Shown one piece after another: positions 1 through 64,000 of a stretch of 64,000 nucleotides of DNA. The notes beneath the pieces were generated by a model. That model ran no database searches. It had not been told where the DNA came from and saw only the letters and a program-made list of their open reading frames with translations. Made by a program: the position numbers and the translations under genes. The stretch lies in assembly GCA_016180135.1 (NCBI GenBank), contig JACPBV010000004.1, forward strand, positions 26,868 through 90,867, written 5' to 3'. Origin of the DNA: Candidatus Woesearchaeota archaeon. GTDB taxonomy: Archaea > Nanobdellota > Nanobdellia > Woesearchaeales > JACPBV01. Within the stretch, counting starts at the first letter, position 1. Every line of letters begins with the position of its first letter.

Positions 1-1
1 T

Positions 2-241
2 TCCTGGCTCGAGACTGACCTGAAGGGCATAGCTCAGGAGCTCCTCTCGAAGGAGTCCCTCGCAAAGCGGAAGCTCTTCAGCTACAGCTATGTGGAAAAG
101 CTCTGGAACAGCTACAAAAGCGCAAAAGTCTATTACAGCCGCCAGCTTTGGACGCTGCTGAACTTTGAATTGTGGTCAAGAATCTACCTTGACAGGGAAG
201 ATATTGCTGACGGAGATATCCTGCTGAAGGATGTCCTTTAG
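2..241 (+). CDS. asparagine synthase-like protein, C-terminal fragment (gene starts upstream of window)
   Basis: Frame 2 is open from base 2 to TAG at 239-241. My translation ...LFSYSYVEKLWNSYKSAKVYYSRQLWTLLNFELWSRIYL... parallels the C-terminus of the full AsnB-type ORF at 7971-9884 (...GQKVWMLLNVEIWLREYF). Confidence 0.55.
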   Translation, partial: SWLETDLKGIAQELLSKESLAKRKLFSYSYVEKLWNSYKSAKVYYSRQLWTLLNFELWSRIYLDREDIADGDILLKDVL

Positions 242-248
242 TCGAATA

Positions 249-280
249 AACCTCCTAACCCCTAAACCTCCTAACCCCTA
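249..280. repeat. perfect 16-nt tandem duplication (aacctcctaaccccta x2) abutting the ATG at 281
   Basis: Read directly: 249-264 and 265-280 are identical. The tract is G-free. Confidence 0.8.
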
Positions 281-2002
281 ATGACTCCCATCATCCGCAT
301 AGGCAACGAGCTCCACCCCGTCTCCGGCATAGAAGGCTCCCCGAATGCCGAGATGATATTCCAGCACGCCCTGCTCAACGAAAACGAAAAGAGGGGGGAA
401 AGGGGGAAGGTCTCAGGAGAAAAGATCTTCAGCGATAAAAACCTTGGAGAGAAAACTGATAATTCAAAAATCCCCATGAAGAAATCACGGGAAGATGGAT
501 CCCAGGGAAATAAATCCCAATTTGAGTTTATAATGTTTTCAAGGCCGTTTTCCAAAGAGACAAAGCAGAAATGCCTCAATGATGCGTATGCCTCGGACAG
601 GGAGGTTTTGAACTTCCTCCTGTCCAGCGAAAGGTGGTATGGGCCGATGGTATCCAGCAAGGCCGAAGCCTGGGCTCTTATTCAAAACACCTATTTCATC
701 CCATGGACTTCTTTCGAAAGGCTTTGCTATTGGTTTGTAAAAAAATCATTTTTGAAAAGTTTTTTTTACGGGCTGCTGGCCATAAGCTACCATCGGAGAA
801 CTGCGTCAGCGATCCAAAAGCTCCGTCTCCAAGCTCCTATCATCCACCTGTATAACCGCCCGTTGGCATGGCTGATGAAACCGAAGTTGAAAGGCTGCAG
901 GCCGATTTTTGTTTTGGAGATGCAGAACAGCCATCTCGTGCAGAAGCATAGTATCTTCAAAGGCATCATTCAGAAATTGCTCAACAGTGCTGCTGCTCAG
1001 TTCAAAAAGATAATTTTTGTCAGCGATTTTCTCAGAGATGAGTATAGGGGAGAGTGTAAAGGAGAATGTAAAGGAGAATGTAGGGGAGAGTGTAAAGGAG
1101 AATGTAAGGGAGAGTGTAAGGAAGAGTGTAAAGGAGAATGTAAGGGAGAGTGTAAAACCGAATCTGCAGATGAAAAAATTGAAGAAAGCCGCCACAGCGA
1201 TTGCTCATGCTCACCTCATTTATCCCAATATTCCGTCGCATATAACGGAGTCTCAACAATACATCAGTATTTGGGAGCTCATCCTGCCTTATTGGCAGGA
1301 GATGGCCTGAGCCTCTCGCATTGGAAGTCCTCGCTGTTCCCGCAGTTGAAAAACCTCACTCCAGACACCAGCCTCCGCATCCTCTTCAGCGGAAGGATTG
1401 TGAGGGAAAAAGGCCTCCATATACTTTTGGATGCCCTCCGGCTTCTTGCTGATAGCCGGCAGAAAAGAAATTCGGTAAGGAAGAAGCAGATCCAGAAAAT
1501 AGAGCTGCGCATAGCCGGCTCGCCGTATTTTGGCAGAGAGGGAAGCTCCCCCTATGTTCGGGAAATCCTCCGGAAGATAAAGCAGCTTGAGCTGGAAAAT
1601 ATCAAGATAACCTTTATGGGATTCCTTGACAAATGCTCCCTCTCGAAGGAATACCTTGCGGCAGATATTCTCGTCGTTCCTTCATTATGGGACGAGCCCT
1701 TCGGCAACGTGGTTATCGAGGGGATGTATTTCAAATGCATTGTCGTTGCAGCAAGGAGTGGAGGGATTCCTGAGATACTAGAAAACAAAAAGACAGGATT
1801 CTTGGTCAGCAAAGGAAATGCTTCTGAGCTTTCCCGCCTGCTTGAAAATATCAGCCTGCGAACCCCAAGGGATGATGCCTCCCTTAAAGCCCTGGCCAGA
1901 AACGCAAAAAAGAGCGTTGAGCAGAAATTTCTGATGCAGCACCATTTCAGTGCCGTGATGGATGTTTACAGAGAGATTGTCAAAAATGAAACCTGGCGAT
2001 AG
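281..2002 (+). CDS. glycosyltransferase family 4 (GT-B, GT1-type C-terminal domain) with low-complexity insertions
   Basis: The C-terminal half has the classic GT4 pattern: RILFSGRIVREKGLHILLDAL ... ADILVVPSLWDEPFGNVVIEGMYFKCIVVAARSGGIPEIL..KTGFLV. The N-terminal start is uncertain. Confidence 0.8.
   Translation: MTPIIRIGNELHPVSGIEGSPNAEMIFQHALLNENEKRGERGKVSGEKIFSDKNLGEKTDNSKIPMKKSREDGSQGNKSQFEFIMFSRPFSKETKQKCLNDAYASDREVLNFLLSSERWYGPMVSSKAEAWALIQNTYFIPWTSFERLCYWFVKKSFLKSFFYGLLAISYHRRTASAIQKLRLQAPIIHLYNRPLAWLMKPKLKGCRPIFVLEMQNSHLVQKHSIFKGIIQKLLNSAAAQFKKIIFVSDFLRDEYRGECKGECKGECRGECKGECKGECKEECKGECKGECKTESADEKIEESRHSDCSCSPHLSQYSVAYNGVSTIHQYLGAHPALLAGDGLSLSHWKSSLFPQLKNLTPDTSLRILFSGRIVREKGLHILLDALRLLADSRQKRNSVRKKQIQKIELRIAGSPYFGREGSSPYVREILRKIKQLELENIKITFMGFLDKCSLSKEYLAADILVVPSLWDEPFGNVVIEGMYFKCIVVAARSGGIPEILENKKTGFLVSKGNASELSRLLENISLRTPRDDASLKALARNAKKSVEQKFLMQHHFSAVMDVYREIVKNETWR
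1047..1156 (+). repeat. in-frame 12-nt tandem repeat encoding (G-E-C-K/R)n inside the GT4 gene
   Basis: About 9 units of ggaga(a/g)tgtaa(a/g) translate to RGECKGECKGECRGECKGECKGECKEECKGECKGECK. They lie between the two Rossmann-like halves. Confidence 0.85.
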
Positions 2003-2229
2003 TAATCTTCCTCAACTTTATGCTGAAGTCGGGGATTTAGCCGGGAAGTAGTATGGTGCGCTCTGTTGTTCAGGTAATGCAGCAAAGAGGCAGGTGTATG
2101 TGCACAGTTTTTTACGTCTTACTTTTCTTGTGCCCATAACTTCTGATCTGGTCAATAATCAAGCCCGAGAACAAGATATCTCTCCATCACGCCAGATTTT
2201 ATAGCCCCTCATTCAATCTTAAAATAGGG

Positions 2230-3135
2230 TTATTCCCCAGAACCGCCATCCAGCCTCAACACTGCCGACATTACAGCCCCCAACCCATAAGCCAGCGCAG
2301 TCATCAGCGCTATTACTGTTCCTGCTGTAGAAGGATCGATATGCAGCGATGTGAGCATCACAAAAAGCGCAGACTCCCTCAATCCCAATCCAGAAAGCGT
2401 GAAGGGGACAAAAGACAGCAGCGTCGCAGTGTTGAACACCACCACCAGCATAAAAAAAGGCGCCTTTCCGCCAATCGCATAAAAAAGCAGCAGGGGAACA
2501 AGCCCGCCGACCGCTATTTTTGAGGCAGTAAATATCAGATTGAGCGCCAGCGCCTTCCTTCCGACAGTAAAATACCCTTTCAAAGTCCTGTAGAAGCCGG
2601 TGAACTGCGCATCATACTTTCCCAGCAGTCTTTTTCGGACAAATTTTCTGGCCTTTTCCGATGCCAGGAAAAAACCCCCCAGCGCAAGAGCCGCAGCTAA
2701 AAGAAAAAAGAGCCCCAAAGCCTGCCCCGGAAGGAAAAGATAAGCCCCGATTATTGCAATCAGAAGGGTAAAAAAAAGTGAAGTGATTTTATTTGTGATG
2801 ATTGCCGCCAGGCTTTCTCCGATAGTAAGCCCCCGTTTCCTGAAATAGGGGATGATAATAAGGTCGCCTGCCCTGCCCGGCAGCAGAAGCCCTGCGCTCC
2901 AGGAGTAAAGATACCCTTGGATAGTTCCCTTCAGCGAAACTTTGGGAAACTGGCTTACAAGCACAAAGAGGCTCATCCCGTCGATGAGCAGTGTTGCGAT
3001 GATGGCTGCGGCAGCTAAAAAGAGCAGCAGCAAATCTCCCTTCCCTAAAATCTCCAGAACTTCCGCAGCCCCAACTTTAAAAAAAAAGAATGCCAGCAGG
3101 GCAGCGCTGACGGTCAGCTTGATCCAGAGTTTCAT
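2230..3135 (-). CDS. flippase-like / LPG-synthase-TM (UPF0104) family membrane protein
   Basis: Polytopic. MKLWIKLTVSAALLAFFFFKVG...LLPGRAGDLIIIPYFRKRGL is typical of this family. I trimmed the ORF-track start (3429) to Met99 (3135), because the upstream 98 aa lie in a degenerate repeat and run into the neighbouring gene. Confidence 0.65.
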   Translation of the reverse strand: MKLWIKLTVSAALLAFFFFKVGAAEVLEILGKGDLLLLFLAAAAIIATLLIDGMSLFVLVSQFPKVSLKGTIQGYLYSWSAGLLLPGRAGDLIIIPYFRKRGLTIGESLAAIITNKITSLFFTLLIAIIGAYLFLPGQALGLFFLLAAALALGGFFLASEKARKFVRKRLLGKYDAQFTGFYRTLKGYFTVGRKALALNLIFTASKIAVGGLVPLLLFYAIGGKAPFFMLVVVFNTATLLSFVPFTLSGLGLRESALFVMLTSLHIDPSTAGTVIALMTALAYGLGAVMSAVLRLDGGSGE

Positions 3136-3169
3136 GGTAAGAGGTTTTATCTTCTGGGAAATCCATCTC

Positions 3170-3290
3170 AACAGTAATCTTCTTCCGATGGGCGCATTCT
3201 CCCGATGGAAGGGTGTCTCAACAGGAATCTTTTTCCTGTGAAATGCTCCCTTAATAGGAATCTTCTCCCGCTGGAAAGGCTCTCCCGAAG
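3170..3290. repeat. degenerate ~33-nt tandem repeat in the spacer between two minus-strand genes
   Basis: Minus-strand units are ttccagcgggagaagattcctattaagggagca / tttcacaggaaaaagattcctgttgagacaccc / ttccatcgggagaatgcgccc.... Identity is about 50-60 percent by eye. Confidence 0.35.
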
Positions 3291-3296
3291 GAAAAT

Positions 3297-4208
3297 TTAT
3301 CTTTTCAGCATATCCGCTAAAAAGCCAAACAGCGTTATCTGGATTCCCGTCATGATGAACAGCGCGCTTAAGATGACCCTTGGGATTCCGCCGACATTCC
3401 CTGCAGTCAGGACAGAATACACTATCCACGCCCCGAGAACTATCCCCAGTCCGATAAAGAACATCCCCACCGCCCCGAAAAACTTCAGTGGCTCATAATC
3501 CCTGTAGATGCGTAAGATATTCATTCCGGCCCTCCCTGCATAGGAGAAAGGATTGCTTATCAGCCTGCTCTTATCCTTCCTTCGTGCGAAATGCACGGGC
3601 ACCTCAGCTATTTTAAGCTTTTGCTTTACTGCCCGGATGATCTGCTCCTGGGTGTAAGTGTGGAGAGAATAAACTGGCAGTCTCGCAGCCTCCGCAGTGA
3701 ACGCCCTAAACCCAGTCTGGCTGTCAGTTATCTTCTTCCCTGCGATGCCCGACACAACCATCGAAAAAGCCTTATTCCCGAATCTTTTCACCAAAGGCAT
3801 GCTTTCAATATGCCCCGTAAAGCGTGAGCCTAACACCAGATCAGCTTTCTTCTCAATAATCGGCCTGAGCAGCGAAGGTATGTCTTTTGCCAGATACTGC
3901 CCGTCAGCGTCGATGTGGACGATGATCTCAGCCCCCAGCCGTAAAGCTTCCTTCATCTCAGTCCTGAACGTCTCCCCTAACCCCTTATTTGTAGGATGAG
4001 AAACCACCTTTGCCCCGAGGCCAAGCGCAATCTTTCTCGTGTTATCCTTGCTCCCGTCATCAGCAACGAGGATGATTGCCTGAGGCAATATTTCCCTGAT
4101 GCCAATGATTGCATTGCCGATAGTCTTCTCTTCATTAAATGCAGGGATAGTAACAACTATCCTGGGATTTTTCCCGCCCATAAATTTCTCCGCTTTCTCT
4201 CCGCCCAT
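3297..4208 (-). CDS. GT2 glycosyltransferase, dolichyl/polyprenyl-phosphate sugar synthase-like, with C-terminal TM helices
   Basis: VVTIPAFNEEKTIGNAI...LVADDGSKDNT...HIDADGQY matches the GT-A DxD-type pattern, and there are two C-terminal TM segments. The start is set at Met22 (4208), so a TATA-like box at 4231-4238 lies 23-30 nt upstream. Confidence 0.8.
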   Translation of the reverse strand: MGGEKAEKFMGGKNPRIVVTIPAFNEEKTIGNAIIGIREILPQAIILVADDGSKDNTRKIALGLGAKVVSHPTNKGLGETFRTEMKEALRLGAEIIVHIDADGQYLAKDIPSLLRPIIEKKADLVLGSRFTGHIESMPLVKRFGNKAFSMVVSGIAGKKITDSQTGFRAFTAEAARLPVYSLHTYTQEQIIRAVKQKLKIAEVPVHFARRKDKSRLISNPFSYAGRAGMNILRIYRDYEPLKFFGAVGMFFIGLGIVLGAWIVYSVLTAGNVGGIPRVILSALFIMTGIQITLFGFLADMLKR

Positions 4209-4228
4209 AAGGGAAACTAAAAGAGAAT

Positions 4229-4240
4229 CATTTAAATAGG
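4229..4240. promoter_or_regulatory. palindromic TATA-like box (catttaaatagg) between divergent genes
   Basis: The core atttaaat is its own reverse complement. It lies 23-30 nt from the minus-strand ATG (4208) and 33-40 nt from the plus-strand ATG (4271). Confidence 0.4.
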
Positions 4241-4270
4241 TTTCCAACCTTTGCATCTCAAGAGCAGCCA

Positions 4271-6202
4271 ATGAGCATTTTCACAATCTTGCTATTCTTC
4301 CTCTACACCTACGGCCTAGGCTTTTCCATAACCTTCTTCTTCAAAAACGCAGAAAACTTCTTCGAAAGGCACATCATGAGGGTAGGGATCGGCCTTGCAG
4401 TGCTCCCCTTTCTCCTCGTCGTCCTGGACATTTTCAGAATTCCCCTCGACTGGAAGCTGGTTTTAGGCCTTTCCTTAGCCATCCCCATCTACCGCCTTCT
4501 GAAGGGCAGAAGGGGCATACCATCTAGCCTCAGTCTTCCGCAGCTTAAGGTTACCAGGTCCGGGCTTAACGCTCTTATTATTTTTATAATCTTCGTCATC
4601 ACCTTCTATATGTATTCCTCAGGCGCATTCAGCTACGCTTACCTCGAGGATGATGACCCCTGGGCGCATGCCGTCGGCGTAAAGTATGTGGCGATGGAAA
4701 AAAATTTTGATGACCCTGAAAACAACCTCTTTTACATTAAGACGTATCCTCCGGGATATGACGGCCTGCTCGGCATCCTCCACCAGACTTCCCCATCATT
4801 GCTGTGGACGATGAAGTTCTTTAATGCGCTTATCATCTCTTTAGGCATTTTCTTCTTCTATTATTTCGCAAAAAATTTCATGCAGAGCGAAAGGAAAGCC
4901 CTTTATGCCGCACTTGCCCTTGCCATGCTTCCTTCCTACTTGAGCCATTTCATCTGGGCGCATAGCCTGGTCATCACCCAATTCATCGTCTCCCTGTATT
5001 GCATTGAGATGCTCAGGCAGGAAAAGCGCTGGTCGCTCCCCATCGCATTAACGATAGCGGGAGCAGCTGTCGTCCAGCCTGACCAGCCGATTAAATTCCT
5101 GGTGATGTATATTATCTATTTCGCCATTAGCAGCATCGCAGAAAAAAAGTTCCAGTGGAGGCTTGCGCTTGCCGTCAAGTCCGGCTATCTTCTTTCGCTG
5201 GCATGGTGGGGCTTTAACGCCGGTAATTTCTTTAGCAGATTCTTCTCTTACAACCGTGCAAGGGCAGGGATAGATGCAGCAGCCTCATCATCATTATCAT
5301 CATCGTCATTATCCTCATCTTTGCTGGAAAAGCCGCTGCTTGAAAAAGCCTGGAGCGCCATTACCTCTACGTTCCCCCCCAACAGCGGAACAGCGACAAG
5401 AGCCTACACCTTCAATGATTTTTTTGTCGCAAAATCCCAGAACCTGATCAACAATCCTATCGGCATCGGCATTGCGCTTTCCCTTCTTGCGGTTATCGGA
5501 ATCCTCCTTATCCTTGCAGCCTGGAAAACGATGGGCAGGGAAAAAAAGCGATGGACTGCAATTGCTCTTTTTTGGCTTCTCTTCGCTTTTCTGGGAGTCA
5601 ACAGCCTCACCTTCCACCTTCCCGTCGGGCTTTTTGCATTCCGTTTTTGGATGCTGATGGCCATCCCCCTCTCGATCTTAGCGGGAGAGGGCATTGATTC
5701 AGTCGCCCGGTTGGGGAAGGGCATAGGGATTCCAAGGGCGCTCACTTCCATACTCCTCATCACTGCACTATTCTTCACAGGGGGGGTCCAGAAATATGCA
5801 GTAAACACCGCTCAATGGTATCCCGGCCAGTTCTGGACTTCAAACGAAGAGATTCAGGGCTATGTCTGGCTTACCACGCTTCCCGTAAACACCAAAGTTT
5901 TCTCATACTCTAACGACGAACAGGTCATCGGGATGGACAAGTTCAGCTGCCAGTGGTGCAGCGAAGTTGTTGAATTCAGAAAAGGCCTGCTGGAAAAGAA
6001 TATCTCAGAAGCCTATCCCTGGCTGAAGCAGCAAAACTACGAGTATGTGATGGTAGACGGGATGACGGTCAAAAACTTTCAGGCGCAGTATGGCAATGCT
6101 ACAGCGCAGCTGGTGAACCAAAAGATAAGCGAAATTGCCTCATCAGGAAAATTCCAGCCGGCATTCCAGAATCAGGGCGTGGTAGTCTTTAAGGTCATTT
6201 AG
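4271..6202 (+). CDS. polytopic membrane protein, GT-C-fold glycosyltransferase-like (ArnT/PMT/STT3-like), with a soluble C-terminal domain
   Basis: There are more than 10 predicted TM segments. An acidic first-loop motif YLEDDDPWAHAVGVKY resembles the GT-C catalytic loop. No WWDYG motif is present. A Ser/Leu microsatellite stretch (SSSLSSSSLSSS) is also present. Confidence 0.5.
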   Translation: MSIFTILLFFLYTYGLGFSITFFFKNAENFFERHIMRVGIGLAVLPFLLVVLDIFRIPLDWKLVLGLSLAIPIYRLLKGRRGIPSSLSLPQLKVTRSGLNALIIFIIFVITFYMYSSGAFSYAYLEDDDPWAHAVGVKYVAMEKNFDDPENNLFYIKTYPPGYDGLLGILHQTSPSLLWTMKFFNALIISLGIFFFYYFAKNFMQSERKALYAALALAMLPSYLSHFIWAHSLVITQFIVSLYCIEMLRQEKRWSLPIALTIAGAAVVQPDQPIKFLVMYIIYFAISSIAEKKFQWRLALAVKSGYLLSLAWWGFNAGNFFSRFFSYNRARAGIDAAASSSLSSSSLSSSLLEKPLLEKAWSAITSTFPPNSGTATRAYTFNDFFVAKSQNLINNPIGIGIALSLLAVIGILLILAAWKTMGREKKRWTAIALFWLLFAFLGVNSLTFHLPVGLFAFRFWMLMAIPLSILAGEGIDSVARLGKGIGIPRALTSILLITALFFTGGVQKYAVNTAQWYPGQFWTSNEEIQGYVWLTTLPVNTKVFSYSNDEQVIGMDKFSCQWCSEVVEFRKGLLEKNISEAYPWLKQQNYEYVMVDGMTVKNFQAQYGNATAQLVNQKISEIASSGKFQPAFQNQGVVVFKVI

Positions 6203-6330
6203 GAAAAGATTTTAGAGTTGGGTGTTTGTCAAATCACGGGAAATCCCCCCTCCCCCCTTTAGGCGGGGACGAGGTCACGATGGGTATACCTTTCTCGTTG
6301 GGCATTATCTTTTTTAGGGCTGTAGAAATA

Positions 6331-7761
6331 TCATCGAGGGAAAAAACTCTTCAGGAGCTCCCTTTCTTCTTTATGGATCCCCCCTAATGATGCTAAAGCG
6401 ATGCCGTAGACGAGGACTGCAAGGGGGACAAGGACAGCAATAGGCAGGAAATCAAGCCGCACGATGGCTATCCCCATGATGGCTGCTGAAAGGATTGGCT
6501 TGTAGCTTAGCCTGATGAGGTCCAGCCTGTAGCCGTGCTTCTGTGCGGAAAGGTAGAGCAGGATGAAGCTCAGCGCCTGCGAGATTACTGTCGCAAAAGC
6601 CGACCCCAGATAGCTTAAGGGCGGAATCAGTGCGAGATTCAGGATCACATTTGCTATTGAGGAAACGATGATAGCTTTGGTGAATGCCTGCTGCTGGTTG
6701 ATCGAGCTCAGAAGGTAGCCTAAGATGAAGTTGACAAACAGGAAGATGAAGGATAACGAAAGGATCTGCAGGACAATCCCTGATTCAGTGAACTGATGCT
6801 TGTAGAAAAACAGGATAAACCGCTGGGCAAGCAGGAATGTTCCGACGGAGATGGGGGCAGATGCAGCAACCATATAGTAAAACGATTTTTCGTAAAGCTT
6901 CATCAGCTCTTTTTTTGCGTTGAAATGATGGAACCGTGACATCGCAGGCACCGTCGCATTGATCACCGCAACAGGGATGAAGGAAATGCCGGACACGAGT
7001 GCAGAGCCTGCGCTGAACCATCCTGTTGCCTGATAGCTCTTGAGCCACGTCAGCATGACTTTATCGGTTTGCTGATACATCACCTCAAAGACCCGTGCTG
7101 CCCAGAACGGCAGGGAATGCATTGCCATAGATTTCCAGAGCTGGATATCTGCGCTGATGGCGGGCCTGAAGAAAAATTTCCAGCAAAGGAATCCGCTGAA
7201 GAGCAGAGTGATAATCTTTCCAAGGATCAGCCCCGCTAATAATCCTAATATCCCATACCCCCATGCAAGCGCAGCTGCGCCAAACACTAAGGCAGTAATC
7301 CTGTCAACAGCCATGGTGGAGACAGTAAACTCATTCCGCTCAAATGCCTTGAACACTACTCCGAGCATGAGGTGCATCTGGGAGATGAGCTCATGCGCCA
7401 TCACCAGGAAGATGACCCACAGGATTTCCTGGGTCTTTGGCCAAAGATAGCCCAGCGCAGCAGCTGCAGCATAAGTCCCAAGGATAAGCGCTGCCCTCAA
7501 TCCAAGCGCATTGCCGATAAGCTGTTTTGCCCTGTCTTTGTGCCTCGAGATCTCCCTGAGGAGGTAGGCCATGATCCCTGCGTGGGAAAAGACAACAAAA
7601 AGCCCGATGAAAGCGAACGCAAACGCATACTTCCCGTAGCCCACATCACCAAGATAGCGGGTGATGAGGATAATAAGGATAAAGGAAAGTATCTTGTTGA
7701 TTATTTCTGCCGTAAAAAGATATCCGGTGTTTTTTGCGATGATCTTTGCGGTGGACATCAT
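6331..7761 (-). CDS. MOP-superfamily oligosaccharide/polysaccharide flippase (Wzx-like)
   Basis: 476 aa with about 12-14 TM segments. The N-terminus IAKNTGYLFTAEIINKILSFILIILITRYLGDVGYGKYAF is typical of polysaccharide biosynthesis (Wzx) proteins. Confidence 0.8.
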   Translation of the reverse strand: MMSTAKIIAKNTGYLFTAEIINKILSFILIILITRYLGDVGYGKYAFAFAFIGLFVVFSHAGIMAYLLREISRHKDRAKQLIGNALGLRAALILGTYAAAAALGYLWPKTQEILWVIFLVMAHELISQMHLMLGVVFKAFERNEFTVSTMAVDRITALVFGAAALAWGYGILGLLAGLILGKIITLLFSGFLCWKFFFRPAISADIQLWKSMAMHSLPFWAARVFEVMYQQTDKVMLTWLKSYQATGWFSAGSALVSGISFIPVAVINATVPAMSRFHHFNAKKELMKLYEKSFYYMVAASAPISVGTFLLAQRFILFFYKHQFTESGIVLQILSLSFIFLFVNFILGYLLSSINQQQAFTKAIIVSSIANVILNLALIPPLSYLGSAFATVISQALSFILLYLSAQKHGYRLDLIRLSYKPILSAAIMGIAIVRLDFLPIAVLVPLAVLVYGIALASLGGIHKEERELLKSFFPR

Positions 7762-7845
7762 CTCCCGAAGTGCCGGGGCAATTTATAAACCTTTGTTTAA
7801 GCCAATATTCTGCAGGATATGCTCTCAGCTTTGGTAAGAAAACTC

Positions 7846-7905
7846 CTATGAATCACTTTTCCGCAGGAGCGGCTCTGCCGCCTAAGGTCAAAACTCAATT
7901 GACAT
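7846..7905. mobile_element. solo 5-prime-arm fragment of the family-B hairpin element
   Basis: tatgaat...ccgcaggagcggctctgccgcctaaggtcaaaactcaattgac matches the B 5-prime arm (ccggcaagagcggctctgccatcctaaggtcaaaactcaact). No matching 3-prime arm follows. Confidence 0.5.
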
Positions 7906-7936
7906 TACTTTATCTGCAGGTTTTTTTTCAATAGCC

Positions 7937-7944
7937 TTTTTATA
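7937..7944 (+). promoter_or_regulatory. TATA-like box (tttttata) about 27-34 nt upstream of the asnB ATG
   Basis: Position and composition fit an archaeal TATA box with a leaderless or short-leader transcript. Confidence 0.45.
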
Positions 7945-7970
7945 CTTCCCCTCATTCGAAAGAAGAGTCT

Positions 7971-9884
7971 ATGTGCGGCATAGCTGGAATTTACAGCCTC
8001 AGCGGAAAGGAGGCACCCTCAGCAAGAGTCATCACAGAGATGGCAGACTCCATGGCTCATCGTGGCCCTGAAGATTCGGGGATCTATCTCGGCAAAGGGA
8101 TAGCATTTGGCCACAGGAGGCTTCGCATCCTTGATTTGTCAGAGAAAGGAAAGCAGCCGATGATGGACAGGGAAAAGGAGATAGTGATAACCTTCAACGG
8201 CGAAATTTACAATTTCCGGGATATCAGGGATGAGCTTATCAGCCTGGGATATTCTTTCTCTTCAGCGTCTGACACTGAAGTGATCCTCAGCGCTTACCGG
8301 CAGTGGGGGATTGAATGCATCCAAAGGTTCAACGGCATGTTTGCCTTTGGACTTTACGACGGGAGGAAGCAGAAGCTTTTTCTTGTGAGGGACAGGCTTG
8401 GGAAAAAGCCGCTTTACTATTCCATTGTGGATGGCGCTCTTATATTCGCTTCCGAAATTAAGGCGATTTTGAGATATCCTCATTTTGTTGCTGAGCCAAA
8501 TTGGAAAGCTATCTCTTCATATCTTTCTTTTAGGTATGTCCTCGGGAAAGATTCTTTCTTTAGCCGCATAGTAAAAGTCCTTCCCGGCCATTATCTTGAG
8601 ATCTCCGGCGGTAAGATTGATGAAAAAGAATATTGGGATATTCCGCTGGTTGCGAAAAAGGGTGATAGGGGCATAGCCTATTACAAAGCATCAATTAGAG
8701 AAAAATTAACCAGGGCAGTGAAGCTGAGGATGGTCAGTGATGTCCCTCTGGGGGCTTACCTGAGCGGCGGCCTTGATTCCAGCATAATTGTTGCCCTGAT
8801 GGCGCAGCTTACAGGAAAAGTGAGGACGTATTCTGTCGCATTTGACGTTGAGGGATATGATGAGCTGCAGTATGCTAAGCTCGTCGCAGAAAAGTTTAGC
8901 ACGGAGCACACGGAAATCAGGCTGAAGGCAGGAGACTATATGGGGGCGATGAAAGAGCTTATCAGATTCAAAGATGAGCCTCTTGCGGTCCCGAATGAAG
9001 TTCCCATCTACCTCATGTCAAAAGTGCTGAAAAAAGACATCACTGTTGTCCTCTCAGGGGAAGGCTCTGACGAGCTTTTCTATGGGTATGGGAGGCTTTT
9101 CAGGAGCCCCTTTGACTATGCCCGGCTGAAGATGCTTCCTGCAGGCCTGAGGAATTTATTTCTGAAATCTCTCGGAAAGAAATATGGCAGTAAATCATTC
9201 TCTTCTGAGATGGAGCATTTCCTTCACCTCTACAGCTATTTCCCGAATGGGGAGAAAAACAGCCTGTTCAATCCTTTTATGAAGTCGCTGTGCCGTGACG
9301 ATGAGGGCCTTCATGCGCTTTTCCGGAAATATTTTGACAGGGCGGAAAATCTAAATTATTATGACAAGATCAGCTATGTGTTTGAGAAGATCCACCTCGT
9401 CGGCCTTCTCGGAAGGCTGGATAATGCGACGATGGCTGCCGCTGTGGAGGCAAGGGCACCCTTTGTTGACCATGAGCTTGTCGAGTTTATGTTTAATGTC
9501 CCAAAAAAATACAAGCTGCACTGGAAGTCTGCTTTTTCTTTCTTCAGAGGTTTGCTCAAAAATTCTGACGAGATCAGCGAAAACCTGGATATCACCAAAT
9601 GGATATTAAGGGAAGCATTTAAGGATGATGTCCCCGAAAAGATTATCAGCAGGAAAAAACAGGGATTTCCTGTCCCGCTTGACGCATGGTTCAAGGGAAA
9701 ATTCATCAGCGACGCAAAGAAGTATCTTCTTGGCCCCGAAGCAAGGATAAGAAAGATTATTGACCAGCAGAATCTTGAATCATGGATAAACAGAAACCTT
9801 AATAACAGCGCAGGCACCTCCTTCGGTCAGAAAGTGTGGATGCTGCTGAATGTCGAAATATGGTTAAGGGAGTATTTTGGATGA
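7971..9884 (+). CDS. asnB: asparagine synthase (glutamine-hydrolysing) family amidotransferase
   Basis: The N-terminal MCGIAGIY has the catalytic Cys2. The PP-loop SGGLDSS is present. Length (637 aa) and C-terminal region are typical of AsnB. Confidence 0.9.
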   Translation: MCGIAGIYSLSGKEAPSARVITEMADSMAHRGPEDSGIYLGKGIAFGHRRLRILDLSEKGKQPMMDREKEIVITFNGEIYNFRDIRDELISLGYSFSSASDTEVILSAYRQWGIECIQRFNGMFAFGLYDGRKQKLFLVRDRLGKKPLYYSIVDGALIFASEIKAILRYPHFVAEPNWKAISSYLSFRYVLGKDSFFSRIVKVLPGHYLEISGGKIDEKEYWDIPLVAKKGDRGIAYYKASIREKLTRAVKLRMVSDVPLGAYLSGGLDSSIIVALMAQLTGKVRTYSVAFDVEGYDELQYAKLVAEKFSTEHTEIRLKAGDYMGAMKELIRFKDEPLAVPNEVPIYLMSKVLKKDITVVLSGEGSDELFYGYGRLFRSPFDYARLKMLPAGLRNLFLKSLGKKYGSKSFSSEMEHFLHLYSYFPNGEKNSLFNPFMKSLCRDDEGLHALFRKYFDRAENLNYYDKISYVFEKIHLVGLLGRLDNATMAAAVEARAPFVDHELVEFMFNVPKKYKLHWKSAFSFFRGLLKNSDEISENLDITKWILREAFKDDVPEKIISRKKQGFPVPLDAWFKGKFISDAKKYLLGPEARIRKIIDQQNLESWINRNLNNSAGTSFGQKVWMLLNVEIWLREYFG

Positions 9885-10020
9885 GATGCCCGGGGAGCAC
9901 AGCCGCCCCCTCACATCAAAAAACCAATCAACCATCACCACCACCATCACCCCCTCAACCAATACCCCCTCACCCATTAATCAATCAATTAACCAACAAA
10001 TCTAAAACGCCTCTGAAAAA

Positions 10021-10758
10021 ATGAAAGCGATACTCTTATCGGCAGGAAAGGGAACAAGGATGTTGCCTTTGACGAAAAATACCCCCAAATGCCTTTTGCA
10101 TGTCGGCAATGGGTTGACGGTGCTGGAAACTCAGCTGGAGACTCTGAAAAAAGCCTCAATAAAAGATATTTGTATTGTTACTGGCTATTTATCTGATCAG
10201 GTTGAGGCAAAAGTCAGGCCTTATGAAAAGGACCTGAATATCAGGATAATCTATAACCCGTTCTATGATATCTCCAACAACCTGGTCTCCCTGTGGACAG
10301 CCAGCAGCCAGATGGACGGCGATTTTATGATCATCAACGGCGATGACCTCTTTCAGAAGTCAGTCATTGAAAAGCTTCTTGCTGTAAAGAGCAGTAGGTG
10401 CATGGTCATCGACCAGGAGCCTCCCTATCGGGAGGGAGATATGAAAGTCGAGATAGCCGGCGGCAGGATTGTCCGTGTCAGCAAGCAGATTCCCTCAGAA
10501 AAAGCAGCAGGAGAATCTATCGGCATGATGAAATTCACCAACGGCTCAAACAAACTCATCCAGGCAGTGCTGGACAAGATGGTCAGGAAAAAAGAAAATC
10601 TCCAGTCATTTTACCTGGAAGCCGTCAACGAGCTGATCAAGGAAGGCCATACTTTAGATTTTATCGCTATCCCGGCAAAAGACTGGGCAGAGATTGATTT
10701 CCATCCGGATTATGAGTTAGTGATGAAGAATATCGATGGGTTCCATAGGGGGATGTGA
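10021..10758 (+). CDS. sugar/alcohol-phosphate nucleotidyltransferase (LicC / IPCT-like NTP-transferase family)
   Basis: MKAILLSAGKGTRMLPLTKNTPKCLL is the G-rich NTP-transferase signature. The C-terminal WAEIDFHPDY resembles cytidylyltransferases of the LicC/IPCT type. Confidence 0.8.
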   Translation: MKAILLSAGKGTRMLPLTKNTPKCLLHVGNGLTVLETQLETLKKASIKDICIVTGYLSDQVEAKVRPYEKDLNIRIIYNPFYDISNNLVSLWTASSQMDGDFMIINGDDLFQKSVIEKLLAVKSSRCMVIDQEPPYREGDMKVEIAGGRIVRVSKQIPSEKAAGESIGMMKFTNGSNKLIQAVLDKMVRKKENLQSFYLEAVNELIKEGHTLDFIAIPAKDWAEIDFHPDYELVMKNIDGFHRGM

Positions 10759-10794
10759 AAACTTTTTTCTAATAAAACCTTACTCTCCAAATAT

Positions 10795-10828
10795 TATTTC
10801 CACGCCTTTATCATCCAGCTCCCGCCCC
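10795..10828. repeat. 34-bp perfect direct repeat, copy 1 (flanks the PIN/AbrB cassette)
   Basis: tatttccacgcctttatcatccagctcccgcccc is identical to 11553-11586. Confidence 0.9.
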
Positions 10829-11242
10829 TTTATCGTGCTCAATTCTTGAAAGAAATTCCGCAGGCGTCAGGATAGAAACTCCCTGGTATTGTTTTAGTTT
10901 GAGAAGGTGCCTGTCTCCAGTCACAATGAACTCTGCCTTTGCGGCAATTGCGCAGGACAGCACCTTGTCATCCTTAGGGTCTTCTTGGACAGCAATAACT
11001 TGGATGGTAGGTTCGATTATTGTTGAAATTGTTTTGAAAAGGCTTATCTGACGTTGGATAAACTCTTCAGGCACATCAAAGTCCCTTTTTTGGCTTTCTT
11101 CCATCTCCAAAAGCATCTCTGGTGAGGTAAAGCTGCTGATCTGCTGCTGGAGCGCAAGCCGGACAATGGCGTGGGGTTTTCCTAGCTCCCAAAAAATTGA
11201 AGAGATCAGGATATTGGTATCCAGCACAACCCTTTCAGGCAT
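10811..11242 (-). CDS. PIN-domain toxin (VapC-like)
   Basis: VVLDTNILISS (N-terminal acidic Asp) ... FIVTGDRHLLKL... matches the PIN_3-type pattern. It lies immediately downstream of an AbrB-type antitoxin. Confidence 0.8.
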   Translation of the reverse strand: MPERVVLDTNILISSIFWELGKPHAIVRLALQQQISSFTSPEMLLEMEESQKRDFDVPEEFIQRQISLFKTISTIIEPTIQVIAVQEDPKDDKVLSCAIAAKAEFIVTGDRHLLKLKQYQGVSILTPAEFLSRIEHDKGAGAG

Positions 11243-11243
11243 C

Positions 11244-11504
11244 CTAAGCCCCTCTGCCCCGATGGATTTTTTTGACTACTGCTTCTTCATCTTTGATTCC
11301 CTTTTGCTGTGCAAATTTTTGCCCCCAGCGGGTAAGCTCTTGAAATTCCTTCTCAAGTTCAGTCATATTCATCTTTTTTATCACCACTGCATCACGTATT
11401 GTGCTGATGGCAACAGCAGTTCCTGGCATCAGGTCTAGCTCATTGCGGATTTCTAGGGGTATTACTACCTGCCCTTTAGTTGAAATCTTTGAAATTTCAG
11501 TCAT
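11244..11504 (-). CDS. AbrB/MazE/SpoVT-family antitoxin
   Basis: ISTKGQVVIPLEIRNELDLMPGTAVAIS is the swapped-hairpin AbrB motif. The start is moved to Met29 (11504) to avoid running into the upstream methyltransferase gene. Confidence 0.75.
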   Translation of the reverse strand: MTEISKISTKGQVVIPLEIRNELDLMPGTAVAISTIRDAVVIKKMNMTELEKEFQELTRWGQKFAQQKGIKDEEAVVKKIHRGRGA

Positions 11505-11551
11505 GGTAGTCCTCAAGTTGGAAAGTAATACTTTCTTACTTAAAAAACTTC

Positions 11552-12337
11552 CTATTTCCACGCCTTTATCATCCAGCTCCCGCCCCATATTTTCTCAAGC
11601 TGCCGCACAAGCCATTTATTGGGAAATTTGTCCCCGAGGGAATTGATCAGTGGCCTCCGCCAGACTTTAACTCTGCTGAACTGGGTGAACAGCCTTTTGA
11701 TTCCGGCTTTGGTATACACCCTTACCAAGGGCACATTCCCTTCAACTTCATAATGCTTATGGACGATTTCGCTCCAGCTGAGCCTGAAAAATTCCCCGCG
11801 CAATATCCCGTGCCACAGCGGAAAAAATAAGTAATACATCCACCCCCGTGCATAAAGCATGATGACTGCGCTCTTCCCCGGCTTTAAAGCGCGGTGAACT
11901 TCATTGATCGCTTTTCGTGTGTCCGGCGTATGGTGCAGAACTCCAAAGCTGTAGGCAAAATCAAAGGTATTGTCAGGAAACTCAAGATGCTCTGCATCCA
12001 TCCTTTTGAAATGCCCCCTCAACCCGTAGAGCTTGAATCTTTTTGCAGTAGTCTCGATGGCATTCTGGGTCAGATCGACCCCGTAAACTGCCGCGCCATG
12101 CTTCGCAAACATCAGGCTGTCGGTCCCGATGCCGCAGCCGACCTCCAGGATCTTCTCCCCGGCATGCCTGTTGAATTCTGCATCGCTGAGCAGGAAAGGA
12201 TATTGGGTGGTGAACCTCACCCGCTCCACCTCGTCATAGTATTCTTTGGTGCCGGCTTCCTTTTGAGAATACCACCGCTGGGGCAGTTTCCCTTCCCAGT
12301 ATCCCCTGATATTTTCCTTGTCTTTTACCGGCTTCAT
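11552..12337 (-). CDS. class I SAM-dependent methyltransferase
   Basis: ILEVGCGIGTDSLMFAKHGAAVYGVDL (motif I) and FDFAYSFGVLHHTPD are present. Confidence 0.8.
   Translation of the reverse strand: MKPVKDKENIRGYWEGKLPQRWYSQKEAGTKEYYDEVERVRFTTQYPFLLSDAEFNRHAGEKILEVGCGIGTDSLMFAKHGAAVYGVDLTQNAIETTAKRFKLYGLRGHFKRMDAEHLEFPDNTFDFAYSFGVLHHTPDTRKAINEVHRALKPGKSAVIMLYARGWMYYLFFPLWHGILRGEFFRLSWSEIVHKHYEVEGNVPLVRVYTKAGIKRLFTQFSRVKVWRRPLINSLGDKFPNKWLVRQLEKIWGGSWMIKAWK
11553..11586. repeat. 34-bp perfect direct repeat, copy 2 (covers the last codons and stop of the methyltransferase gene)
   Basis: Identical to 10795-10828. On the minus strand it encodes ...GGSWMIKAWK-stop. Confidence 0.9.
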
Positions 12338-13473
12338 TCCTTTAAAACCTCATCGTAAAGCTCTGAAAACTTCTTCTCCTGAATAGGGTAGTCCCATGAA
12401 TGCATGAGCTCCTGAAGCTCTCTCCCATAGCGCATCCGGAGATTTTTATCAGCATAATAAATTTCAAGATTGGATGCCAGCTTTTCAGCATCTCTCGGAA
12501 GATGATACAGCGCAAGCCCTTTAAAAACTGTCGTAAATGCGCCGATGTCAGAAAGGCAGAGCGCAATCCCGGAAGCAGCTGCTTCATACACCGCAATTCC
12601 CTGGGCTTCGGGGTCTGAGGAATTGACAAAGACATCGGAAAGATGATGAACTTCCCTGACTTCTTCTGTTGTGAGCGAGCCTGCCAAGGTTACACTATCC
12701 TGCAGCCCCAGGCTGTCAATCGCTTCTCTCACGGATCTCGGCCCCGGCTGCGTTTTCTGCTCTCTGAACATCTCGCTCTGGAGCATATCCTTCCCTGCCA
12801 GTATCAGGTGTGATTTCGGGTATTGGAAATGGAATTTTTTGAAAGCCTCCAGGATGATATCAATATTCTTGAACTTCCTGAAATTTGCGACTGTGCATGC
12901 GATGAAATCCCCTTCATGAAAACCGTATTTTGCTGCCAGGGATTTTTTATCGGTGGATATCTTCCGGGAGAAGTAAGCATAGTCAATTGCGCATGGCAGC
13001 AGCGCAACCTTCCTTGGGTCAAACCCTTCTTTAAGGTAGATCTCCATTTCATAGGGAGTCTGCGCAATAACTCTGTCATATCGCTTCATGCAGAGCTTTG
13101 AGATCCATGCGATGAGACTGTTGGAGCCGAGGATATAGGTTGAAGGTGTGATGATCCTTTTCTTGTTGAACAGAAATCCTGCAAGAAGTGAAGGGAGAAA
13201 AGGCCGTAAAAAAGAATGTATCATCTTGACATCCTTGTCCCAGAAAAGATTCCAGAGCATCGAAAGCGTGCTGGTATATCTTCTGACTTTGAACCCATGC
13301 ACTTCCTGTTCCGCAGGCAGCCCCTTTTCCGTAAGTGTTGCGATCTCGGCGTCAAAGCCCTTCTGCTGCATGATCACCAGCTTTCTCTCGATATAGTTCT
13401 CAGTAGGCAGGATTTGGTCAGTGCATGCGCCGGGATAGGCGCTTACAATCTTGATAAATTTCGGCTTCCCCAT
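12334..13473 (-). CDS. glycosyltransferase family 4
   Basis: The C-terminal domain reads LILAGKD...VTLAGSLTTEEVREVHHLSDVFVNSSDPEAQGIAVYEAAASGIAL. A 4-nt overlap links it to the downstream methyltransferase gene. Confidence 0.8.
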   Translation of the reverse strand: MGKPKFIKIVSAYPGACTDQILPTENYIERKLVIMQQKGFDAEIATLTEKGLPAEQEVHGFKVRRYTSTLSMLWNLFWDKDVKMIHSFLRPFLPSLLAGFLFNKKRIITPSTYILGSNSLIAWISKLCMKRYDRVIAQTPYEMEIYLKEGFDPRKVALLPCAIDYAYFSRKISTDKKSLAAKYGFHEGDFIACTVANFRKFKNIDIILEAFKKFHFQYPKSHLILAGKDMLQSEMFREQKTQPGPRSVREAIDSLGLQDSVTLAGSLTTEEVREVHHLSDVFVNSSDPEAQGIAVYEAAASGIALCLSDIGAFTTVFKGLALYHLPRDAEKLASNLEIYYADKNLRMRYGRELQELMHSWDYPIQEKKFSELYDEVLKE

Positions 13474-13501
13474 AGTTTCCTCTCGGAAAAATCCCTCTGC
13501 G

Positions 13502-13509
13502 TTTATAAA
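13502..13509 (-). promoter_or_regulatory. TATA-like box (tttataaa) 29-36 nt upstream of the GT4 ATG at 13473
   Basis: Read on the minus strand. Spacing is typical for an archaeal promoter. Confidence 0.4.
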
Positions 13510-13619
13510 TTATGCAGAAAAAACCGGCCAAATAGGCACTGCTTGCGGGGTAACCGGGACGTTGCATAACTTATTTTTACTCATAGCGCAGGTTTACTGT
13601 CCCGCACCCAAAAAACCCG

Positions 13620-14687
13620 CTAAGACATCGAATACATTGCAGCCTTTGCAAGCTGCGCAGGAGTTGAATAGATCGTGTTTAACGCCTCGCAGTCAGTCCA
13701 GCAGGAGCATTTCTCATTGGCGATGAACACTCTTGCGCTTTTCGCTTCCTCGGAATTCAGCACTTCAGCAAAAGTTTTGTCCTTGACATTCCCCAGCTTC
13801 TTGCTCAGCATGATGCAGGGGTAGATGTTCCCGTAGGGGTCGAGGAAATAGCTGTTGAATCCTGAATAGCATGGCAGCGGCTGTTTTTCAGGATGATCAA
13901 GATACCTGTCCCGGTAATACCTGTAAAAAAGGTTCATCGGCTGCTCCCGGATCAAAGTGGAAAATATATCCTTGACTTTAGGCATATCTTTCTCATCGAC
14001 AAACAGCTTGGTGGAGATGGTCTTATAGTAGATTGCAGAGCTTTGCGCCAGCCTGGTTGAAAAAACCACCCCAAGCTCACGGGCAAGCTTATGGACGTTG
14101 AGCACCTCATTGATGTTGTCCTTGCTGATCGTGTTGCTGATCCCGATGGTCAGCCTTTTGTCCTGCTTCTGAAGCTCCTGCAATGCCTTAATAGTCTTGA
14201 TGGCCTGCTGGAACGAGTCCTTGATGCCCCGCATAGTGTTGTGAACTTCCTCAAGCCCGTCGATGGAGATGCTCGCCCCAAGCTCATCAAAATGGTCCAT
14301 CGCAAGCATCTGTTTGTAAGCCTCGATGATTCTCCCCGTCAGCTGCCCATTGGTGGAGATAGTGATCCTTTTTGCCTTTACCGCCTTCACGATCTCGACG
14401 ATATCCTTCCGGAGAAACGGCTCCCCGCCGGTGATTCCCAGCGTGAGCAAATCAGGGATCTGCCCAAAAAAATGCTGTATCTGCTCCAGGCTCATTTCCT
14501 GCCGCAGAAGCGGCCTGTCTCTTTCCTCGAGATAAGTCTTCCAGATGTTGCAGAATTGGCACCTGAACCCGCAGTCATAGGTTATCGCAAAATTCATATT
14601 CCTCACCTGCAGGGGCAGGCCTAATGTCTTTCTGGCATAATGCCCTACCGATTGTGAAATCAGTTGGAGTTTGTTCATGTGCTTCAC
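13620..14687 (-). CDS. radical SAM enzyme with C-terminal SPASM/twitch-like Cys cluster
   Basis: CGFRCQFCNIW gives the CxxxCxxC motif, followed by GGEPFL. The C-terminal Cys set is PCYSG...YPCIM...KCSCWTDC. Confidence 0.85.
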   Translation of the reverse strand: MKHMNKLQLISQSVGHYARKTLGLPLQVRNMNFAITYDCGFRCQFCNIWKTYLEERDRPLLRQEMSLEQIQHFFGQIPDLLTLGITGGEPFLRKDIVEIVKAVKAKRITISTNGQLTGRIIEAYKQMLAMDHFDELGASISIDGLEEVHNTMRGIKDSFQQAIKTIKALQELQKQDKRLTIGISNTISKDNINEVLNVHKLARELGVVFSTRLAQSSAIYYKTISTKLFVDEKDMPKVKDIFSTLIREQPMNLFYRYYRDRYLDHPEKQPLPCYSGFNSYFLDPYGNIYPCIMLSKKLGNVKDKTFAEVLNSEEAKSARVFIANEKCSCWTDCEALNTIYSTPAQLAKAAMYSMS

Positions 14688-14961
14688 AAGCTTAAAAGAT
14701 ATCCAGCCATATAAATCTTCCTAAAACTTGACTATCGTTAACTAATTCCCGATATGGCCTCTTGAGATGGCTCCGGCCATTTTAGGGGATAGGGGGCGGT
14801 GAAGGTTGGTGTGATGGAAAATTTGAAAAATGGAATTGCTGCCAAGTCCCGGCCAATCTCAAAATCAATAAATTCTTCCCTCATTACACTCAATGTCATC
14901 AATCCTGATCCACAATCAATTCATCCCAAAATCAAAAAATTCTTCCCCCCTTCCCATTCTT

Positions 14962-15657
14962 CTAATCAATTCCCCGGGCATGCTTATATCCATAATAAGC
15001 GATATATCCTACCCAGACAAGGTTGAAGTAAACGGCATAAAACGCAAGGAAGATGTCAAGCCTCTGGGCAGCAGCTGAAATGCTCAGGATATGCAGCTGG
15101 ATGTCATAATCAAGAAAAAAGAGAAACATCCACACCAGCGGGTTTTTCTTAAGGTTGTCTTTCACCATATCTGTCTCGCTGTGCCCGGGATAATAGATAT
15201 CTGACGTCAGAGAGAGAAAGTGGTAGAGGTATTTCCCAAAGATATAGCTCAGCGTAAGATACAGTATTGCAGGATTCCCCGAAGTCTGAAAAAGCGAAAC
15301 CCCTATGGCGATGGCCCAGATATTGACAACAATCCTGTCTCCTGCCCGGTCAATCCATCCGCCAAAGTTTGACTTCATGCTTGTCAGCTTCGACAGCATC
15401 CCATCGGCCACATCAAGCGCATGGAACCATTGCACAAGGATGGCAAAAATGATAAGGGCAGCAGGCGTATGGGCACTGAGTAATATCCAGCCGGCAGCTG
15501 CGCTGGAGATGATATTGAACAGAGTGACCATATTAGGAGTGATTGGCGTCTTTGCAAGAATCCCTGCAAGAAACTCCCCGAATGGCTCGACGTAATATCG
15601 TGCCAGCGGATTCCACACAACCCTCCTGCCGCCGATGACTTTATCCATAGCCCCCAA
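14962..15657 (-). CDS. CDP-alcohol phosphatidyltransferase family membrane protein
   Basis: DVADGMLSKLTSMKSNFGGWIDRAGDRI fits D-x2-D-G-x(n)-G-x3-D-x3-D, with Ser-Lys in place of the usual Ala-Arg. About 6 TM segments. Confidence 0.7.
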   Translation of the reverse strand: MGAMDKVIGGRRVVWNPLARYYVEPFGEFLAGILAKTPITPNMVTLFNIISSAAAGWILLSAHTPAALIIFAILVQWFHALDVADGMLSKLTSMKSNFGGWIDRAGDRIVVNIWAIAIGVSLFQTSGNPAILYLTLSYIFGKYLYHFLSLTSDIYYPGHSETDMVKDNLKKNPLVWMFLFFLDYDIQLHILSISAAAQRLDIFLAFYAVYFNLVWVGYIAYYGYKHARGID

Positions 15658-15690
15658 GATTTAGGGGCGGTTTAAAAGCTTTATCCTCTG

Positions 15691-15864
15691 GTATGTATTA
15701 AGCTCCGGCAAGAGCGGCTCTGCCATCCTAAGGTCAAAACTCAACTATCAAACTAAATCGCGCTCGTCGTGGGGGGATGCCCCCTCGGGGACACAGAGCC
15801 CTTGCCAAATCAATTGGGAGTTTTGAAGAGGGCAGAGCCGCTCCAAGGGGAGCTTAATACATAC
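15691..15864. mobile_element. family-B long-hairpin MITE-like element, copy B1 (174 nt)
   Basis: The 16-bp terminal inverted repeat is gtatgtattaagctcc / ggagcttaatacatac. Inner perfect stems are gagcggctctgcc/ggcagagccgctc (13 bp) and tcaaaactc/gagttttga (9 bp). The GC-rich core is ggggggatgccccctcggggacacagagcc. The flanking 8-mers match only imperfectly (atcctctg vs cttctgca). Confidence 0.7.
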
Positions 15865-15937
15865 CTTCTGCAGGCCTCCCCGAATTAAGTTCAGATATAC
15901 AATAAACCCGCCTCAAATCTCTATCTCACCCAAACGC

Positions 15938-17926
15938 TCAGCAGTTCTTCAGGGCAGCAGCATCAATATCCAGAAAGGAGTATTTTTTCTTATCAGTAAA
16001 TTCACCTAACGTGCAGATCATCGTATCATGCGGAGCGCCTTTCTTCAGCAATAACCAGCTCCCCCGGACTTGAACAACACCATACCGTTCATCATTAAAC
16101 AGCGCATTCAGCTCAGAGGAGCTTAATTTCTGCCCATTCCTCTTCGGATCAGCCAGTGCCCTGCTTAAATCAACGATGATATACTCCGGCATTGGCCATT
16201 CTATAATTGGCTTTTTCTCACCAACTCTTCCATCCCCAGCATCACTAACCTTTCCATCAGTAAATCTTTCCCTGGAACCCCGCAGGAAATCCGCAAGGTT
16301 GTAGGCAAACTTCCTTTCGCTGAGATGCGGCAGCGCCCAATTGGGGGCGGCGACAGCAGCATTCTTCGGAATCAGGGAAATGACCTCTCTCCCGTTGAGT
16401 GCATAAGGTGAAGAAGCTGAAAAATCCCTGAGGTCATAGAGCAGCGCAAATGGCCCGTAGGAAGCGAAAGCGAAGATGCTGGCAAAAAACACAAACACGC
16501 ACCAGGAAAGGATTGTGCGGGAATTTTTGACAATCTTTCTCTTCATGAGGAAACCTAATCCCGATGCCGCTGCCAGATAGAGGAAAGGCACGATGACAAC
16601 AGGGTGATGATAGAGGATCTGCTGGAAACCAAGTGGGCTGTAAAGCAGGATCAAAGCAAACTCCGAAATCACCAAAAACAGCACAGGCAGCCCGAAAAGG
16701 GTCAAGACCCCAAACGGAAAGAACAGCAGCGACAGAAAGCCTATCTTCTCGAGCGTAAAGACATAAGGCAGGGTGATATCGGGCCTGAACAATGCGGTCA
16801 GGGCAGCCTCTCCGATGGTTTTTCCGAAGATGGGATTTACTTCAAGGAAGAAATTGGTGTGCTGCCCGAACAGCGGCATGATAAGATAAAAGTTTGCAAG
16901 AAACCACATAATCCCTGCAAGTAAAACCACGCTCCCCCAAAGCCTTTTCCGGTATTTCACAAAAGCAAATATCCCGAACGGAACCATCAGCAGGGGCAGC
17001 GTCTCTTTTACTGTTCCCGAGGCAGCAAGAAGCGCCGCCGTAATGCCAAATCTTCCCTTTTCCATAAAATAGAAAGCAAACAGCACTAATGGCACAGCAA
17101 GCGTATCTGGATGAAAATCGAAGAGATAGGTAAAATTTAACGTCGGAAAAAACAGGTAGCCCGCAGCAAAAAGCAGGCTCCAGAACTCTCTTTTCAGCAT
17201 CCTTCTTAAGATCAGGTAGAGGGGGATTGCGCTGAAGCTTAATACTGCCCCCTGCACGATAAGAAGAACCACAGGACTTTTGAAGGCAAGATACAAAGGC
17301 GCAAATATCCATAGTATCCAGTTGAGGTGCATGCTCAGCAGCGGAAACATCATCGTTGAATAGTATTGGCTGAGCTGGGTGTATCCAAAAACAACTTGGT
17401 CATAGACTCCAAGGTCATAGCCTGTCGAGAAAAAGGAATAATGCTTCATGATCGCAAGGGTTGTGAAGACAGTAAAATGAATTCCGGCAAGGATAAATAC
17501 CCATAGCAGCGAAGTTTTTACCTCAAGTTTTTTTGGAAAGAAATAAACCTTGAGTAACAGGAAGCAGGCGAAGGAAAATGCGAAGGGCAGGGTTGATTGG
17601 AGCAGCGAAAACGGCTCCAGCGATGGCGGCAACGGAAGAGTATGCCTCAGCGGAAAAAGCCCTAAGATTGCAAAAGGCAGGAACGTCAGTGCATCGTTGA
17701 AAAGAAATTTCCTGAACTGCTTCCCAAATGCTCTGGCGGTAAGGGCGCTATAAGCCGCCCACACCCCAAGGAACAAAACTGCCGAAGTGATGGAAAAAGA
17801 GAAGATGCCTGTCCAGGGGGCAGCTGAAATGCTTTTGAAGAAATAATCTGCCGAAAATATCCCTGCAAGTATCCCCAGTGCGCTGACCCACAGCCCTGCA
17901 AAAAGAATCGTATGGCGCTCATCCAC
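15938..17926 (-). CDS. DUF2079-like polytopic membrane protein (GT-C-like, putative glycosyltransferase)
   Basis: 662 aa with many TM segments. The loop motif FSTGYDLGVYDQVVFGY resembles the DUF2079 signature (D-L-G-x-F-D-Q). Confidence 0.55.
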   Translation of the reverse strand: MDERHTILFAGLWVSALGILAGIFSADYFFKSISAAPWTGIFSFSITSAVLFLGVWAAYSALTARAFGKQFRKFLFNDALTFLPFAILGLFPLRHTLPLPPSLEPFSLLQSTLPFAFSFACFLLLKVYFFPKKLEVKTSLLWVFILAGIHFTVFTTLAIMKHYSFFSTGYDLGVYDQVVFGYTQLSQYYSTMMFPLLSMHLNWILWIFAPLYLAFKSPVVLLIVQGAVLSFSAIPLYLILRRMLKREFWSLLFAAGYLFFPTLNFTYLFDFHPDTLAVPLVLFAFYFMEKGRFGITAALLAASGTVKETLPLLMVPFGIFAFVKYRKRLWGSVVLLAGIMWFLANFYLIMPLFGQHTNFFLEVNPIFGKTIGEAALTALFRPDITLPYVFTLEKIGFLSLLFFPFGVLTLFGLPVLFLVISEFALILLYSPLGFQQILYHHPVVIVPFLYLAAASGLGFLMKRKIVKNSRTILSWCVFVFFASIFAFASYGPFALLYDLRDFSASSPYALNGREVISLIPKNAAVAAPNWALPHLSERKFAYNLADFLRGSRERFTDGKVSDAGDGRVGEKKPIIEWPMPEYIIVDLSRALADPKRNGQKLSSSELNALFNDERYGVVQVRGSWLLLKKGAPHDTMICTLGEFTDKKKYSFLDIDAAALKNC

Positions 17927-18440
17927 CTTCCTTGAACCTCCATTTGCTGACTTCCATCATGGTAAACACTTTTTTCCTTGCAGCCCTTTCGCATTGTGTA
18001 AAAAGATAGGCATTAGCCTCCTCGAGCGTCATCTTGTGGTCGTCATGGGCAGTGGTGTATCCGGTAAGCATCATCCCGACGCTTGAGACCCAGTTTTCCG
18101 TCGGAAGGCCTGTCAGCAGGATTGCCCCGGGATTCATCTTTTTGAAATCAGCGATTATCTCTTTGAGCTGGGGCAGCGTCAGGTGCTCAAACACTCCGTT
18201 TGCAACGATCACCGACGGCTTCAGCCCCCGGTAGTCTTCAATCTCAGTATTTTCCGGAAGGAGATCATAGCCAACCACATTTCTGCCGGGCAGCATCCTC
18301 TTCAGATGGCCTACGCCGCAGCCAAAATCAAGAATAAGCCCTTCTTCACTCTTCAGGTTCCCCAATCGGATGATGGTGTTCAGGACCCTGCGGAAGTAGA
18401 TTCCTGCAATCCCAGTGTAATAGTCTTCCCTGTAGTCCAT
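17919..18440 (-). CDS. class I SAM-dependent methyltransferase
   Basis: ILDFGCGVGHLKRMLPGRNVVGYDL is motif I. An 8-nt overlap links it to the downstream gene. Confidence 0.7.
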   Translation of the reverse strand: MDYREDYYTGIAGIYFRRVLNTIIRLGNLKSEEGLILDFGCGVGHLKRMLPGRNVVGYDLLPENTEIEDYRGLKPSVIVANGVFEHLTLPQLKEIIADFKKMNPGAILLTGLPTENWVSSVGMMLTGYTTAHDDHKMTLEEANAYLFTQCERAARKKVFTMMEVSKWRFKEGG

Positions 18441-18442
18441 AG

Positions 18443-19318
18443 TTAACGGAAAAGGTAATGCGCCATCTCTTTAAGAATATTTCCTATCAGCGAAGGGGTT
18501 ATCCTGACGCTGGAAACCCCCTGCGCTCTCAGCGTGTAGGGTATTCCCATCTCTTTCCACCGGAACCCTTTCCTTTTCAGCTCAGAAAGCAGCTCTGCAG
18601 AGAAGAAGAACGTATTTGCCCTGAGGTCAAGCTCCCGGGCAGCATCCCTCCGGACCATCTTAAAAGAGAAGTTGACATCATGGACTTTCAGCCCAAGCAG
18701 ATGCCGTGTGAGAAAATTATAGCTTTTGGAGTAGAACCACCGTGTGAAATTTTCCCGGTGCCCGATGCGGTAGCCTATCACCGCATCGCAGTCCCTGATG
18801 AGCGGCAGCGCCCTTTTGATCTCATCGATGGAAAACGGCTCATCCCCGTCCATATACAGCACGATATCTTTTGCGCTCTCCCTGAATCCATACCGGATGG
18901 CGCTCCCCAGCCCTTTCTTTGCGCCCTCATGGAACACTTTGCAGTGTCGCATGGTTTTTGCAAGCGTATCGACAATTGCCCCGGTGCTGTCGGTGCTTCC
19001 GCTCTCGATAATGATGATCTCATAATCATCGGTCAGCCCCCGCAGCGCTTTTTCCAGTGATCCGATGACTCTTAAAGCGTTCCGTTCCTCATTATACATC
19101 GGGACAACGATAGAGAGACTCTCCCGGATTTCCCCTCCTTGGGTATGGCTTCCCGCTTCGTTTCCCCCCTCCCCATCTCTCCTCCCCGCTCCGCTCCCAT
19201 CCCTCCCAAATCCCCTTCTCCCGGTTACTCTATTTCCACGAGCCATGCCCCAATTGCCTGAGTCAATTTTATGAGTGTCCTTGACCATACCTCTGCCTCT
19301 GCCTTTGCCCCGGTTCAT
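18443..19318 (-). CDS. GT2 glycosyltransferase with Arg/Gly-rich N-terminal extension
   Basis: LSIVVPMYNEERNA...IIIIESGSTDSTGAIV...LYMDGDEPF is a GT-A core. The start is chosen at Met21 (19318), which makes an ATGA overlap with the upstream stop. About 70 aa of RG-rich sequence precede the catalytic domain. Confidence 0.8.
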   Translation of the reverse strand: MNRGKGRGRGMVKDTHKIDSGNWGMARGNRVTGRRGFGRDGSGAGRRDGEGGNEAGSHTQGGEIRESLSIVVPMYNEERNALRVIGSLEKALRGLTDDYEIIIIESGSTDSTGAIVDTLAKTMRHCKVFHEGAKKGLGSAIRYGFRESAKDIVLYMDGDEPFSIDEIKRALPLIRDCDAVIGYRIGHRENFTRWFYSKSYNFLTRHLLGLKVHDVNFSFKMVRRDAARELDLRANTFFFSAELLSELKRKGFRWKEMGIPYTLRAQGVSSVRITPSLIGNILKEMAHYLFR

Positions 19319-20235
19319 GCCTTCTTCCCCCGCAGTGCAAGCGTAAGCCCTGCATCGATGCTGATGGTCGGCTCCCACCTCAATTCTTTTTTTGCCTTTG
19401 CGATGTCTGCCCTGCAGTCCATAACTTCATTTTTTCTCCGCTCGCCGGAAAATGTCATCTTCACAGGTTTCCCATGCAGTTTTGCAAGCTTCTCAGCTAT
19501 CTCCCTGACGCTGTAGCTTTTTCCCGAACCGATATTGAACACTCCCTCCCCCGGAAACGCCATCGCCCGGAGGTATGCCTCAACCGCATCTTCAACAAAA
19601 GTGAAATCTCTTTTTGGCTCAGGGTCCCCAAGCTCAACAGCCGCCCCCCCTGTCCCTGCCTCCGCCCCCAGCTGGCTTATGATCTTTCCGATAAGAAAAT
19701 CTTTTCCCTGCCCCGGCCCGTAGATATTGAACATTCTCAGGATGATCGCTTTCATCCCAAAATCTTTTTGGTAGGCTTTGATGAATTCCTCTGCAAGGTA
19801 TTTGGAATGCGCATAGGGGTTAAACGGGTTTAAAGGGTGCTTCTCGTCAACAGGAAGGTATTGGGGCGCCCCATACAGGTAAGAGCTTGCGAAAATAAGC
19901 CTTGCGCCGGTGATCCTGCACAGCTCGCACACATTAAGTGTTCCGAAGCTGTTCACTTCAAAATATTCCCGTGGCTTTTCCCGGGAAGCTCCCACCGCAG
20001 CAAGCCCTGCCAGATGGAAAACATGGCTGATGCCGTTAGTGCTCTTTGTTCCGTTAACTCCCTTTGTTCCGCTGGCTTCTGCAGCAATCCCCTTCAGGTC
20101 TTCCCAACGTGCCACAGACTTTCCTTCTGTGTGGTCAAATTTCAGGACAGGTATCCCCTTGCGCTCCAAAGCCCGGACTAGCCATTTGCCTACAAACCCG
20201 CTGCTTCCCGTGACTAAAACTGATGCTTTTTTCAT
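19315..20235 (-). CDS. NAD-dependent nucleotide-sugar epimerase/dehydratase (SDR family)
   Basis: VLVTGSSGFVGKWL is the Rossmann GxxGxxG motif. YAHSKYLAE is the YxxxK motif. Confidence 0.85.
   Translation of the reverse strand: MKKASVLVTGSSGFVGKWLVRALERKGIPVLKFDHTEGKSVARWEDLKGIAAEASGTKGVNGTKSTNGISHVFHLAGLAAVGASREKPREYFEVNSFGTLNVCELCRITGARLIFASSYLYGAPQYLPVDEKHPLNPFNPYAHSKYLAEEFIKAYQKDFGMKAIILRMFNIYGPGQGKDFLIGKIISQLGAEAGTGGAAVELGDPEPKRDFTFVEDAVEAYLRAMAFPGEGVFNIGSGKSYSVREIAEKLAKLHGKPVKMTFSGERRKNEVMDCRADIAKAKKELRWEPTISIDAGLTLALRGKKA
20023..20066 (-). repeat. in-frame imperfect 18-nt tandem repeat inside the epimerase gene (GTKGVN/GTKSTN)
   Basis: ccgttagtgctctttgtt / ccgttaactccctttgtt / ccgctggc.... 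These encode ...SGTKGVNGTKSTNG..., an insertion not expected in the SDR fold. Confidence 0.5.
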
Positions 20236-20948
20236 GGCAGAAATCTTGAAGGGTTTTTGCTGAACTCTTCAACAGCGATCGCATAATCATCCGGCCTCCC
20301 GATATCCAGCCAGTATCCTTCGAACGGATAGGCTATCACTTTCTCCTTCCTGCTGATGAGGATTTTTATCAGGTCAGGAAAATCCAGCTTCCCCTGCTGT
20401 TCGACAGCTTCTCTGATGATTCCGATGACCTTAGGCTCCATCACATTGATGCCGATGCTGACGGTGTATTGGAGCGTCGGCTTTTCAGTGTAGCCTCTGA
20501 CCTCCTGCCCGTTTCCCACCTCGATGATCCCATAATCGATAGGAACTTTTCTTTGGTGGACAGCGATAGTCACTGCAGCCTTATGCTTCTTGTGATAGCT
20601 CATCAGGTCTTTATAGTTCAGGTCCGTCAGGATGTCCCCATTCATCACCAGGAACGCCTCAGTAAGCCCCTTTATCTGCCCCAATGGCCCCGATGTCCCT
20701 AAAGGCTTGTCTTCCTTTGAATATTTAATCGGCACCCCGTGCTTCTGCCCGTCGCCAAAATAAGCCATGAACAGCTCAGAGAGATAACCGACGGCAAGAG
20801 TGATATCGGTGAAGCCGTTTTTCTTCAGCTGCGCAATGACCACTTCGATGATTGCCCTGTCCCCGATGGGCATCAATGGCTTAGGGATGACAGTGGTATA
20901 AGGCTTCAGCCGAGTCCCTTTCCCGCCCGCTAAGATTGCCGCTTTCAT
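20232..20948 (-). CDS. sugar-1-phosphate nucleotidyltransferase
   Basis: MKAAILAGGKGTRLKPYTTVIPKPLMPIG is the canonical signature (RfbA/RfbF/GlmU-N type). Confidence 0.85.
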   Translation of the reverse strand: MKAAILAGGKGTRLKPYTTVIPKPLMPIGDRAIIEVVIAQLKKNGFTDITLAVGYLSELFMAYFGDGQKHGVPIKYSKEDKPLGTSGPLGQIKGLTEAFLVMNGDILTDLNYKDLMSYHKKHKAAVTIAVHQRKVPIDYGIIEVGNGQEVRGYTEKPTLQYTVSIGINVMEPKVIGIIREAVEQQGKLDFPDLIKILISRKEKVIAYPFEGYWLDIGRPDDYAIAVEEFSKNPSRFLP

Positions 20949-21003
20949 AAGGAAAACCTGAGATGGGAAAAACTGAGAGTGTATTTAAAGATTTGTGTGT
21001 TTG

Positions 21004-21177
21004 GTATGAATTAAGCTCCGGCAAGAGCAGCTCTGCCATCCTAAAGTCAAAACTCCATCCAAAAAGACAGCCAGCCCGTTGCGGGGGGTTGTCCCTTACG
21101 GGGACGCAGGGCCATCGCCAGACTTATCGGGAGTTTTGAAGATGGCAGAGCCGCTCCGAGGGGAGCTTAATTTATAC
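21004..21177. mobile_element. family-B long-hairpin MITE-like element, copy B2 (174 nt)
   Basis: The inverted repeat is gtatgaattaagctcc / ggagcttaatttatac. The same 13-bp and 9-bp inner stems are present. The core is gcggggggttgtcccttacggggacgcagggcc. The flanking 8-mers tgtgtttg / ggtgtttg match 7 of 8. Confidence 0.75.
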
Positions 21178-21234
21178 GGTGTTTGAAGTGTTGAGAGCAG
21201 AACTTACGATATGGGCCTTTAGTTTACCTTAGAA

Positions 21235-22224
21235 CTATTCAAACCCCTTCCCGCCCTTCTGAAAAAAGTCCCAATACCACTGCACGGTCTTCTTCACGCC
21301 TTCCTTCCACCCGACAGCAGGCCTGTAGCCAAGAAGCTTCCTGGCCTTAGAAATGTCAGGGCATCTTCTCGAAACGCTTCCTGAAGGCGCTTTTTCAGAT
21401 GAATATCTCCCTTTAAACCCGACAACTGAGCCGATAAACCTCACAAGTTCATCGACGGTAATCTCCTCTTCAGCCCCGATATGGAATATCTCCCCGTCTC
21501 CCTTGCTGCTCTCCATCGCCAGGACAGTTCCCTGCACCGCATCATCCACATAGCAGAAGCTTCTCGTCTGCTCTCCGCCGATGATCGAAAAAGGATTTTC
21601 CTTCTCATAAAACCTTTTCACCACCTGGGGGATCACATGCTTGAACCCCATCCTTTCGCCGTAGACATTGTGGTATCTGGCCACAACAGGAATAAACCCA
21701 TACGTTTTTGCATAGGCAAACAATCCTGACTCTCCGAGCATCTTTGTGGCAGCATAGGTAAACCTTGGATGCCTGATGTCAGCGATGCACAGCGGCACTT
21801 CCTCATCCGTCGGCACTTTATAGCCAAACTTCTCGACGCTGCCGGCATAGCATTCGCTTGTTGACGAAAAAATCACTTTCCTGCATTGAGCAGTTTTCAG
21901 CCATTCCAGCAGGTTTACCATCAGCAGGGTATTGATCCTGATGATCTCAGCAGGCATCTTCTCCGTATAGCCGACGCCGACCACTGCAGCAAGCATATAT
22001 ACGCAGTCATAATGTTCGCCCAGCTTGGAAAATGCTTTTGCGTCGGTGCAGTCTGCCTTGACAATCTTCACCCCTCCCTTCTCCAGCGCCTTCAGCTCAT
22101 CATCCATCTTCCCCCTGAAGAAATTGTCAATGATCGTGACTGCATACCCTTTCTGCCCAGAAAGATGCTTCGCAAGGCGGTGGCCGATAAAACCAGCTCC
22201 GCCGATGATCAGTGCTTTTTTCAT
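21235..22224 (-). CDS. NAD-dependent nucleotide-sugar epimerase/dehydratase (SDR family)
   Basis: ALIIGGAGFIGHRLAKHL and YAATKMLGE (YxxxK) are present. A 4-nt overlap links it to the upstream dehydrogenase gene. Confidence 0.85.
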   Translation of the reverse strand: MKKALIIGGAGFIGHRLAKHLSGQKGYAVTIIDNFFRGKMDDELKALEKGGVKIVKADCTDAKAFSKLGEHYDCVYMLAAVVGVGYTEKMPAEIIRINTLLMVNLLEWLKTAQCRKVIFSSTSECYAGSVEKFGYKVPTDEEVPLCIADIRHPRFTYAATKMLGESGLFAYAKTYGFIPVVARYHNVYGERMGFKHVIPQVVKRFYEKENPFSIIGGEQTRSFCYVDDAVQGTVLAMESSKGDGEIFHIGAEEEITVDELVRFIGSVVGFKGRYSSEKAPSGSVSRRCPDISKARKLLGYRPAVGWKEGVKKTVQWYWDFFQKGGKGFE

Positions 22225-23693
22225 ATGTCCCCCCTCCCGATGACCTTGATACTATGCTTAGCCTTAAACAATGCAATGGTTCCCTTATCGAGTATTCCGA
22301 CGGAATCGACGATGATGCACCTCTTCATCCCCATGATGCTTTCCTGCAGCGCCTTGTTATTCCTATAGCCCTTGTGGTTTGTGCAGAAGATGATGATGTC
22401 AAAAACTCCCTCAACAGGGATGCGCTGCTCAACCTTAACGTTCTTCTCTGGCCAGGTGGTAAGATAAGGGTCCTGCAATGAAATGGTGCACCCCTCCTTT
22501 TTCAGAAGGTCATAAAGCATTCCGACAGGAGTGCTTCTTGTATCGCCGACTTCGCTCCGGTAGGATACTCCGTAAAGAAGGGCTTTTTTCCCTTTGAGAT
22601 TTCCCTGCGCCAGCCTCTTTGCAGCATCGAACGTATGTTTAGGCATCATATCATTGATGGCAACTGCATGCTCGCTTTCTCCCAGCCCTGCTTTGCTCCC
22701 AAAAATATTTTTTTTCGACCAGCTTGCCATCAAAGGGTCTTTGGTGAGGCAATACCCTCCAACACCTAATCCCGGCAGCATGATGTTCCTGTGCGTCGGC
22801 CTTTTCCTGATGGCATCAACAACAGCATACAGGTCAACCCCTGCTTCCTCGGCAAACTCTGTCCATTCCTCGATAAACGCAATGTTCATCGCCCGGAAGG
22901 AATTTTCCAGCACTTTTGCCATCTCAGATGCGGTGGTGGAATGCAGCCGAGTCAGCGGAAACTGGTCTGTCCTGACAATTGTCTTGAGAAATTTTTCAGT
23001 TTCCTGAGCGCTCCCCTCATCGATGCCGGCATACACCCTGTAAAAATTTTGTATAGAATCGATGTATTCAGGCCCTGGCATGACTCTCTCAAAAGAATGC
23101 CCGAGAAAATATTTAGAGATCCCCCTTTCCTGGAATGCTTTGTCCAGAATGGGCTTGACAATCTTCTCGCATGCCCCGGGAGGGACAGTTGTCTCAATCA
23201 GAACCAACACCCCTTCCTTCGCAGACTTCCCGATCGCCACGATAGCTTTCCTGAACCCGCTAAGGTCAACGTCAAACGATTTTCCTTTCTTCGGGTTCTT
23301 CTGGACGTCGAGATTGATGTCCACGATAATCACATCAGCAAGGGAATAAGCATGCGGGTCGCATGTTGCGGTGAAATTTTTCTTCTTTCTTGCCACCTCG
23401 TAAAACTCCAGAACTTTCGGGTCTTCGGCCTTAACCGGAAACTGCCCTTCATTCAGTGCCATGACTTTCCAGTATGATTCAGGAGCAGCAAGATCAACGC
23501 CGATGACCGCATAATCTCCCCGGTAAGCGTTGGCAGCAGCCATCGCCATTGCAGCTCCGACAAATCCAAGTCCCTGGACTGCGATAACCTTTTTCCCGGC
23601 ATTGCCGGAGATAAACTTATCAAGAGCCTTCCGGTCATCTATTGTTTCGGGGATACCATAGCTTCTGCCTGAGTTGGGGTCTTTTGATTCCAT
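22221..23693 (-). CDS. nucleotide-sugar 6-dehydrogenase (UDP-glucose/GDP-mannose dehydrogenase family, WecC/Cap5O-like)
   Basis: VIAVQGLGFVGAAMAMA is the N-terminal Rossmann motif. The catalytic region is GVGGYCLTKDP. Confidence 0.85.
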   Translation of the reverse strand: MESKDPNSGRSYGIPETIDDRKALDKFISGNAGKKVIAVQGLGFVGAAMAMAAANAYRGDYAVIGVDLAAPESYWKVMALNEGQFPVKAEDPKVLEFYEVARKKKNFTATCDPHAYSLADVIIVDINLDVQKNPKKGKSFDVDLSGFRKAIVAIGKSAKEGVLVLIETTVPPGACEKIVKPILDKAFQERGISKYFLGHSFERVMPGPEYIDSIQNFYRVYAGIDEGSAQETEKFLKTIVRTDQFPLTRLHSTTASEMAKVLENSFRAMNIAFIEEWTEFAEEAGVDLYAVVDAIRKRPTHRNIMLPGLGVGGYCLTKDPLMASWSKKNIFGSKAGLGESEHAVAINDMMPKHTFDAAKRLAQGNLKGKKALLYGVSYRSEVGDTRSTPVGMLYDLLKKEGCTISLQDPYLTTWPEKNVKVEQRIPVEGVFDIIIFCTNHKGYRNNKALQESIMGMKRCIIVDSVGILDKGTIALFKAKHSIKVIGRGDI

Positions 23694-23763
23694 ATTGATT
23701 CCACGGGAATAACTTGCTGATGAAGAAAATCACTTAACTCTATTTAAACCATTCGCAAAATCA

Positions 23764-23930
23764 GCGGCTCCGTTCAAAATATAGGTTAGCAGCCTAAAGT
23801 AAAAATCATTTGCCCTCTGAATCCAGCTGACAAGGGGGACGCCCCCAACGGGGAATGTCAGCAACTGAAAAATCACTTTGGGATTTTTAAGCTGCTAACC
23901 CGAGCGAAGCGAGATTTTGAACGGAGCCGC
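23764..23930. mobile_element. family-C long-hairpin MITE-like element (167 nt)
   Basis: Terminal inverted repeat gcggctccgttcaaaat / attttgaacggagccgc (17 bp). Inner stems are ggttagcagc/gctgctaacc and gctgaca/tgtcagc. The core is agggggacgcccccaacgggg. An 11-bp direct repeat gcaaaatcagc sits at 23755-23765 and 23929-23939. Confidence 0.7.
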
Positions 23931-23934
23931 AAAA

Positions 23935-24525
23935 TCAGCCTTTCTCCGCCCTCACAACATTCGTTATTGGATCAGCTTTCCTGTCTTCATATATCCTAAA
24001 CCCGGCATGGGCAAGCAGTCTGTGCAGCCCGTTTCTTGAAAACAGCCGTATCCTCACCCCATGGCTCAGGTGGAATGCTTTATACAGAAAGCCGGCCGGG
24101 CTTGTTCGTGGATAGATACAGACAAAAACTCCCCCTCTCTTCAAAGATTCATAGATATTCTGCGCTCCTTGTTCAGGATGCCTCATGAATTCCAATGCCC
24201 CTGCGCAAAGCGCTTTATCAAACACCCCTTTTGGCCGCTCCAGCTCGATGTTGCAGACTTCAGCTGCAATCCCAAGCTTCCTTGTTTCCAGGACCATCTT
24301 GGGAGCGATGTCAATCCCGAAGGGAACCCCATGAGCTTCCCTGATCAGGGCACCGTAATGCCCGCTGCCGCACCCGACGTCGAGGACAGATTCGTTGGCC
24401 TTCACTGCCAAAAGCTCAAGGGCAATCTCCTGCTCTTTCTTAACAAGCTTCCCGATGAAGCCAGTCCCTCCCCGCTCACCGGCATACACCGATGCCTTCC
24501 TGTCAAAATACTCGCCTGCTTTCAT
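23935..24525 (-). CDS. class I SAM-dependent methyltransferase
   Basis: VLDVGCGSGHYGALI...GIDIAPKMV is motif I with post-I. Confidence 0.75.
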   Translation of the reverse strand: MKAGEYFDRKASVYAGERGGTGFIGKLVKKEQEIALELLAVKANESVLDVGCGSGHYGALIREAHGVPFGIDIAPKMVLETRKLGIAAEVCNIELERPKGVFDKALCAGALEFMRHPEQGAQNIYESLKRGGVFVCIYPRTSPAGFLYKAFHLSHGVRIRLFSRNGLHRLLAHAGFRIYEDRKADPITNVVRAEKG

Positions 24526-24714
24526 GTTTGCTGACTCTCCTTTTGATAATCTATACTTACGGAAAAAAATAATTATACAATTGTTGTCCGTTCGTAATAA
24601 GCCAACGACAACTTTTTGTCTAAATATTTGCGTCGTTGGCTATATTATATGCTCAGGAATTATTCCGCAAAGTCTGAACCCTCTTTCAAATTCATCAAAT
24701 AAATTAGCGCTATA

Positions 24715-24829
24715 GAAAATTTCAACAACCTCGGCGAGGCGAGGCTGGGGGTCGCCCCATCGGGGTAGCCGAGCAGGGCAAATTTCCAGAGGAAATTTGA
24801 CCGTCGAGCCATGTGTTGTTGAAATTTTC
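24715..24829 (+). repeat. family-A structured repeat, copy A1 (115 nt)
   Basis: A 15-bp closing stem gaaaatttcaacaac / gttgttgaaattttc encloses ctcggc...gtcgag, a GC hairpin (ggctg-ggggtcgccccatcgggg-tagcc) and the hairpin caaatttcc-aga-ggaaatttg. Confidence 0.75.
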
Positions 24830-24858
24830 GCGCATTGCACCTCATAAGAGGTGTCTTT

Positions 24859-24955
24859 AAATGCAAACATTTAATCATTCTCCTGCTAATCGGATTTTTT
24901 TTTTGAATGCAAATATTTAATGATTCTCTGGATGGTGGTGGCCGGATTTCGTTTA
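24859..24955 (+). repeat. degenerate family-D-like element (D3), adjacent to A1
   Basis: aaatgcaaacatttaatcattctc and gaatgcaaatatttaatgattctc resemble the D 5-prime end aaatgcaaatattcc. ggtggccggatttcgttt resembles the D 3-prime end ggtggtcggatttctttt. Confidence 0.35.
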
Positions 24956-24988
24956 ATCTTTCTATGCTAAATGCTTCTTCTACTTGCC

Positions 24989-25789
24989 TTATTTTCCTTC
25001 TTCCCGCATAAGCTCCCTGACAGTCATTGGCATCATCCCTTGGGTTATGCACCACTGGACAAATTCCTCAAATTTCTTAACAAATGGCTGCCCGGTTTTT
25101 CTGACAACAAGCGATGGATGCACAGCAAACCCGGACACATTGATGAACTCCCACGGATGGAAATAAAGGTTAAGATACCCCCCACTAATAAGCGAAAGCC
25201 TCGAACACGCCTTTGCATATGCTAACGGCATATTCCTCAGCCATATCCATGAAAAAGGCAGCCTCAATAACGGGCTTACTGATACCGGAATCACAGTTAT
25301 GCCTTCAGTAGTATGAATTTTTCTCGTCTTGAAAAAAAGATTGTAGTGCCCGGGAATATATGTTGGATGGTAAGAGCTGTCATAAAGTAACCCTAACCTC
25401 CCCAGGACGGGGTAGGGCGGGCGTGACATCTGCGGAGCCCGGAACGAAACAACCTTCATACCGGCAATCCCCTCGAGCTTTTCCTTTGCCTTATGCAGCC
25501 GTGCATAAGCCTCTTCTTCTTTCATCTTCCCATACCTGTCTTTATGCGAGTATCCATGCAGCCCTATCTCATGCCCCCGGGCAATTGCTTTTTTCATAAG
25601 CTCAGGGCAATATGCGGCAAACTCAGCTGTTGTAAAGAGCGTCGCTTTGCAGCCATTCCTCTCTAATATCCTCAGGATCTGCTGGAATCCTTTCTTGCTG
25701 ATCTCCATGCAGACTTCCATCGGAACCTGAAGCCCAAACTCATTGGCGATAAACTCTTCGAGGTCAAAAGTCAGGAGCAGGTATTTCAT
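24989..25789 (-). CDS. polysaccharide deacetylase family protein (NodB-like / DUF3473-type)
   Basis: LLTFDLEEF...ATLFTTAEFAAYCPELMKKAIARGHEIGLHGYSH has the TFD and H-x-x-H style motifs. Confidence 0.8.
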   Translation of the reverse strand: MKYLLLTFDLEEFIANEFGLQVPMEVCMEISKKGFQQILRILERNGCKATLFTTAEFAAYCPELMKKAIARGHEIGLHGYSHKDRYGKMKEEEAYARLHKAKEKLEGIAGMKVVSFRAPQMSRPPYPVLGRLGLLYDSSYHPTYIPGHYNLFFKTRKIHTTEGITVIPVSVSPLLRLPFSWIWLRNMPLAYAKACSRLSLISGGYLNLYFHPWEFINVSGFAVHPSLVVRKTGQPFVKKFEEFVQWCITQGMMPMTVRELMREEGK

Positions 25790-26823
25790 TTTCCCAGCAC
25801 CTCAAGGATTGCATCGGCAAATGACTGGACATCAGCTGCCCCTGCATGCCTTCCATCCTTTAAGGTCACAAGCCTCCCTTCCTTCAGGACTTCCCTGTGC
25901 GATCCGACGTCAAAGGCCACAGCAGGCCTGCCGCAGGCAGCTGCCTCCGCAATGGGGATGTCAAACCCTTCCCAGAGTGATGCAGTCACATAGGCGTCGC
26001 ATGCAGCATAATACGCAGGCAGCTCAGTATCGGGAACAAACCCTGCAAAGATAATGCCCGGTGCTGCCATCTCCTGAAGTTTCCTTGTGTAGGCCGGAAA
26101 GGTATGCTTCCCGATGATGATTAGCTTTACCGCAGGCTTTTTTCCCTGGACAATCTTGAATGCATCTATCAGGAGGTGGATCCCTTTATGTGGGCTGATT
26201 CTTCCGACGTAAAGCAATATCCGCTCCTGCCTGCCGATGCCGTGGATCTTCCTGACAGCGCTCCCGTCAGTCCCTTTGTGGAACCTTCTGGCATCTACAG
26301 GAACATACTCCACTCTGCTGGCAATGCCCGTCTCCCGCTCAAATTCCGCCTGGAGAAATTTTGAGATCGAGATAGCAGTATCGCACTTCTTTGCATAATG
26401 GTTATTCAGCGCATTGAACATTGTAAGGTAGAGCTTTTCAAAAAACGAATACGTATCGGTGATGCCAACGCCTGCATGATGATAAATATATTCAACTTTG
26501 GGATTCAGCCGTTTTGCGGAAGCTGCAAGCAGGGTCATCGGATACAGGTGTGCGATAATCCGGTCATAAGCGCTGAGTTTCCTTGCGTAAGCCCTCACAA
26601 TAGGGAAGTCTAAAAACATCAGAAGCCGGTAGATCCTCTGCCAGAAAGGCTTTTTCGGCATCCCCAGGATAACCACTTTAGCCCCTTTTGGCTTGATGCT
26701 CCCGTCGAGAGTGAACACATCGACAGTATGCCCTTCTTTCACAAGCTGCAGAGCCTGCTGCTCGACCAGCCGGTCTATGCCGGAATACTCAAAGAATGTT
26801 GGCGTCAGGATGGCGATTTTCAT
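25786..26823 (-). CDS. glycosyltransferase family 4
   Basis: MKIAILTPTFFEYSGIDRLV... ILLYVGRISPHKGIHLLIDAF...ACDAYVTASLWEGFDIPIAEAAACGRPAVAFDVGSHREV. Confidence 0.85.
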   Translation of the reverse strand: MKIAILTPTFFEYSGIDRLVEQQALQLVKEGHTVDVFTLDGSIKPKGAKVVILGMPKKPFWQRIYRLLMFLDFPIVRAYARKLSAYDRIIAHLYPMTLLAASAKRLNPKVEYIYHHAGVGITDTYSFFEKLYLTMFNALNNHYAKKCDTAISISKFLQAEFERETGIASRVEYVPVDARRFHKGTDGSAVRKIHGIGRQERILLYVGRISPHKGIHLLIDAFKIVQGKKPAVKLIIIGKHTFPAYTRKLQEMAAPGIIFAGFVPDTELPAYYAACDAYVTASLWEGFDIPIAEAAACGRPAVAFDVGSHREVLKEGRLVTLKDGRHAGAADVQSFADAILEVLGK

Positions 26824-26853
26824 TGTTGAGTCAGCATCTCCCTGCGGGCGGTT

Positions 26854-27003
26854 AAATGCAAATATTCCACCAGTCTTTGACTGGTGGTTGACGCTCGATT
26901 AGACGTTGGGAATATTTGCCTTCTCAGAAATCCGACCCGAGCGACCGAAGGGAGCGAGCAATCCCCCCCGTCTGTGACGGGGGGTGGTCGGATTTCTTTT
27001 GAA
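26854..27003 (+). repeat. family-D two-domain structured repeat, copy D1 (~150 nt)
   Basis: Domain 1 is gcaaatattcc/ggaatatttgc enclosing ccaccagtc-ttt-gactggtgg. Domain 2 is agaaatccgacc/ggtcggatttct enclosing cgagcgaccgaagggagcgagc and ccccccgtc-tgt-gacgggggg. Confidence 0.7.
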
Positions 27004-27058
27004 GTGTCTCCTCTGCCCTCCGCCAGAGATAAGAGGGGCGCCGCAGTAAAACCTCCAG

Positions 27059-27628
27059 CTATTTTTTTAGCCTGCACCGGACGACGAGAGACTGCCCGAA
27101 GAGCCTGCTGGAGATAAACGGAACTCTAATCACAGGAATAAATCCTCTGTTAAAGGTGATTTTCTCGATGGTGAAAAAATCGGGGAGCTGCCAGAGGAAG
27201 AAGGGGTTGACGTGGTGGGGCTGCTCCCGTGCATTGAATTCGATGAACTTGTTCCGGAAAAGATACAGCGCCCGGTTGAAGAGATTATTGATATTAGGGG
27301 TCGAAAATACAAATATTCCGCCGTTCTTCAGGATTCTCTTTACTTCTCTGAAGAAATGATACTTGTTTTCCAGATGCTCAACAACTTCTGTGGAGATTGC
27401 CGCATCAAAGCTCCCGTCAGGATAATCTATGCTCTTGTTGAAATCCATAATCTTTGCTTTTCCGTCAAAATTATCAGCAAGGTCGCAGTAGCTCACATGG
27501 GTAAACCCTTTCTTCCAGAGCTCAGTCACAATAAACCCCCGTCCGCAGCCAAGATCCACTATCTTTTTCTCCCTTCCGACATCGTCAAGAAGCCCCAGTG
27601 CAGCCTCATAAGTCCCCGGATACGCCAT
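27059..27628 (-). CDS. class I SAM-dependent methyltransferase
   Basis: IVDLGCGRGFIVTELWKKGFTHVSYCDL and GGIFVFSTPN are present. Confidence 0.75.
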   Translation of the reverse strand: MAYPGTYEAALGLLDDVGREKKIVDLGCGRGFIVTELWKKGFTHVSYCDLADNFDGKAKIMDFNKSIDYPDGSFDAAISTEVVEHLENKYHFFREVKRILKNGGIFVFSTPNINNLFNRALYLFRNKFIEFNAREQPHHVNPFFLWQLPDFFTIEKITFNRGFIPVIRVPFISSRLFGQSLVVRCRLKK

Positions 27629-27688
27629 GCTGCTGAAATTTCAGCAATGTTTAAAAAGGTTCCTCTATTCGAAGAATAAGGAAAAATC

Positions 27689-27987
27689 GTATGTATTAAG
27701 CTCCGGCAAGAGCGGCTCTGCCATCCTAATGTCAAAAACTGTTGTTTTTGAGCATGCTCAGAAATCGTAACTATTATAATAAGATATGACGATTTCTGAC
27801 AGGTCAAAACTCAACTGTCTAACTGAATCACGCTCGTAGTGGGGGGATGCCCCCTCGGGGACACAGAGCCCCTGCCAAATCAGTCAAGAGTTTTGAAAAC
27901 CCTAAGAAGCGAAGTTTCGTGGGTGCCAATAATGCGCAAGCATTATTAAGCATGGCAGAGGCGCTCCAAGGGGAGCTTAATACATAC
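27689..27987. mobile_element. family-B element, copy B3 (299 nt), carrying two nested insertions
   Basis: Same 16-bp inverted repeat and core as B1. Perfect 8-bp flanking duplication gaaaaatc (27681-27688 and 27988-27995). Relative to B1 there are extra segments of about 70 nt in the 5-prime arm and about 55 nt in the 3-prime arm. Confidence 0.8.
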
Positions 27988-28000
27988 GAAAAATCACAAA

Positions 28001-28990
28001 ATGGCGCAGAAAAAAGCCCTTATAACAGGAATCACCGGCCAGGACGGCTCGTATTTGGCAGAATTGCTCCTGAAGAAAGGCTATCAGGTCTTTGGGATGT
28101 TCAGGCGCTCGAGCAATGACCCCTTTGACAGGATCAGAAATATCCTGGGAAAAATTCAGGTTATGGGCGGCGACCTCACGGACCAGGCCTCAATGCTTGA
28201 GATCATCAAAAAAGTTCATCCCGACGAAGTCTATAATCTTGCTGCGCAGAGTTTTGTCCCGACGTCCTGGGAGCAGCCCATCCTCACGGGAGAGGTGACT
28301 GCTTTGGGCGTTACCAGGATTCTCGAAGCGATCAGGCACGTTGACCCTAAGATCAAGTTTTACAATGCCGCATCCAGCGAGATGTTCGGCAAGGTCACCC
28401 AGACGCCTCAGAATGAGTCCACTCCCTTTTATCCGAGAAGCCCCTATGGTGTCTCAAAGGTCTATGGGTTTTACATCACAAAAAATTACCGGGAAAGCTA
28501 CGGGATGTTTGCCGTCAACGGTATCCTCTTCAATCACGAAAGCCCGAGGCGTGGCCTGCAGTTTGTGACGAGGAAGATCTCTCACGGTGTTGCATGCATC
28601 AAGCTTGGCCTTCAGAAAGAGCTCCTGCTCGGCAATCTGGATGCGAAGCGTGACTGGGGATATGCCCCTGAATACACTGAAGCGATGCATCTGATGATGC
28701 AGCATAAGCATCCCGAGGATTTTGTCATTGCCACCGGAGAGATGCACAGCGTCAGGGAATTCTGCGAGGCAGCATTCACCCACGCCGGCCTTGACTACAG
28801 AGATTATGTAAAAACAGACCCATTATTCCTCAGACCCGCAGAAGTCGACCTTCTTGTTGGCGATATCTCAAAAGCCAAAAAGCTCTTGGGCTGGCAGCCA
28901 AAAGTGAAGTGCAGAGAATTGGCAGAGCTGATGGTTGATGCGGATTTGGCTCTGATGAAGGGCGCCCACAAACCCCAAAGTCTTTCTTAA
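28001..28990 (+). CDS. gmd: GDP-mannose 4,6-dehydratase
   Basis: [44 protein letters not shown] and NHESPRRG are hallmark Gmd motifs. Confidence 0.93.
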
Positions 28991-29078
28991 GTTCAATTCT
29001 AAACCTAATCTTATCATTTTAGGCTTCATCCCCTGACGTTAGGGAAATGAAGGCTAGCGCACAATAAACGTTTTTTTT

Positions 29079-29230
29079 GAAAATTTCAACAACATCGGCG
29101 AGGCGAGGGAGGGCCGCCCTCCGTCCGCAGACCGGAACGCTGGATTATCCCTCCGTCCGCAGACCGGAACGCTGGATTATCCCTCCGTCCGCAGACCGGA
29201 ACGCTTTTTTTTCCCTCCGTCCGTTTTCTC
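29079..29230 (+). repeat. family-A element, copy A3: 5-prime half only, followed by tandem expansion
   Basis: It starts gaaaatttcaacaacatcggcgaggcgaggg as other A copies do, then runs into 32-nt tandem units. No gttgttgaaattttc 3-prime arm is present. Confidence 0.6.
29117..29223 (+). repeat. perfect 32-nt tandem repeat (ccctccgtccgcagaccggaacgctggattat), 2 full units plus 24-nt and 11-nt partial units
   Basis: Units read directly at 29117-29148, 29149-29180 and 29181-29204, then T8, then ccctccgtccg. Confidence 0.9.
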
Positions 29231-29258
29231 AGAACTAAGCCAACAGGTATCAGCAAGA

Positions 29259-29266
29259 TTTATATA
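29259..29266 (+). promoter_or_regulatory. TATA-like box (tttatata) 24-31 nt upstream of the ATG at 29290
   Basis: Position and composition. Confidence 0.45.
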
Positions 29267-29289
29267 ACCTCCCCGACCTGATTCAGTGA

Positions 29290-30507
29290 ATGAAACCTGA
29301 TATGATGAGGCATATTGACAGATGGGCAGGCATCCCGTTATGCTTCCTTTTTTCAGTCCTCAACAGTATCGGGCGCCTCATCCGGGTAAGGAATCTTCCA
29401 AAAAACTTCAGGCCGAAAAACATCCTTTTTATCGAGCTCTCGGAGATGGGAAGCACCGTCCTTGCCTACAGCGCTATGAAAAAAGCCAAAGAGCTTTTCA
29501 GCGCAAACCTCTTTTTCATGATCTTCAGGGAAAATGCGGAAAGCGTGAAGCTGTTGGGCATCATCCCGAAAGAAAACATCATCACGGTCAGGAGCAAAAA
29601 TATCTTTGCATTGGCTTGGGACACCCTCGCTGCCATCATAAAGATGCGCAGGAAAGGCATTGACACCGTCGTTGATCTGGAGCTCTTTTCACGCTTCACT
29701 TCCCTGCTCAGCTATTTTTCCGGCGCTAAGGCAGTTTCCGGCTTTTACAAATACCACATGGAAGGGCTGTATCGTGGAAATTTCCAGACTCACAAAGTCC
29801 AATACAACCCATTCTACCATATCAGCCAGAGCTTTGTGGCCCTCGTGTATGCCCTTGCAGAAGACCCTCGCCAGCAGGTGCCTCTCCTCAAGAGGGCAAT
29901 CCCCTTATCGGAGATTGTCGCCTGCAGTAAGCCATCTTCTCATCAGGAAAAGAAAAGGCTGCTTGCAAAGCTGCAGCATAGTAATCCAGGCATCAGCGAA
30001 AAATCAAATATAATCCTTCTCAACCCCAATGCCTCCCAGCTTCTTCCCCTAAGGAAGTGGCCGATAGAAAATTTCAAACAGCTGGCAAAAAAACTGCTCC
30101 ATGCCCCAGACACCTTCGTCATCATAACGGGCGTAGCTTCAGAAAAGCCCGACGCAGAAGCAATCTGCAGGTATGTCGCCAGCGACAGATGCATTGACTT
30201 TACCGGCCAGACAACATTAAGCGAGCTCATCTGCTTGTTCAATATCGGCAAAGCCCTAATAACCAATGATTCCGGTCCAGCGCATTTTGCCTCCCTCACC
30301 CAAATCAAAATTTTTGTCTTCTTCGGCCCTGAAACCCCTGCCCTCTACAGGCCGTTAAGCGCAAACTGCACGCCTCTTTACAGCAATTTTGCGTGCTCCC
30401 CCTGTGTCTCAGCCTTCAACCACAGAAAGACACCATGCGCCGATAATAAGTGCCTCCAGGCGATTAGCGTTGAGGATGTTTTTGAGAAAGTGAAGAAAAA
30501 TCTGTAG
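29290..30507 (+). CDS. glycosyltransferase family 9 (heptosyltransferase-like)
   Basis: ILLNPNASQLLPLRKWPIENFKQLAKKLL...FVIITGVASEKPDAEAI...FTGQTTLSELICLFNIGKALITNDSGPAHFASL matches the GT9 C-terminal pattern. Confidence 0.75.
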   Translation: MKPDMMRHIDRWAGIPLCFLFSVLNSIGRLIRVRNLPKNFRPKNILFIELSEMGSTVLAYSAMKKAKELFSANLFFMIFRENAESVKLLGIIPKENIITVRSKNIFALAWDTLAAIIKMRRKGIDTVVDLELFSRFTSLLSYFSGAKAVSGFYKYHMEGLYRGNFQTHKVQYNPFYHISQSFVALVYALAEDPRQQVPLLKRAIPLSEIVACSKPSSHQEKKRLLAKLQHSNPGISEKSNIILLNPNASQLLPLRKWPIENFKQLAKKLLHAPDTFVIITGVASEKPDAEAICRYVASDRCIDFTGQTTLSELICLFNIGKALITNDSGPAHFASLTQIKIFVFFGPETPALYRPLSANCTPLYSNFACSPCVSAFNHRKTPCADNKCLQAISVEDVFEKVKKNL

Positions 30508-30530
30508 CCCAATAAATGGCGTATTTCTTT

Positions 30531-30655
30531 TTCTCAAATAATCGAGTTACCCCTACACTTTAAACGGTCTCTGATTTTTGTAGGGGTAACCGCCATTGGC
30601 AAGGGTGCAATCCCCAATTGCGCTAACCCTGGCAAAAGCGAAATTTTGAACCTAG
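30531..30655. repeat. hairpin-rich intergenic element (E), partly related to family C
   Basis: Hairpins are gttacccctaca...tgtaggggtaac and gcaat-cccca-attgc. The 3-prime end aagcgaaattttgaacc resembles the family-C end aagcgagattttgaacgg. Confidence 0.35.
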
Positions 30656-30705
30656 CTTCCTTCCACAACAAAGCTTATTAACCAAAAAGAAACACGGGAA
30701 ATAAA

Positions 30706-32274
30706 ATGGGAATTAACCCTAAGCTCGAAGGGCTTCTTGTAACCCTGCTCTACTTCACCGCTCTTTACTTCTGGACGCTCCCTATCCAGAAAAGCCCTTT
30801 GCCCTACGGTGAGGTCGATGCTGCATCCCACTATGCTGTTGCTGAATTCACCTTATGGCAGGGCCGCTCGATTACCCTCCTGCCCCATTATATCGATGTA
30901 AGATACGGCGACGACAATGTCTACCAAAACCACGTCCTCTGGTATCCCCCGCCGTTCCATACCGGCCTGGCGTTAGGCGGCTTTTTTGGAGCTCCTAATC
31001 AGGGAATCTATATCGCAAATGCGCTCTTCTCAACGCTGATCATCCTGAGCGTTTATTTCCTGATGCGGAATCTCTATGGGATCCTCATCGCATTGCTCTC
31101 CTCTTTTTTCCTCATGTTCTCCATGCGTGACATCCTCACTTTTCTTTGGGGCCAGTGGCCGGAGCGCATGGGCTTTGCGTTTATCCCCCTTGTTCTGTGG
31201 TGCCTGTATGCATACTACTCTTCAATAAAGGAAAAAACGCCGAAGAGCAGCTACCTATACCTCATAGCGGTTTTCCTTGCCTCCGCCCTGTTCATCCATC
31301 CGATGGCCTTCTTCCATGCTCTCGCTGCCATCAGTGTTTTGTCTGTCTTCTTCCTGCTCAGGGAGAAGAGATTTTTTTTCAGCCTCAGGCATATTGTATT
31401 CTCTTCCTTGGTTTTCCTTATCATCATCTCAGTCTTCCCCGACCAGACCCTCAATGTGTTTGCAACCCTCAAGTCCGAGAGGACAGACGAGCCCGGCAAA
31501 GGGGATTTTTCAAGGCTGTTCCGATGGTTCAAAGCCCAGGAAAATGCAGGCGTTCCCGAAGAATACTTCTCTTACCGGGCGATGATCGGCCCCGTATGGA
31601 CAATCCCCATAATCCTCATCGCAGTAATCTTCCTTTTGCTGAGAAGATCTCCCAAAGACCTTGTCATGCTCGCCTGGCTCGTCAGCTTATACATCATGCT
31701 TCATCTTGATTTTATCGGCAAAGGCAGAGTCCACCGCTCACTGTCAGCAACAGCCCATCTTTTTTATCCCTTGATCGTTCTCGGCATATGGTTCTTGCTC
31801 AACTCCATCCCTGTTAAAGGCCGTCTGAAAGCTATCCTGAAATACGGCCTCTTATCGCTCTTCGCAGTTTTCCTGGCGCTCGCAGTCGCCCCTCCTGCCT
31901 TCACAGCATTAAGCTCCTCTTATCAGGGAGTTAACAGGCTCAACCCTTCCCAATACGAAATTGCCCAATGGCTGAAATCAGGCGAAGGCATGGCCATGCT
32001 GCCGGAAACTTCAAGGATTTACCATCTTGGGTCAGTGTCCCTCGCAAAATCAAGATGGCTGTCTATGGCGGGCCACCACGAATTCCTTTTTGAGCCGAAC
32101 AAGTCTCCGAAAGATGCAAACGCATCGCACGTTGCAGTTGACACCTCAGACTTTGCGTTGGCTGGCAGGCAGGACTTAGTCCAGCAGCTTGAAGCGCTCG
32201 AGCGGCAGTCTTTTGCCAACCAAACTTCCCTCTACAATAAAAACGGCATCAGGGTGTATCAAGTTGGAAGCTGA
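30706..32274 (+). CDS. polytopic membrane protein, GT-C-like (putative glycosyltransferase)
   Basis: 522 aa with more than 10 TM segments. The first-loop motif YGEVDAASHYAVAEF parallels those of the ORFs at 4271 and 34243. Confidence 0.45.
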   Translation: MGINPKLEGLLVTLLYFTALYFWTLPIQKSPLPYGEVDAASHYAVAEFTLWQGRSITLLPHYIDVRYGDDNVYQNHVLWYPPPFHTGLALGGFFGAPNQGIYIANALFSTLIILSVYFLMRNLYGILIALLSSFFLMFSMRDILTFLWGQWPERMGFAFIPLVLWCLYAYYSSIKEKTPKSSYLYLIAVFLASALFIHPMAFFHALAAISVLSVFFLLREKRFFFSLRHIVFSSLVFLIIISVFPDQTLNVFATLKSERTDEPGKGDFSRLFRWFKAQENAGVPEEYFSYRAMIGPVWTIPIILIAVIFLLLRRSPKDLVMLAWLVSLYIMLHLDFIGKGRVHRSLSATAHLFYPLIVLGIWFLLNSIPVKGRLKAILKYGLLSLFAVFLALAVAPPAFTALSSSYQGVNRLNPSQYEIAQWLKSGEGMAMLPETSRIYHLGSVSLAKSRWLSMAGHHEFLFEPNKSPKDANASHVAVDTSDFALAGRQDLVQQLEALERQSFANQTSLYNKNGIRVYQVGS

Positions 32275-32305
32275 AACCCTTCATCAGGAAACTGTCAAAA
32301 ATAAG

Positions 32306-32620
32306 GTGGCAGATGCAAAGCTCTTCGGGCTTATCTTTTTATTGATCGCCGTCTTCTCAACGTTCGCCTTTGGAGTTTCCGGCTTTAAAACTATCATGGG
32401 AATAATTTTTGCTTTCTTCCTCCCAGCATACCTTATTCTCAAAAAAAGCGCCTTTTCCGAAAACGAGAAATTATTTTTTTCAATTTTCCTAGGCGCAGTC
32501 CTTTTTCCCGCCTTAATCTATTGGCCTGCCGTCATCATGCCGTTGAAGGCAGCTGTTCCCTTAGTATTTCTGCTTGTCTCAGGAGCGGGATTAATTTTTC
32601 TTCTGAAATCAAAGAAATAG
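32306..32620 (+). CDS. small 3-4 TM membrane protein paired with the upstream GT-C-like gene
   Basis: The ORF-track frame 32189-32620 overlaps the upstream gene by 86 nt. GTG at 32306 is a plausible start, but the start is uncertain. Sequence: ...FLPAYLILKKSAFSENEKLFFSIFLGAVLFPAL.... Confidence 0.4.
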   Translation: MADAKLFGLIFLLIAVFSTFAFGVSGFKTIMGIIFAFFLPAYLILKKSAFSENEKLFFSIFLGAVLFPALIYWPAVIMPLKAAVPLVFLLVSGAGLIFLLKSKK

Positions 32621-32627
32621 TTTCTTC

Positions 32628-32791
32628 GTATTTGTTTAGCATCCTAAGATCGAAACGCTTCTGGGCTTACCGTTGGGTCCGTCGCGGGGGCCGCCCTCCT
32701 TCCCGAAGGGACAGGAACGTTTTTCCACCCCTACGGGGACGCAGGACATCCATATCTCCCGTCGAGCGTTTCGAAGATGCTAAACAAATAC
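32628..32791. mobile_element. family-F long-hairpin MITE-like element (164 nt), related to family B
   Basis: 16-bp perfect inverted repeat gtatttgtttagcatc / gatgctaaacaaatac. Perfect 8-bp flanking duplication gtttcttc (32620-32627, 32792-32799). The core is cacccctacggggacgcagg. Confidence 0.8.
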
Positions 32792-32861
32792 GTTTCTTCA
32801 GGAAAATCAGGAATTTCCCCTCAAAACAAAAAGCCCCAAACCCCCCAATCCGAAAAAAGAA

Positions 32862-33800
32862 TCAGTTTTTCAGCAGCCTTCTGAAATAACTGATTGTCTC
32901 CCGCAGCCCATCATCCAGCTCTACCTTTGGCTCCCATCCAAGCTTCTCTTTTGCCAGGGAGATATCAGGGTTCCTCCTTTCAGGGTCATCTTCAGGCAGC
33001 GGCTTGAAGGAAATCTTTGATGTTGAGCCCGCTAAAGATATTATCTTTTCCGCAAGCTCAAGGATGGTGAGCTCATGGGGATTCCCCAGATTCACAGGGC
33101 CGATAAAATCAATAGTATTGTCCATCATGGTTATCATTCCGTCGACGAGGTCAGCGGCAAAGCAGAAGCTCCTGGTCTGCTTTCCCTTGCCGTAGATGGT
33201 TATCGGCTCATTCCGGAGCGCCTGCACGATGAAGTTAGACACAACCCTCCCGTCATCCATCGCCATGTTTGGCCCGTAGGTATTGAAGATCCTCACGATC
33301 CTGATCGGAATCTTATGCTCACGGTGGTAATCCATCATAAAGGTCTCCGCCACCCTCTTCCCTTCGTCATAGCACGCCCGTGGCCCGAGCATATTGACAT
33401 TGCCCGGGTATTTTTCAGTCTGGGGATGCACAGCAGGGTTCCCATAGACTTCAGATGTTGAAGCCTGCAGTATTTTTGCCCTGCACCTTTTTGCTATCCC
33501 GAGCATATGGAACATCCCTACCGTCGAAGTAAGCAGCGTCTTGATGGGGTCGAACTGGTAATGTTTCGGAGACGCCGGGCATGCCAGATTATAGATCTCA
33601 TCAACTTCCAGAACAATCGGCTGGATAATATCGTGCCTGGCCACCTCAAAATCTTTGTTCCCCATAAGATGGTTGATATTCCTCTGGCTCCCGGTAAAGA
33701 AATTGTCCAGGCAGATGACATGGCTGCCCTTCTTCAGGAGCGCTTCGCAGAGATGGCTGCCGATAAACCCTGCCCCGCCAGTGACCAAGATTGTTTTCAT
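32862..33800 (-). CDS. uxs: UDP-glucuronate decarboxylase (UDP-xylose synthase)
   Basis: [48 protein letters not shown] and YDEGKRVAE are all typical UXS motifs. Confidence 0.9.
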
Positions 33801-33872
33801 GAAAAGAAAGATTCCCCCGTTGTTTAAAAAGATTGCTGGGATTTAAGATGTAATCTCGGGATGCCAATACTT

Positions 33873-34274
33873 CTAACTGTGATGGTTGCTCTTCTCTGGG
33901 CTTTCCGCAGATTTTTCCCTTCTCGACAGGGCAAACGCCCCGATGCCTATTCCCAAGATCGGCAGCAGCCATGCCTGGTAAATTGCTGCCATCCCAATAA
34001 TCCTGAGATTATAGCCAATCACGCCAAAAAAAGCCATGCCTAAGATAGTTCCCATCACAAAACGCTCCAGGAAAGGCATTTCCTTCCGGAAAAGATACAG
34101 CAGAAAAAATCCCGGAATAACGAAAAGCCAGAAAAGCGACAAGCTCATCTTAAAGATGACAAAAAAACTTCCCCTGTAAAAAACAGCTTGAAGGAGGATA
34201 GCAGCTGCTGCAAACCCTAATCCTATCTTCTTCCCGTCTTCCTTAAGCTGTTGCAGCATTGCCAAAGCAGTCAA
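33873..34274 (-). CDS. small 4-TM membrane protein paired with the upstream GT-C-like gene
   Basis: It overlaps the 3-prime end of 34243-36009. ...VIPGFFLLYLFRKEMPFLERFVMGTILGMAFFGVIGY... is similar to the 32306-32620 product and to the N-terminus of the 4271 ORF. Confidence 0.45.
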   Translation of the reverse strand: MTALAMLQQLKEDGKKIGLGFAAAAILLQAVFYRGSFFVIFKMSLSLFWLFVIPGFFLLYLFRKEMPFLERFVMGTILGMAFFGVIGYNLRIIGMAAIYQAWLLPILGIGIGAFALSRREKSAESPEKSNHHS

Positions 34275-36009
34275 CTCCCGGTTTTGTATTCTCTACGATA
34301 GACACAAGCGGATTGGAATAAACCTCCTTTAACCACTCATTTTTCAGCAGCATGTCCCTGATTGCCAGATTATACTGGGCAAGCGCAGGCTGTGAGGCTG
34401 CCTTGTCGAAATAATAATATTCCGCAGCGCATAAATCTTTGAGCTGCTCTTCCTGAGGCACAGGATTATAGGGCTGATATTCCGCCAGGCAGGAATAAGA
34501 ATTGTTCTTCGGCTTGAGATTAAAGTCAAAATAACAGAAGGAAAAAAAGCCGTTCGGATGGAGATACACTGGATACCCGTCAACAAGGTTGAACTCATAG
34601 GCTCTCCTTAATTCCTTCGACTGAAGCGCCTGGATGTAAGGCTTCACCCTGATGTTGAACGCAACCCTCTCAGAGTTATAGAGCGGCGCATTATGGGTCA
34701 GCGCATCAGAGTAAAAATAATGGACAGCAGATTCTTTAGGGATGTTTTTTGATATCCACTGCAGCCCTTCCCAGTCGTAAGCGTTCATGATCCCCTGCCC
34801 GACGTTGGTGTTCCCGAATACAGACTGCCCAAAAATTCCGATGAGGATGATAGAGGCGATGAACACTATCGGCGATGGGGTTTTTTTCAGCAATAATCCT
34901 ATTGTGCTATAGGCGGCAAATCCAAAAAAGAACGACAGGTAAATGAACCAGAATAACCGGTGCGCATACGCCCTCTTCCCGAAGCCCAGCAGGATGAGAT
35001 AGCCTAAAAGAAAGCAGAACAGCGAGATGAGCGGCGCAAGGATATGCTCTTTTTTGGACAGGAGGAAAAACACAATCCCTGCCAGCGCAATGATCCCGAA
35101 GATGCCGAGGTTGATGAGGTTAAATTCAGGATACCCTCCTGCCCACTGCGCAGGATCCCAGGTGCTTCTGAACCCCTCAGAGAGGAGGAATGATTTGGAA
35201 AATACCATGAGAGAATAAAAGCTGAGGATGCCGGTAAGCAAAGCCAGCAGGATAATTTTTTTAAAAAGCCCCGATTCAATGTTCTTTGCCTTCCAGACAT
35301 GAAATCCTATCATTCCGGCAAAAAACAATCCTGCCCAGGTGAATTCCGGCTGGTGCACTAATGCAGTAGCAGAAAAAAACAGCGCAAGAGGCGCCACAGA
35401 GCGTTCCTCATGAAACTTGGCCATCGCCCAAAAAGCAGCCAGCATCGTCATAATTCCCGCTAACAGCAGCCAATATCCCCAGAAGATGAGCGGGGTGAGC
35501 TTAGCGGACAGCATCAGCAGTCCTGCAGGCAGCGCAAGCATCGCGATCTTTTTGCTCGACCGCCTCCAGATGAAATATGCTGCAAGGATCGCAAGGAGGA
35601 AAGACAGCACCGCTAGAAAAGGCAGCGCATCAAAAACCTCAATTCCTGCAGCTATGCTGAGTGTCGCAGCGAGGTGATACAGCAATGGCGGATGGGTGTC
35701 TAACACTCCCTCATAGCCCCCGATAGACCATGGAGCTGCCCATTTCACCCCGCCTGTTTCCTTTGCATATTGCGTCATCGCCTGGTGGAAAAATGCATCG
35801 GACGCAAGATACGATGTTGGAAACTCATGCTCAATCTTATGCTGCCATGGCTGCCCTAAAGCGATAAAGAGGAACACGATTGAAAAAATGACTATCAGCC
35901 CGGCCTCAAAATCAAAGAGTCTTTTTTTCTTTGGCTGCAGAAGATTGAGGGAAGATGGCGTAGGCAGTACATCGGGCGTATGAAGATTATGCTGGTGCTC
36001 TTCCTCCAT
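34243..36009 (-). CDS. polytopic membrane protein, GT-C-like (putative glycosyltransferase)
   Basis: 588 aa with more than 10 TM segments. First-loop motif: YLASDAFFHQAMTQY. A TATA-like ggtatataaacc lies at 36031-36042, upstream on the minus strand. Confidence 0.5.
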   Translation of the reverse strand: MEEEHQHNLHTPDVLPTPSSLNLLQPKKKRLFDFEAGLIVIFSIVFLFIALGQPWQHKIEHEFPTSYLASDAFFHQAMTQYAKETGGVKWAAPWSIGGYEGVLDTHPPLLYHLAATLSIAAGIEVFDALPFLAVLSFLLAILAAYFIWRRSSKKIAMLALPAGLLMLSAKLTPLIFWGYWLLLAGIMTMLAAFWAMAKFHEERSVAPLALFFSATALVHQPEFTWAGLFFAGMIGFHVWKAKNIESGLFKKIILLALLTGILSFYSLMVFSKSFLLSEGFRSTWDPAQWAGGYPEFNLINLGIFGIIALAGIVFFLLSKKEHILAPLISLFCFLLGYLILLGFGKRAYAHRLFWFIYLSFFFGFAAYSTIGLLLKKTPSPIVFIASIILIGIFGQSVFGNTNVGQGIMNAYDWEGLQWISKNIPKESAVHYFYSDALTHNAPLYNSERVAFNIRVKPYIQALQSKELRRAYEFNLVDGYPVYLHPNGFFSFCYFDFNLKPKNNSYSCLAEYQPYNPVPQEEQLKDLCAAEYYYFDKAASQPALAQYNLAIRDMLLKNEWLKEVYSNPLVSIVENTKPGVDCFGNAATA

Positions 36010-36154
36010 ATGTTCCAGAAAAATTCGTCGGTATATAAACCATTCGCTAAATTCTTTTCCTTTCTTCCCTCGATAAAGGTGGGCATATTATCTTTGCACA
36101 CCCTACAGCCCTATCCGCACTAACAGCACAACATCTCTAACCGCACTAACGGCC

Positions 36155-36919
36155 CTAAACATACTCCCCGCCATCGGCAGGCAGGTCATAATGGGTGATC
36201 ACAGCAAAAGCCAAAAATCGCCCGAATTTATAGGAGAATCCTGAAGTAGTTATTTTTCCAACCTCTGCGCCGTTGATTGTCACCCTCTCAGGAATCTTGG
36301 TATAAGCTATTCTCACCAGCTTTCTGGCCGGCCTGCCAAGATTCCTCACCCTTGCCATCACTTCCTGGCCGGGATAGCATCCCTTTGAAAAAGAGGCCTC
36401 ATCCTCCCGGGCAATCTCAAGGAACATCTGCTGGTCAAAATCAATGCCCTGAACCGCCATATTGTTCTCAAGCCGAAGCGCAGTATATACTCCCTCAGAA
36501 ATTTCCTTGATCCCCTGGATGATTGAGAGCCTGTCGGTAAGCGCAAGATACCCGAGAGGCTGGGGAATCCTCAGGGTTCCGGCAGCATGGTTCCCAAAGA
36601 TGTGCAGCACCCTCAGCGGCATCTCCTCAATGGCGACTTTTGCAAGCTTCGCATATTTCTCAGCCGATTCCAAAAACCTCCCTTTGAACCTGTCTTCAAA
36701 AGCCAAATAAACTTCATCACCGGTAACCAACTGATCAAAAAGAACTGTTAGTTTTCCAAAACGGTCAAGCAGTGCATTTTTTGTCTTATCAAGCGTATTG
36801 CAGGATATCCTCTCAAGAAGCTGCTTCCCGCCCTTGCCAAACCTAAACACCGCTTTGGCCAGAGGCTTATAGCCTCCGGTGATCATTGCGCTGGTGTATT
36901 CTTCGAGGATAGAGTCCAT
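36155..36919 (-). CDS. ygfZ: YgfZ/IBA57-family folate-binding protein (GcvT-like)
   Basis: The family signature KGCYPGQEVMARV is present, and the length is about 250 aa. Confidence 0.8.
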   Translation of the reverse strand: MDSILEEYTSAMITGGYKPLAKAVFRFGKGGKQLLERISCNTLDKTKNALLDRFGKLTVLFDQLVTGDEVYLAFEDRFKGRFLESAEKYAKLAKVAIEEMPLRVLHIFGNHAAGTLRIPQPLGYLALTDRLSIIQGIKEISEGVYTALRLENNMAVQGIDFDQQMFLEIAREDEASFSKGCYPGQEVMARVRNLGRPARKLVRIAYTKIPERVTINGAEVGKITTSGFSYKFGRFLAFAVITHYDLPADGGEYV

Positions 36920-36949
36920 AAGTCTTGAAAAGTGCTCAGCATTAAAAGC

Positions 36950-37702
36950 TTACCCAAAAGAATGTCCGCATCCGCAGCTTGTCTTGGCATTGGGGTTTGA
37001 TATCTTGAAGCCGGAAGCCTGCAGGTTCTCGATGTAATCGATTTTTGCTCCTTTGAGCATATCCATGCTTGCAGCATCCACAAAGAACTTCACGCCGCCT
37101 TCCTCGATGACAAAATCATCCGCCTGATCCATATCTTCAGATTGCCCCCTATTTTCAGCTTGTCCCTTCTTCTCAGCCTGCTGCTTCTTCTCAAAAGAGA
37201 ACTCGTATTCAAAACCTGCGCATCCGCCGGGAATGACTGCAATCCTGATGCCTGATACATCATCTCCTTCCTTGCTCAAAATATCCCTTACTTTTTCAGC
37301 TGCCTCCTTGGTGACTGTCAGGGACAGACTGCCATCCCCCCCAGCTTCCCGGTTGGATGCTTCCTTCCTCGCTGCCTCAACTGCCTCATTTAACTTTTCC
37401 ACAACAGCATCCGCATCTTCAGCGCTTCTCCCGTGCCCCATCAGCCCTTGCTCTATCGTCTCAAAATAGGATGCGCCGCAGCCGATGCAATGCACCCCTT
37501 CAGCAAGCAGAGGCTCAATCGCTTCAGGGTAAGACTGGACTAAATCCCCGATAAGCATATCTTTGGTGATTTTATTAATAACTTCGGCTGATTTGTGTTC
37601 ATTTCCCATCTGCTCGGTTTTCTCTTCCATCTGTTGAGTTTTCTGTCCCGCCTGCTGGGCCTGAGAGCGTTCCATGCTTCCTCCGATGCAGTTAGCAATC
37701 AA
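36950..37702 (-). CDS. fusion protein: DUF1858 (redox-disulfide, hybrid-cluster-protein-associated) domain + IscA/HesB A-type Fe-S carrier
   Basis: The N-terminal half ITKDMLIGDLVQSYPEAIEPLLAEGVHCIGCG is DUF1858-like. The C-terminal half ...GIRIAVIPGGCAGFEYEFSFEK...NPNAKTSCGCGHSF has the three A-type carrier Cys residues. Confidence 0.8.
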   Translation of the reverse strand: MIANCIGGSMERSQAQQAGQKTQQMEEKTEQMGNEHKSAEVINKITKDMLIGDLVQSYPEAIEPLLAEGVHCIGCGASYFETIEQGLMGHGRSAEDADAVVEKLNEAVEAARKEASNREAGGDGSLSLTVTKEAAEKVRDILSKEGDDVSGIRIAVIPGGCAGFEYEFSFEKKQQAEKKGQAENRGQSEDMDQADDFVIEEGGVKFFVDAASMDMLKGAKIDYIENLQASGFKISNPNAKTSCGCGHSFG

Positions 37703-37734
37703 TAAACAATTCTTAACAATAGTTAAATCAGGAA

Positions 37735-37746
37735 CCTATAAAAAGG
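37735..37746. promoter_or_regulatory. TATA-like box (cctataaaaagg) between divergent genes
   Basis: It lies 24-31 nt upstream of the ATG at 37768 (plus strand). On the minus strand tttttata lies 33-40 nt upstream of the ATG at 37702. Confidence 0.4.
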
Positions 37747-37767
37747 TTTCTTAAAATCAATCTTAAA

Positions 37768-38166
37768 ATGATAGGATTTGTCAACAACAACCGCTGCTTT
37801 GCCTGCGGCAAAGAGAACCCTGTCGGATTAAAGCTGGACTTCAGGCTAGAAAACGGCCAATACAAAGCAGCCTTTACTCCAAAGCCGGAGCATCAGGGAT
37901 ATAAAGGCATTGTGCATGGGGGTATTGTCGCCACAGTCCTGGACGAAGCGATGGGAAGGCTGATGTTTGAACTTAACAAGAATGCGGTGACCGGCTCTTT
38001 CTCCGTAAGGCTCAACAGGCCGGCGCTGACGGGAAAAACTTATACTGCCGTCGGAGAGATTGTAGCGGAGCAGGAGAGGAAGATACTCACAAAATCAAGG
38101 CTGGTTGATGATGCAGGGGTTGTTGTGGCGGAAGCTGAGGGAGTGATGGTAAAATTGAAGCAATAG
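37768..38166 (+). CDS. PaaI-family hotdog-fold thioesterase
   Basis: CFACGKENPVGLKL...HQGYKGIVHGGIVATVLDEAMG is the PaaI/4HBT-type motif. Confidence 0.8.
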   Translation: MIGFVNNNRCFACGKENPVGLKLDFRLENGQYKAAFTPKPEHQGYKGIVHGGIVATVLDEAMGRLMFELNKNAVTGSFSVRLNRPALTGKTYTAVGEIVAEQERKILTKSRLVDDAGVVVAEAEGVMVKLKQ

Positions 38167-38207
38167 AAATCACCTCCCGATAACCTTCACCCCATGAAAA
38201 CCGTCAG

Positions 38208-38218
38208 ATTTAAATATA
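38208..38218 (+). promoter_or_regulatory. TATA-like box (atttaaatata) 21-31 nt upstream of the ArsR-family gene
   Basis: Position and composition. Confidence 0.45.
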
Positions 38219-38258
38219 AGATATGATCTTCTAATCATATGATTTGCAATTCATATGA
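38219..38258. promoter_or_regulatory. candidate operator: repeated tcatatga palindromes over the transcription and translation start of the ArsR-family gene
   Basis: Perfect 8-bp palindromes tcatatga at 38235-38242 and 38251-38258, plus a partial copy atatgatc at 38221-38228. They lie between the TATA box and the first codons. Confidence 0.3.
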
Positions 38259-38562
38259 GCGCTTTTTTAAGACGCTGGCAGAGCCGGCAAAGCTGGAGAT
38301 CATCAACCTGCTGAGCAAAGGGCCGTTGAATGTCTCGCAGCTCTCCAAAAAGCTCAACTTTGAGCAGTCGAGAGCATCCCATAATCTCAAGGCGCTTGCT
38401 GACCGGCATTTTGTCCTTGTCGAAAGGAAAGGAAAAGAACGTTATTATTCGCTCGATAAAACCATCATCGCCCCTATCCTCAGGCTCATCGATGCCCACG
38501 TCGAAAAGTATGAGAAGCATTACTGCAAATGCAAAGGCATACCCTGGAGGAAAAAGGAGTAG
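38239..38562 (+). CDS. ArsR/SmtB-family metal-responsive transcriptional regulator
   Basis: FKTLAEPAKLEIINLLSKGPLNVSQLSKKLNFEQSRASHNLKALADRHFVLVERKGKERYYSL is a winged HTH. A C-terminal Cys pair (YCKCKG) is present. Confidence 0.85.
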   Translation: MICNSYERFFKTLAEPAKLEIINLLSKGPLNVSQLSKKLNFEQSRASHNLKALADRHFVLVERKGKERYYSLDKTIIAPILRLIDAHVEKYEKHYCKCKGIPWRKKE

Positions 38563-38631
38563 GATACCCAAACAAGATACCTCAACAAGATACCCAAACA
38601 AGATACCTCAACAAGATACCCAAACAAGATA
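38563..38631 (+). repeat. 13-nt tandem array (gatacccaaacaa / gatacctcaacaa alternating, 5 units plus a partial) starting right after the ArsR stop codon
   Basis: Units read directly. The effective period is 26 nt, about 2.6 copies. Confidence 0.85.
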
Positions 38632-38722
38632 GATGAGTATGATGCACGAGTAATGCGGGAGGTAAGATAAGGTGTATCGGGGTTGCAGGACTGGAAAATA
38701 CAACTATTTTGGAGGAAAAAAC

Positions 38723-39154
38723 ATGATAAAACTTATAAAAGAAAAATTGGTTGGATGGGCTGGCAGCATTTCAAGCGCTGCAAGCATCATGGGCTCGTGG
38801 CAGATATGCCATAGCATCTGCTTAGGCCTGATCTCGCTGCTGAGCATCATCGGCATTACGGTAGCGGGGATGCCTCTGCTCTTCCTTACTGAAATCGCTG
38901 TTCCGATGTGGACGGTTGCGTTGGCAATTTTCATCATAACCCTGTGGCTCTACCTCACAAAAAAATGTATCTCTCCTAAGCTTTTGCTGCTTAATGCCGG
39001 GCTCATCATCGCAGGCACTCCTTTCCAGCAGCTCCGGCAATTCCAGATTTATTTCTGGGCAGTTGGTGGCCTGATTGCCGCCGGAGCAGTCGGCTGGTAT
39101 CTCAAAGACAGGCTTGCCGGGAAAATCCCGCACCAAAAAGGGGGGAAGAGATGA
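38723..39154 (+). CDS. small membrane protein with intramembrane CxxxC motif (putative metal-handling accessory protein)
   Basis: [15 protein letters not shown]...[16 protein letters not shown], with 4 TM segments. ggagg lies 8 nt upstream of the ATG at 38723. Its stop overlaps the copA ATG (ATGA). Confidence 0.5.
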
Positions 39155-41745
39155 AACACTCAAAAAATCGGAGCATGATAAATCCTGCCAAGAGCATGTC
39201 AAGGTCCGGATCAGGTGAGCTGGCAGCGGCAGATAAATCCTCCAGAAAAATAACACTGTCAATCAGCGGGATGCACTGCGCTTCCTGCGCCGCAAATATT
39301 GAAAAAGCGCTCGGCAGGACGGAGGGGGTAAAGACTGGCACGGTGAACTTTGCGTCCGAAAAAGCCACGATTGTTTTTGACCCGGAAAAAACTGATGAGC
39401 CTAAGCTGAAAGCTGCTATCATCAAAACGGGCTACAAGGTTGTTGAGCAGGGAAATGCTCAGGAACCTAAGCAGGGTGGGCAGGGGATGGGGCAGGAAAA
39501 GGGGAATGCCGGTAGCAAAGGCGGATTCAGCGAGCTCCGGCTTAAGGTTGTTGGGATGGATAACCCTCATTGCGTCTCAACGGTTGGCGATGCCCTGAAT
39601 CTTGTCAAGGGCATCATCTCAAAAGAGCTGTCTGCCAGCCAGAATGCTGTCATCACATTTGACTCATCAAAGGCATCTCCGGATGAGATAAAAAAAGCGA
39701 TAGCCAAAGCAGGCTATGAGCCCGTCGAGCTGTCTCCTCAGCTTGCGGACAGGGAAAAGGAAGCAAGGGCAAAGGAGATCGGAAGGCTCAAGAAAGAGAT
39801 TATCTTTGGGTTTATCTTAAGCATCCCAATTTTTATCCTCTCTTTTCCGCAGTGGTTTAAAATAATGCTCCCCTATAATCACTACATTCTTTTTATCCTG
39901 ACAACGCCTGTCCAGCTGATTCTAGGAAGGCGTTTCTATACCGGCGCTTACATCGCATTGATGAATAAATCTGCTAATATGGATTCCCTTATCGCAATCG
40001 GGACTTCGGCTGCCTATGTCTACAGCTCGTTAGGGACTTTTTTCCCTTCAACATTTGGCGATGCGATGTATTATGACACTGCGGCAGTGATTATCACATT
40101 CATCCTTCTTGGCAAATACCTTGAGGCAGTCACCAAGGGAAAAGCATCGGAGGCGATCAGGAAGCTCATCGGGCTGCAGGCAAAGACTGCCGTCATCATA
40201 CGGGGCGGGAAAGAAGTGGAAATCCCCGTCGATCAGCTTCAGGTGGGAGACATTTTCCTTGTAAAGCCCGGAGAGAAGATTGCGACGGATGGGATTGTCG
40301 CTTCAGGCGCTTCTTTTGTTGACGAGTCTATGGTCACTGGCGAGAGCATTCCCGTAAAGAAAGGGATGGATGATGCTGTTATCGGATCAACCATCAACAA
40401 GCACGGGCTCCTGAAAGTCAGGGCAGCAAAAGTCGGCAATGAGACGATGCTTTCCCAGATCATCAGGCTGGTTGAGGATGCGCAGGGCTCGAAAGCCCCT
40501 ATCCAGAGGCTGGCTGACAAAGTTTCAGGGATTTTTGTGCCCGCAGTAATAGCGATAGCTGTCATCTCATTTTTGTTCTGGAACTTCATGGCGCCGCAAT
40601 GGCTTTCGTTATCCCCCACACCATTCTTGTTTTCATTGGTCATCTTCATCTCGGTCCTTATCATTGCATGCCCCTGCGCTCTCGGGCTTGCGACGCCGAC
40701 AGCCATCATGGTCGGCACAGGAAAAGGCGCTGAGCATGGCATCCTCATCAAGAATGCCGAAGCATTGGAGACTGCCCATAAGATTACAACTGTTGTTTTT
40801 GATAAGACCGGCACACTGACAAAAGGCGAGCCGTCGGTAACTGATATTATCCCATTGGGCTCAAGTCTCAACCGGCAGGAGCTTCTTTTTTATGCTGCCG
40901 TCGCAGAAAAAGGCTCTGAGCACCCGTTGGCTGAAGCGATAATGAAAAAAGCGAAATCTGAGAAACTGATTGTTCCTGATGCATCCTCCTTTTCAGCAGT
41001 CCCGGGAAAAGGCGTTATAGCAAAGCACAAAACCCATTCCCTGCTCGCAGGCAGCCCGAAATTCCTCTTGCAGAAGAAAATTTCTTTTCCTCAGGGGGCT
41101 GAAGAGCAGATTGCGAAGCTCGAAGGCGAAGGAAAGACCACCATTGCTCTTGCCGTCGATGAAAAGCCAGCCTGCCTCATTGCGGTTGCCGATACCCTGA
41201 AGGAGAGCTCGCAGGAGGCATTACGCTCCCTGAACAGCCTGGGCATTGAAACCATTATGATCACGGGAGACAACGAAAGAACTGCAAAAGCAATCGCTTC
41301 CAAGGTTGGAATCAGCAAGGTTCTCGCAGAAGTCCTCCCTCAGGACAAGGAAAAAGAGATCAAAAAGCTCCAGTCCCAGAACAATGTAGTTGCGATGGTC
41401 GGCGACGGCATCAATGATGCTCCGGCCCTTGCCCAGGCAGACGTCGGCATAGCGATAGGCGCCGGGACAGACGTTGCCATAGAGACTGGCCAGATAGTGT
41501 TGATAAAAAGCGACTTGCGTGATGTGGTCACTGCAATTAAGCTGAGCTCCTACACCATAAAAAAGATCAAGCAGAATCTCTTCTGGGCGTTTGGCTACAA
41601 CACCTTAGGGATACCGATCGCAGCCGGCATCCTGTATCCGTTTACTGGCTTCCTCCTAAATCCGATCATCGCAGGCGCTGCGATGGCATTCAGCTCCGTC
41701 TCTGTCGTCGGAAACAGCCTGCTGATGAGAAGGTGGAAAGGGTGA
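39151..41745 (+). CDS. copA: copper-translocating P1B-type ATPase
   Basis: An HMA domain ([15 protein letters not shown]) and a second, degenerate HMA domain are present. The CPC motif ([10 protein letters not shown]), DKTGTLT and [10 protein letters not shown] are all present. Confidence 0.95.
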
Positions 41746-41749
41746 AGTT

Positions 41750-42157
41750 TTACTTAAAAAAACCCAAAGACCTCAAATAAAGATAAAATAGGACTATAAG
41801 GATTCCCATGAAAACCCATTTTGGGTCGATAGCAAATGCCTTTCTGTTTCTTCTAAATGCTTCTAATATTGATATTCTCTTCTCTATTTCATAAAGTCTT
41901 TTTTCTTCGTCCATTTTATCTTTTATATCCTCAATATCCTTTTTGTTTTTATTCACCTGATTAATATAAAATTTAACTTTATTTGAAATCCAAACAGAGC
42001 CATACAAAAAGCTTACATATCCTAAGATGGCTAAAAAATATATTAAGCTGTTTTGTTGGTCTTTTGCAGTTTTCGGTGGAAATATCTGTAAGATTATTGC
42101 AAATAAGGTTATTATAAACATTATTTTTTCCACGAGACCTATTTTCTCTTTTTCCAT
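41750..42157 (-). CDS. hypothetical membrane / coiled-coil protein in an AT-rich islet
   Basis: 135 aa. Two N-terminal TM segments, a charged helix (KNKKDIEDIKDKMDEEKRLYEIEKRISILE) and one C-terminal TM. I recognise no family. Confidence 0.4.
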   Translation of the reverse strand: MEKEKIGLVEKIMFIITLFAIILQIFPPKTAKDQQNSLIYFLAILGYVSFLYGSVWISNKVKFYINQVNKNKKDIEDIKDKMDEEKRLYEIEKRISILEAFRRNRKAFAIDPKWVFMGILIVLFYLYLRSLGFFK

Positions 42158-42357
42158 GTTGTTTTGAACCTATTCTGCAACAATAATAATGCCTTCTTTT
42201 TCCATCAATAATCTCAATAAACTCCTGAAGTATCTCAATCCCATTTATACCTGTGGTGTGCCTACCTAAATTAAACTCCCCATCCCCTTCTTTAAATTTC
42301 ATTAATGCCTCTTTTTATCCTTTAATTTTTCTCCTAACAAAGTCAATGGCCTTATTT

Positions 42358-43017
42358 TTATACCTCAAACCCATATTTTCCATACATCGGCGTAAACAGG
42401 AACTGCCCGAGAAATTCCAAAGCGATTGTCCCGTCTTTCCGCTTGATGCCCCTTACCATCTCCTGCTCACGTGCATCACCCACAGGGCCGAGGATGATTC
42501 CATCCGTCTTGAGCTGCCCCAAGAGTTCTTTGGGAAATTCCCTGCATGCAGCAGTGATGATGATTTTGTCAAAAGGGGCTTCAGGGGCAATTCCTTTGCT
42601 GCCATCATCCTCAAAGATCTCAACATTCCTCACACCGGTCTTCATTAGGTTCCCCCGTGCAAAATTGACCAGCTCCGGGATGACCTCGGTGCTGACAACC
42701 TTCCCCTTCGGGCCGACAATTTTTGCAAGGATTGCCGCCTGATAACCGGAGCCCGTCCCAACTTCAAACACTTTATCTCCTGCCTCCAGCTCTAATGCAT
42801 GAGTCATTATCATCACGGTTGTTGGCTGTGAGATTGTCTTTCCCCGCAGCAGCGGCAGAGGCCTGTCATCGTAGGCAAACCCCTTCATTTCAGCAGAGAT
42901 AAAATGCTCCCTCTTGACTTCAGAAAATGCCAGTATCTCCCGGGGAGAGAACTTGAAATGCTCCGTCCAAAACCGCATCAGCGTCTCTTTTTGGATTTGC
43001 ATAAGCGTATGAATCAA
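42358..43017 (-). CDS. pcm: protein-L-isoaspartate O-methyltransferase
   Basis: ISQPTTVMIMTHALELEAGDKVFEVGTGSGYQAAILAKIVG is the classic PIMT motif set. Confidence 0.9.
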   Translation of the reverse strand: MIHTLMQIQKETLMRFWTEHFKFSPREILAFSEVKREHFISAEMKGFAYDDRPLPLLRGKTISQPTTVMIMTHALELEAGDKVFEVGTGSGYQAAILAKIVGPKGKVVSTEVIPELVNFARGNLMKTGVRNVEIFEDDGSKGIAPEAPFDKIIITAACREFPKELLGQLKTDGIILGPVGDAREQEMVRGIKRKDGTIALEFLGQFLFTPMYGKYGFEV

Positions 43018-43065
43018 TCCAACTATATAAAGATTTCATTTTGGAGTATGGATTAAACTGTAAAA

Positions 43066-43184
43066 GAAAATCCCAACAACAAAGGGCTCGACGGTCAAAT
43101 TTTTCTCTGAGAAAAATTTGCCCTGCTCGGGCACCCCGATGGGGCGACCCCCGCCCTCGCCTCGCCGATGTTGTTGGGATTTTC
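43066..43184 (-). repeat. family-A structured repeat, copy A2 (119 nt, inverted orientation)
   Basis: The closing stem is gaaaatcccaacaac / gttgttgggattttc. It differs from other copies by three compensatory pairs. The inner modules are conserved in reverse complement. Confidence 0.75.
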
Positions 43185-43238
43185 CAAATGCAGTCTATTT
43201 TTTTCTTCGACGGAGCTTAATACCTGCATTTCAGGGTT

Positions 43239-45143
43239 CTAACTTCCCTTGATTTCCGGCCCTTCCGGAAAATGTTTCTTAAAGAACGCTTCAATCTCCC
43301 CCTTGTAATCCTGCGTCACCTCTATGTCGTATTCTGCAGGAAAGCAGTCAAGTATTCCCTGTGAAGCATACCGCTCGTCCAGGAAAACAACAACTCCTTT
43401 GTCGGTGGCGCTTCTGATAAGCCTCCCGGCATTTTGTATTGTCCTGATGATCGCAGGGAAGATATAGCCATACTCCATCCCTTTGCCGAACTTTGATTCA
43501 TAGTAATTGACAAGTTCCTTGACCTCCAGGGAAGGCTTTTCAAGCGGTAAGCCGACGACGATAACCCCCTTCAGATACGCCCCGGGCAGGTCCACTCCCT
43601 CGCCGAAAGAGCCGGAAGCGATGGCCAGCAGTATTGCCCCGTCCCGGTGATGCGCCTTGAACTCCTCAAGCAGCTGATGTTTTGCTTCTTTGCTCAGGCC
43701 GGGCTGCTCAATCAGGATTTTTTTCCTGCAGGCTTCCTGGAAATAGGGATAGACTTTATTCCGAAGGTCATAGCTTGGGAAAAACATCATCACATTTCCC
43801 GGGATTGAGTTTGCGATATCCGCCGCAAGCGCTCCGGTTTTCTTGAATTCCCCCTCGCTTCTTCTCGCATATTTCGAGCTTGTCTCCGGAACAACCAGGC
43901 TCAGCCGGTGGTGTTTCGGGAACGGCGATAGATACGTGGCCTGCTTGGCATTCCTGAACCCAAGGAGGTCTGCATACATCTCTGTCGGAAGGAGTGTCCC
44001 GGACATGCATAAAACACTGTAAGCCGAATCAATGACCTCTCTGCTGACAAGGCTGGGGTCAAGGCACTGGTAGAGCACCGTGAAAAAGATTTCCTGCCTT
44101 CCCTGCTTCATCTGGAATATCCTTGCAAATCCAGAATCCTCCCCTTTCCATGCCCGCAGGAATTCTCCGATGCTTCCGAGATAGCTGATCCTTTGTTCTT
44201 TCCTGACGATAGCTGCGGCATCATCGAGCATCTCGACAAGCGCATCATATTCCGCTGCTTCGCTGATAAGCGCAGAGAGCTGCTCACGCTGGATGAGAAT
44301 CTCCTGCTGCCCTTCCTCAAGGGCTTCCCCGAGTTTCTCAAAGACACTACTTAATTTCCTGAAAATCTTTTCGATGTCTGCGATGCCGAATTTAATCGCT
44401 TCCTTGATGCCCCGGTCAACCATGACTGAGCTCAGCTCATAGCTTAAGAGCTCACGGCAGCGTTTGGGAAGATTGTGGGCTTCATCTACGATGATGATGC
44501 TTTTCTCCAGCGCGCAGTCGATCTTTGGCAGGAGCGCTTTCCGTATTGCCGGGCTGAACAGGTAAAAATAATCCCCGATGATGACGTGCGCTTTCTTTGC
44601 CGCCATCTCTGCAGTGTAATAGGGGCAGATTTTTTCCTGCCTGCACAAACTGATGAAATCCTCAACATGCACCGGCCCGATCTGCTGGGACTTGCTGATA
44701 GTCTGTTCGGCTCCGAGCGAAGGCAGCCCCATAGTATTTTTGGTGTTCAGGAAGAACGTGCACTGCCTTTTTTCCCTGAGGCTCTTGCAGTATTCCATGA
44801 AATCGTTGTTCGGCAGCCCCCGGATCCCTTCCTGGAGGCACATCCCGTGCTTTCCGATAAGGTCGCATGCGCTTAGTTCCATGTCAAACTTTTTCCGGAT
44901 TGCCCGTAAGGTCTCGATGCAGAGGTGATGGTGGGAATGCCTCGAGGTGAGGAAGAAGACTTTAAGGCCGTTGGCGATGGCAAAATCAAGGACTGCGCTT
45001 AAGCTTGCTGCAGTTTTTCCGAGCCCGGTGGGTGCATGCCCCAGAAAATGCTTTTTTTCCCTCACACAGCCGGCAATGTCCTGAATGAGCTCATGCTGCG
45101 CCTTTCTGATCTCTGAGAACGGAAAAAGTATTTTTTCCTCCAT
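43239..45143 (-). CDS. xpd: XPD/Rad3-family (DinG-like) Fe-S DNA helicase
   Basis: Walker A (GHAPTGLGKTAASL), DEAH box (VDEAHNL) and four Cys between them (GMC...EYC...RQC...ICPYY) for the 4Fe-4S domain. Confidence 0.9.
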   Translation of the reverse strand: MEEKILFPFSEIRKAQHELIQDIAGCVREKKHFLGHAPTGLGKTAASLSAVLDFAIANGLKVFFLTSRHSHHHLCIETLRAIRKKFDMELSACDLIGKHGMCLQEGIRGLPNNDFMEYCKSLREKRQCTFFLNTKNTMGLPSLGAEQTISKSQQIGPVHVEDFISLCRQEKICPYYTAEMAAKKAHVIIGDYFYLFSPAIRKALLPKIDCALEKSIIIVDEAHNLPKRCRELLSYELSSVMVDRGIKEAIKFGIADIEKIFRKLSSVFEKLGEALEEGQQEILIQREQLSALISEAAEYDALVEMLDDAAAIVRKEQRISYLGSIGEFLRAWKGEDSGFARIFQMKQGRQEIFFTVLYQCLDPSLVSREVIDSAYSVLCMSGTLLPTEMYADLLGFRNAKQATYLSPFPKHHRLSLVVPETSSKYARRSEGEFKKTGALAADIANSIPGNVMMFFPSYDLRNKVYPYFQEACRKKILIEQPGLSKEAKHQLLEEFKAHHRDGAILLAIASGSFGEGVDLPGAYLKGVIVVGLPLEKPSLEVKELVNYYESKFGKGMEYGYIFPAIIRTIQNAGRLIRSATDKGVVVFLDERYASQGILDCFPAEYDIEVTQDYKGEIEAFFKKHFPEGPEIKGS

Positions 45144-45334
45144 ATCAGATGGAGAGCTTGGCAGTTTTTATAGGTTTGGAATTGGCCCCCAATCCTTCTG
45201 AATCAATTTCTCAAATCATTTCCAACTAACCCCCCCACGTTCCAATCATCAACGTAACCCTTACCTTTCCAATTCCTATATTCCATCACCTAAAATCTTA
45301 TATATCTCATCTCCCTAATGGCGATTTAAGCAGG

Positions 45335-45790
45335 ATGGAAAGAAAAATATCTCCTCTTACCGCCTTACTCTTGATTTTATTAGTAGCTCTCATACAGGCC
45401 TGTGGCAGGACGCAGACCACCCCATCAAATCGGGCAGCAGTTCTCAGCGATCAGCCCGCACTTCCTGGAGAAGACGCCGACCTTCTCGCTCCGGAAGGCT
45501 CCTTCAATGGTGCAACGCACAATGTCGTAATAAAAAATTTCCGTCTCGACCCCCAGGAAATTACGATCAGAAAAGGCGACAGGGTTATCTGGCAGAATGA
45601 TGACATGTGGCGTGAAGAGGGAATCTACCACCAGTTTTTTGCCCACAACAACAGGTTCAGGACACCAAAATTCTTCAGCGGCGAATCAGCAAACCTGACG
45701 TTCGAAGAGCCGGGCACGTATACTTACTTTGACGTCATCTACAAAGAAAGGGAATTCCTGAGGGGGAAGATAACGGTCTTAGGGGGATAA
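45335..45790 (+). CDS. cupredoxin-like secreted/lipid-anchored protein lacking the canonical Cys copper ligand
   Basis: A signal peptide with LIQAC lipobox-like Cys is present. HNVVIKNFRLDPQEITIRKGDRVIWQNDD...PGTYTYFDVIYKEREFLRGKITV follows the plastocyanin-like pattern, but Asp sits where the ligand Cys is expected. Confidence 0.5.
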   Translation: MERKISPLTALLLILLVALIQACGRTQTTPSNRAAVLSDQPALPGEDADLLAPEGSFNGATHNVVIKNFRLDPQEITIRKGDRVIWQNDDMWREEGIYHQFFAHNNRFRTPKFFSGESANLTFEEPGTYTYFDVIYKEREFLRGKITVLGG

Positions 45791-45812
45791 AGGGGAGGTA
45801 TTTTTCCCAAAA

Positions 45813-45933
45813 GAAAATTTCAACAACATCGGCGAGGCGAGGGCGGGGGTTTGTCCCTTACGGGGTGCCCGAGCAGGGCAAAATTTCCACAGAGGAAATT
45901 TTGACCGTCGAGCCCTTTGTTGTTGAAATTTTC
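45813..45933 (+). repeat. family-A structured repeat, copy A4 (121 nt)
   Basis: Same closing stem as A1. The inner hairpins are gggcg-ggggtttgtcccttacgggg-tgccc and caaaatttcc-acaga-ggaaattttg. Confidence 0.75.
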
Positions 45934-46032
45934 GCACATTGCAACCTAAAACTGCAGTTATGGGGAAGTGCGTTGATTGGGGGACACAATAGGGATTTAC
46001 ATCAATCCCCTTTACAACACCATTCGAGTATT

Positions 46033-46180
46033 AAATGCAAATATTCCACCAGTCTCTGACTGGTGGTTGACTCTCGATTAGCCATTGGGAATATTTGCCT
46101 TCTCAGAAATCCGACCCGAGCGACCGAAGGGAGCGAGTAATCCCCCCGTCTGTGACGGGAGGTGGTCGGATTTCTTTTGA
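46033..46180 (+). repeat. family-D two-domain structured repeat, copy D2
   Basis: More than 90 percent identical by eye to D1 (26854-27003), with the same four stems. Confidence 0.7.
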
Positions 46181-46254
46181 ATAATTGCGGCAAATGTAGC
46201 ATAACTACTGCAATTATCTATATTTTTCTGATGTAGAAGTTTTATCCAATATCT

Positions 46255-46262
46255 TTTTATAA
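46255..46262 (+). promoter_or_regulatory. TATA-like box (tttttata) 22-29 nt upstream of the ATG at 46284
   Basis: Position and composition. Confidence 0.45.
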
Positions 46263-46283
46263 TAGAATCTCCTAAACCCCCTT

Positions 46284-46913
46284 ATGGCGCAAAGCTTCTC
46301 ACCATCGCTGTTTAAGAAAGAGCTTGCCGAGTTGATAAGGCTGAAAGATGGCCTTGAAAACGAACTGAGAAGAAAAACTAACCAGTTCAGCGCTTATGCG
46401 GATGCAGCAAAGAAAGCCTTTTCTCTGATGGGGAAGAAATACCCTAGCCTTTCAGTTGGTCTCAGCGTAAAGCCCGCAGGCATTTCTGTAAAAATTCTCA
46501 TCAGGGAACGCTCATGCAAGGATGCTTTTTTGCAGGCCGCCAGGATTGAAGGCCTCAGTGCGATAGGAACCTCTTCTTTCAACCAGGTGAAGGTTGAGGA
46601 GACAGATAAATTTTCCAAGGAGATTGACCGCCTGAAAAACCGCCTCTTCCTTACCTATGGCGCCCAAAATGCCATGAGGTCAACGATGCTTCTGAGCTCA
46701 GCGAAGAAAGGCTGGATTGAAGTAGCGGCCGATTTTGACATAGCCTTAAACAACCCCCTAATAGCCCTGCTGCTCCAGTATGCCTCCCGGGGAACGCAGA
46801 AGAAGCTCAGTATCCTGGAATTCACCAGAAGCATTGGTTTCACAGAAAACCCTCATCTCGAGCAGGCAAGATCATACTTCAAAGGATTTGACCCTAAGAT
46901 GGATGATATCTAA
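46284..46913 (+). CDS. hypothetical protein
   Basis: A 209-aa ORF with its own TATA-like box. It is helical/charged and I recognise no family. Confidence 0.5.
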   Translation: MAQSFSPSLFKKELAELIRLKDGLENELRRKTNQFSAYADAAKKAFSLMGKKYPSLSVGLSVKPAGISVKILIRERSCKDAFLQAARIEGLSAIGTSSFNQVKVEETDKFSKEIDRLKNRLFLTYGAQNAMRSTMLLSSAKKGWIEVAADFDIALNNPLIALLLQYASRGTQKKLSILEFTRSIGFTENPHLEQARSYFKGFDPKMDDI

Positions 46914-47211
46914 AATTAGAGTGCAGCAATCTTTGCCCTTCTTTGTTGCATGGCTCCCCCCTCTCCCCTGAAACACAAATTTCTTCCCCCACATCCCTCC
47001 CCCCCCACTAACCCCCATTTCTTCCCCCTTACCCTCACTCTTCGAGGTATAAATATCCCCTTTCCAAGCATCAATCCTATTAGATAAGAACAACCAAGAA
47101 AAACTTCCTATCATCTGCGACGAGTCTCTAACCCCTATATCTTCCCATCTTCTTACTATATACCATAAATAACCAATATCTTTATAAACAAATCCCATAG
47201 AATAAGAACTC

Positions 47212-47502
47212 TTGGCTTCAAAAGAAGGCATGGAGACGGATGTAGACAGAGTTCTTGCTAGTGTCAGGAAGAAGCGTTTGCTGATGGAAGTCGAGGTCAA
47301 GGGCCTCATCGAGAAGAAGGAAGAGGAAATTTCCATCCCCTTAAGCATTTTCTCGGAGAGATTAGGCATGCTTGAGTCTATCGTTCATTATCTCAGGGAT
47401 TCTCATGGGCTTTCTTTTACAGAGATTGCAGGGCATCTAAAGCGGGACTACAAGACAGTCTGGGCGACATATCAGCAGGCAAAGAAAAAGTATAAGCGAT
47501 GA
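47212..47502 (+). CDS. small helix-turn-helix protein (sigma-70 region-4 / LuxR-like HTH), translationally coupled to the giant ORF
   Basis: LGMLESIVHYLRDSHGLSFTEIAGHLKRDYKTVWATYQQAKKK looks like an HTH. The stop overlaps the giant-ORF ATG (ATGA at 47499-47502). The start may be TTG 47212 or ATG 47230. A TATA-like ctttataaac lies at 47181-47190. Confidence 0.55.
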   Translation: MASKEGMETDVDRVLASVRKKRLLMEVEVKGLIEKKEEEISIPLSIFSERLGMLESIVHYLRDSHGLSFTEIAGHLKRDYKTVWATYQQAKKKYKR

Positions 47503-50500
47503 AACAATCCAGCAAAGTTAAGGAAATCAGCGCAGGCATAAGGGAGCTCAGGCTCTCAGGGAAAAATGCCGATAATGCCAGAAAGAGCTATGCAAGGCTG
47601 CTGGAAGCCTTGCTTCAGGAAAAAGAAAAACTGCAGTCTCATCTCAGCAAAGGGATTCTATCAGAGCAGAACTATGATCAGATTCTCCAGGAAAATCTTG
47701 ACGGCAAAACCAGGATGCAATGGATTGCCTATTGTGAAAATATCCTTGGCAGCGCAGATTCCAAAAAACAGCAGTATCGCCGATGGGTCGGAGTTCTTGA
47801 GGACGACATTGGCCGGATTAAACGATCTTTCAGGAAGGGAAGCATCTCCCAGGAAGCATACCATCATCTCCTGAACCAGAAGATTGAGGGAAAAACCAGG
47901 GAAGGATGGATTGTATCCGCAAAAATGGCGTTGTATGGTCTGGAAGAGGGTGAATCCCTGGCGGGCGCTCAGGGAATTTTAAGCCGCAGCGCATCGTCAG
48001 TAATCAGAGCATCAAAATCGCTGCTAGAAGAGAAAAAGGAACTCCTCGTTAACACCGCCCCTATAATATTGATGCTCTTGCTTCTCAGCCTCTCAGCTTT
48101 TTTTATCAGCCCGGCGCACACCGGATTTGCAGTCATAAGCATAGAGAATGGATTTGAGGATTCCTTAAACCTCTCCCTCAACGGGTCATCCTCATTCCTC
48201 TGGGCCCCGGCCAGCCACGGAATGATAACGAACATTGCAGTCAGCGGAAGGCTTTCAAAAGGTGCCGGAGCAAAAATCTACCTCGAAAAGGCCGGCAGGC
48301 TTTATCTGCTCCTTGATACTGAAGCTGGCTTGAAGACAGAAACAGTTTTGCAGGAAATTCCCGGCATTGCTGCTGGAATCAGTTCCCTCCCGCAGCAAAA
48401 GATCCCCCTCACCGGAGAGATTGAAAACCTATCTGTTGCCCTTATCGGCTCAGGGCCAGTTCAATCAGCAAATGATATATTTAAATTCGGCTTGAAGCAA
48501 AGGGCAGGATTAGACAACAGCTCTTCAGTCCCTGATGAGAACTTCTGCGCACTATGGAAAGTGAACAATGTTTCGGCAGAGTGCTATGGAAATGCTGACT
48601 GCTGCAGTTTTGCGGGCCTCGAAGCCAGTGGCTCCTGGAATGATACGTTCTACCTGTATTCCGGAAGATTCAGCGCAAAGAAAGACAATCTCATTGAGCC
48701 AATCCTTATCTCTTACGATGTCAATCTGAGCATCCCGAAGTCCGATATTAGGATTTCCTCCGCAGTTGCGGAAGCCCATTTTGCGGATGAGCTGGAGAGA
48801 TTCAGCCTTGCATGCATGGAAACGTGCAGCGGCCTGGAGTTTAACGAATCGCGATACTCTCTTGTTGTCTCTTTGGCAATTGGCTCGCTCATCCTTGACA
48901 GCATCTCTTACAAAATGGCCGAAAGCTATAACGTATCAGAAAATTCCCCTCTGCTCCAAAAGAACATCTCTAATGTGTCGCTCTACCAAAACGAAAACAT
49001 CACGTTAAGCCTTAATGATTTCTTTGCCGATGCAGACTCCGATGCGCTGGTATACTATGCTTATCCTGCAGAAAATATCAGCTTTTCTTTTTACCAGGGG
49101 AACATCACCGTCATCCCTGATAAGGATTTCCTCGGCAAAGCATCAACATTTTTTACTGCCTCAGACGGCTTTTTTAATGCCACTTCAGGAATAATTGATA
49201 TTGAGGTTGCTGAAAAGCCGCTCCTCCCGGCTCAGGTATCGGTCACCCAAACTCCCATAAAACCCAAGGTAAGGGTCAATGAGCCGGTGAAATGGGTTAC
49301 AAGAGTTAATTCCACCAGGAAAGTCATAAACCTCACGATGAGCCTGGCGCACGGGGCTGAGAACATCTCCGTCAGAGAATTGACTCAGGGCAGCATTGAT
49401 ACCTCAAGAGTCATTGATACATCCAAAGTGATTGATACATCCAAAGTGATTGATACCTCAAGAGTCATTGATACTGCTGGATTCATGAATCTTAAATCAG
49501 TATTTGTCAGCGAGCAGGGCCAGACTAAAAACCTCTCGCTCTATAATGCCGAAAAGTATTTGGCCAGGCTTGAATCCAGGGAGGAGATGCTTATTGAAAC
49601 CAAAAGGGGAAAGATTAAAAATGACCCGACGGAAATTGAAGCTCTGAAATCTCTTAACACCCAATTGCGTGATGTTGAAAACGAGAAAAACCGGATTACA
49701 GGATTTGTTGTTGCCCAAAGAGGGCAGAAAGGCATTATAACCCGATTTTTTGAATGGCTCATCCAATCAGACCTCGTCGGATTTGCCATCCTCAACGCCC
49801 CATTAGCTCCAATCACCACTCCCTCCACTAATCTCATCCCCACCCCCACAACTAATCACGCCACTAACTCCTTCCCCACTCCCTCCACTAATCTCATCCC
49901 CACCCCCACAACTAATCTTGAAGAGCCTGGCGAAAATGCCCATCCCCCAGTATTGACGATTGCCGAGGGGATTAAAGAAGCCGAGATTACTTATTTCACG
50001 GAAGCTCCGGTTGCCGAGGAATTCAATCTGTCAGAGTCAGGCAAGCGCATTATCATCAGCTCAGACATCCACTATGAAAACATTACGGCTTTCACTTACC
50101 TCCCCGGCGAATATGCCTCTTCAGGCATCCATCTGTATTGGATGAAAAACGGCTCAAGGGAAGAGGTAAATTTCACAGCATTTGATGAAAACAATAACGG
50201 CAGGATTGATTATATCGAATGGATCATCCCCTCGTTGTCAAACCAGACATATGATCTCTCCCTCACCATCATCACACTGAAGAGTTATCCTATCATTGGA
50301 AGAAACTGGACGACAGAGTTTAATGTTTCCGGCACAGCAAACCTCACGATCACTGCAGTCAACAGCACAAGTTTTGGCCAGGTCTACGTTGACAATTTCT
50401 CCTCGGAAGACGACCTCTATCTCAGGGAACTGAAATGCGGTAATCTCACCGTATGGAACAACGGCACAAATTATTCATCAGGCAATGTTTTCTTCGTCCT

Positions 50501-53500
50501 CAGCAATGGCACCGAGGCAGCCTGGAGCGAAACATTCGGAAACAGCCTTCCAGTAACTTCCTTAAAAGTTGTTGACTTCAGCTGCAGCAGTTCAGCGTAT
50601 CACATTGTCAAGGTTGAAACCCACGGGGACCATGTCCAGGAATTCACTTTTGGAAATATCACAAAATATGCTTACAATCATGCAGGGGGGACAGCATGCG
50701 GTTCAGACGGCCTCGGCTCAACCTGCCAGGGAGGGGGAAATGCCAGCCTTGACACGTGCATTGATACTGACAGCTCTAACACGCTTGATGGGTCGGATTT
50801 CTGCCATGGCGCTAACCAATGCCTTGATTCCCATATCGGCGCTTCCTGCAACTATGCCACCGGCCCGACATCAGGGCTCTGCGCCTACAACGGTGCAACC
50901 TCTGCAACCTGCTCAAACCTCGTAATCTCCGGGGAGTATGGCACAGGCATAACTGGCGGTTCTTCAGTAAACTTCCACAGCGGCAATGAAAATTCATCAT
51001 GCTCCCCTGCATCAGAGATGATGGTCTGCAATATCTCTACGGGATACAACCCTCAGGGCGGTGATCTCTGCCTCGACTCATCATGCACGGATCCTGCAAG
51101 CGGGATTGTTTCCCTTAACTGCATCGATCAATCCTGCTCAACGTCGGATGTCAGTGATGCGGCAGTATTCGGCGACTGTAATGCCACGGGCGGAGGCTGG
51201 GCCTGTGACAGCAGCCTTGGCTCATCAGGGTTTGCCCAGGACGGGATTTGCTCAGTGACCTCTGGATTTAACACCTATGGGTGCGCAGCTTCCGGATATA
51301 TCTGCAATGCTACCTCGGGCCCTTTTGCCGGAACTATCTTCAAAAATGGCTGCGGTGTTGGCATGGAGTGTTCAGACAACGATCCCTGCGACTCCTCATT
51401 GACAGACGGCAATTTCAATAAGGCAGCAGGCACATGCTCGGGCACAGACTGTGTCGGTGTCGCAGTTGCCAGCATCTATGCATTCAACCACTCTAAAACC
51501 TCGCCGACAAGCCTCTACCTCGTGAACGGCTCAGTGAACTCCTCCGTCATCAACGGAACAAATATAACCCATAATCAGACCTTAAACTTTACCCACCCGA
51601 CGTTTGGCCTTCGGCTCCAGATTATCGCAAACTTCTCAAGCTGGGATGTTGACATTTCCAACCTTACCATTGACGCAAACAACTTCAGCACTGCCGTGAA
51701 TTGGACATTTGTTGACCAGAGAGCTGTCCCCAAGAATCACACGCTCTACGTCCCCAACACCCTCCAGCTTGGCGTGTATGCATGCGGAACAGCAAACAGC
51801 ACAGGGGAAGTTTTCCCAAAATGCCCGAACAGGACGGTCTGGACGGACTCGGAATTGGGGGCAGGCTCGGTCGTCGTAAGGAATGGGCTCGTAGCGTATG
51901 AGCTTTCTAATCGTTACGTTGTCTCCAACCTTTCGGGCTCCGGAATAGGTCAGGGTGTTGCAGAATGCGGAGCGCTAAACCGTGAGAACGTCACCTATAA
52001 CCTCCTTCAGTCAGTCACTGATACTGACACCTGTTTCACAATCTCCGCCAATAATGTTACGCTTGACTGCAACAATTTTTCCATCACTTATGCAACTGCA
52101 GCTAACGGTAATGGCATCACCGTCAGCAATGTAAACAGGACAACGATCAGGAACTGCACCTTCATCAAGACCTCCGGTCAGGGCTCCTCATATGCCGTTC
52201 AGTTGTCTGGAGCAAACAATGCATCCATCAGCAACAGCTCATTCACTGCTGCTTCTTTAATTTCTTACCCGATTTACCTGACTTCATCCTCAAGGACAAA
52301 CCTGATTCAGAACAACAACATCACCGCTTCAGGAGGGAGCCCCGGAATCTATATTGATTCTTCCTCGGGACAGAACATCATCCTTAACAACAACATTACG
52401 ACTGTCGCAGCCTCGGCGCCTGCTGTTTACATCACTGGCTCTTCCAACAACACCCTTGACGGGAACAATATCACCACCGCCGGAAAAGCATCGTTCGGCA
52501 TACAGCTTGATGCCTCATCTTTTAACACAACTATAATCTTTAACAACATTACGACCGAAGGGAACTCATCTCACGCAGTCTATATCCTTGCAGCCTCAAA
52601 CTTTACCAAAGTATTGAAAAATGTAATCATCACAAAAGGATGGACATCATCCGGTATCATGATTTCTGATGCGTCATACAATATGGCCGAGAACAACTCC
52701 CTGGATATCCTCAACAGCACTAACGCAGCCTTTTACATCAACCAAAGCTCGCTTGCAAACAGCTTTTCAAAAAACAATGTGACTTTCTCAAGAGGGGACG
52801 CAATCCATATCATCTATGACCCGAAGCCGACCTCAGATGGGGGGCCTGTCCCGAGGTTCAATAATTTCTCGAACAACACGTTCTCCAATATATCCGGCTT
52901 TGACCTGATGCTCACCCCTATGATAAGTGCTCCCGGAGTTTCCCAGATAAACCTTACCACCCTGATTGACCAGCCCATAAAGAGATACAACTTCACCAAT
53001 TATGGCGGCTTGTTTGCCATAAGGTCATCCGAATTTGGGGAAATCGCTTTTTTCACCGTCATCAACGGCTCAGGAACAAATTTCAGCAATGATATTATCA
53101 TCAAAAATAATTCTATCACAGTTAATGCTTCAGCAGGGAATGGAATATTCAACAGCTCAGCAAACCTTACATTCTTTAACCTAGGGGACAGGGGCTTTGC
53201 CAATCCCGCCATTCTTTACAACGGTGGAACGTGTGATTTAACCACCTCCCCGCTCTGCCTGAACTTTACCGGCCTTACTGCTGCGACGGTCATCTTGAAT
53301 GTTACTCATTTCAGCAATTACAGCATCGGGGGTCAGGTTGATTTAAGCACACCTACTGTCTCTGTCATCTCGCCAACGCACAGGAACTACACGCTAAGGC
53401 AGATCGACTTCAACATTTCCCTGAATGAGGCAGGGAGCGCATGCAAAATGGCATTGGACAGCGAGGGAAATATCACGATGAGCGCTGTAAACAGCTCTTA

Positions 53501-59500: not shown

Positions 59501-62465
59501 AACACTCCCTGATTTTAATCAGGAAATTAACCTCCCCTCTACTGATGATCCTCAGTATACTCCTCCCGGGGATAATCCTCCATCAGAATTCCCATCTCCT
59601 CCAGTCAGTCCTCTTCCTCAGCTTCCCCTTATCCCCCTTTTCCCGCCATCATCTCCACCCATTGTTCCTCAGCTCCCGCTTATTCCTATCGCGCCTCTTT
59701 TCCCCTTCCTTCCGGAATTGCCTCCTGTCATTCAGCTTCCCCCGATTTATATCTTCCCGCCTGAAATCATTGTTCCTCAGCTTCCCCCTCAGCTGCCTTT
59801 GATTCCATTCCTTCCACAGCCGGCCCCGGAACTTATTCCTCAGCCGCCTTTGACACCTCCAGATCTGATTCCCCTTATGCCGCCGGAATTCCCTGCCCCG
59901 CCGGAACAGCCTGCTCCGGAATTAGTTCCGCCTCAGGAACCCATCATAAGTCCGGAATCTCCCGTCAGTCCGGTAGCCCCAATAACTCCAGAAGCACCTG
60001 TAACTCCGGAATCTCCGGAAACTCCAGAGCAATATGCTGAACGATTGAAAGATTTGGAAGCAGGCGCAAGAAGCATATCTGAAAACACATTCCCCTGCAG
60101 GTTCGCAAATATCACCAGCATTAATTCTTCAATTGCGCTTAAGAAAGGAAAAGTTACCAGGGAATACATCCCTAAAGGGTATGATCTTATTTTAGAGCCC
60201 TTCTTTGTTTCCTGCAGCGGCCAGTCCCTCCAGCTGACATTGAGCATTCCGGAAAACTACACTGATGTCCGGCTGTTTAAATGCGCCGAGGGAAAATGTG
60301 AGCCAAGGGCCCTTACCACGACCCAGGACCTGAGATGCCTCCCGAACGGCTCAAATGAGATCAGGCGCGTCAATGATTATCTTGAGCCAGAGTTCATCAA
60401 TGTCCAGACAAAAGAAGTTAAGGCAAATATCACCCAGCTCTCAACTATTCTGGCTTCAGGAAATAGGTCAGTCCAGTTTAAGGGCGGCGCTATAGAGAAC
60501 ATCACTGCCCAGCTGGTTAAGTCCCTTAACCCCGTGGAAGAGCCAAAGAACAAGTTTCTGAAGATTGTTGGCATCCCCCTTATCATCAAAGTGGGCGATG
60601 AGGGCAGCGTTGGGGACAGCCAGGGGGATAATCAAGAGGATAATCAAGAGGATAATCAAGAGGATAACCTTAGGGATAGCTATGAGGATATCAATGAGGA
60701 TAGCCATGAGGATAGCAATGGGAATAGCCGGGGGGACAGCAATGAAGTGAAGATCACACTCCCTTTCTCAAAAACCGATATTGGATATGTTGACGAAAAA
60801 AGCCTGTCGCTTTACGGGAAAGTCCCTGAAGGATGGTCATGGATTCCAAGCGCTATATCCTTGGACCATAGCTCTGTGTCAGCAGTTATCTCAAACATGA
60901 GCGCTTATCTTGATGGCAGCAGCACCGCTACCTTTGCTGTTATGGGAACAATCTGCCAGAACTGCACGAACACCGTGCTTGAGAGAGTTTACAACGGAAC
61001 CTCAAGGAAAGCATTGCTTTTGGTCCACGGCTTTGCAAGCTCCCCCGAAACATTCTCTGAGATCCTCGGAGATATCAGGCAGACAAAGCAGGAATTCCAG
61101 GTATGGACATTTGCTTACAGCTCCAGCCTGCCCCTGCAGCAGATTACCGATGAGCTGATAAGCCAGCTTCAGCGCAGTTCTTTTGAGTTCGACATCCTTT
61201 ACATCGGTGCCCACAGCCTCGGAGGCATTGTTGTCCAAAAAGCCCTTGACGATGCCTCGTCAAGAAACAAGGAAGTATTCACCTACTCCTTCCTGCCGAA
61301 AGTGAAAAAAGTCATTATCGCAGGAGCCCCTAATGAAGGCTCAATACTCTTAAGGGCCTATGAATCAATCTACAATTTCCTGATTAACCATGCAAGCAGG
61401 CTCAACAATCTTTTCAACCCAAGCCCCGACTTTGTTGAGATCCTCAGGAAAGGCCTGCTTGTCCCCCGCCTTGAGGGAGTTGAATATTATGTTATCGCAG
61501 GAACAAACCCTGATGAGTTCCCCGGATTCTTGAACCTCATCAGGGTCAATGACACCAACGACGGCCTTGTCACAGCAAAAAGCGCGCAGCATATCGGCGA
61601 TGCTGTCCTTGATGACCGCTGCGCTAATTTCTGGGACATCAATGTTTCCCACACGAAGCTTATCGATGATGACGTGTCAAGGAAGCTGATTGAGCGCATC
61701 GTCGCAAAAGAGATATTTCAGGAAGGCGATGACCTTGCTCTCGGCCATACGAAATATTTTGAAGTCAATGTCCCCTTGTGCAGGCCTGATGAAAAGTATA
61801 TCCTCATCGGAAAGCCGGTTCCTGCTGCGGCGATAGAAGACCCTACAGGATGCCTCTGCGGGAACGGTGTCTGCGGCATCGGTGAGACAGAGCTGAACTG
61901 CCCGTCAGACTGCTTTGTAAGTCTATCCCCTCAAAGATTCTTAACCGTCGGATGGCCGCTGTTCCTGCTGCTGCTTCTGTTGATGGGGTCAGGTGCAGTA
62001 TATCTTCAGCGGAGAAAGATTCATTACTGCGCTGAGCTTTCCTATTATCAATTCCTCCGGCAGGATTGGGCAGCGGTAAGGGGAATGCATGTGAAGAAAG
62101 CGGTCCAGGCATACCGCCGCCTGTTGCTCATCTATAGGGCGCTTCTCGGGCATGCCGGAAAGTTCCACCAGCTTGTCCTGTATTGGAAGGTAAAAAAAGT
62201 CTACACTGCCCTCATGGGATTGAGCATTGAGGAGCGGAAGCTTCTGGCCTTTGCCGATAAGGTCGAGGCAGCAGTCAGGCGCCGCCATCCTTCAGCCCAA
62301 AAACTTTATCGTTCATTGGAACAGCAATACGAGAGTCTCCTGCAGGAAAGGATTGCAGAGGAGAACAAAAAGCAGGGCCTGTTTGCCAGGCTGGCTATGA
62401 AACGAAGGGATAAAAAAATCTACGGAAGAGTCCTGGGGATTTACAGGCAGTTGAAAGGGAAGTAG
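47499..62465 (+). CDS. giant (4,988 aa) doubly anchored, sequon-rich multidomain surface protein
   Basis: A single uninterrupted ORF. There are hydrophobic anchors near both ends. In between are Cys-rich modules, parallel beta-helix (PbH1-like) repeats, a LamG-like lectin domain, Ig/FN3-like repeats, a Pro-rich linker and an alpha/beta-hydrolase domain (GAHSLGG). Confidence 0.9.
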   Translation: MKQSSKVKEISAGIRELRLSGKNADNARKSYARLLEALLQEKEKLQSHLSKGILSEQNYDQILQENLDGKTRMQWIAYCENILGSADSKKQQYRRWVGVLEDDIGRIKRSFRKGSISQEAYHHLLNQKIEGKTREGWIVSAKMALYGLEEGESLAGAQGILSRSASSVIRASKSLLEEKKELLVNTAPIILMLLLLSLSAFFISPAHTGFAVISIENGFEDSLNLSLNGSSSFLWAPASHGMITNIAVSGRLSKGAGAKIYLEKAGRLYLLLDTEAGLKTETVLQEIPGIAAGISSLPQQKIPLTGEIENLSVALIGSGPVQSANDIFKFGLKQRAGLDNSSSVPDENFCALWKVNNVSAECYGNADCCSFAGLEASGSWNDTFYLYSGRFSAKKDNLIEPILISYDVNLSIPKSDIRISSAVAEAHFADELERFSLACMETCSGLEFNESRYSLVVSLAIGSLILDSISYKMAESYNVSENSPLLQKNISNVSLYQNENITLSLNDFFADADSDALVYYAYPAENISFSFYQGNITVIPDKDFLGKASTFFTASDGFFNATSGIIDIEVAEKPLLPAQVSVTQTPIKPKVRVNEPVKWVTRVNSTRKVINLTMSLAHGAENISVRELTQGSIDTSRVIDTSKVIDTSKVIDTSRVIDTAGFMNLKSVFVSEQGQTKNLSLYNAEKYLARLESREEMLIETKRGKIKNDPTEIEALKSLNTQLRDVENEKNRITGFVVAQRGQKGIITRFFEWLIQSDLVGFAILNAPLAPITTPSTNLIPTPTTNHATNSFPTPSTNLIPTPTTNLEEPGENAHPPVLTIAEGIKEAEITYFTEAPVAEEFNLSESGKRIIISSDIHYENITAFTYLPGEYASSGIHLYWMKNGSREEVNFTAFDENNNGRIDYIEWIIPSLSNQTYDLSLTIITLKSYPIIGRNWTTEFNVSGTANLTITAVNSTSFGQVYVDNFSSEDDLYLRELKCGNLTVWNNGTNYSSGNVFFVLSNGTEAAWSETFGNSLPVTSLKVVDFSCSSSAYHIVKVETHGDHVQEFTFGNITKYAYNHAGGTACGSDGLGSTCQGGGNASLDTCIDTDSSNTLDGSDFCHGANQCLDSHIGASCNYATGPTSGLCAYNGATSATCSNLVISGEYGTGITGGSSVNFHSGNENSSCSPASEMMVCNISTGYNPQGGDLCLDSSCTDPASGIVSLNCIDQSCSTSDVSDAAVFGDCNATGGGWACDSSLGSSGFAQDGICSVTSGFNTYGCAASGYICNATSGPFAGTIFKNGCGVGMECSDNDPCDSSLTDGNFNKAAGTCSGTDCVGVAVASIYAFNHSKTSPTSLYLVNGSVNSSVINGTNITHNQTLNFTHPTFGLRLQIIANFSSWDVDISNLTIDANNFSTAVNWTFVDQRAVPKNHTLYVPNTLQLGVYACGTANSTGEVFPKCPNRTVWTDSELGAGSVVVRNGLVAYELSNRYVVSNLSGSGIGQGVAECGALNRENVTYNLLQSVTDTDTCFTISANNVTLDCNNFSITYATAANGNGITVSNVNRTTIRNCTFIKTSGQGSSYAVQLSGANNASISNSSFTAASLISYPIYLTSSSRTNLIQNNNITASGGSPGIYIDSSSGQNIILNNNITTVAASAPAVYITGSSNNTLDGNNITTAGKASFGIQLDASSFNTTIIFNNITTEGNSSHAVYILAASNFTKVLKNVIITKGWTSSGIMISDASYNMAENNSLDILNSTNAAFYINQSSLANSFSKNNVTFSRGDAIHIIYDPKPTSDGGPVPRFNNFSNNTFSNISGFDLMLTPMISAPGVSQINLTTLIDQPIKRYNFTNYGGLFAIRSSEFGEIAFFTVINGSGTNFSNDIIIKNNSITVNASAGNGIFNSSANLTFFNLGDRGFANPAILYNGGTCDLTTSPLCLNFTGLTAATVILNVTHFSNYSIGGQVDLSTPTVSVISPTHRNYTLRQIDFNISLNEAGSACKMALDSEGNITMSAVNSSYYNFTNVSVSTAFHNVTFFCNDTSNNFGIVTGYFRVSINATCAFGLNCSQHFGLDACVDTTADNTPDSCQNETRDCASYIGKSCDLSNNSQGICTNNSRCEGNLLVAGEYGLGIVGGSLGDFHSGNETAGCSGGTEAMICNASINSSYSPKAWSYCADNSCIEPATTSAVSFDCKDNECSIADISAAAFQPSCVSGWACDSPVNGSGWSQDGICDSSGTPQCIIDGRGNVCNSSSGTLVNSSCGSSCAANDPCDATLADGNFNRSYGACQGSSCTQITANGKPSVSVPAFNTSSPSSTDVIRAQVNYSDPDANQGDVFIFWFSNNTNIYNRTFSRVSNGSVLNATLGPLNFTRGRVINVTVNATDGQLYSLTNASIPLTIGNAPPALASPALNISTPSEIDSIKVNTTYSDQDNDTGSVNITWYVNQVPKFNQSFQGVANGTVLTSNFSLGNFNETDKINVSIIANDSSSNGSLVWSRSAIITPGPNVSSCGNLSLNQTTFTLQQDVSAAQTCFSLSGEDIVFDCAGKSINYSSGYWGSAFNNSLGFSNITIKNCVINQQNQTAGSSPALDIKNAENMTIQNVSITTFGSSSYAISIDTGQNITISGSTLKTNGSNAFAIYLTGGRGNITIINNTIETNGSAADGIDSTGVDSQNIFGNTITVRGADSRAIDPGVSDDNSIKANIINASGADAYGISVGGASHIDNTVGNNIIDLYGTGSIGIFLGVDGFASHANNTITARGSSSIGIDISNTRYTEIYNNTINISGSSGRGIRSDTTPDNMNIRENLITITGSGGMGAYLKQATSFNFTNNTILVNAGTSTGIYTETSSALNISLNTINATGSSTRAVVIWRTERSVFKYNNITYAGLDAFFIDNGNGNSYYNNFTGNSIGGSGGHDFFFDDPNILGTRFIDQTVREINLTTGGMEMYIENTTFGEIYFFKNTTGDSVDLNSNLIIGNNTVSVNSASIPGFNTSANISLYALGSRGFSVPVILRDSDTVCNRTSAPQCTNFTGLDANVVRFNVTSWSNFSIADSGVSTPSIYFPANGKNHSSVPYLNFSSFDSNGNPITYNVYINGTLNATTTTNITSWNASDGYYNMTVSASAGGLGSANATYTFFRKDGVQPSFADNQTNVTSAKINDIIQFNLTVMDNASGLSYYLFSWNGTGAWDNLTNASLTGAGRKLVLNKTLAVSSGNTIGYRWFVNDSAGNMNETETRIFSIGNTAPNLTAPQLNDSSLYASEDIQASATYEDADGSAGTVVFQWFRNNSLIFNQSFHGLANGTTPYSNLSRSNYSAGDLINVSVFANDSSQASAVVNMNINALTVQETEVPQIRFIGPTPPNGTKTPINFTVVNISLEESNLNILKLDWNGSNYTLFNNTLVLALNFDNRSSLGENNSLVKDISRNYYPGILSGPVFGSASGIYGGAYTFDGLDDNITFPHTGHFDINNGSFTMESWIKMNPNATGPRHIMGKRSDDGGNWTRLYSLDGDVRFEFTGGVAVQAPGPFNDTLWHYIIATRLANGTSILYVDANLTYAGTNPGNVSNQANFTIGRWSYENSFNGTIDEVRFWNRSFTEKEVNITYHSNLKKLNQSGYGLIYNATGLLDNRTYNYSAYAQDDAGNENRTETRSISIDATPPSFSLNQTNASQAAKNGNISFNITLADSFTGLSFYLFSWNGTGAWENLTNGSLSAASSQSLSLNKSTNLTNGSVVAYQWFANDSAGNKNSSGEGSFIIINAAPSTPVVAAPVSGSNLTNVAINFSSSDTDGHQITFRIFINNTLNITTTANITAWNASDGFYNLTITATDGSTSSQNSTVIFFRLDTTAPGFSGNQTNSSAARQDGNITFNITMTDLGAGLSSFIFSWNGTGAWENLTNGSLNGASSQFLNINKSPAVAANKVVGYRWYANDSANNFNSTETGTFSILPTCGDSLCDSSEATSCAADCDWCGDSVCSSGETCSSCSSDCGSCPGGEYHSPAPSPPSSAPGSGYSAPPNVQPPSVTLPDFNQEINLPSTDDPQYTPPGDNPPSEFPSPPVSPLPQLPLIPLFPPSSPPIVPQLPLIPIAPLFPFLPELPPVIQLPPIYIFPPEIIVPQLPPQLPLIPFLPQPAPELIPQPPLTPPDLIPLMPPEFPAPPEQPAPELVPPQEPIISPESPVSPVAPITPEAPVTPESPETPEQYAERLKDLEAGARSISENTFPCRFANITSINSSIALKKGKVTREYIPKGYDLILEPFFVSCSGQSLQLTLSIPENYTDVRLFKCAEGKCEPRALTTTQDLRCLPNGSNEIRRVNDYLEPEFINVQTKEVKANITQLSTILASGNRSVQFKGGAIENITAQLVKSLNPVEEPKNKFLKIVGIPLIIKVGDEGSVGDSQGDNQEDNQEDNQEDNLRDSYEDINEDSHEDSNGNSRGDSNEVKITLPFSKTDIGYVDEKSLSLYGKVPEGWSWIPSAISLDHSSVSAVISNMSAYLDGSSTATFAVMGTICQNCTNTVLERVYNGTSRKALLLVHGFASSPETFSEILGDIRQTKQEFQVWTFAYSSSLPLQQITDELISQLQRSSFEFDILYIGAHSLGGIVVQKALDDASSRNKEVFTYSFLPKVKKVIIAGAPNEGSILLRAYESIYNFLINHASRLNNLFNPSPDFVEILRKGLLVPRLEGVEYYVIAGTNPDEFPGFLNLIRVNDTNDGLVTAKSAQHIGDAVLDDRCANFWDINVSHTKLIDDDVSRKLIERIVAKEIFQEGDDLALGHTKYFEVNVPLCRPDEKYILIGKPVPAAAIEDPTGCLCGNGVCGIGETELNCPSDCFVSLSPQRFLTVGWPLFLLLLLLMGSGAVYLQRRKIHYCAELSYYQFLRQDWAAVRGMHVKKAVQAYRRLLLIYRALLGHAGKFHQLVLYWKVKKVYTALMGLSIEERKLLAFADKVEAAVRRRHPSAQKLYRSLEQQYESLLQERIAEENKKQGLFARLAMKRRDKKIYGRVLGIYRQLKGK
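48058..48117 (+). other. N-terminal transmembrane anchor of the giant protein
   Basis: The hydrophobic run PIILMLLLLSLSAFFISPA follows about 185 aa of charged, Lys/Glu-rich sequence. Confidence 0.7.
49395..49475 (+). repeat. in-frame 18-nt tandem repeat (IDTS[RK]V x4.5) in the giant ORF
   Basis: attgatacctcaagagtc / attgatacatccaaagtg / attgatacatccaaagtg / attgatacctcaagagtc / attgatactgct.... Confidence 0.9.
49817..49917 (+). repeat. in-frame 60-nt-period repeat (perfect 41-nt core x2; TPSTNLIPTPTTN)
   Basis: cactccctccactaatctcatccccacccccacaactaatc occurs at 49817-49857 and 49877-49917. Confidence 0.85.
50685..51465 (+). other. Cys-rich module 1 of the giant protein
   Basis: GGTACGSDGLGSTCQGG...CIDTDSSNTLDGSDFCHGANQCLDSHIGASC...GTDCVG. 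It is homologous to module 2 at 53615-54335. Confidence 0.7.
52032..52820 (+). other. parallel beta-helix (PbH1-like) repeat region 1
   Basis: A period of about 22-23 aa, e.g. NNNITASGGSPGIYIDSSSGQNIILNNNITTVAASAPAVYITGSSNNTLDGNNITTAGKASFGIQLD. Confidence 0.7.
53615..54335 (+). other. Cys-rich module 2 of the giant protein
   Basis: ATCAFGLNCSQHFGLDACVDTTADNTPDSCQNETRDCASYIGKSC...GSSCTQ is collinear with module 1. Confidence 0.7.
55035..56180 (+). other. parallel beta-helix (PbH1-like) repeat region 2
   Basis: ITIKNCVINQ...NVSITTFGSSSYAISIDTGQNITISGSTLKTNGSNAFAIYLTGGRGNITIINNTIETNGSAADGID... has periodic N-x-I/T turns. Confidence 0.7.
57639..58235 (+). other. LamG / concanavalin-A-like lectin domain (Laminin_G_3-type)
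   Basis: LALNFDN...GGAYTFDGLDDNITFPH...FTMESWIKMN...WHYIIATR...LYVDANL...FNGTIDEVRFWNRSFTEKEV is the canonical pattern. Confidence 0.8.
60612..60743 (+). repeat. in-frame 12-nt tandem repeat (11 units, 3 near-perfect) encoding an acidic [DE]-[DS]-x-[QNE] tract
   Basis: ggggataatcaa gaggataatcaa gaggataatcaa gaggataacctt ... translates to GDNQEDNQEDNQEDNLRDSYEDINEDSHEDSNGNSRGDSN. Confidence 0.85.
61011..61672 (+). other. alpha/beta-hydrolase (lipase/esterase, PGAP1-like) domain
   Basis: LLLVHGFASSPETF (oxyanion region), the nucleophile elbow GAHSLGG (61206-61226), and later NDGLV and SH as candidate Asp/His. Confidence 0.7.
61941..62007 (+). other. C-terminal transmembrane anchor of the giant protein
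   Basis: WPLFLLLLLLMGSGAVYL is followed by RRK and about 150 aa of basic helical tail. Confidence 0.7.
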
Positions 62466-62554
62466 GGAAATCAAGGTTTCATCCCAAAAAGTCCGAGAAT
62501 AGGGTGCACAATTCCCCATAGGGCATTTCTTAAAAGTAATTATCGTTTTTTTTC

Positions 62555-62603
62555 AATGCAACCATTCCATCCGGTCTTTGACGGGGGGGTCGGATTATTT
62601 TGA
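62555..62603 (+). repeat. internally deleted family-D derivative (D4), abutting A5
   Basis: aatgcaaccattccatccggtctttgacgggggggtcggattattttga joins the D 5-prime end (aatgcaaatattccaccagtctttgac) directly to the D 3-prime end (gacggggggtggtcggatttcttttga). Confidence 0.5.
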
Positions 62604-62608
62604 AAAAA

Positions 62609-62844
62609 GAAAATTTCAACAACATTGGCGAGGCGAGGGTGGGGCCGCCCTCCGTTGCGAAGCAACCGGAACGCAGGATTATTCCTCCGTCCGCAGACCG
62701 GAACGCTTTTCCCCCCCATCGGGGTGCCCGAGCAGGGCAAAATTTTCGCGGAGAAACCTCCGAGCGGTAGCGAGCGAGGCACAAAAAACCCTAAAGGGTT
62801 TTTTCGTGAATTTGACCGTCGAGCCCTTCGTTGTTGAAATTTTC
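62609..62844 (+). repeat. family-A structured repeat, copy A5 (236 nt, expanded)
   Basis: It has the canonical closing stem. Two copies of the ccctcc-hairpin-ggaacgc submodule are inserted in the GC hairpin, and the AT hairpin is enlarged. Confidence 0.7.
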
Positions 62845-62935
62845 TGCGCAATGCAGCTTATAAAGAACCCACAAAACCTGTTTTATTTAACCGTCTTTTT
62901 CAGAAAGCTTTAAAACAATTCTTTGACTTATGCCT

Positions 62936-63214
62936 GGCGGGAAGGCTAGGCCGGGATGCTAGTGCCACCCTGTCACCTGAAACGCACTTCAGCAGGGGCC
63001 GAAGCTTTGCAAGCGGCATTTTGCTTTGCTGGTGGTCTTTGCCCGTACGTCGAAGCTCTGTCCTTTGGGATTGCCTGTTCAGTGAACCTGGTCAGGCCCG
63101 GAAGGGAGCAGCCATAAGCTGGATGGATGATGCTCAAGGGGTAGCGGAGTGGAGGAAAGGCAGAGGCAGCCATCATCAGGGTAGATTGTCCATTGCGGGG
63201 CATGCTTTCCCGCT
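62936..63214 (+). ncRNA. ffs: signal recognition particle RNA (archaeal-type 7S / SRP RNA)
   Basis: The helix-8 motif ggtcaggcccggaagggagcagccataag lies at 63089-63118. The terminal helix gcgggaagg (62937-62945) pairs with ctttcccgc (63205-63213), including one G-U. A length of about 280 nt fits the archaeal long form. The ends are approximate. Confidence 0.8.
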
Positions 63215-63239
63215 CTTATATTACCGGCAGAAAGGCAGG

Positions 63240-63572
63240 CTATAACTCAAAAATCAGTTTAAGTTTATGATCAACATCTTCTATTTTGCTTTCTTTCAGC
63301 GAACCAATTTTATAGGAGATTATAGATTTTTCTGCGGTGAAAATTCTATTCGGCCGAATCCTGCTTTCAACCTGCAGTCTTCCAGCCTTAAAGTCGGAGT
63401 CATTGAGGACAACTGAGTATTCATCTGTCCTCGCTTCGCTGGTAATCTGGCAAAGAACAACATCGTCACCTGTAAGCGCCGCAATAATCAAAGCTGGCCT
63501 TTTCTTTGAGCCGCTTAAGTCGGAGAATGGAAATGGTAGGACTACAACTTCCCCCTTTACAAATGTGCCCAT
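63240..63572 (-). CDS. mazF: MazF/PemK-family type II toxin (endoribonuclease)
   Basis: GEVVVLPFPFSDLSGSKKRPALIIAALTGDDVVLCQITS is the PemK signature. Confidence 0.85.
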   Translation of the reverse strand: MGTFVKGEVVVLPFPFSDLSGSKKRPALIIAALTGDDVVLCQITSEARTDEYSVVLNDSDFKAGRLQVESRIRPNRIFTAEKSIISYKIGSLKESKIEDVDHKLKLIFEL

Positions 63573-63805
63573 GCTTTGTCTTCCTCTTTGGTGCTCCAGT
63601 CTTTTGCCAAAACCTTTTCGGAAGCAAGGGCAGTCAGAATTGGTTCGTTTAATTTTTTTAAAGGCCTTAACTCCACCTTATCCTGAAATGCCAAGATTGC
63701 CACCTTTGACCCTACCCTGAACCCCTCTCTTTTTCTAATATCGAGGGGAATTGAGATTTGGCCTTTTTCTGTGATGGTGACTGTTTTAATTTCCAGCAGC
63801 GGCAT
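63557..63805 (-). CDS. AbrB/MazE/SpoVT-family antitoxin
   Basis: TVTITEKGQISIPLDIRKREGFRVGSKVAILAF is the motif. A 16-nt overlap links it to the toxin gene. ggaggt lies 7 nt upstream of the ATG. Confidence 0.8.
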   Translation of the reverse strand: MPLLEIKTVTITEKGQISIPLDIRKREGFRVGSKVAILAFQDKVELRPLKKLNEPILTALASEKVLAKDWSTKEEDKAWAHL

Positions 63806-64000
63806 TGGTTACCTCCCTGTTTCTTTCAGGTAAGGAAAGTAAGAAGAGATATAAATGTTTCTGTTACGGGCGGTGAAATGTTCTCATTTATTCGTCTTGA
63901 CAGGGATTAATATCTCCGGTTAATCACTAAGAAACAACCGTCAGCCATCCCTCATATTTCTTATTCCTTCCGTGCACTACATCGAGATAAATCTCCTTCA

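What the first reader, a model, noticed from the sequence alone, without database searches (positions are those of the whole stretch)
32620..32799. Family F: related hairpin element with a different terminal repeat, inserted at a stop codon with a perfect 8-bp duplication
- The 16-bp perfect inverted repeat is gtatttgtttagcatc / gatgctaaacaaatac. It has the same gtatNtNttNagc pattern as family B.
- The flanking 8-mers gtttcttc are identical on both sides.
- The left copy begins at the final G of the TAG stop of the 32306-32620 ORF.
- The interior contains the same core hairpin (cacccctacggggacgcagg). It also contains the ccgccctcc-hairpin-aggaacg submodule seen in family A copies A3 and A5.

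The target-site duplication length is the same as family B, but the ends differ. This suggests one transposition mechanism serving several sub-families.
Basis: seen in the sequence. Interest (0 to 1): 0.7.

Follow-up and report, generated by a model that had tools for sequence, protein, structure and literature searches.

The report
Small mobile hairpin element (MITE)
This is one copy of a small non-coding jumping-gene remnant (a MITE) that landed just after a gene's stop codon in a groundwater Woesearchaeota genome, duplicating 8 bases of its target; it is an ordinary kind of element, but a previously undescribed family with an unusually well-conserved folded core.

Summary
A 164-bp element (32628-32791) has perfect 16-nt terminal inverted repeats. 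It is flanked by a perfect 8-bp direct repeat, GTTTCTTC, whose left copy starts at the last base of a TAG stop codon.

The source is a Candidatus Woesearchaeota (DPANN) MAG. A metagenome scan recovered 45 loci carrying the same family.
- Of 30 complete copies, 12 have a perfect direct repeat of exactly 8 bp. The chance rate is about 0.07%.
- Targets are A/T-rich and usually lie close to gene ends.
- Short-read contigs of this same locus all break inside the element.

It is therefore a multi-copy MITE. Families B and F, a 'G' type and an 'H' type share one architecture: a long stem and a G-run/C-run core hairpin, with 8-bp (H: 8-9 bp) duplications. Eleven or twelve base pairs show compensatory changes.

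It is present in 0, 1, 2 or 4 tandem copies in the core loop and is shared with family A. This closely parallels pneumococcal BOX elements.

I found no autonomous transposase, so the mobilising enzyme is inferred. Neighbouring copies are always co-oriented, which I cannot explain.

Verdict: a new member of a known kind, of moderate interest.

The parts
32620..32627 (.). Left copy of the 8-bp target-site duplication, GTTTCTTC. Its first base is the G of the TAG stop codon at 32618-32620.
32628..32643 (+). Left terminal inverted repeat, GTATTTGTTTAGCATC.
   Evidence: These columns are invariant or nearly so in 19 aligned copies.
32644..32649 (+). 6-nt bulge (CTAAGA) present only on the left arm. 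It makes the two ends asymmetric and so defines the element's orientation.
32650..32659 (+). Inner stem P2, 5' arm: TCGAAACGCT. It pairs with 32765-32774.
   Evidence: pair I9. Compensatory changes at alignment columns 29-31/108-110.
32677..32686 (+). 5' strands of stems P3 (GTCC) and P4 (GCG), which enclose the core.
   Evidence: All six varying pairs show compensatory changes.
32687..32694 (+). G-run (GGGG) and the CCGC loop start of the core hairpin.
32695..32727 (+). One 33-bp hairpin unit, CCTCC-TTCCC-GAA-GGGAC-AGGAAC-GTTTTTCCA. It sits in the loop of the core hairpin and is absent from the 131-bp basic form.
32728..32738 (+). Core hairpin CCCC-TAC-GGGG.
   Evidence: C-G to U-A compensatory changes at two pairs.
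32740..32747 (+). 3' strands of P4 (CGC) and P3 (GGAC).
32765..32774 (+). Inner stem P2, 3' arm: AGCGTTTCGA.
32776..32791 (+). Right terminal inverted repeat, GATGCTAAACAAATAC.
32792..32799 (.). Right copy of the 8-bp target-site duplication, GTTTCTTC.
32264..32620 (+). Upstream flanking gene: a small predicted membrane protein with no Pfam match. Its stop codon abuts the insertion and remains intact.
32862..33800 (-). Convergent flanking gene: an SDR/NAD-dependent epimerase, annotated 'SDR family oxidoreductase'. Its stop codon is 70 bp from the element.

Best explanation
[quoted passage not shown] It is a 164-bp non-coding, non-autonomous DNA transposon in a Candidatus Woesearchaeota genome.

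The proposed mechanism is as follows. A transposase supplied in trans recognised the two 16-bp terminal inverted repeats. It made cuts staggered by 8 bp in an A/T-rich target (GTTTCTTC) immediately after the stop codon of a small membrane-protein gene. It joined the element ends there, and repair of the gaps produced the two 8-bp copies. Because the target is duplicated, the stop codon survived intact.

The element belongs to a superfamily comprising F, B and related 'G' and 'H' types. Family A shares the core but has different arms. The shared architecture is a long terminal stem and a short G-run/C-run core hairpin. The loop of that hairpin tolerates insertions, including a 32-33-bp hairpin unit that varies in tandem copy number, most likely by slippage or unequal exchange.

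Shown here: the inverted repeats, the exact 8-bp duplications in many independent copies, multi-copy dispersal, the intergenic A/T-rich targets, and the conserved fold.

Inferred: that the enzyme is a DDE-type transposase acting in trans, and why the fold is conserved.
For: **Anatomy.** Searches show perfect 16-nt inverted repeats, a perfect 8-bp direct repeat and a very stable fold. No ORF of plausible coding value lies inside the element.

**Copy number.**
- An exact-pattern scan of metagenome contigs returned 45 loci, 30 of them from one metagenome. One locus, L155, is a chance match inside a coding gene.
- Five short-read contigs that encode the identical flanking proteins all end 23-72 nt inside the element, as expected for a repeat.

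**Duplications.**
- 12 of 30 complete copies have a perfect direct repeat of exactly 8 bp, and 4 more match at 6 of 8. In slid controls 0.07% are perfect.
- Some copies without a duplication have their missing 8-mer partner on another contig: L124-L136 and L142-L152.
- The duplicated 8-mers all differ except GAAAAAAC, which was hit twice at different loci. They are 78% A+T.

**Location.** Flanking genes are archaeal housekeeping genes, including MCM, TFIIB, CCA-adding enzyme and exosome RNase PH. 13 of 30 copies lie within 30 bp of a stop codon.

**Relatedness.**
- F aligns with B.
- The F-only covariance model finds the B copies, a new type at 23784-23900, and copies in two other archaeal contigs, L044 and L070.
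- Duplications in these relatives: B 27689 perfect 8 bp; B 21004 7/8; G in L044 7/8; H 8-9 bp.

**Host and precedent.** The host identification is. An automated census has reported a Woesearchaeal genome with 105 MITEs per Mb (PMC11602168).
Against: - **No partner.** I found no autonomous element with matching ends. There are no transposase domains in 29 window proteins. None appeared among the top-listed families for 58 flanking proteins.
- **Search design.** My metagenome pattern required MITE-interior sequence, so it could not have captured an IS that shares only the terminal repeat.
- **No empty site.** I recovered no allele of this locus without the element, so mobility rests on the duplications alone.
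- **Copies without duplications.** 14 of 30 copies show no recognisable duplication.
- **Conserved interior.** The interior, not only the ends, is conserved and covaries. Families with different termini share the core. A transposase that reads only the ends would not require this.
- **Co-orientation.** Neighbouring copies are co-oriented in 8 of 8 comparisons. Random insertion does not predict this.
Confidence: 0.8

Rival explanations
1. The element is mobile, but its conserved core is a functional structured RNA or a protein-binding DNA hairpin that the host or the element uses. Possible roles are 3'-end transcript stabilisation, termination, or processing between convergent genes. On this view the insertion is retained because of that function. 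This adds to the MITE explanation rather than replacing it.
For: - 11-12 base pairs carry compensatory changes. 96% of cells are paired, against 35-45% when partners are slid, and no shuffle reaches the covariation score.
- The core is shared by families with different termini.
- Insertions are tolerated only at one loop.
- Copies are enriched just downstream of stop codons.
- Precedents exist: BOX, ERIC and Correia elements affect transcripts (PMC3049150).
Against: - Orientation relative to the nearest gene 3' end is 10 same to 6 opposite, so there is no clear bias.
- G-U cells (about 11) and A-C cells (about 8) are similar in number, so nothing marks one transcribed strand.
- There is no Rfam match.
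- Compensatory changes in long palindromes can arise by template switching without selection.
- Master-copy amplification inflates cell counts.
- No expression data were available.
Confidence: 0.25
2. The elements are mobilised by an enzyme that recognises the folded hairpin rather than the terminal sequence. This could be coupled to replication on single-stranded lagging-strand DNA. It would be a new route that still leaves 8-bp duplications.
For: - Termini differ between families: GTATTTG..., GTATGTA..., GCGGCTCC..., GAAAATTTC.... The fold, the core and the 8-9-bp duplication persist.
- Both arms change together, including a symmetric roughly 21-bp stem extension in B.
- Co-orientation is strict: 5 of 5 in the window and 4 of 4 two-copy loci.
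- In all loci of at least 5.7 kb the model strand is the C-rich strand.
Against: - Fixed-length duplications with terminal inverted repeats are the classic signature of DDE transposases.
- The known hairpin-dependent single-strand transposons (IS200/IS605) make no duplications and have no terminal inverted repeats.
- The GC-skew correlation is not significant over all loci (14 versus 8).
- Family-specific ends are just as well explained by several related transposases or by master copies.
Confidence: 0.08
3. It is a derivative of a single-strand HUH-transposon system, either an IS200/IS605-type palindrome-associated element or a REP/RAYT-type repeat.
For: It is a strongly hairpin-forming, multi-copy intergenic repeat with an orientation bias.
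Against: Those elements lack terminal inverted repeats and do not duplicate their target. Here there are 16-nt terminal inverted repeats and exact 8-bp duplications of variable sequence.
Confidence: 0.02
4. It is a locus-specific palindrome, such as a bidirectional terminator between convergent genes, or an assembly artefact. On this view it is not a mobile repeat.
For: It lies between convergent genes and forms a long hairpin next to a T-rich run.
Against: - More than 40 unrelated loci carry near-identical ends and variable 8-bp duplications.
- The same sequence is present in three independent read sets.
Confidence: 0.01

Closest known systems
Prokaryotic MITEs, type II (only the terminal repeats relate to an IS). 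Examples: Sulfolobus SM elements, Correia elements, Nezha.
   Same: Small size (129-297 bp). Non-coding. Terminal inverted repeats. Fixed-length target-site duplication. Multi-copy. Intergenic with A/T-rich targets. Tightly base-paired fold. These are the definitions given in PMC10969869 and PMC3049150.
   Different: No cognate IS has been identified. The interior is conserved by compensatory change and is shared among families with different ends. The host is a DPANN archaeon, for which only an automated count has been published (PMC11602168).
BOX elements of Streptococcus pneumoniae and S. suis (boxA-boxB(n)-boxC).
   Same: Both have a modular build. Two terminal modules form a stem, and a central hairpin unit occurs in a variable number of tandem copies: 0, 1, 2 or 4 here, 0 to several boxB there. 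The unit folds independently of the rest. In S. suis, two families with different terminal modules surround the same boxB, just as families A and F share the same 32-bp unit (PMC3049150).
   Different: There is no sequence relationship, and the domain of life differs. The paper found no clear evidence of duplications in the regions flanking insertions and no readily comparable empty site, whereas F has crisp 8-bp ones. The unit is 32-33 bp, against about 45 bp.
IS families that make 8-bp duplications: IS66/ISBst12 (ends GTAA), ISL3, IS6, IS256, IS1595, and the ISH1 group of IS5.
   Same: The duplication length is 8 bp. The element ends begin GTA, as I recall IS66-family ends do. This is from memory and is a lead only.
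   Different: I could make no sequence comparison with any of these.
IS200/IS605-derived palindromic elements and REP sequences.
   Same: Hairpin-forming intergenic repeats with strand or orientation biases.
   Different: They have no terminal inverted repeats and make no target duplication. F has both.

Membership tests
MITE (miniature inverted-repeat transposable element) | Small size (tens to a few hundred bp) with no transposase coding capacity | tested here: met
   164 bp here and 129-297 bp in 30 copies. The only ORF across it is a spurious read-through frame.
MITE (miniature inverted-repeat transposable element) | Terminal inverted repeats | tested here: met
   A perfect 16-nt repeat. 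The end columns are invariant or nearly so across 19 aligned copies.
MITE (miniature inverted-repeat transposable element) | Target-site duplication of fixed length and variable sequence | tested here: met
   12 of 30 copies are perfect at exactly 8 bp and none at 9-12 bp. The control rate is 0.07%. There are 11 distinct 8-mers, plus partners found across contigs.
MITE (miniature inverted-repeat transposable element) | Multiple dispersed copies | tested here: met
   45 metagenome loci (one a chance match), a copy in another archaeal genome contig (L044), and contigs of this locus that break inside the element. Only one F copy lies in this 64-kb window, so copy number in this particular genome is inferred.
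MITE (miniature inverted-repeat transposable element) | A cognate autonomous IS with matching ends that supplies the transposase | tested here: inconclusive
   None in the window or in flanks of other copies.
MITE (miniature inverted-repeat transposable element) | Demonstrated mobility (filled versus empty alleles) | tested here: inconclusive
   All contigs recovered for this locus carry the element. No empty allele was available.
BOX-type modular repeats | Terminal modules plus a central unit in variable tandem number | tested here: met
   0, 1, 2 or 4 units at one loop position. This is a resemblance in architecture only.
BOX-type modular repeats | Sequence homology to boxA/boxB/boxC | not tested
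   I compared nothing with BOX sequences. The element is not filed as a BOX element.
IS200/IS605-derived palindromic elements / REP | No terminal inverted repeats and no target duplication; insertion next to a fixed short motif | tested here: not met
   Terminal inverted repeats and variable 8-bp duplications are present.
Any Rfam RNA family | Match to a curated covariance model | tested here: not met
   Only SRP RNA in the whole window. Nothing credible at E up to 10 across 32560-32860.

The most novel reading that the evidence does not exclude
The conserved, covarying hairpin core and the strict co-orientation of neighbouring copies mean these elements are not ordinary passengers recognised by their ends. 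On this reading they are mobilised, or retained, through their folded single-stranded form in a replication-strand-specific way. The enzyme recognises structure while still making 8-bp staggered insertions. This combination has not been described for any transposon family, and here it would be operating in reduced DPANN genomes that may lack their own transposase.
Probability: 0.1. Interest if true: 0.7.

Novelty: new member of a known kind. Interest (0 to 1): 0.36.

Why it matters
DPANN archaea have very small genomes, yet this 64-kb window carries about ten such elements. That fits the one published automated count of roughly 105 MITEs per Mb in a Woesearchaeal genome.

A characterised family gives three things:
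- **Assembly and annotation.** It marks assembly breakpoints and sources of chimeric contigs in groundwater metagenomes. It also provides a covariance model to annotate them.
- **Mobile-DNA traffic.** It is a handle for tracing which transposase, and which organism (symbiont, host or virus), moves DNA in these communities.
- **Structure of such repeats.** The shared folded core and BOX-like unit array show that the modular design of bacterial interspersed repeats has an archaeal counterpart.

If the orientation bias holds in closed genomes, it would also say something about how insertion is coupled to replication in archaea.

Tried and rejected
1. **Genome-collection scan.** I used the gapped pattern GTATNTNTTNAGCN{0,25}ATCCTAA. 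BLAST of the elements against those loci salvaged two true hits, L044 and L070. The remaining loci served as a negative control.
2. **Viral contig scans.** Four scans with F, B and A patterns gave no hits.
3. **Plasmid and phage collections.** BLAST of the element found nothing.
4. **Rfam.** Nothing at gathering or permissive thresholds.
5. **Autonomous partner.**
   - Pfam on 29 window proteins found glycosylation, cell-surface and housekeeping genes only.
   - Pfam on 58 ORFs flanking other copies listed no transposase among the families shown.
   - A 2.1-kb pair of terminal-repeat-like 13-mers in L127 encloses a Fur-like regulator and an unknown protein and has no duplication. I rejected it as chance.
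   - L155 is a chance match inside a coding gene.
6. **Empty-site search.** Exact-protein look-ups of all three flanking genes returned only contigs that end inside the element.
7. **Strand-specific RNA.** Orientation relative to the nearest gene end is 10 to 6, and G-U versus A-C cell counts are about equal. There is no support for a single transcribed strand.
8. **GC skew versus orientation.** All 8 loci of at least 5.7 kb agree in sign, but only three of them have |z| of 2 or more and two are the same locus. Over all loci with significant skew the count is 14 to 8, which is inconclusive.
9. **Literature.** Nothing describes these elements. Supplementary files of the MITE census paper are not held, and the archaeal IS review PMC1847376 is not held.

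Full report
**1. The observation**

- GTATTTGTTTAGCATC at 32628-32643 is perfectly complementary to 32776-32791. The repeat finder reports 17 nt because the flanking C and G also pair.
- GTTTCTTC occurs on both sides, at 32620-32627 and 32792-32799.
- The left copy starts at the G of the TAG at 32618-32620. This TAG ends an ORF that is also called as a 118-aa gene on an independent assembly.
- A second inverted repeat lies just inside the first: TCGAAACGCT at 32650-32659 against 32765-32774.
- The 180-nt stretch folds at -74 to -78 kcal/mol, about six standard deviations below shuffles.
- The end pattern GTATNTNTTNAGC is strongly over-represented in the window and marks the ends of the F and B copies.
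- The core CCCCTACGGGGACGCAGG recurs in a B copy.

The element sits in the 241-bp spacer between two convergent genes. One encodes a small membrane protein with no Pfam match. The other is an SDR/epimerase gene at 32862-33800.

**2. Source organism and context**

Exact protein look-ups identify the source as a Candidatus Woesearchaeota archaeon MAG, with locus tag HYU14 and a contig of 117,852 bp. An archaeal SRP RNA lies at 62939-63211.

The window is a glycosylation and cell-surface gene cluster plus housekeeping genes. None of the 29 proteins scanned has a transposase domain.

**3. Is it a repeat?**

- Five short-read contigs (Logan) encode flanking proteins identical to the window's. All of them end 23-72 nt inside the element, as expected where a repeat breaks a de Bruijn graph.
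- My first collection scan was badly designed and returned mostly chance matches. BLAST against those loci still found an F copy and a related copy in an 'archaeon nzgw58' contig (L044). It also found a B copy in another Woesearchaeota contig (L070).
- A specific pattern run against metagenome contigs returned 45 loci, 30 of them from one metagenome. Many are cut at contig ends. One locus, L155, is a chance hit inside a gene.
- Genes flanking these copies are archaeal housekeeping genes: MCM, TFIIB, CCA-adding enzyme, exosome RNase PH and V-ATPase.

**4. Census of duplications and targets**

I could delimit 30 complete copies.
- 12 have a perfect direct repeat of exactly 8 bp and 4 more match at 6 of 8. 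None is perfect at 9-12 bp.
- In 1,530 slid controls, 0.07% were perfect.
- The 8-mers all differ, except GAAAAAAC, which was used at two unrelated loci. They are 78% A+T in a genome of about 48% G+C.
- For some copies lacking a duplication, the complementary 8-mer sits on a different contig: L124/L136 and L142/L152. This points to recombinants or chimeric assemblies across the repeat.
- 13 of 30 copies lie within 30 bp of a stop codon.
- In three of the twelve perfect cases (window, L122, L153), the duplication begins exactly at the last base of a stop codon.

Neither is met.

**5. Architecture and relatives**

Nineteen basic copies of about 131 bp align along their whole length. The parts, in order:
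- the 16-bp terminal stem;
- a 6-nt bulge found only on the left arm;
- a 9-bp inner stem;
- two variable stretches;
- a central stem (P3 and P4) enclosing G-run / loop / CCCC-TAC-GGGG.

The consensus fold has 36 pairs. Compensatory changes occur at 10 pairs in the RNAalifold consensus and at 11-12 in the two named structures. 96% of cells are paired, against 35-45% when partners are slid. No shuffle reaches the observed covariation score.

The CCCC-TAC-GGGG hairpin shows true C-G to U-A exchanges. The alternative G-run/C-run pairing is kept only through G-U.

A covariance model built from these F copies finds the following:
- the window copy (107 bits);
- all three B copies;
- a previously unlisted type at 23764-23930;
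- copies in L044 and L070.

B differs from F mainly by a symmetric roughly 21-bp extension of both arms.

Duplications in the relatives:

| Copy | Duplication |
|---|---|
| B 27689 | perfect 8 bp (GAAAAATC) |
| B 21004 | 7 of 8 |
| 'G' copy in L044 | 7 of 8 |
| 23764 type ('H') | 8-9 bp (CAAAATCAG) |

**6. The 'submodule'**

The window copy is 33 bp longer than the basic form. The extra piece (32695-32727) is a hairpin unit, CCTCC-stem-GAA-stem-(C/A)GGAAC-about 10 nt. It is inserted in the loop of the core hairpin.

Other F copies carry 0, 1, 2 or 4 such units in tandem at exactly this position. Still others carry unrelated hairpins there.

The unit occurs nowhere outside such loops in the sequences I hold. 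It is shared with family A, as three tandem units at 29118-29202 and two at 62649-62704. Family A has different arms but the same G-run/C-run core.

The order of unit subtypes is the same in A and F arrays: a GTTGC-stem unit first, then GTCC-stem units.

This is the design of pneumococcal BOX elements, boxA-boxB(n)-boxC. In S. suis, two families with different terminal modules surround the same boxB (PMC3049150).

**7. Mechanism**

The anatomy fits a non-autonomous DNA transposon mobilised in trans. It has terminal inverted repeats and exact fixed-length duplications of variable, A/T-rich sequence. It has many dispersed copies and no coding capacity. MITE definitions are in PMC10969869 and PMC3049150.

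The 8-bp stagger and end recognition point to a DDE-type transposase. This step is inferred. IS families that make 8-bp duplications include IS66/ISBst12, ISL3, IS6, IS256 and IS1595. That list and the 'GTA' ends of IS66 come from memory and were not tested.

Because the target is duplicated, insertion at the stop codon left the upstream gene intact. The gene-end bias is most simply explained by A/T-rich tracts after genes plus loss of insertions that disrupt genes.

Unit number probably changes by slippage or unequal exchange, as proposed for boxB.

**8. What does not fit neatly**

- I found no autonomous partner in the window, in flanks, in viral contigs, or in plasmid and phage collections. 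My metagenome pattern required interior sequence, so this absence is weak evidence.
- The interior is conserved by compensatory change and shared across families with different ends. An end-reading transposase would not need this. Possible explanations are selection on an RNA or DNA hairpin, template-switch 'self-correction' of palindromes, or amplification from a few master copies.
- Neighbouring copies are always co-oriented. All 5 are on + in the window. L129, L161, L164 and L044 each hold two copies in the same orientation. Gene direction does not explain this.
- Orientation tracks the C-rich strand in all loci of at least 5.7 kb, but not significantly overall.

**9. Comparison and novelty**

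It meets the testable defining features of a MITE. The cognate IS and an empty site remain open.

It works like a BOX-type modular repeat but is not related to BOX in sequence, as far as tested. It is not an IS200/IS605- or REP-type element, because those make no duplications.

MITE richness in a Woesearchaeal genome has been noted only as a number in an automated census (PMC11602168). I found no description of this family.

I therefore class it as a new member of a known kind, of moderate interest. There is a small chance that the conserved fold and the orientation bias point to something mechanistically new.

Noticed in passing
window 23764-23930: A further hairpin element, which I call 'H', that the finding does not list. 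Its outer inverted repeat is GCGGCTCCGTTCAAAAT / ATTTTGAACGGAGCCGC. Its inner sequence is F/G-like (GGTTAGCAGC...), its core is GGGGGACGCCCCCAACGGGG, and it is flanked by CAAAATCAG (an 8-9-bp duplication). The F-only covariance model finds it at 58.9 bits.
   Followed up: partly
window 15691, 21004, 23764, 27689, 32628; loci L129, L161, L164, L044: Neighbouring copies are always in the same orientation: 5 of 5 in the window and 4 of 4 two-copy loci. This is independent of the direction of flanking genes. The window has uniformly negative GC skew. A replication-strand bias is possible.
   Followed up: partly
window 29099-29208 and 62649-62704: Family A copies carry the same 32-bp hairpin unit as F, in tandem (x3 and x2), in the loop of the same G-run/C-run core. 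The order of unit subtypes matches that in F arrays from metagenomes. The copy at 29068-29230 appears truncated on its right side.
   Followed up: partly
window 24704-24850, 43066-43184 (-), 45802-45950, 62598-62860: Family A right flanks share GCGCATTGCA / GCACATTGCA / TGCGCAATGCAGC beyond the apparent GAAAATTTCAACAAC inverted repeat. The true family A boundaries are therefore probably wider than the repeat suggests, and I could not read its duplications.
   Followed up: no
window TSD 32620-32627; L122, L153 (also L149, L123): In 3 of the 12 copies with a perfect duplication, the duplicated 8-mer starts exactly at the last base of a stop codon. Four of the twelve 8-mers have the form G-N6-C. 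This may be a weak target consensus or only a composition effect.
   Followed up: partly
L162 161-218: A 58-bp mini-derivative consisting only of the terminal stem and the TCGAAA inner stem. The whole core is deleted and there is no recognisable duplication.
   Followed up: no
L044 3847-4036: A 190-bp relative, which I call 'G', in an 'archaeon nzgw58' contig. Its ends are GTAGTTGTTTAGCAGC / GCTGCTAAACAAATAC, it has the same core, and its flanks are CCTCTTT(G/A).
   Followed up: partly
L124/L136 and L142/L152: The 8-mer flanking one end of an element on one contig is the duplication partner of an end on another contig. Some metagenome contigs are therefore chimeric or recombinant across this repeat.
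   Followed up: partly
window 47499-62465: A single ORF of 4,988 aa with internal repeats, for example at 49395-49474, 49813-49917, 56961-59173 and 59947-60025. It resembles the giant surface proteins described in DPANN genomes (from memory; not checked here). I did not analyse it.
   Followed up: no
window 1028-1183 and 38563-38640: Short-period tandem repeats. A 12-bp unit (GAGTGTAAAGGA-like) occurs about 12 times inside the N-terminal part of the glycosyltransferase ORF 281-2002. A 13-bp unit (GATACCCAAACAA) occurs about 6 times in a non-coding stretch upstream of the P-type ATPase gene.
   Followed up: no
window 62598-63211: A family A element lies immediately upstream of the SRP RNA gene (62939-63211).
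   Followed up: no
whole window: About ten hairpin elements (F x1, B x3, H x1, A x5) lie in 64 kb, or roughly 150 per Mb. This is of the order of the 105 MITEs per Mb reported for a Woesearchaeal genome in PMC11602168. No transposase gene is in the window.
   Followed up: yes

Follow-up and report, generated by a model that had tools for sequence, protein, structure and literature searches.

No genomic feature of the host-dependent DPANN archaea is more conspicuous than their giant surface proteins. We know of no described mechanism that controls these proteins, and of almost none of these organisms that can be cultured. The closest described examples are the SPEARE and related giant membrane-anchored proteins of the Nanohaloarchaeota (e.g. 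NAR1_1133 and SVXNc_0300), in which the ATPase is the most conserved part and was first read as a type III restriction helicase and later as VirB4/TraG-like (PMC6642349, PMC10266531). Regulators that are themselves membrane-bound one-component proteins are represented by ToxR and CadC in bacteria and by ArnR and ArnR1 in Sulfolobus (PMC6396743).

The locus described here lies in a 64-kb stretch of DNA (the window) from a Candidatus Woesearchaeota MAG; the organism is a tiny, probably symbiotic archaeon. Gene 1 (47212..47502, +) codes for a 96-aa helix-turn-helix (HTH) protein and gene 2 (47499..62465, +) for a giant protein of 4,988 aa, and the start of the second overlaps the stop of the first by 4 nt (ATGA, 47499–47502), as the original prediction had noted. 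The window also contains a large glycan-biosynthesis island and, downstream of the giant ORF, a MazF gene. We consider that the two genes probably form an autoregulated operon with a leaderless mRNA, in which an HTH regulator is paired with a giant adhesin-like surface glycoprotein. The 96-aa protein, as a dimer, would bind 17-bp palindromes that flank the TATA box and abut the start codon and would autoregulate its own transcription and that of the giant gene; the giant protein would be membrane-anchored, mediating attachment to a partner cell or polymer surface and perhaps acting on that surface enzymatically. The new part is the coupling of a giant surface protein to an HTH gene.

The giant protein shares several features with the SPEARE proteins, which are likewise giant (4–9 kaa) and mostly extracytoplasmic, carry LamG and Ig-like modules among others of the adhesion type, span the membrane close to the C-terminus, end in a cytoplasmic part, and have a proposed role in host contact. 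Its beta-helices, LamG, Ig-like repeats, Cys-rich modules, Pro-rich linker and putative DUF676/PGAP1-like esterase are a domain set typical of giant surface proteins in DPANN archaea. Unlike the SPEARE proteins, it has an N-terminal cytoplasmic repeat domain and a first TM segment (TM1); whole-protein and segment Pfam scans find no serine protease or toxin-like match in its ectodomain; and the tail (aa 4837–4988) contains no P-loop or ATPase family by Pfam or sequence inspection. Membership in the SPEARE group is ruled out by the lack of an ATPase tail, and neither the HTH pairing nor the promoter operators found here are described for SPEARE in PMC6642349 and PMC10266531. The two groups are joined by relative L092, which has both the IDYIEWI domain of the present family and a HerA/VirB4-type (HerA/DUF87/TrwB-type) ATPase tail.

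The 15-kb ORF is one unbroken frame of 4,988 codons, as originally predicted. Independent assembly supports 46108–49845 only, through four Logan contigs that are 100% identical and all stop at 49845, inside a linker region discussed below, and contigs reached via the MazF gene stop short of the 3' end of the ORF; for 49846–62465 the basis is the MAG contig and collinearity with relative L020. Exact look-ups of the giant protein in the protein collection give no match, and neither does a search of aa 1–700 against 5.8 billion proteins, from which its relatives are absent because most are cut at contig ends; a scan of GTDB genomes with the whole protein returns low-complexity DNQEDN matches only. 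A chimeric assembly or a pseudogene in decay is nevertheless a highly improbable account of the ORF, even with the partial contig support, the stop of the four contigs at a PT-repeat and the missing exact protein in its favor: an open frame of 14,967 nt at 48% GC cannot be chance, there are no long near-identical DNA repeats to mislead an assembler except the 45-nt PT repeats, L020, which comes from a separate assembly, has its domains in a collinear order, and the partitioning of sequons and Cys residues and the composition are coherent along the whole ORF.

A Kyte-Doolittle scan finds only two TM-grade segments, TM1 at aa 187–207 (48057–48119) and TM2 at aa 4815–4836 (61941–62006), which agree within one codon with the two anchors predicted originally and enclose 4,606 aa, an ectodomain of about 4,600 aa. 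All of the N-glycosylation sequons (256/256, 2.9 times the expectation from local composition) and 96 of the 98 Cys residues lie between the two hydrophobic segments, and both segments are bordered on their outer sides by positive charge. Relatives L009, L022, L036, L052 and L074 share this N-TM…C-TM layout, and in L020 a TM/basic loop/TM junction joins two tandem units. These features bear out the prediction of a surface protein, and heavy N-glycosylation of the giant protein is very probable. Of the N-terminal 186 aa, 32 are K+R and 24 are D+E, in keeping with the charged N-terminus of about 185 aa that had been proposed. At the other end, TM2 and the cytoplasmic tail occupy 61941..62462 (+); the tail, foreseen as about 150 aa, has 152 aa and is basic (35 K+R versus 12 D+E), helical and sequon-free. 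No homologue of it was found in Pfam, any fetched locus or the HTH HMM, and its sole Pfam match at E values up to 5 is a spurious one to TPR_Slam (E 0.13).

TM1 and the conserved TGFAV motif that follows it (aa 208–212) lie at 48057..48134 (+), and in 45 distinct family proteins TM1 is directly followed by P-x-[LI]-T-G-[FLY]-[VA]-[VT], a motif that resembles a signal peptidase site. Cleavage there would leave the C-terminal anchor alone, contrary to the giant loop of the original prediction. It is conceivable, although we do not favor it, that TM1 acts as a signal sequence, with an n-region of unusual length, that is cleaved after …P-x-[LI]-T-G, with TM2 alone holding the ectodomain and with the N-terminal GKT..W repeats and TM1 persisting as a separate small membrane fragment. 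The conservation of the motif in the 45 relatives, its Pro at -5 (-4 from the Gly), aliphatic residue at -3 and Gly at -1, which are consistent with the -3/-1 rule, and the short, signal-peptide-like N-termini of many relatives would all fit such processing. The motif is partly forced by the search pattern, however, and could merely begin the first beta-strand; a conserved cytoplasmic domain of 186–330 aa preceding a signal peptide would be atypical, and L020 has the same TM-TGF element internally, after 3,780 aa, within its TM/loop/TM hairpin. TM1 is probably retained, and both segments would then anchor the protein.

The cytoplasmic N-terminus includes two repeats of about 58 aa (aa 26–81 and 87–139; 47574..47915, +), here called GKT..W, which correspond to the internal duplication reported in the original prediction (self-BLAST, aa 23–76 versus 85–138, 30% identity, E 6e-8). 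With a repeat HMM, at least 15 relatives show one to four N-terminal copies, and G69-K70-T71-R72, W75, Y78 and C79 are invariant relative to the homologue in L012. A search of aa 1–186 against 1.84 billion representatives gives three matches, all of them family fragments, and the GKT..W domain is on this evidence a lineage-specific repeat; a likeness to SHOCT has no Pfam support at E values up to 5.

The region following TM1 (48135..49199, +) contains a family-specific N-domain with the motif C..CYG..DCC..G.WN..YL..GR, present in 34 distinct metagenome ORFs, and a weak Big_9/cadherin-like Ig domain (aa 493–567; E 6e-4, under the Pfam cut-off). The linker region (49404..49916, +) is composed of four tandem [RK]VIDTS repeats, a helical stretch, a vestigial anchor (ITGFVVA...FFEWL...VGFAIL, aa 733–765) and a PT-rich repeat (aa 766–806), and has the appearance of an old fusion joint, because in many relatives the IDYIEWI domain directly follows the N-terminal TM-TGF element. 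In the window protein this domain spans aa 810–1076 (49926..50726, +), with an EF-hand-like loop, DENNNGRIDYIEW, at aa 896–908 for which the EF-hand matches are sub-threshold only. No other domain of the family is shared as widely: it occurs at 79 metagenome loci that represent 65 distinct ORFs. The N-terminal ~1,000 aa, TGF motif included, have collinear homologous regions in L012 (608 bits; 34% identity over aa 17–1076), L020 (440 bits), L097 (374 bits) and L099 (355 bits), and L020 remains collinear from the N-domain through the hydrolase, the Cys knot and the TM segment. The architecture was originally presented as one without a name, which still holds, but it is not a one-off and belongs to a large family.

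Much of the ectodomain consists of two blocks that are duplicates of each other (30–48% identity by self-BLAST). Block 1 (50748..53360, +) includes Cys-rich module 1 (aa 1084–1349), right-handed beta-helix 1 (aa 1484–1740) and a post-helix domain (aa 1820–1954), and block 2 (53658..56624, +) includes Cys-rich module 2 (aa 2054–2308), two repeats of about 85 aa (aa 2280–2467), beta-helix 2 (aa 2485–2900) and post-helix domain 2 (aa 2909–3042). The two parallel beta-helix arrays of the original prediction are above the Pfam cut-offs, with Beta_helix at 53.4 and 47 bits (cut-off 25.9) and NosD at 46 bits (cut-off 23.6). Its two Cys-rich modules were recovered by self-comparison and are 40–48% identical to each other; module 1 has no match in Pfam (above cut-off), the PDB or any fetched locus.

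The next segment (56586..59273, +) contains Ig-like repeats (aa 3030–3226, 3594–3740 and 3733–3925), a third ~85-aa repeat (aa 3223–3308), and the expected LamG domain, which matches Laminin_G_3 above the Pfam cut-off (aa 3432–3580; E 1e-20). Three Ig/FN3-like modules had been placed at 56866–57170, 58401–58715 and 58961–59275 and called near-identical; they are present, but are only 50–61% identical by self-BLAST. Their Ig assignment rests on sub-threshold Pfam matches and a PDB sequence search with the block was empty; in L098b the module is repeated at least five times. A double CGDxxC...C..DC knot (aa 3927–3971) and a Pro-rich linker (aa 3976–4215, 30% Pro) follow at 59277..60143 (+), and both were anticipated, as was the second knot site at aa 4785–4805.

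The membrane-proximal block (60144..61913, +) consists of an unknown domain with an acidic low-complexity insert (aa 4216–4480), a DUF676/PGAP1-like alpha/beta-hydrolase (aa 4500–4765) and the Cys knot at aa 4785–4805, and matches L020 aa 3142–3723 in the same order with 39.5% identity (523 bits). Motifs of the putative hydrolase are HG (4510–4511), AHSLGG (4571–4576), NDGLV (4687–4691) and SHT (4717–4719), conserved with L020 as HG (VHGF), [AS]HSLGG, DG[LI]V and [ST]HT; they are candidates for the oxyanion HG, the G-x-S-x-G nucleophile elbow, and the catalytic Asp and His. The alpha/beta-hydrolase of the original prediction is supported by these motifs and by homology to the L020 domain, which is 50% identical and passes the DUF676 cut-off (27.1 bits, cut-off 20.3), but in the giant protein itself all matches are below the Pfam cut-off, the best being DUF7379 at 23.3 bits (cut-off 33), with DUF676 at 13.5 (cut-off 20.3). 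A PDB sequence search and a two-sequence profile search gave no match, and a single-sequence AF2 model of the domain has a pLDDT of 36.5. The putative enzyme would be a serine esterase.

Judged by its domain types, which are of the carbohydrate-binding and adhesion kinds, the giant protein would function in adhesion, and attachment is its most likely role, in line with proposals for other giant surface proteins of DPANN archaea. Archaeal S-layer glycoproteins typically combine many sequons with a C-terminal TM anchor and Ig-like repeats, and these features of the window protein, together with the glycan-biosynthesis island in the same window, could also suit a structural envelope component, S-layer-like or a sheath glycoprotein, instead of an adhesin or host-interaction factor. 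We think this unlikely, as relatives have several divergent paralogues per contig (e.g. two on Ga0233437_1000041), the domain content is highly variable, the cytoplasmic tails vary among relatives (HerA-type ATPase, TPR or HTH), and a dedicated regulator and an enzyme domain suit a variable interaction protein better than a lattice protein.

The HTH protein of the proposed operon is identical in sequence to NCBI MBI2139385.1 and consists of a long N-terminal helix and a sigma-70-region-4/LuxR-like three-helix HTH. The TTG start at 47212, and with it the 96-aa gene originally called, is right, since it aligns with the ATG of the homologues and fits the promoter geometry. The protein is sub-threshold for all Pfam HTH models (Sigma70_r4_2 and GerE, 19.3–20.8 bits versus a cut-off of 25.7, the window unit being below the gathering cut-off); Sigma70_r4_2 is a sub-threshold match in 22 of 36 HTH units (E ≤0.1, best 1e-5), and some homologues carry a precomputed PF08281 annotation. 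An AF2 model made with a 73-sequence alignment has a pLDDT of 87.6, and its top Foldseek matches are ECF sigma region 4 and RcsB. It superposes on 5fgm (SigR region 4) with an rmsd of 0.5 Å over 45 columns, and 3hug and 2h27 also match; the probability is about 1 for all three, with E values of only 0.02–0.2 because the domain has 45 residues. An HTH-unit profile searched against the PDB matches sigma-H region 4 (E 6e-4), and RcsB is among both the best profile and the best fold matches. This confident model predicts a tri-helical fold superposable on sigma region 4, and the protein is a putative DNA-binding protein. Like the LuxR/GerE-type HTH proteins (e.g. the RcsB C-terminal domain), it has a tri-helical HTH and palindromic operators that suggest a dimer, but it has no receiver or ligand-binding domain, only the N-terminal helix.

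The promoter of the HTH gene contains repeated elements related to the 17-bp palindrome TTCYTATTNNATARGAA. A full copy of this class I palindromic operator, ATCCTATTAGATAAGAA, is located upstream (47074..47090, +) and is the sole match in the 64-kb window with no more than one mismatch. Operator 1 (47150..47166, +) lies directly upstream of the TATA box, has an intact left half (TTCTTA) and a degenerate right half, is also an inverted-repeat arm, and lines up with operator 1 at four other loci in the promoter alignment. It is followed by a TATA-box-like element, TTTATAAA (47183..47190, +), in which the TTTATA core is invariant in the five-locus alignment and the last two positions vary; the mRNA is probably leaderless, because this element ends 21 nt upstream of the TTG start. 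Operator 2, ATCCCATAGAATAAGAA (47192..47208, +), has a perfect right half, ends 3 nt before the HTH start codon, is the second-best TTCYTATTNNATARGAA match in the window (2–3 mismatches), and is in register with operator 2 of L009, L012, L015 and L097.

The TTCYTATTNNATARGAA palindrome occurs in the HTH promoters of these four other lineages, with two copies that bracket the TATA box and end 3–4 nt before the start, and the window has the same layout in partly degenerate form. In 1.22 Mb of fetched loci the exact palindrome is found in HTH promoters only, twice in each and 41–42 nt apart, and the two best matches of the window are both in the HTH promoter. Class II and class III motifs occupy the same promoter position in other HTH subfamilies, and the class II motif precedes the large gene in relatives where the HTH is fused or downstream; the three operator classes co-vary with the HTH subfamily. 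TTCCTATTAGATAAGAA is a candidate operator sequence for the 96-aa protein, and the binder of the palindromes is most likely the HTH protein rather than another factor. The palindromic form of the operators suggests binding as a dimer, and the position of the second operator between the TATA box and the start suggests that regulation would be by repression. Regulation in the window could be weakened, because both promoter-proximal operators are half-degenerate, with 2–3 mismatches.

The pairing of the two genes is conserved across many lineages of related uncultured archaea. An HTH gene directly precedes, and mostly overlaps, a large ORF at 16 metagenome-scan loci (14 distinct ORFs), and the same order is seen in five of eight contexts sampled via the HTH protein; all of the partner ORFs are BLAST relatives of the giant protein. 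In L100 the HTH gene is placed after the large gene, and in L039, L080 and L088 the large protein itself carries two to four fused HTH units, which follow its C-terminal anchor and an RRKKKK stretch. The pairing is not universal, in that no HTH is detectable in five of the ten fully assessable relatives with the N-domain, or in most relatives with the IDYIEWI domain alone. Chance adjacency is ruled out by the comparative data, and the coupling to an HTH gene that the original prediction pointed out is seen in the conserved pairing, the fusions and the shared operator-TATA-operator promoter.

The fused relatives resemble the membrane-bound one-component regulators in uniting an HTH, a TM segment and a large external domain in one polypeptide, but their HTH units are C-terminal and in two to four tandem copies on proteins of 1,500–2,000 aa, and the HTH of the window is a separate protein from a separate gene. 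We note that cytoplasmic HTH units could also serve to tether, take up or transfer DNA at a cell-cell junction, with no part in transcription. The two to four very basic HTH units of the fused tails, the ATPase tail of L092 on a protein that shares the IDYIEWI domain, and the parallel with SPEARE-type giants with a VirB4/HerA-type ATPase tail (PMC6642349, PMC10266531) are compatible with such a function, but it is very unlikely here, since the sequence-specific palindromes are located precisely in the promoter and change along with the HTH subfamily, which points to gene regulation, and the window protein is without an ATPase.

The gene pair also recalls the ECF sigma/anti-sigma pairs (sigmaE-RseA, SigK-RslA and FecI-FecR), in which a small protein with a sigma-region-4 fold is likewise encoded directly upstream of a co-oriented, overlapping gene for a membrane partner whose helical N-terminal domain is cytoplasmic and is joined through one TM segment to a large external domain. 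Relatives of the giant protein keep this adjacency, and the window operon is, like those pairs, apparently autoregulated. The differences are that the window HTH protein has no region 2 (a region-4-like HTH and one long helix only), that no anti-sigma domain is detected in the giant protein, and that the operators are dimer-type palindromes flanking a TATA box, not -35/-10 elements. We know of no sigma factors in archaea.

A tentative extension of the autoregulated operon, which it does not exclude, is that cytoplasmic parts of the giant protein (the GKT..W repeats, the tail or both) hold the HTH protein at the membrane and release or activate it when the ectodomain engages a partner or the giant protein is cleaved, an archaeal functional analogue of ECF sigma/anti-sigma pairs, of ToxR/CadC-type tethered regulators, or of Notch. 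The more specific form, in which a sigma-region-4-like regulator is captured by the giant adhesin (or in the fused relatives is part of it) and is freed or activated by host binding or pulling to start a contact-dependent programme, is rather doubtful. The HTH fold is that of sigma region 4, which anti-sigma factors grip, and many of the top matches are sigma-4/anti-sigma complexes; the gene order and overlap are like those of such pairs, the partner has a helical cytoplasmic domain beside a TM segment and a large external domain, and the Rosetta-stone fusions put HTH units on the cytoplasmic tail. Moreover, all 11 of the GKT..W-repeat proteins that can be checked at both ends have an HTH upstream, fused or just downstream; L090, a GKT..W protein whose 3' end is cut, lacks both an upstream HTH and an upstream class II motif. 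Against this, aa 1–186 contain no anti-sigma family in Pfam at E values up to 5 and no zinc motif, the numbers of repeats and of HTH units do not match, L009 has an HTH yet almost no cytoplasmic N-terminus, the window tail is similar to nothing, and co-transcription with simple autoregulation explains the adjacency with no need for binding.

The autoregulated operon of an HTH regulator and an adhesin-like glycoprotein thus remains our preferred reading, and the locus defines a widespread surface-protein family of Woesearchaeota/Nanoarchaeota together with its dedicated small regulator. It provides explicit operators in three classes that co-vary with the regulator, as well as naturally occurring fusions in which the surface protein carries the regulator on its cytoplasmic tail, and metagenomes can be screened for further loci of this kind by their operator and HTH signature. 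Should the regulator indeed be sequestered at the membrane, the pair would represent the first pathway of contact signalling to be proposed in these archaea, an anti-sigma- or Notch-like device in organisms that have neither.

The giant gene (47499–62465, plus strand) is one open frame of 4,988 codons, as originally predicted, and the two proposed anchors are the only transmembrane-grade segments in its product (TM1, aa 187–207, and TM2, aa 4815–4836; Kyte-Doolittle, 19-residue window). The N-terminal 186 aa are charged and contain the expected internal duplication (aa 23–76 versus 85–138, 30% identity, E 6e-8), and the C-terminal 152 aa form the strongly basic tail that had been described (35 K+R versus 12 D+E). 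Every one of the 256 N-x-S/T sequons falls within the stretch bounded by the two hydrophobic segments, leaving none for the end segments; the density there is 5.6 per 100 aa, 2.9 times the expectation from local composition, and 96 of the 98 cysteines are similarly placed. The proposed topology, with an external part between two anchors, thus gains independent support from the distribution of sequons and cysteines. A 45-nt DNA repeat encoding a PT linker is present within the frame (49789–49917, copies up to 98% identical), and it is inside this repeat, at 49845, that each of the four independent Logan contigs stops; it is the most likely site of an assembly copy-number error.

The predicted external part is a mosaic of domains. 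Laminin_G_3 (aa 3432–3580) and Beta_helix/NosD, the latter in two regions, exceed the Pfam cut-offs, in agreement with the LamG domain and two beta-helix arrays initially reported. Although NosD is a periplasmic copper-binding protein family, the matches are probably a matter of fold only; we note two genes upstream of the locus (39151–41745 and 45335–45790), for a copper-type P1B ATPase that has two HMA domains and for a small cupredoxin-like protein. In self-comparison, a block of Cys-rich module, beta-helix, and post-helix domain (aa 1084–1954) recurs at aa 2054–3042 with 30–48% identity, a large ancient duplication. Further internal repeats are a ~85-aa unit in three copies and three Ig-like modules; the latter are where they had been placed (56866–57170, 58401–58715, 58961–59275), but are 50–61% identical to each other and not near-identical. 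The predicted CGDxxC knots and Pro-rich linker (30% Pro), together with an acidic low-complexity insert, are evident from the protein sequence itself, and the Cys-rich modules have no detectable relative in any collection searched. The alpha/beta-hydrolase domain is below the Pfam cut-off in the giant itself, but the call is supported by a 50% identical counterpart in the relative L020, which passes the DUF676 (putative serine esterase) cut-off and with which the HG, [AS]HSLGG, DG[LI]V, and [ST]HT motifs are conserved. PDB sequence searches with the hydrolase gave no match, and its single-sequence AF2 model was unusable.

The first homology searches with the giant returned no relatives, because these are usually cut at contig ends, and the family was reached via homologues of the small upstream HTH gene. 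In Nanoarchaeota MAG GCA_018825175.1 (L012) an HTH homologue overlaps a large ORF (>1,134 aa) that aligns with giant aa 17–1076 (34% identity, 608 bits), and a metagenome scan seeded with this alignment yielded 79 loci with 65 distinct large ORFs of 1,000 to >4,100 aa. L020, of at least 4,119 aa, has the same domain order as the giant, running from N-domain and beta-helix to pre-hydrolase domain, hydrolase, Cys knot, and finally TM (the C-terminal part is 39.5% identical, 523 bits); since L020 comes from an independent assembly, this collinearity argues against a chimeric giant ORF. Its TM is followed by a short basic loop, a second TM, and a second copy of the N-domain; this junction would make sense only in a topology in which both kinds of TM truly span the membrane. 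The large ORF of L020/L062 is thus two family units fused in tandem, the joint (aa ~3700–3810) running from Cys knot and TM over a poly-Lys loop of ~35 aa to a further TM and TGFAV, and such a polypeptide would have at least three membrane crossings and two giant external parts.

The arrangement of an N-terminal and a C-terminal TM is repeated in several complete relatives (L009, L022, L036, L052, L074), and the predicted cytoplasmic tails of family members are variable, interchangeable modules. The L092 tail (after aa 3896) is a HerA/DUF87/TrwB-type ATPase, which makes this protein SPEARE-like; that of L074 has TPR repeats, those of L036 and L091 are coiled-coil or repeat regions (among them repeats bearing a G.IS..EY motif and a coiled-coil-like tail of 745 aa), and those of L039, L080, and L088 carry HTH units. 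The giant resembles the SPEARE giants in overall design (PMC6642349; reinterpreted in PMC10266531), but it lacks their conserved cytoplasmic ATPase, which rules out membership. Its ectodomain repertoire is the same as that of Nanohaloarchaeota host-recognition proteins, for which Ig folds, lectin/LamG, and pectin-lyase-like beta-helices have been described (10.1101/2023.02.24.529834).

What is duplicated at the N-terminus is a repeat of ~58 aa whose GKT..W core is invariant; in at least 15 relatives an HMM places one to four copies of it at the N-terminus, in every case ahead of TM1. The repeat matched no Pfam family and has almost no relatives beyond the giant's family among 1.84 billion representatives; its conservation shows that the long N-terminal extension is translated and hence that the start at 47499 is real. 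Directly after the N-terminal TM helix is the motif P-x-[LI]-T-G-[FLY]-[VA]-[VT] (48105–48134, aa 203–212), present in 45 family proteins of loci L009–L101, and in L020 again after the second internal TM. It could be the first beta-strand of the ectodomain or a signal-peptidase site; in the latter case cleavage would leave a single anchor, with the repeat domain and TM1 as a separate fragment, an outcome for which the conservation of the motif behind TM1 speaks and which we consider possible but rather doubtful. The motif is seen again inside the giant (aa 733–738 and 760–765) beside a degenerate hydrophobic stretch, and in many relatives the domain that comes next, 'IDYIEWI', directly follows an N-terminal TM, for which reasons the giant looks like an old fusion.

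The proposed coupling of the giant to the HTH gene (47212–47502, plus strand) is conserved across loci. In the metagenome-scan set an HTH gene is directly upstream of the large ORF, usually overlapping it, at 16 loci (14 distinct ORFs), and the 34 distinct ORFs with an N-domain include 12 with an adjacent upstream HTH, two with a fused HTH, and two with one within 3.5 kb; five of the ten N-domain ORFs complete at both ends are without an HTH. When contexts were sampled from the HTH proteins, five of eight had the HTH immediately before, and overlapping, an ORF of >1,100 aa. All large ORFs partnered with an HTH are BLAST relatives of the giant. In the other three of the eight contexts the HTH follows a 1,646-aa family member after 163 nt (L100), lies 2.7 kb upstream of a 7,741-aa member (L097), or precedes small membrane proteins only (L015). 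In L015 (4835–5826) the HTH gene and its full operator pair precede genes for a two-TM protein of 57 aa and a pair of 132-aa paralogues, with no giant gene, so the regulator can pair with other membrane-associated products. In L039, L080, and L088 two to four HTH units lie within the large polypeptide, directly behind a short C-terminal anchor and the stop-transfer stretch RRKKKK; these are Rosetta-stone fusions with the HTH on the cytoplasmic face of a surface protein.

The small gene product is predicted to be an HTH protein, as first read, from a confident AF2 model (pLDDT 87.6, 73-sequence alignment) with a long helix (aa 4–28 of the 90-aa form) and a three-helix HTH. The best PDB fold matches by Foldseek are consistently ECF sigma region 4 and the RcsB LuxR-type domain, among them SigR region 4 (rmsd 0.5 A over 45 columns), DNA-bound sigmaE region 4, and region 4 of SigK or SigD in complex with their anti-sigma factors; probabilities are ~1 with E-values of 0.02–0.2, in line with the small size of the domain. 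A profile built from 36 HTH units likewise found sigma-H region 4 and RcsB in the PDB, and 22 of the units match Pfam Sigma70_r4_2 at E <=0.1 (best 1e-5), the window unit being below the gathering cut-off. The 83 small homologues (38–100 aa) include several labelled Nanoarchaeota and some with precomputed PF08281 annotation. The sigma-4 fold, the anti-sigma-like layout of the partner giant, and the HTH fusions would all suit a regulator held at the membrane and released on contact, a more ambitious reading that we think unlikely. An ECF sigma/anti-sigma pair is ruled out by the lack of region 2, of an anti-sigma domain, and of a bacterial RNA polymerase, and a ToxR/ArnR-type tethered regulator is ruled out in this genome because HTH and giant are separate genes; the relatives with fused HTH units represent a variant of that type in which the HTH is C-terminal and multi-copy (ArnR: PMC6396743).

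The HTH promoters contain conserved operators. The class I operator, a 17-bp palindrome TTCYTATTNNATARGAA, occurs twice per HTH promoter in L009, L012, L015, and L097, whose HTH proteins are 48–65% identical to that of the window; the copies are 41–42 nt apart with the TATA box between them, and the second ends 3–4 nt before the start codon. Across the 1.22 Mb of loci retrieved, the exact pattern is confined to those promoters. Its two closest counterparts in the whole 64-kb window are at 47074–47090 (one mismatch) and 47192–47208 (2–3 mismatches, ending 3 nt before the TTG at 47212), and a third, half-degenerate copy (47150–47166) is at the operator-1 position. In the promoter alignment the TTG is exactly where other loci have ATG, and the N-terminus of the 96-aa form aligns with those of its homologues, which supports both the 96-aa start originally chosen and a putative leaderless transcript. 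Other HTH subfamilies have different motifs at the same position. Class II, TTACAYAWATAATARGTA, accompanies HTH proteins with two tandem units and is present in 2–4 copies in some promoters (a single scored copy in L034, L093, and L100); it precedes the HTH gene in L020, L034, and L037, and the large gene where the HTH is fused or downstream (L039, L080, L088, L100; likewise L075, L083, and L093). Class III, the palindrome AATACGGACAATGTCCKTATT, occurs in L024, L098, and L099. Because the operators co-vary with the regulator and track the operon promoter whichever gene is first, they bear the apparent signature of an autoregulatory transcription factor.

The window is archaeal, with an archaeal SRP RNA (62939–63211, 155.6 bits) 474 nt downstream of the giant ORF and a MazE/MazF-like toxin-antitoxin pair beyond it (63240–63805, minus strand). 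The proteins it encodes match those of a Candidatus Woesearchaeota MAG exactly (locus tags HYU14_005xx). Two intergenic stretches of ~92 nt (26911–27003 and 46091–46181, the latter ~1 kb upstream of the HTH gene) are copies of one repeat, 92% identical, with a weaker look-alike near 62578–62605; the repeat has a long hairpin (GAAATCCGACC...GGTCGGATTTC; RNA fold -34.9 kcal/mol, z = -2.6) and may represent a small mobile element or a structured RNA. A glycan-biosynthesis island takes up the first half of the window (281–32274), encoding three GT1/GT4 glycosyltransferases, a GT2, an asparagine synthase, a radical SAM/SPASM protein, two epimerase/dehydratases, a nucleotide-sugar dehydrogenase, a Wzx/MurJ-like flippase, a DUF2079 protein, and a PMT_2/DUF6541-like membrane protein, consistent with a genome that has to glycosylate a 256-sequon protein.

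The best-supported reading, which we consider probable, is a leaderless two-gene operon in which the HTH protein controls itself and the giant, a glycoprotein for attachment. The HTH protein would most likely bind the palindromes as a dimer and regulate transcription of its own gene and the giant gene, and the operator between TATA box and start suggests repression; the giant would most likely attach to a partner cell or polymer, with its membrane-proximal esterase possibly acting on the surface it has bound. The original prediction thus stands with minor corrections, and its interpretation is supported and extended. In the full-text literature searched, neither the pairing of HTH and giant protein nor its operators are described, an absence that is not proof of novelty. 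The giant protein is of a kind already known; the new part is the conserved module of regulator, operator, and surface protein, with its natural fusions.

What the first reader, a model, noticed from the sequence alone, without database searches (positions are those of the whole stretch)
51481..51840. Extreme N-glycosylation sequon density in the giant protein, next to a 36-kb glycosylation island
- In the ~115 aa encoded here I count 14 N-x-S/T sequons: NHS, NGS, NSS, NGT, NIT, NQT, NFT, NFS, NLT, NFS, NWT, NHT, NST, NRT.
- Similar density is visible by eye through most of the ectodomain.
- The cytoplasmic N- and C-terminal parts have almost none.
- The window also encodes four GT-C-like polytopic enzymes, a Wzx flippase and lipid-carrier GT2 enzymes.

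This protein is therefore a plausible principal acceptor for the island's products. That link is inference.
Basis: partly seen in the sequence, partly recalled or inferred. Interest (0 to 1): 0.7.

Follow-up and report, generated by a model that had tools for sequence, protein, structure and literature searches.

The report
Sequon-saturated giant DPANN surface protein
A 4,988-residue, doubly membrane-anchored surface protein of a Woesearchaeota (DPANN) archaeon carries 256 N-glycosylation motifs, three times more than chance, so it is very probably coated in sugars; this is typical of its protein family, and no link to the nearby sugar-gene cluster could be shown.

Summary
All 14 listed sequons lie in window 51481-51840. 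The ORF 47499-62465 (4,988 aa) has 256 N-x-S/T (x not P) against 87-96 in shuffles (z about 20). The mirror motif and D/Q-x-S/T are not enriched. Pro is excluded at X and depleted at +3. Sequon Asn and the +2 Ser/Thr are better conserved than other Asn and Ser/Thr in orthologs and internal paralogs. The other 38 ORFs of the window have 0.26 sequons per 100 aa.

The organism is a Woesearchaeota archaeon (a neighbouring protein is 100% identical to NCBI HYU14_00350). The protein belongs to a large DPANN family of giant beta-helix/LamG/Ig-like surface proteins. Its 150 best homologs have a median of 4.9 sequons per 100 aa, so the density is high in absolute terms but normal for the family. Many predicted N-glycosylation sites in DPANN beta-helix surface proteins are already published.

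Dense N-glycosylation is well supported but not demonstrated. The link to the gene cluster is not supported:
- the cluster ends 11.5 kb upstream, behind unrelated genes;
- the window holds no STT3/AglB;
- five relatives' giant genes have no such cluster within 10 kb.

Side result: ORF 4271-6202 is a conserved DPANN GT-C enzyme whose best structural matches are oligosaccharyltransferase (OST) catalytic subunits.

The parts
47499..62465 (+). Giant ORF: 4,988 aa, about 536 kDa, 256 N-x-S/T sequons
   Evidence: Uninterrupted ORF. Sequon statistics; mass.
47499..48056 (+). N-terminal predicted cytoplasmic domain (aa 1-186), K/R-rich and helical, 0 sequons
   Evidence: No hydrophobic segment occurs before aa 187. 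No significant Pfam match. No homolog was found for aa 1-1000.
48057..48122 (+). TM1, a signal-anchor (aa 187-208), followed by a TGFAV motif
   Evidence: Hydropathy maximum of 2.25; position.
48123..59279 (+). Sequon-rich distal ectodomain (aa 209-3927): 244 sequons, 6.56 per 100 aa
   Evidence: Shuffle expectation 85.6 +/- 8. Every folded module is enriched 1.5- to 5-fold; only the aa 701-870 linker is not.
51480..51998 (+). Conserved all-beta module (aa 1328-1500) that contains the flagged stretch
   Evidence: 72% identical to P0004 residues 1212-1384 and 37-43% identical to P0005, P0006, P0011 and P0019. Asn and Thr are invariant at N82-x-T84 and N94-x-T96 while X varies. The AlphaFold2 model has pLDDT 53.7 and gave no fold match.
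50712..51545 (+). Cys-rich module 1 (aa 1072-1349); its paralog is at 53610-54422 (aa 2038-2308)
   Evidence: Self-BLAST gives 40-41% identity.
51948..53360 (+). Right-handed beta-helix 1 (aa 1484-1954)
   Evidence: Pfam Beta_helix/NosD. 33 sequons against 14.8 expected.
54951..56624 (+). Right-handed beta-helix 2 (aa 2485-3042), a paralog of beta-helix 1
   Evidence: 34 sequons against 15.6 expected.
57792..58238 (+). LamG / concanavalin-A-like lectin domain (aa 3432-3580), flanked by repeated modules with weak Pfam matches to bacterial Ig-like domains
   Evidence: Pfam Laminin_G_3, E 1.2e-20. Weak Big_13 and Big_3_3 matches. Repeats.
59280..60029 (+). Cys knot plus Pro-rich stalk (aa 3928-4177), no sequons
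60030..61952 (+). Conserved C-terminal extracellular module (aa 4178-4818): beta-rich region, acidic repeat, alpha/beta-hydrolase-like domain (AHSLG at aa 4571-4575), CGNGxCGxGE knot
   Evidence: 34% identical over 95% of its length to P0001, a complete 942-aa protein with precomputed weak DUF7379 and Abhydrolase_6 hits. Weak DUF7379 match.
61953..62006 (+). TM2 (aa 4819-4836), followed by RRK
62007..62465 (+). C-terminal predicted cytoplasmic helical tail (aa 4837-4988) plus stop codon, 0 sequons
281..36009 (.). Glycosylation gene cluster: four Glycos_transf_1-family (GT4-type) enzymes, two GT2, one GT9, four polytopic GT-C-like proteins, a Wzx flippase, a flippase-like LPG_synthase_TM protein, nucleotide-sugar enzymes, methyltransferases, an AsnB-like enzyme, a radical-SAM enzyme, a deacetylase and a CDP-alcohol phosphatidyltransferase. 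It is not shown to act on the giant protein.
   Evidence: Pfam and NCBIfam matches. GC content is uniform across the window.
4271..6202 (+). GT-C_A-fold enzyme (643 aa) of a family conserved in DPANN archaea; its best structural matches are OST catalytic subunits
   Evidence: 100% identical to NCBI HYU14_00350; 675 homologs. Model pLDDT 88, pTM 0.90. Foldseek matches to STT3, DPY19, PglB, AglB and ArnT. No STT3 sequence match.
3297..4271 (-). AglJ-like GT2 that would charge a lipid-phosphate carrier with a sugar
   Evidence: Best NCBIfam match is TIGR04182 (AglJ), E 2e-48, below the equivalog cut-off.
6331..7761 (-). Wzx/AglR-type flippase
   Evidence: Pfam Polysacc_synt, E 8e-36.

Best explanation
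ORF 47499-62465 encodes a roughly 536-kDa cell-surface protein of a Woesearchaeota (DPANN) archaeon. It belongs to the widespread DPANN family of giant beta-helix/LamG/Ig-like surface proteins.

Predicted topology:
- an N-terminal cytoplasmic domain (aa 1-186);
- a signal-anchor helix (aa 187-208);
- an ectodomain of about 4,600 aa;
- a second transmembrane helix (aa 4819-4836);
- a cytoplasmic tail.

The distal 3,700 aa of the ectodomain carry 244 N-x-S/T sequons that selection has maintained. The most likely mechanism is this. As the chain is exported through Sec, an AglB-type oligosaccharyltransferase encoded outside this window transfers lipid-linked glycans to most of these Asn residues. 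The result is a dense N-glycan coat on an adhesin-like, carbohydrate-binding scaffold. The coat would keep the protein soluble, extended and protease-resistant, and would present or mask surfaces during contact with a host cell.

Shown here: the sequon statistics, the conservation, the predicted topology and the family membership. Inferred: actual glycosylation, the transferase responsible, the biological role, and any contribution of the 36-kb cluster.
For: **Sequon excess and motif specificity**
- 256 sequons against 87-96 in shuffles (z 19-23). The mirror motif and the D/Q controls are flat.
- The excess holds outside the beta-helices: 189 sequons in 3,554 aa.
- NxT is enriched 4-fold and NxS 2.2-fold.
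- Pro occurs 0 times at X and once at +3, against 7.6 expected for each. D/Q-x-S/T triplets show no such depletion.

**Conservation**
- Sequon Asn is conserved in 142 of 208 aligned positions, non-sequon Asn in 74 of 166 (Fisher p 5e-6).
- The +2 Ser/Thr is kept at 56-95% across the eight alignments, against 20-61% for other Ser/Thr.
- In the flagged module, Asn and Thr are invariant while X varies, across 37-72% identical homologs.

**Location and background**
- There are no sequons before aa 224 or after aa 4715.
- The other window ORFs have 0.26 sequons per 100 aa.

**Organism and family**
- The window carries an archaeal SRP RNA.
- Its XPD helicase is 59% identical to that of a Woesearchaeota metagenome-assembled genome (MAG).
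- A neighbouring protein is 100% identical to an NCBI Woesearchaeota protein.
- Aa 1072-2000 has 1,699 homologs. The named ones among the top hits are giant proteins of Woesearchaeota, Pacearchaeota and Nanoarchaeota.
- The 150 best homologs have a median of 4.9 sequons per 100 aa and a median observed/expected ratio (O/E) of 1.9.

**Literature**
- AglB occurs in DPANN archaea (PMC8993221).
- The cultivated DPANN archaeon Nanobdella has aglBDE and beta-helix surface proteins with 36-52 predicted N-glycosylation sites (bioRxiv 10.1101/2023.10.27.564410).
Against: - There is no experimental evidence of glycosylation.
- No oligosaccharyltransferase gene lies in the 64-kb window, and the rest of the genome could not be searched.
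- Beta-solenoid repeats have an intrinsic N-x-[ST]-like register, and the two beta-helices contribute 67 of the 256 sequons.
- Internal duplications mean the 256 sites are not independent. About 57 sequon positions are shared between aligned paralog pairs.
- Some archaeal homologs (Aenigmarchaeota, Altiarchaeales) show no excess (O/E 0.7-1.2), so enrichment is not universal in the fold family.
- The topology rests on hydropathy only.
Confidence: 0.75

Rival explanations
1. The giant protein is N-glycosylated, but the 36-kb cluster makes a different glycoconjugate. Candidates are an inositol-phospholipid-anchored lipoglycan or glycolipid, an exopolysaccharide, or O-linked sugars. The proximity of cluster and gene would then be incidental in a small genome.
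For: - The cluster contains a CDP-alcohol phosphatidyltransferase that resembles archaetidylinositol-phosphate synthase.
- It also holds GT4 enzymes, a GT2 that charges a lipid-phosphate carrier, and several GT-C enzymes. From established knowledge, this is the logic of mycobacterial PIM/LM/LAM synthesis.
- The same core recurs in a distant Nanoarchaeota locus (L020) with no giant gene in view: a GT-C, a Wzx flippase, a PMT_2 enzyme, an LPG_synthase_TM protein and a CDP-OH_P_transf enzyme.
- The window has no AglB.
- Unrelated genes fill the 11.5 kb between the cluster and the giant gene.
- The linkage is absent in five relatives.
Against: - An AglJ-like GT2, a Wzx/AglR-like flippase, soluble GTs, methyltransferases and nucleotide-sugar enzymes are also the standard content of archaeal agl clusters (established knowledge of Haloferax and Methanococcus agl genes).
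- No other glycan-synthesis locus of this genome is known, because the rest of the genome was not examined.
Confidence: 0.4
2. The sequon excess is a structural or compositional by-product, not a set of glycosylation sites. Possible sources are the Asn/Ser/Thr-rich beta-solenoid register and polar-x-polar periodicity on exposed beta-strands.
For: - The protein has 9.3% Asn and 19.4% Ser+Thr.
- X is preferentially hydrophobic (Ile, Phe, Leu, Val), as expected on beta-strands.
- Beta-helix repeats carry NNxIT-like units.
- At least one conserved 'sequon', N158-L159, is kept as NLK in one homolog, so that Asn is structural.
Against: - Shuffles within 30-aa blocks keep local composition and still give only 96 sequons.
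- Beta-strand periodicity should equally raise [ST]-x-N, D-x-[ST] and Q-x-[ST], yet none is raised.
- Enrichment is stronger outside the beta-helices (3- to 5-fold) than inside them (2.2-fold).
- Homologs of the same fold range from O/E 0.56 to 2.67.
- Pro is avoided at X and +3 only around Asn.
- Asn and the +2 Ser/Thr are conserved together while X varies.
Confidence: 0.1
3. The sequons are glycosylated by a non-canonical transferase encoded in the cluster rather than by a classical AglB. The candidate is the GT-C_A enzyme at 4271-6202, conserved in DPANN archaea, or one of its three polytopic neighbours.
For: - The model is confident (pLDDT 88, pTM 0.90).
- Its best PDB matches are OST catalytic subunits: STT3A and Stt3 at E 1e-9 to 3e-8, PglB at 8e-7 and AglB at 1.7e-5.
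- An acidic loop, YLEDDDPW, is partly invariant (E126 and D129 invariant) across 47 homologs.
- The gene lies next to a Wzx flippase here and in the distant locus L020.
- The window has no STT3.
Against: - TM-scores are only about 0.45-0.49. DPY19, ArnT and AftA, which transfer single sugars, match almost as well.
- There is no WWDxG motif, which recognises the sequon in known OSTs.
- There is no sequence similarity to STT3 or to any solved GT-C.
- Some homologs carry precomputed PMT or DUF6541 labels or a GT39 name.
- The gene sits beside a GT2 that charges a lipid carrier with a single sugar. That arrangement is typical of ArnT/PMT/AglS-type enzymes.
- AglB is reported in DPANN archaea.
Confidence: 0.07

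Closest known systems
Giant beta-helix / LamG surface proteins of Woesearchaeota, Pacearchaeota and Nanoarchaeota (for example NCBI MBI2139890.1 = P0004, 6,160 aa; MBI2138972.1 = P0005)
   Same: - 42-46% identity over aa 1072-2000, and 72% over the flagged module.
- The same modules: Cys-rich module, conserved all-beta module, PbH1-type (parallel beta-helix repeat) beta-helix, LamG, Ig-like repeats.
- An N-terminal signal-anchor followed by a TGF[AV]V motif.
- The same sequon density: 4.5-7.9 per 100 aa, O/E 2.3-2.5.
   Different: - The N-terminal 1,000 aa have no detectable homolog.
- The C-terminal end is a different module (DUF7379-like hydrolase, TM helix, cytoplasmic tail), shared with only three database proteins.
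- Its O/E of 2.97 is above that of all 150 homologs examined (maximum 2.67).
[quoted passage not shown]
   Same: These are DPANN surface proteins with a beta-helix, Ig-like folds and 36-52 predicted N-glycosylation sites in 908-1,320 aa. That is about 3-6 per 100 aa (my arithmetic from the two reported ranges). aglB, aglD and aglE are present in that genome.
   Different: - They are four to five times shorter.
- Homology to this protein was not tested here.
- Their site counts are also predictions, not measurements.
Densely N-glycosylated archaeal S-layer glycoproteins, for example Sulfolobus acidocaldarius SlaA
   Same: Both are extracellular archaeal proteins whose sequons are used by AglB. 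The density in SlaA is described as remarkable (31 sites; PMC5744192).
   Different: - By my arithmetic SlaA has about 2.2 sequons per 100 aa, against 6.6 per 100 aa over 3,700 aa here.
- There is no evidence that this protein forms a lattice.
- It is membrane-anchored at both ends and is built from adhesin and lectin modules.
Nanohaloarchaeal giant 'SPEARE' proteins (PMC10266531)
   Same: Both are giant (8,900-9,400 aa) membrane-anchored DPANN ectoproteins with Ig-like repeats, proposed to mediate contact with the host.
   Different: No VirB4/TraG-like ATPase domain or any other SPEARE-specific domain was detected here. The protein is not a member of that family.
Haloferax volcanii AglD/AglJ - AglR - AglS step and agl gene clusters
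   Same: The cluster holds an AglJ-like GT2, a Wzx/AglR-like flippase, GT-C enzymes of PMT_2 type, methyltransferases, a UDP-sugar dehydrogenase and nucleotidyltransferases. This content matches an agl pathway with extracellular finishing steps. The comparison with AglS rests on my own knowledge.
   Different: - No AglB is in or near the cluster.
- All NCBIfam matches are below the equivalog cut-offs.
- There are four GT-C-like proteins and a CDP-alcohol phosphatidyltransferase, which agl clusters do not usually contain.
Viral glycan shields (HIV-1 gp120)
   Same: The sequon density is comparable, with selection for sequon number (abstract of PMC2920574). It may work in a similar way: a glycan coat that masks or stabilises an exposed receptor-binding protein.
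   Different: This is an analogy only. There is no homology, the glycosylation machinery is different, and no adaptive immune pressure acts here.

Membership tests
DPANN giant beta-helix/LamG surface proteins | Parallel beta-helix (PbH1/NosD) repeats in a protein of several thousand residues | tested here: met
   Pfam Beta_helix E 6e-15 (5 stretches) and NosD E 2e-10 (4 stretches); 4,988 aa.
DPANN giant beta-helix/LamG surface proteins | Sequence homology to named Woesearchaeota, Pacearchaeota or Nanoarchaeota proteins | tested here: met
   P0004 matches with E 0 and 46% identity over 929 aa. There are 140 hits at E <= 1e-30. The names come from NCBI records.
DPANN giant beta-helix/LamG surface proteins | LamG / concanavalin-A-like domain and Ig-like repeats | tested here: met
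   Laminin_G_3 E 1.2e-20. The Ig-like Pfam matches are only weak. The repeats are shown by self-comparison.
DPANN giant beta-helix/LamG surface proteins | Export signal or membrane anchor | tested here: met
   Hydropathy finds two TM-like segments, at aa 187-208 and 4819-4836. This is a prediction only.
AglB-dependent archaeal N-glycoprotein | N-x-S/T sequons (x not Pro) on an extracytoplasmic segment, beyond chance | tested here: met
AglB-dependent archaeal N-glycoprotein | An STT3/AglB oligosaccharyltransferase in the same genome | not testable with these tools
   None lies in the 64-kb window. The rest of the MAG could not be fetched. Its presence in DPANN archaea is known from the literature only.
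AglB-dependent archaeal N-glycoprotein | Glycan demonstrated on Asn | not testable with these tools
   This needs glycoproteomics.
Archaeal agl (N-glycosylation) gene cluster | The cluster encodes or adjoins AglB | tested here: not met
   No WWDxG motif and no Pfam STT3 match at E <= 10. There is none within 10 kb of the homologous cluster in L020.
Archaeal agl (N-glycosylation) gene cluster | A GT2 that charges dolichol phosphate, a flippase, and soluble GTs and sugar-modifying enzymes | tested here: met
   Best NCBIfam match is AglJ (TIGR04182), E 2e-48, below the cut-off. Polysacc_synt/Wzx. Glycos_transf_1-family (GT4-type) enzymes, epimerases, a dehydrogenase and methyltransferases.
Archaeal agl (N-glycosylation) gene cluster | Conserved linkage with its acceptor gene | tested here: not met
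   Five relatives' giant genes have no cluster within 10 kb. The test is limited to 10-kb flanks; the distance in this window is 11.5 kb.
STT3/AglB/PglB oligosaccharyltransferases (tested for ORF 4271-6202) | GT-C_A fold | tested here: met
   The AlphaFold2 model has pLDDT 88 and pTM 0.90. Foldseek matches STT3A, Stt3, PglB and AglB at E 1e-9 to 2e-5.
STT3/AglB/PglB oligosaccharyltransferases (tested for ORF 4271-6202) | WWDxG sequon-binding motif and the STT3 sequence signature | tested here: not met
   No WWDxG motif. No Pfam STT3 match at E <= 10. A profile of 47 homologs finds no solved GT-C by sequence.
Nanohaloarchaeal SPEARE giant proteins | VirB4/TraG-like ATPase (or protease/nuclease) domain within the giant protein | tested here: not met
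   No such Pfam match in the whole protein or in six sub-segments.

The most novel reading that the evidence does not exclude
Woesearchaeota and Nanoarchaeota carry a conserved GT-C_A enzyme family that current family libraries do not classify for this protein (here ORF 4271-6202). Its fold is closest to OST catalytic subunits. It lacks every STT3 sequence motif and sits next to a Wzx flippase in both loci examined. In this reading it is a non-canonical protein glycosyltransferase, possibly an oligosaccharyltransferase, that decorates the sequon-saturated giant surface proteins. Those proteins would then rank among the most densely N-glycosylated proteins known and would form the cell's glycocalyx.
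Probability: 0.07. Interest if true: 0.85.

Novelty: new member of a known kind. Interest (0 to 1): 0.4.

Why it matters
DPANN archaea are tiny, mostly uncultivated symbionts, and their giant surface proteins are the leading candidates for host attachment. If about 250 glycans decorate one 536-kDa protein, sugar could add a large fraction to the mass of the molecule. Glycans, rather than bare protein, would then dominate the surface that meets the host, viruses and proteases.

That would shape how these proteins are modelled, purified and detected. It would also explain why a small genome spends 36 kb on glycan synthesis.

The family-wide pattern gives concrete targets for glycoproteomics. The median is 4.9 sequons per 100 aa in 150 homologs, and individual sites are invariant across 37-72% identical proteins. 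The GT-C enzyme with an OST-like fold is a separate lead for how DPANN archaea glycosylate their envelopes.

Tried and rejected
- **Exact look-up of the giant protein** in the contig index: not on record.
- **Homolog search with the full 4,988 aa:** timed out.
- **Homolog search with aa 1-1000:** no hit at E <= 1e-5. The N-terminal cytoplasmic domain and the first ectodomain remain orphans.
- **Synteny through the XPD helicase.** Eight Woesearchaeota/Nanoarchaeia loci were fetched. None has a giant ORF beside the helicase. The closest one (59% identity) is cut on the relevant side.
- **P0004, the closest homolog:** its 44.6-kb contig could not be fetched.
- **Natural control (bacterial versus archaeal homologs).** I hoped the homologs without sequon excess would be bacterial. 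Those that carry names are Aenigmarchaeota and Altiarchaeales, so there is no clean control.
- **Fold of the flagged module.** The AlphaFold2 model from six sequences has pLDDT 53.7, and Foldseek against the PDB gave nothing below E 0.1. I can say only that it is an all-beta domain.
- **PDB sequence searches:** nothing for ORF 34243-36009, ORF 4271-6202, the hydrolase-like region, or the A2 profile.
- **AglB search:** no WWD[YWFN]G motif in 264 kb of fetched relatives' loci.
- **ORF upstream of the giant gene (46284-46913):** not homologous to the small ORFs that precede the giant genes in L013 and L015.
- **Rejected: 'genomic island' in the sense of horizontal transfer.** GC content is a uniform 45-52% across the window.
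- **Rejected: membership in the SPEARE family.** No ATPase domain was found.
- **Abu-Qarn and Eichler 2007** (residues around archaeal sequons) is not held in the paper library, so the flanking-residue preferences could not be compared with it.


Full report
**1. What is at the coordinates**

Window 51481-51840 lies inside a single uninterrupted ORF, 47499-62465 on the + strand, of 4,988 aa and about 536 kDa. The flagged stretch is aa 1328-1448.

**2. Source organism**

- The window carries an archaeal SRP RNA at 62939-63211.
- Its XPD helicase (43239-45143) is 59% identical to that of 'Candidatus Woesearchaeota archaeon NC_groundwater_265'. It is 37-46% identical to those of other Woesearchaeota and Nanoarchaeia.
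- The protein of ORF 4271-6202 is 100% identical to NCBI 'hypothetical protein HYU14_00350 [Candidatus Woesearchaeota archaeon]', which sits on a 117,852-bp contig.
- The window is therefore part of a published DPANN metagenome-assembled genome (MAG).

**3. Is the sequon density more than chance?**

Yes, by every control I could run.
- The protein has 256 N-x-S/T (x not P). Global shuffles give 86.6 +/- 7.3. Shuffles confined to 30-aa blocks, which keep local composition, give 96.4 +/- 8.3 with a maximum of 118.
- The flagged 121 aa have 14 against 3.4 +/- 1.5.
- Four controls sit at or below expectation: the mirror motif [ST]-x-N, the shifted motif N-x-x-[ST], and D-x-[ST] and Q-x-[ST]. This excludes simple polar-x-polar periodicity on beta-strands and N/S/T richness as explanations.
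- NxT is enriched 4-fold and NxS 2.2-fold.
- Within aa 211-3955, Pro never occupies X in 244 N-x-[ST] triplets (7.6 expected, p 5e-4). It occurs once at +3 (7.6 expected, p 0.004). D/Q-x-[ST] triplets show no Pro avoidance. These are the known constraints on oligosaccharyltransferase (OST) acceptor sites. Pro exclusion at X is documented in PMC8342417 (abstract). Avoidance at +3 rests on my own knowledge.
- The 38 other ORFs of the window hold 35 sequons in 13,347 aa (0.26 per 100 aa), slightly below their compositional expectation of 43.5.

**4. Map of the protein**

| Segment | Residues | Sequons |
|---|---|---|
| Cytoplasmic N-terminal domain | 1-186 | 0 |
| Signal-anchor TM1 | 187-208 | 0 |
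| Distal ectodomain | 209-3927 | 244 (6.56 per 100 aa) |
| Cys knot and Pro-rich stalk | 3928-4177 | 0 |
| Conserved C-terminal module | 4178-4818 | 12 |
| TM2 | 4819-4836 | 0 |
| Cytoplasmic tail | 4837-4988 | 0 |

- The distal ectodomain contains two copies of a cassette made of a Cys-rich module and a right-handed beta-helix. The Cys-rich modules are at aa 1072-1349 and 2038-2308. The beta-helices are at aa 1484-1954 and 2485-3042.
- It also contains repeated modules with weak Ig-like Pfam matches and a LamG domain (aa 3432-3580).
- The C-terminal module has a weak DUF7379/alpha-beta-hydrolase match, an AHSLG motif and a CGNGxCGxGE knot.
- Every folded module of the distal ectodomain is enriched 1.5- to 5-fold; only the aa 701-870 linker is not. 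The beta-helices show the lowest ratio among the significantly enriched modules (2.2-fold), and the Cys-rich module 1 excess (1.5-fold) is not significant.
- Outside the beta-helices there are still 189 sequons in 3,554 aa. The beta-solenoid register therefore cannot be the main cause.

The empty cytoplasmic ends are uninformative by themselves, because fewer than one sequon is expected there.

**5. Evolutionary evidence that the sequons matter**

- I pooled two orthologous alignments (P0004 and P0005, 46-47% identity) and six internal paralog alignments. Sequon Asn is conserved in 142 of 208 cases, non-sequon Asn in 74 of 166 (Fisher p 5e-6).
- The +2 Ser/Thr is retained as Ser/Thr in 56-95% of cases across the eight alignments, against 20-61% for other Ser/Thr.
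- In the Ig-like repeats, which are about 50% identical, 17 of 19 and 13 of 17 sequons sit at the same position. In the beta-helices only 12 of 32 do, yet the density is maintained.
- The flagged stretch belongs to a conserved all-beta module (aa 1328-1500). This module is 72% identical to a second cassette of P0004 and 37-43% identical to modules of four other proteins.
- Within that module, N82-x-T84 and N94-x-T96 have invariant Asn and Thr while X varies (W, V, K, I and H, Y).
- One conserved Asn (N158-L159) is kept as NLK in one homolog, so it is structural rather than a glycosylation site.

**6. Family context**

- Aa 1072-2000 finds 1,699 proteins at E <= 0.001, of which 140 are at E <= 1e-30. 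Many are 2,000-7,600 aa long.
- Those with names are 'right-handed parallel beta-helix repeat-containing' or 'LamG domain-containing' proteins of Woesearchaeota, Pacearchaeota and Nanoarchaeota.
- The 150 best homologs have a median of 4.9 sequons per 100 aa (5th-95th percentile 2.5-6.7, maximum 7.85). Their median observed/expected ratio (O/E) is 1.9, and their mirror-motif O/E is 1.13.
- This protein's density (5.13 per 100 aa) is ordinary for the family. Its O/E of 2.97 is above that of all 150 homologs (maximum 2.67).
- In a crude census of ORFs from this window and 12 related loci, predicted surface ORFs have O/E 2.05 (5.05 per 100 aa). Polytopic membrane proteins have O/E 0.84.
- Named homologs without excess are Aenigmarchaeota and Altiarchaeales. 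The fold does not impose the excess, but a clean bacterial control is missing.
- The C-terminal 821 aa have only three homologs, at about 34% identity. One is a complete 942-aa protein with the same hydrolase, knot, TM helix and tail. Another sits downstream of a sequon-rich partial ORF with 4.2 sequons per 100 aa.
- The first 1,000 aa have no homolog. The giant proteins are modular mosaics.

**7. The 'island' and the proposed link**

ORFs from 281 to 36009 do form a glycosylation cluster. It contains:
- glycosyltransferases: four of the Glycos_transf_1 (GT4-type) family, two GT2 (one with AglJ as best match) and one GT9;
- a Wzx flippase and an LPG_synthase_TM flippase-like protein;
- nucleotide-sugar enzymes: two nucleotidyltransferases, four epimerase/dehydratase-family enzymes (one of them GDP-mannose 4,6-dehydratase) and a UDP-Glc/GDP-Man dehydrogenase;
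- modifying enzymes: an AsnB-like amidotransferase, five methyltransferases, a radical-SAM/SPASM enzyme and a polysaccharide deacetylase;
- a CDP-alcohol phosphatidyltransferase;
- four polytopic proteins.

GC content is uniform, so nothing marks the cluster as foreign DNA.

The four polytopic proteins are supported to different degrees:

| ORF | Evidence |
|---|---|
| 15938-17926 | Pfam DUF2079 (GT-C clan membership is from my own knowledge) |
| 30706-32274 | Just reaches the PMT_2 and DUF6541 cut-offs |
| 4271-6202 | Confident GT-C_A model (details below) |
| 34243-36009 | Only weakly related to the others |

Details for 4271-6202:
- It has no family match by sequence. A 47-sequence alignment nevertheless gives a confident model (pLDDT 88, pTM 0.90).
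- The model's best PDB matches are STT3A and Stt3 (E 1e-9 to 3e-8, TM about 0.47). DPY19, PglB, AglB, AftA and ArnT follow.
- The acidic loop YLEDDDPW is conserved, with E126 and D129 invariant.
- There is no WWDxG motif and no STT3 sequence signal.

The link to the giant gene fails the tests I could apply.
- No STT3/AglB is encoded in the window.
- The cluster ends 11.5 kb upstream of the giant gene. The genes between them lie on both strands: an Fe-S biogenesis protein, a copper-type P-type ATPase, PCMT, the XPD helicase, a cupredoxin and two unknown ORFs.
- Giant homologs in five other DPANN contigs are flanked by housekeeping or unknown genes. At most a single GT2 gene lies within 10 kb.
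- A homologous cluster core recurs in a distant Nanoarchaeota contig with no giant gene in view. The core comprises the DUF6541-like GT-C, the Wzx flippase, a PMT_2 enzyme, an LPG_synthase_TM protein, GT2 enzymes and a CDP-OH_P_transf enzyme.
- The 10-kb flanks limit this test.

The cluster's content fits an agl-type N-glycan pathway with extracellular finishing steps (AglD/AglJ - AglR - AglS logic). It fits equally well an inositol-lipid-anchored lipoglycan pathway or O-glycosylation by PMT-like enzymes.

**8. Most likely mechanism**

- Shown here: a giant, modular protein predicted to be surface-exposed, whose exposed part is saturated with sequons that are conserved and obey OST acceptor rules.
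- From the literature: DPANN archaea possess AglB (PMC8993221 citing Nikolayev 2020; Nanobdella aglBDE).
- Inferred: the chain is exported through Sec with a signal-anchor. An AglB encoded elsewhere glycosylates most sequons. The second TM helix stops transfer, so both ends stay in the cytoplasm.
- Inferred: the beta-helix, LamG and Ig-like modules act in adhesion or carbohydrate recognition at the host interface. The glycan coat provides solubility, stiffness, protease resistance and masking.
- Whether the 36-kb cluster supplies the glycan is an open question. I put it at roughly 0.35-0.5.

**9. Comparison with what is known, and novelty**

- Giant DPANN surface proteins are known (PMC10266531).
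- Beta-helix DPANN surface proteins with 36-52 predicted N-glycosylation sites per 908-1,320 aa have been reported.
- Dense N-glycosylation of archaeal surface proteins is textbook. SlaA's 31 sites, about 2.2 per 100 aa by my arithmetic, are called remarkable.
- This protein is a new, extreme-sized member of a known kind. What may be new in degree is the family-wide density of about 5-8 per 100 aa over thousands of residues. I found no systematic description of it in the papers searched.
- The protein is not a SPEARE protein, because it has no ATPase domain.
- Nothing indicates that it is an S-layer lattice protein.

**10. Verdict**

N-glycosylation of the protein is the best explanation (confidence 0.75) but remains undemonstrated. 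The proposed functional link to the neighbouring cluster is unsupported. Interest is moderate. The most valuable leads are the concrete, conserved sites for glycoproteomics and the DPANN-wide GT-C enzyme with an OST-like fold.

Noticed in passing
window 4271-6202 (+): This 643-aa polytopic protein has no Pfam, NCBIfam or PDB sequence match. It belongs to a family of at least 675 proteins conserved across Woesearchaeota and Nanoarchaeota. A confident AlphaFold2 model (pLDDT 88) matches OST catalytic subunits (STT3, PglB, AglB) best, with DPY19, ArnT and AftA close behind. The acidic loop YLEDDDPW is conserved (E126 and D129 invariant), and there is no WWDxG motif.
   Followed up: partly
window 14962-15657 (-) and L020 13401-14219: A CDP-alcohol phosphatidyltransferase that resembles archaetidylinositol-phosphate synthase sits inside the glycosylation cluster. 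This holds both here and in a distant Nanoarchaeota cluster. It hints that the cluster may build a lipid-anchored glycan.
   Followed up: no
L020 (Nanoarchaeota contig, 21.9 kb): The core of the cluster is conserved at 46% identity of the GT-C: a DUF6541-like GT-C directly followed by a Wzx flippase, with a PMT_2 GT-C, an LPG_synthase_TM protein, GT2 enzymes and sugar aminotransferases. This locus adds NeuB/CMP-sugar genes.
   Followed up: partly
window 62939-63211 (+): Archaeal SRP RNA (Rfam RF01857, 155.6 bits), immediately downstream of the giant gene.
   Followed up: yes
window 63243-63808 (-) and 10811-11588 (-): There are two type II toxin-antitoxin pairs. A PemK/MazF-like toxin with a MazE/AbrB-like antitoxin lies downstream of the giant gene. 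A PIN_3 toxin with a MazE-like antitoxin is embedded in the glycosylation cluster.
   Followed up: partly
window 48111-48131 (aa 205-211) and 49767-49787 (aa 757-763): The motif TGFAV/TGFVV follows the N-terminal TM helix here and in homologs P0004 and P0032 (as TGYAV), and as TGMAI in P0006. It recurs at aa 757-763 after a charged helical stretch. The surrounding aa 701-870 segment is the only part of the distal ectodomain without sequon excess. This may be the fossil of a fusion of two genes.
   Followed up: no
window 62007-62462 (aa 4837-4988); C-termini of P0003, P0006, P0038: Several DPANN giant proteins end in a TM helix followed by a helical cytoplasmic tail that is rich in Tyr and Leu (for example ...LY..L..LY...). 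In the giant protein both ends are predicted to be cytoplasmic, so a loop of about 4,600 aa would be held at both ends.
   Followed up: no
window 49394-49474 and 60625-60745: In-frame tandem repeats. An 18-bp unit repeated 4.5 times encodes IDTS[RK]V. Units of 12 and 24 bp encode an acidic D/N/Q/E-rich stretch that is absent from homolog P0001. These may be length-variable spots.
   Followed up: no
L004 3-6661: A relative of the C-terminal module is preceded by an overlapping, sequon-rich ORF of 1,019 aa (4.2 sequons per 100 aa, KYNSTG(S/W)Q(L/R)WN-type repeats) that is cut by the contig end. This is probably one giant gene split by a frameshift or an assembly error.
   Followed up: no
P0120 (Aenigmarchaeota cluster), P0093/P0165 (Altiarchaeales): Archaeal homologs of the beta-helix region show no sequon excess (O/E 0.7-1.2). 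Sequon saturation may therefore be lineage-specific within the archaea that carry this fold.
   Followed up: partly
window 47499-62465: The exact 4,988-aa product is not on record in the contig index, although neighbouring proteins of the same MAG are. The gene may be split, truncated or unannotated in the public record.
   Followed up: no
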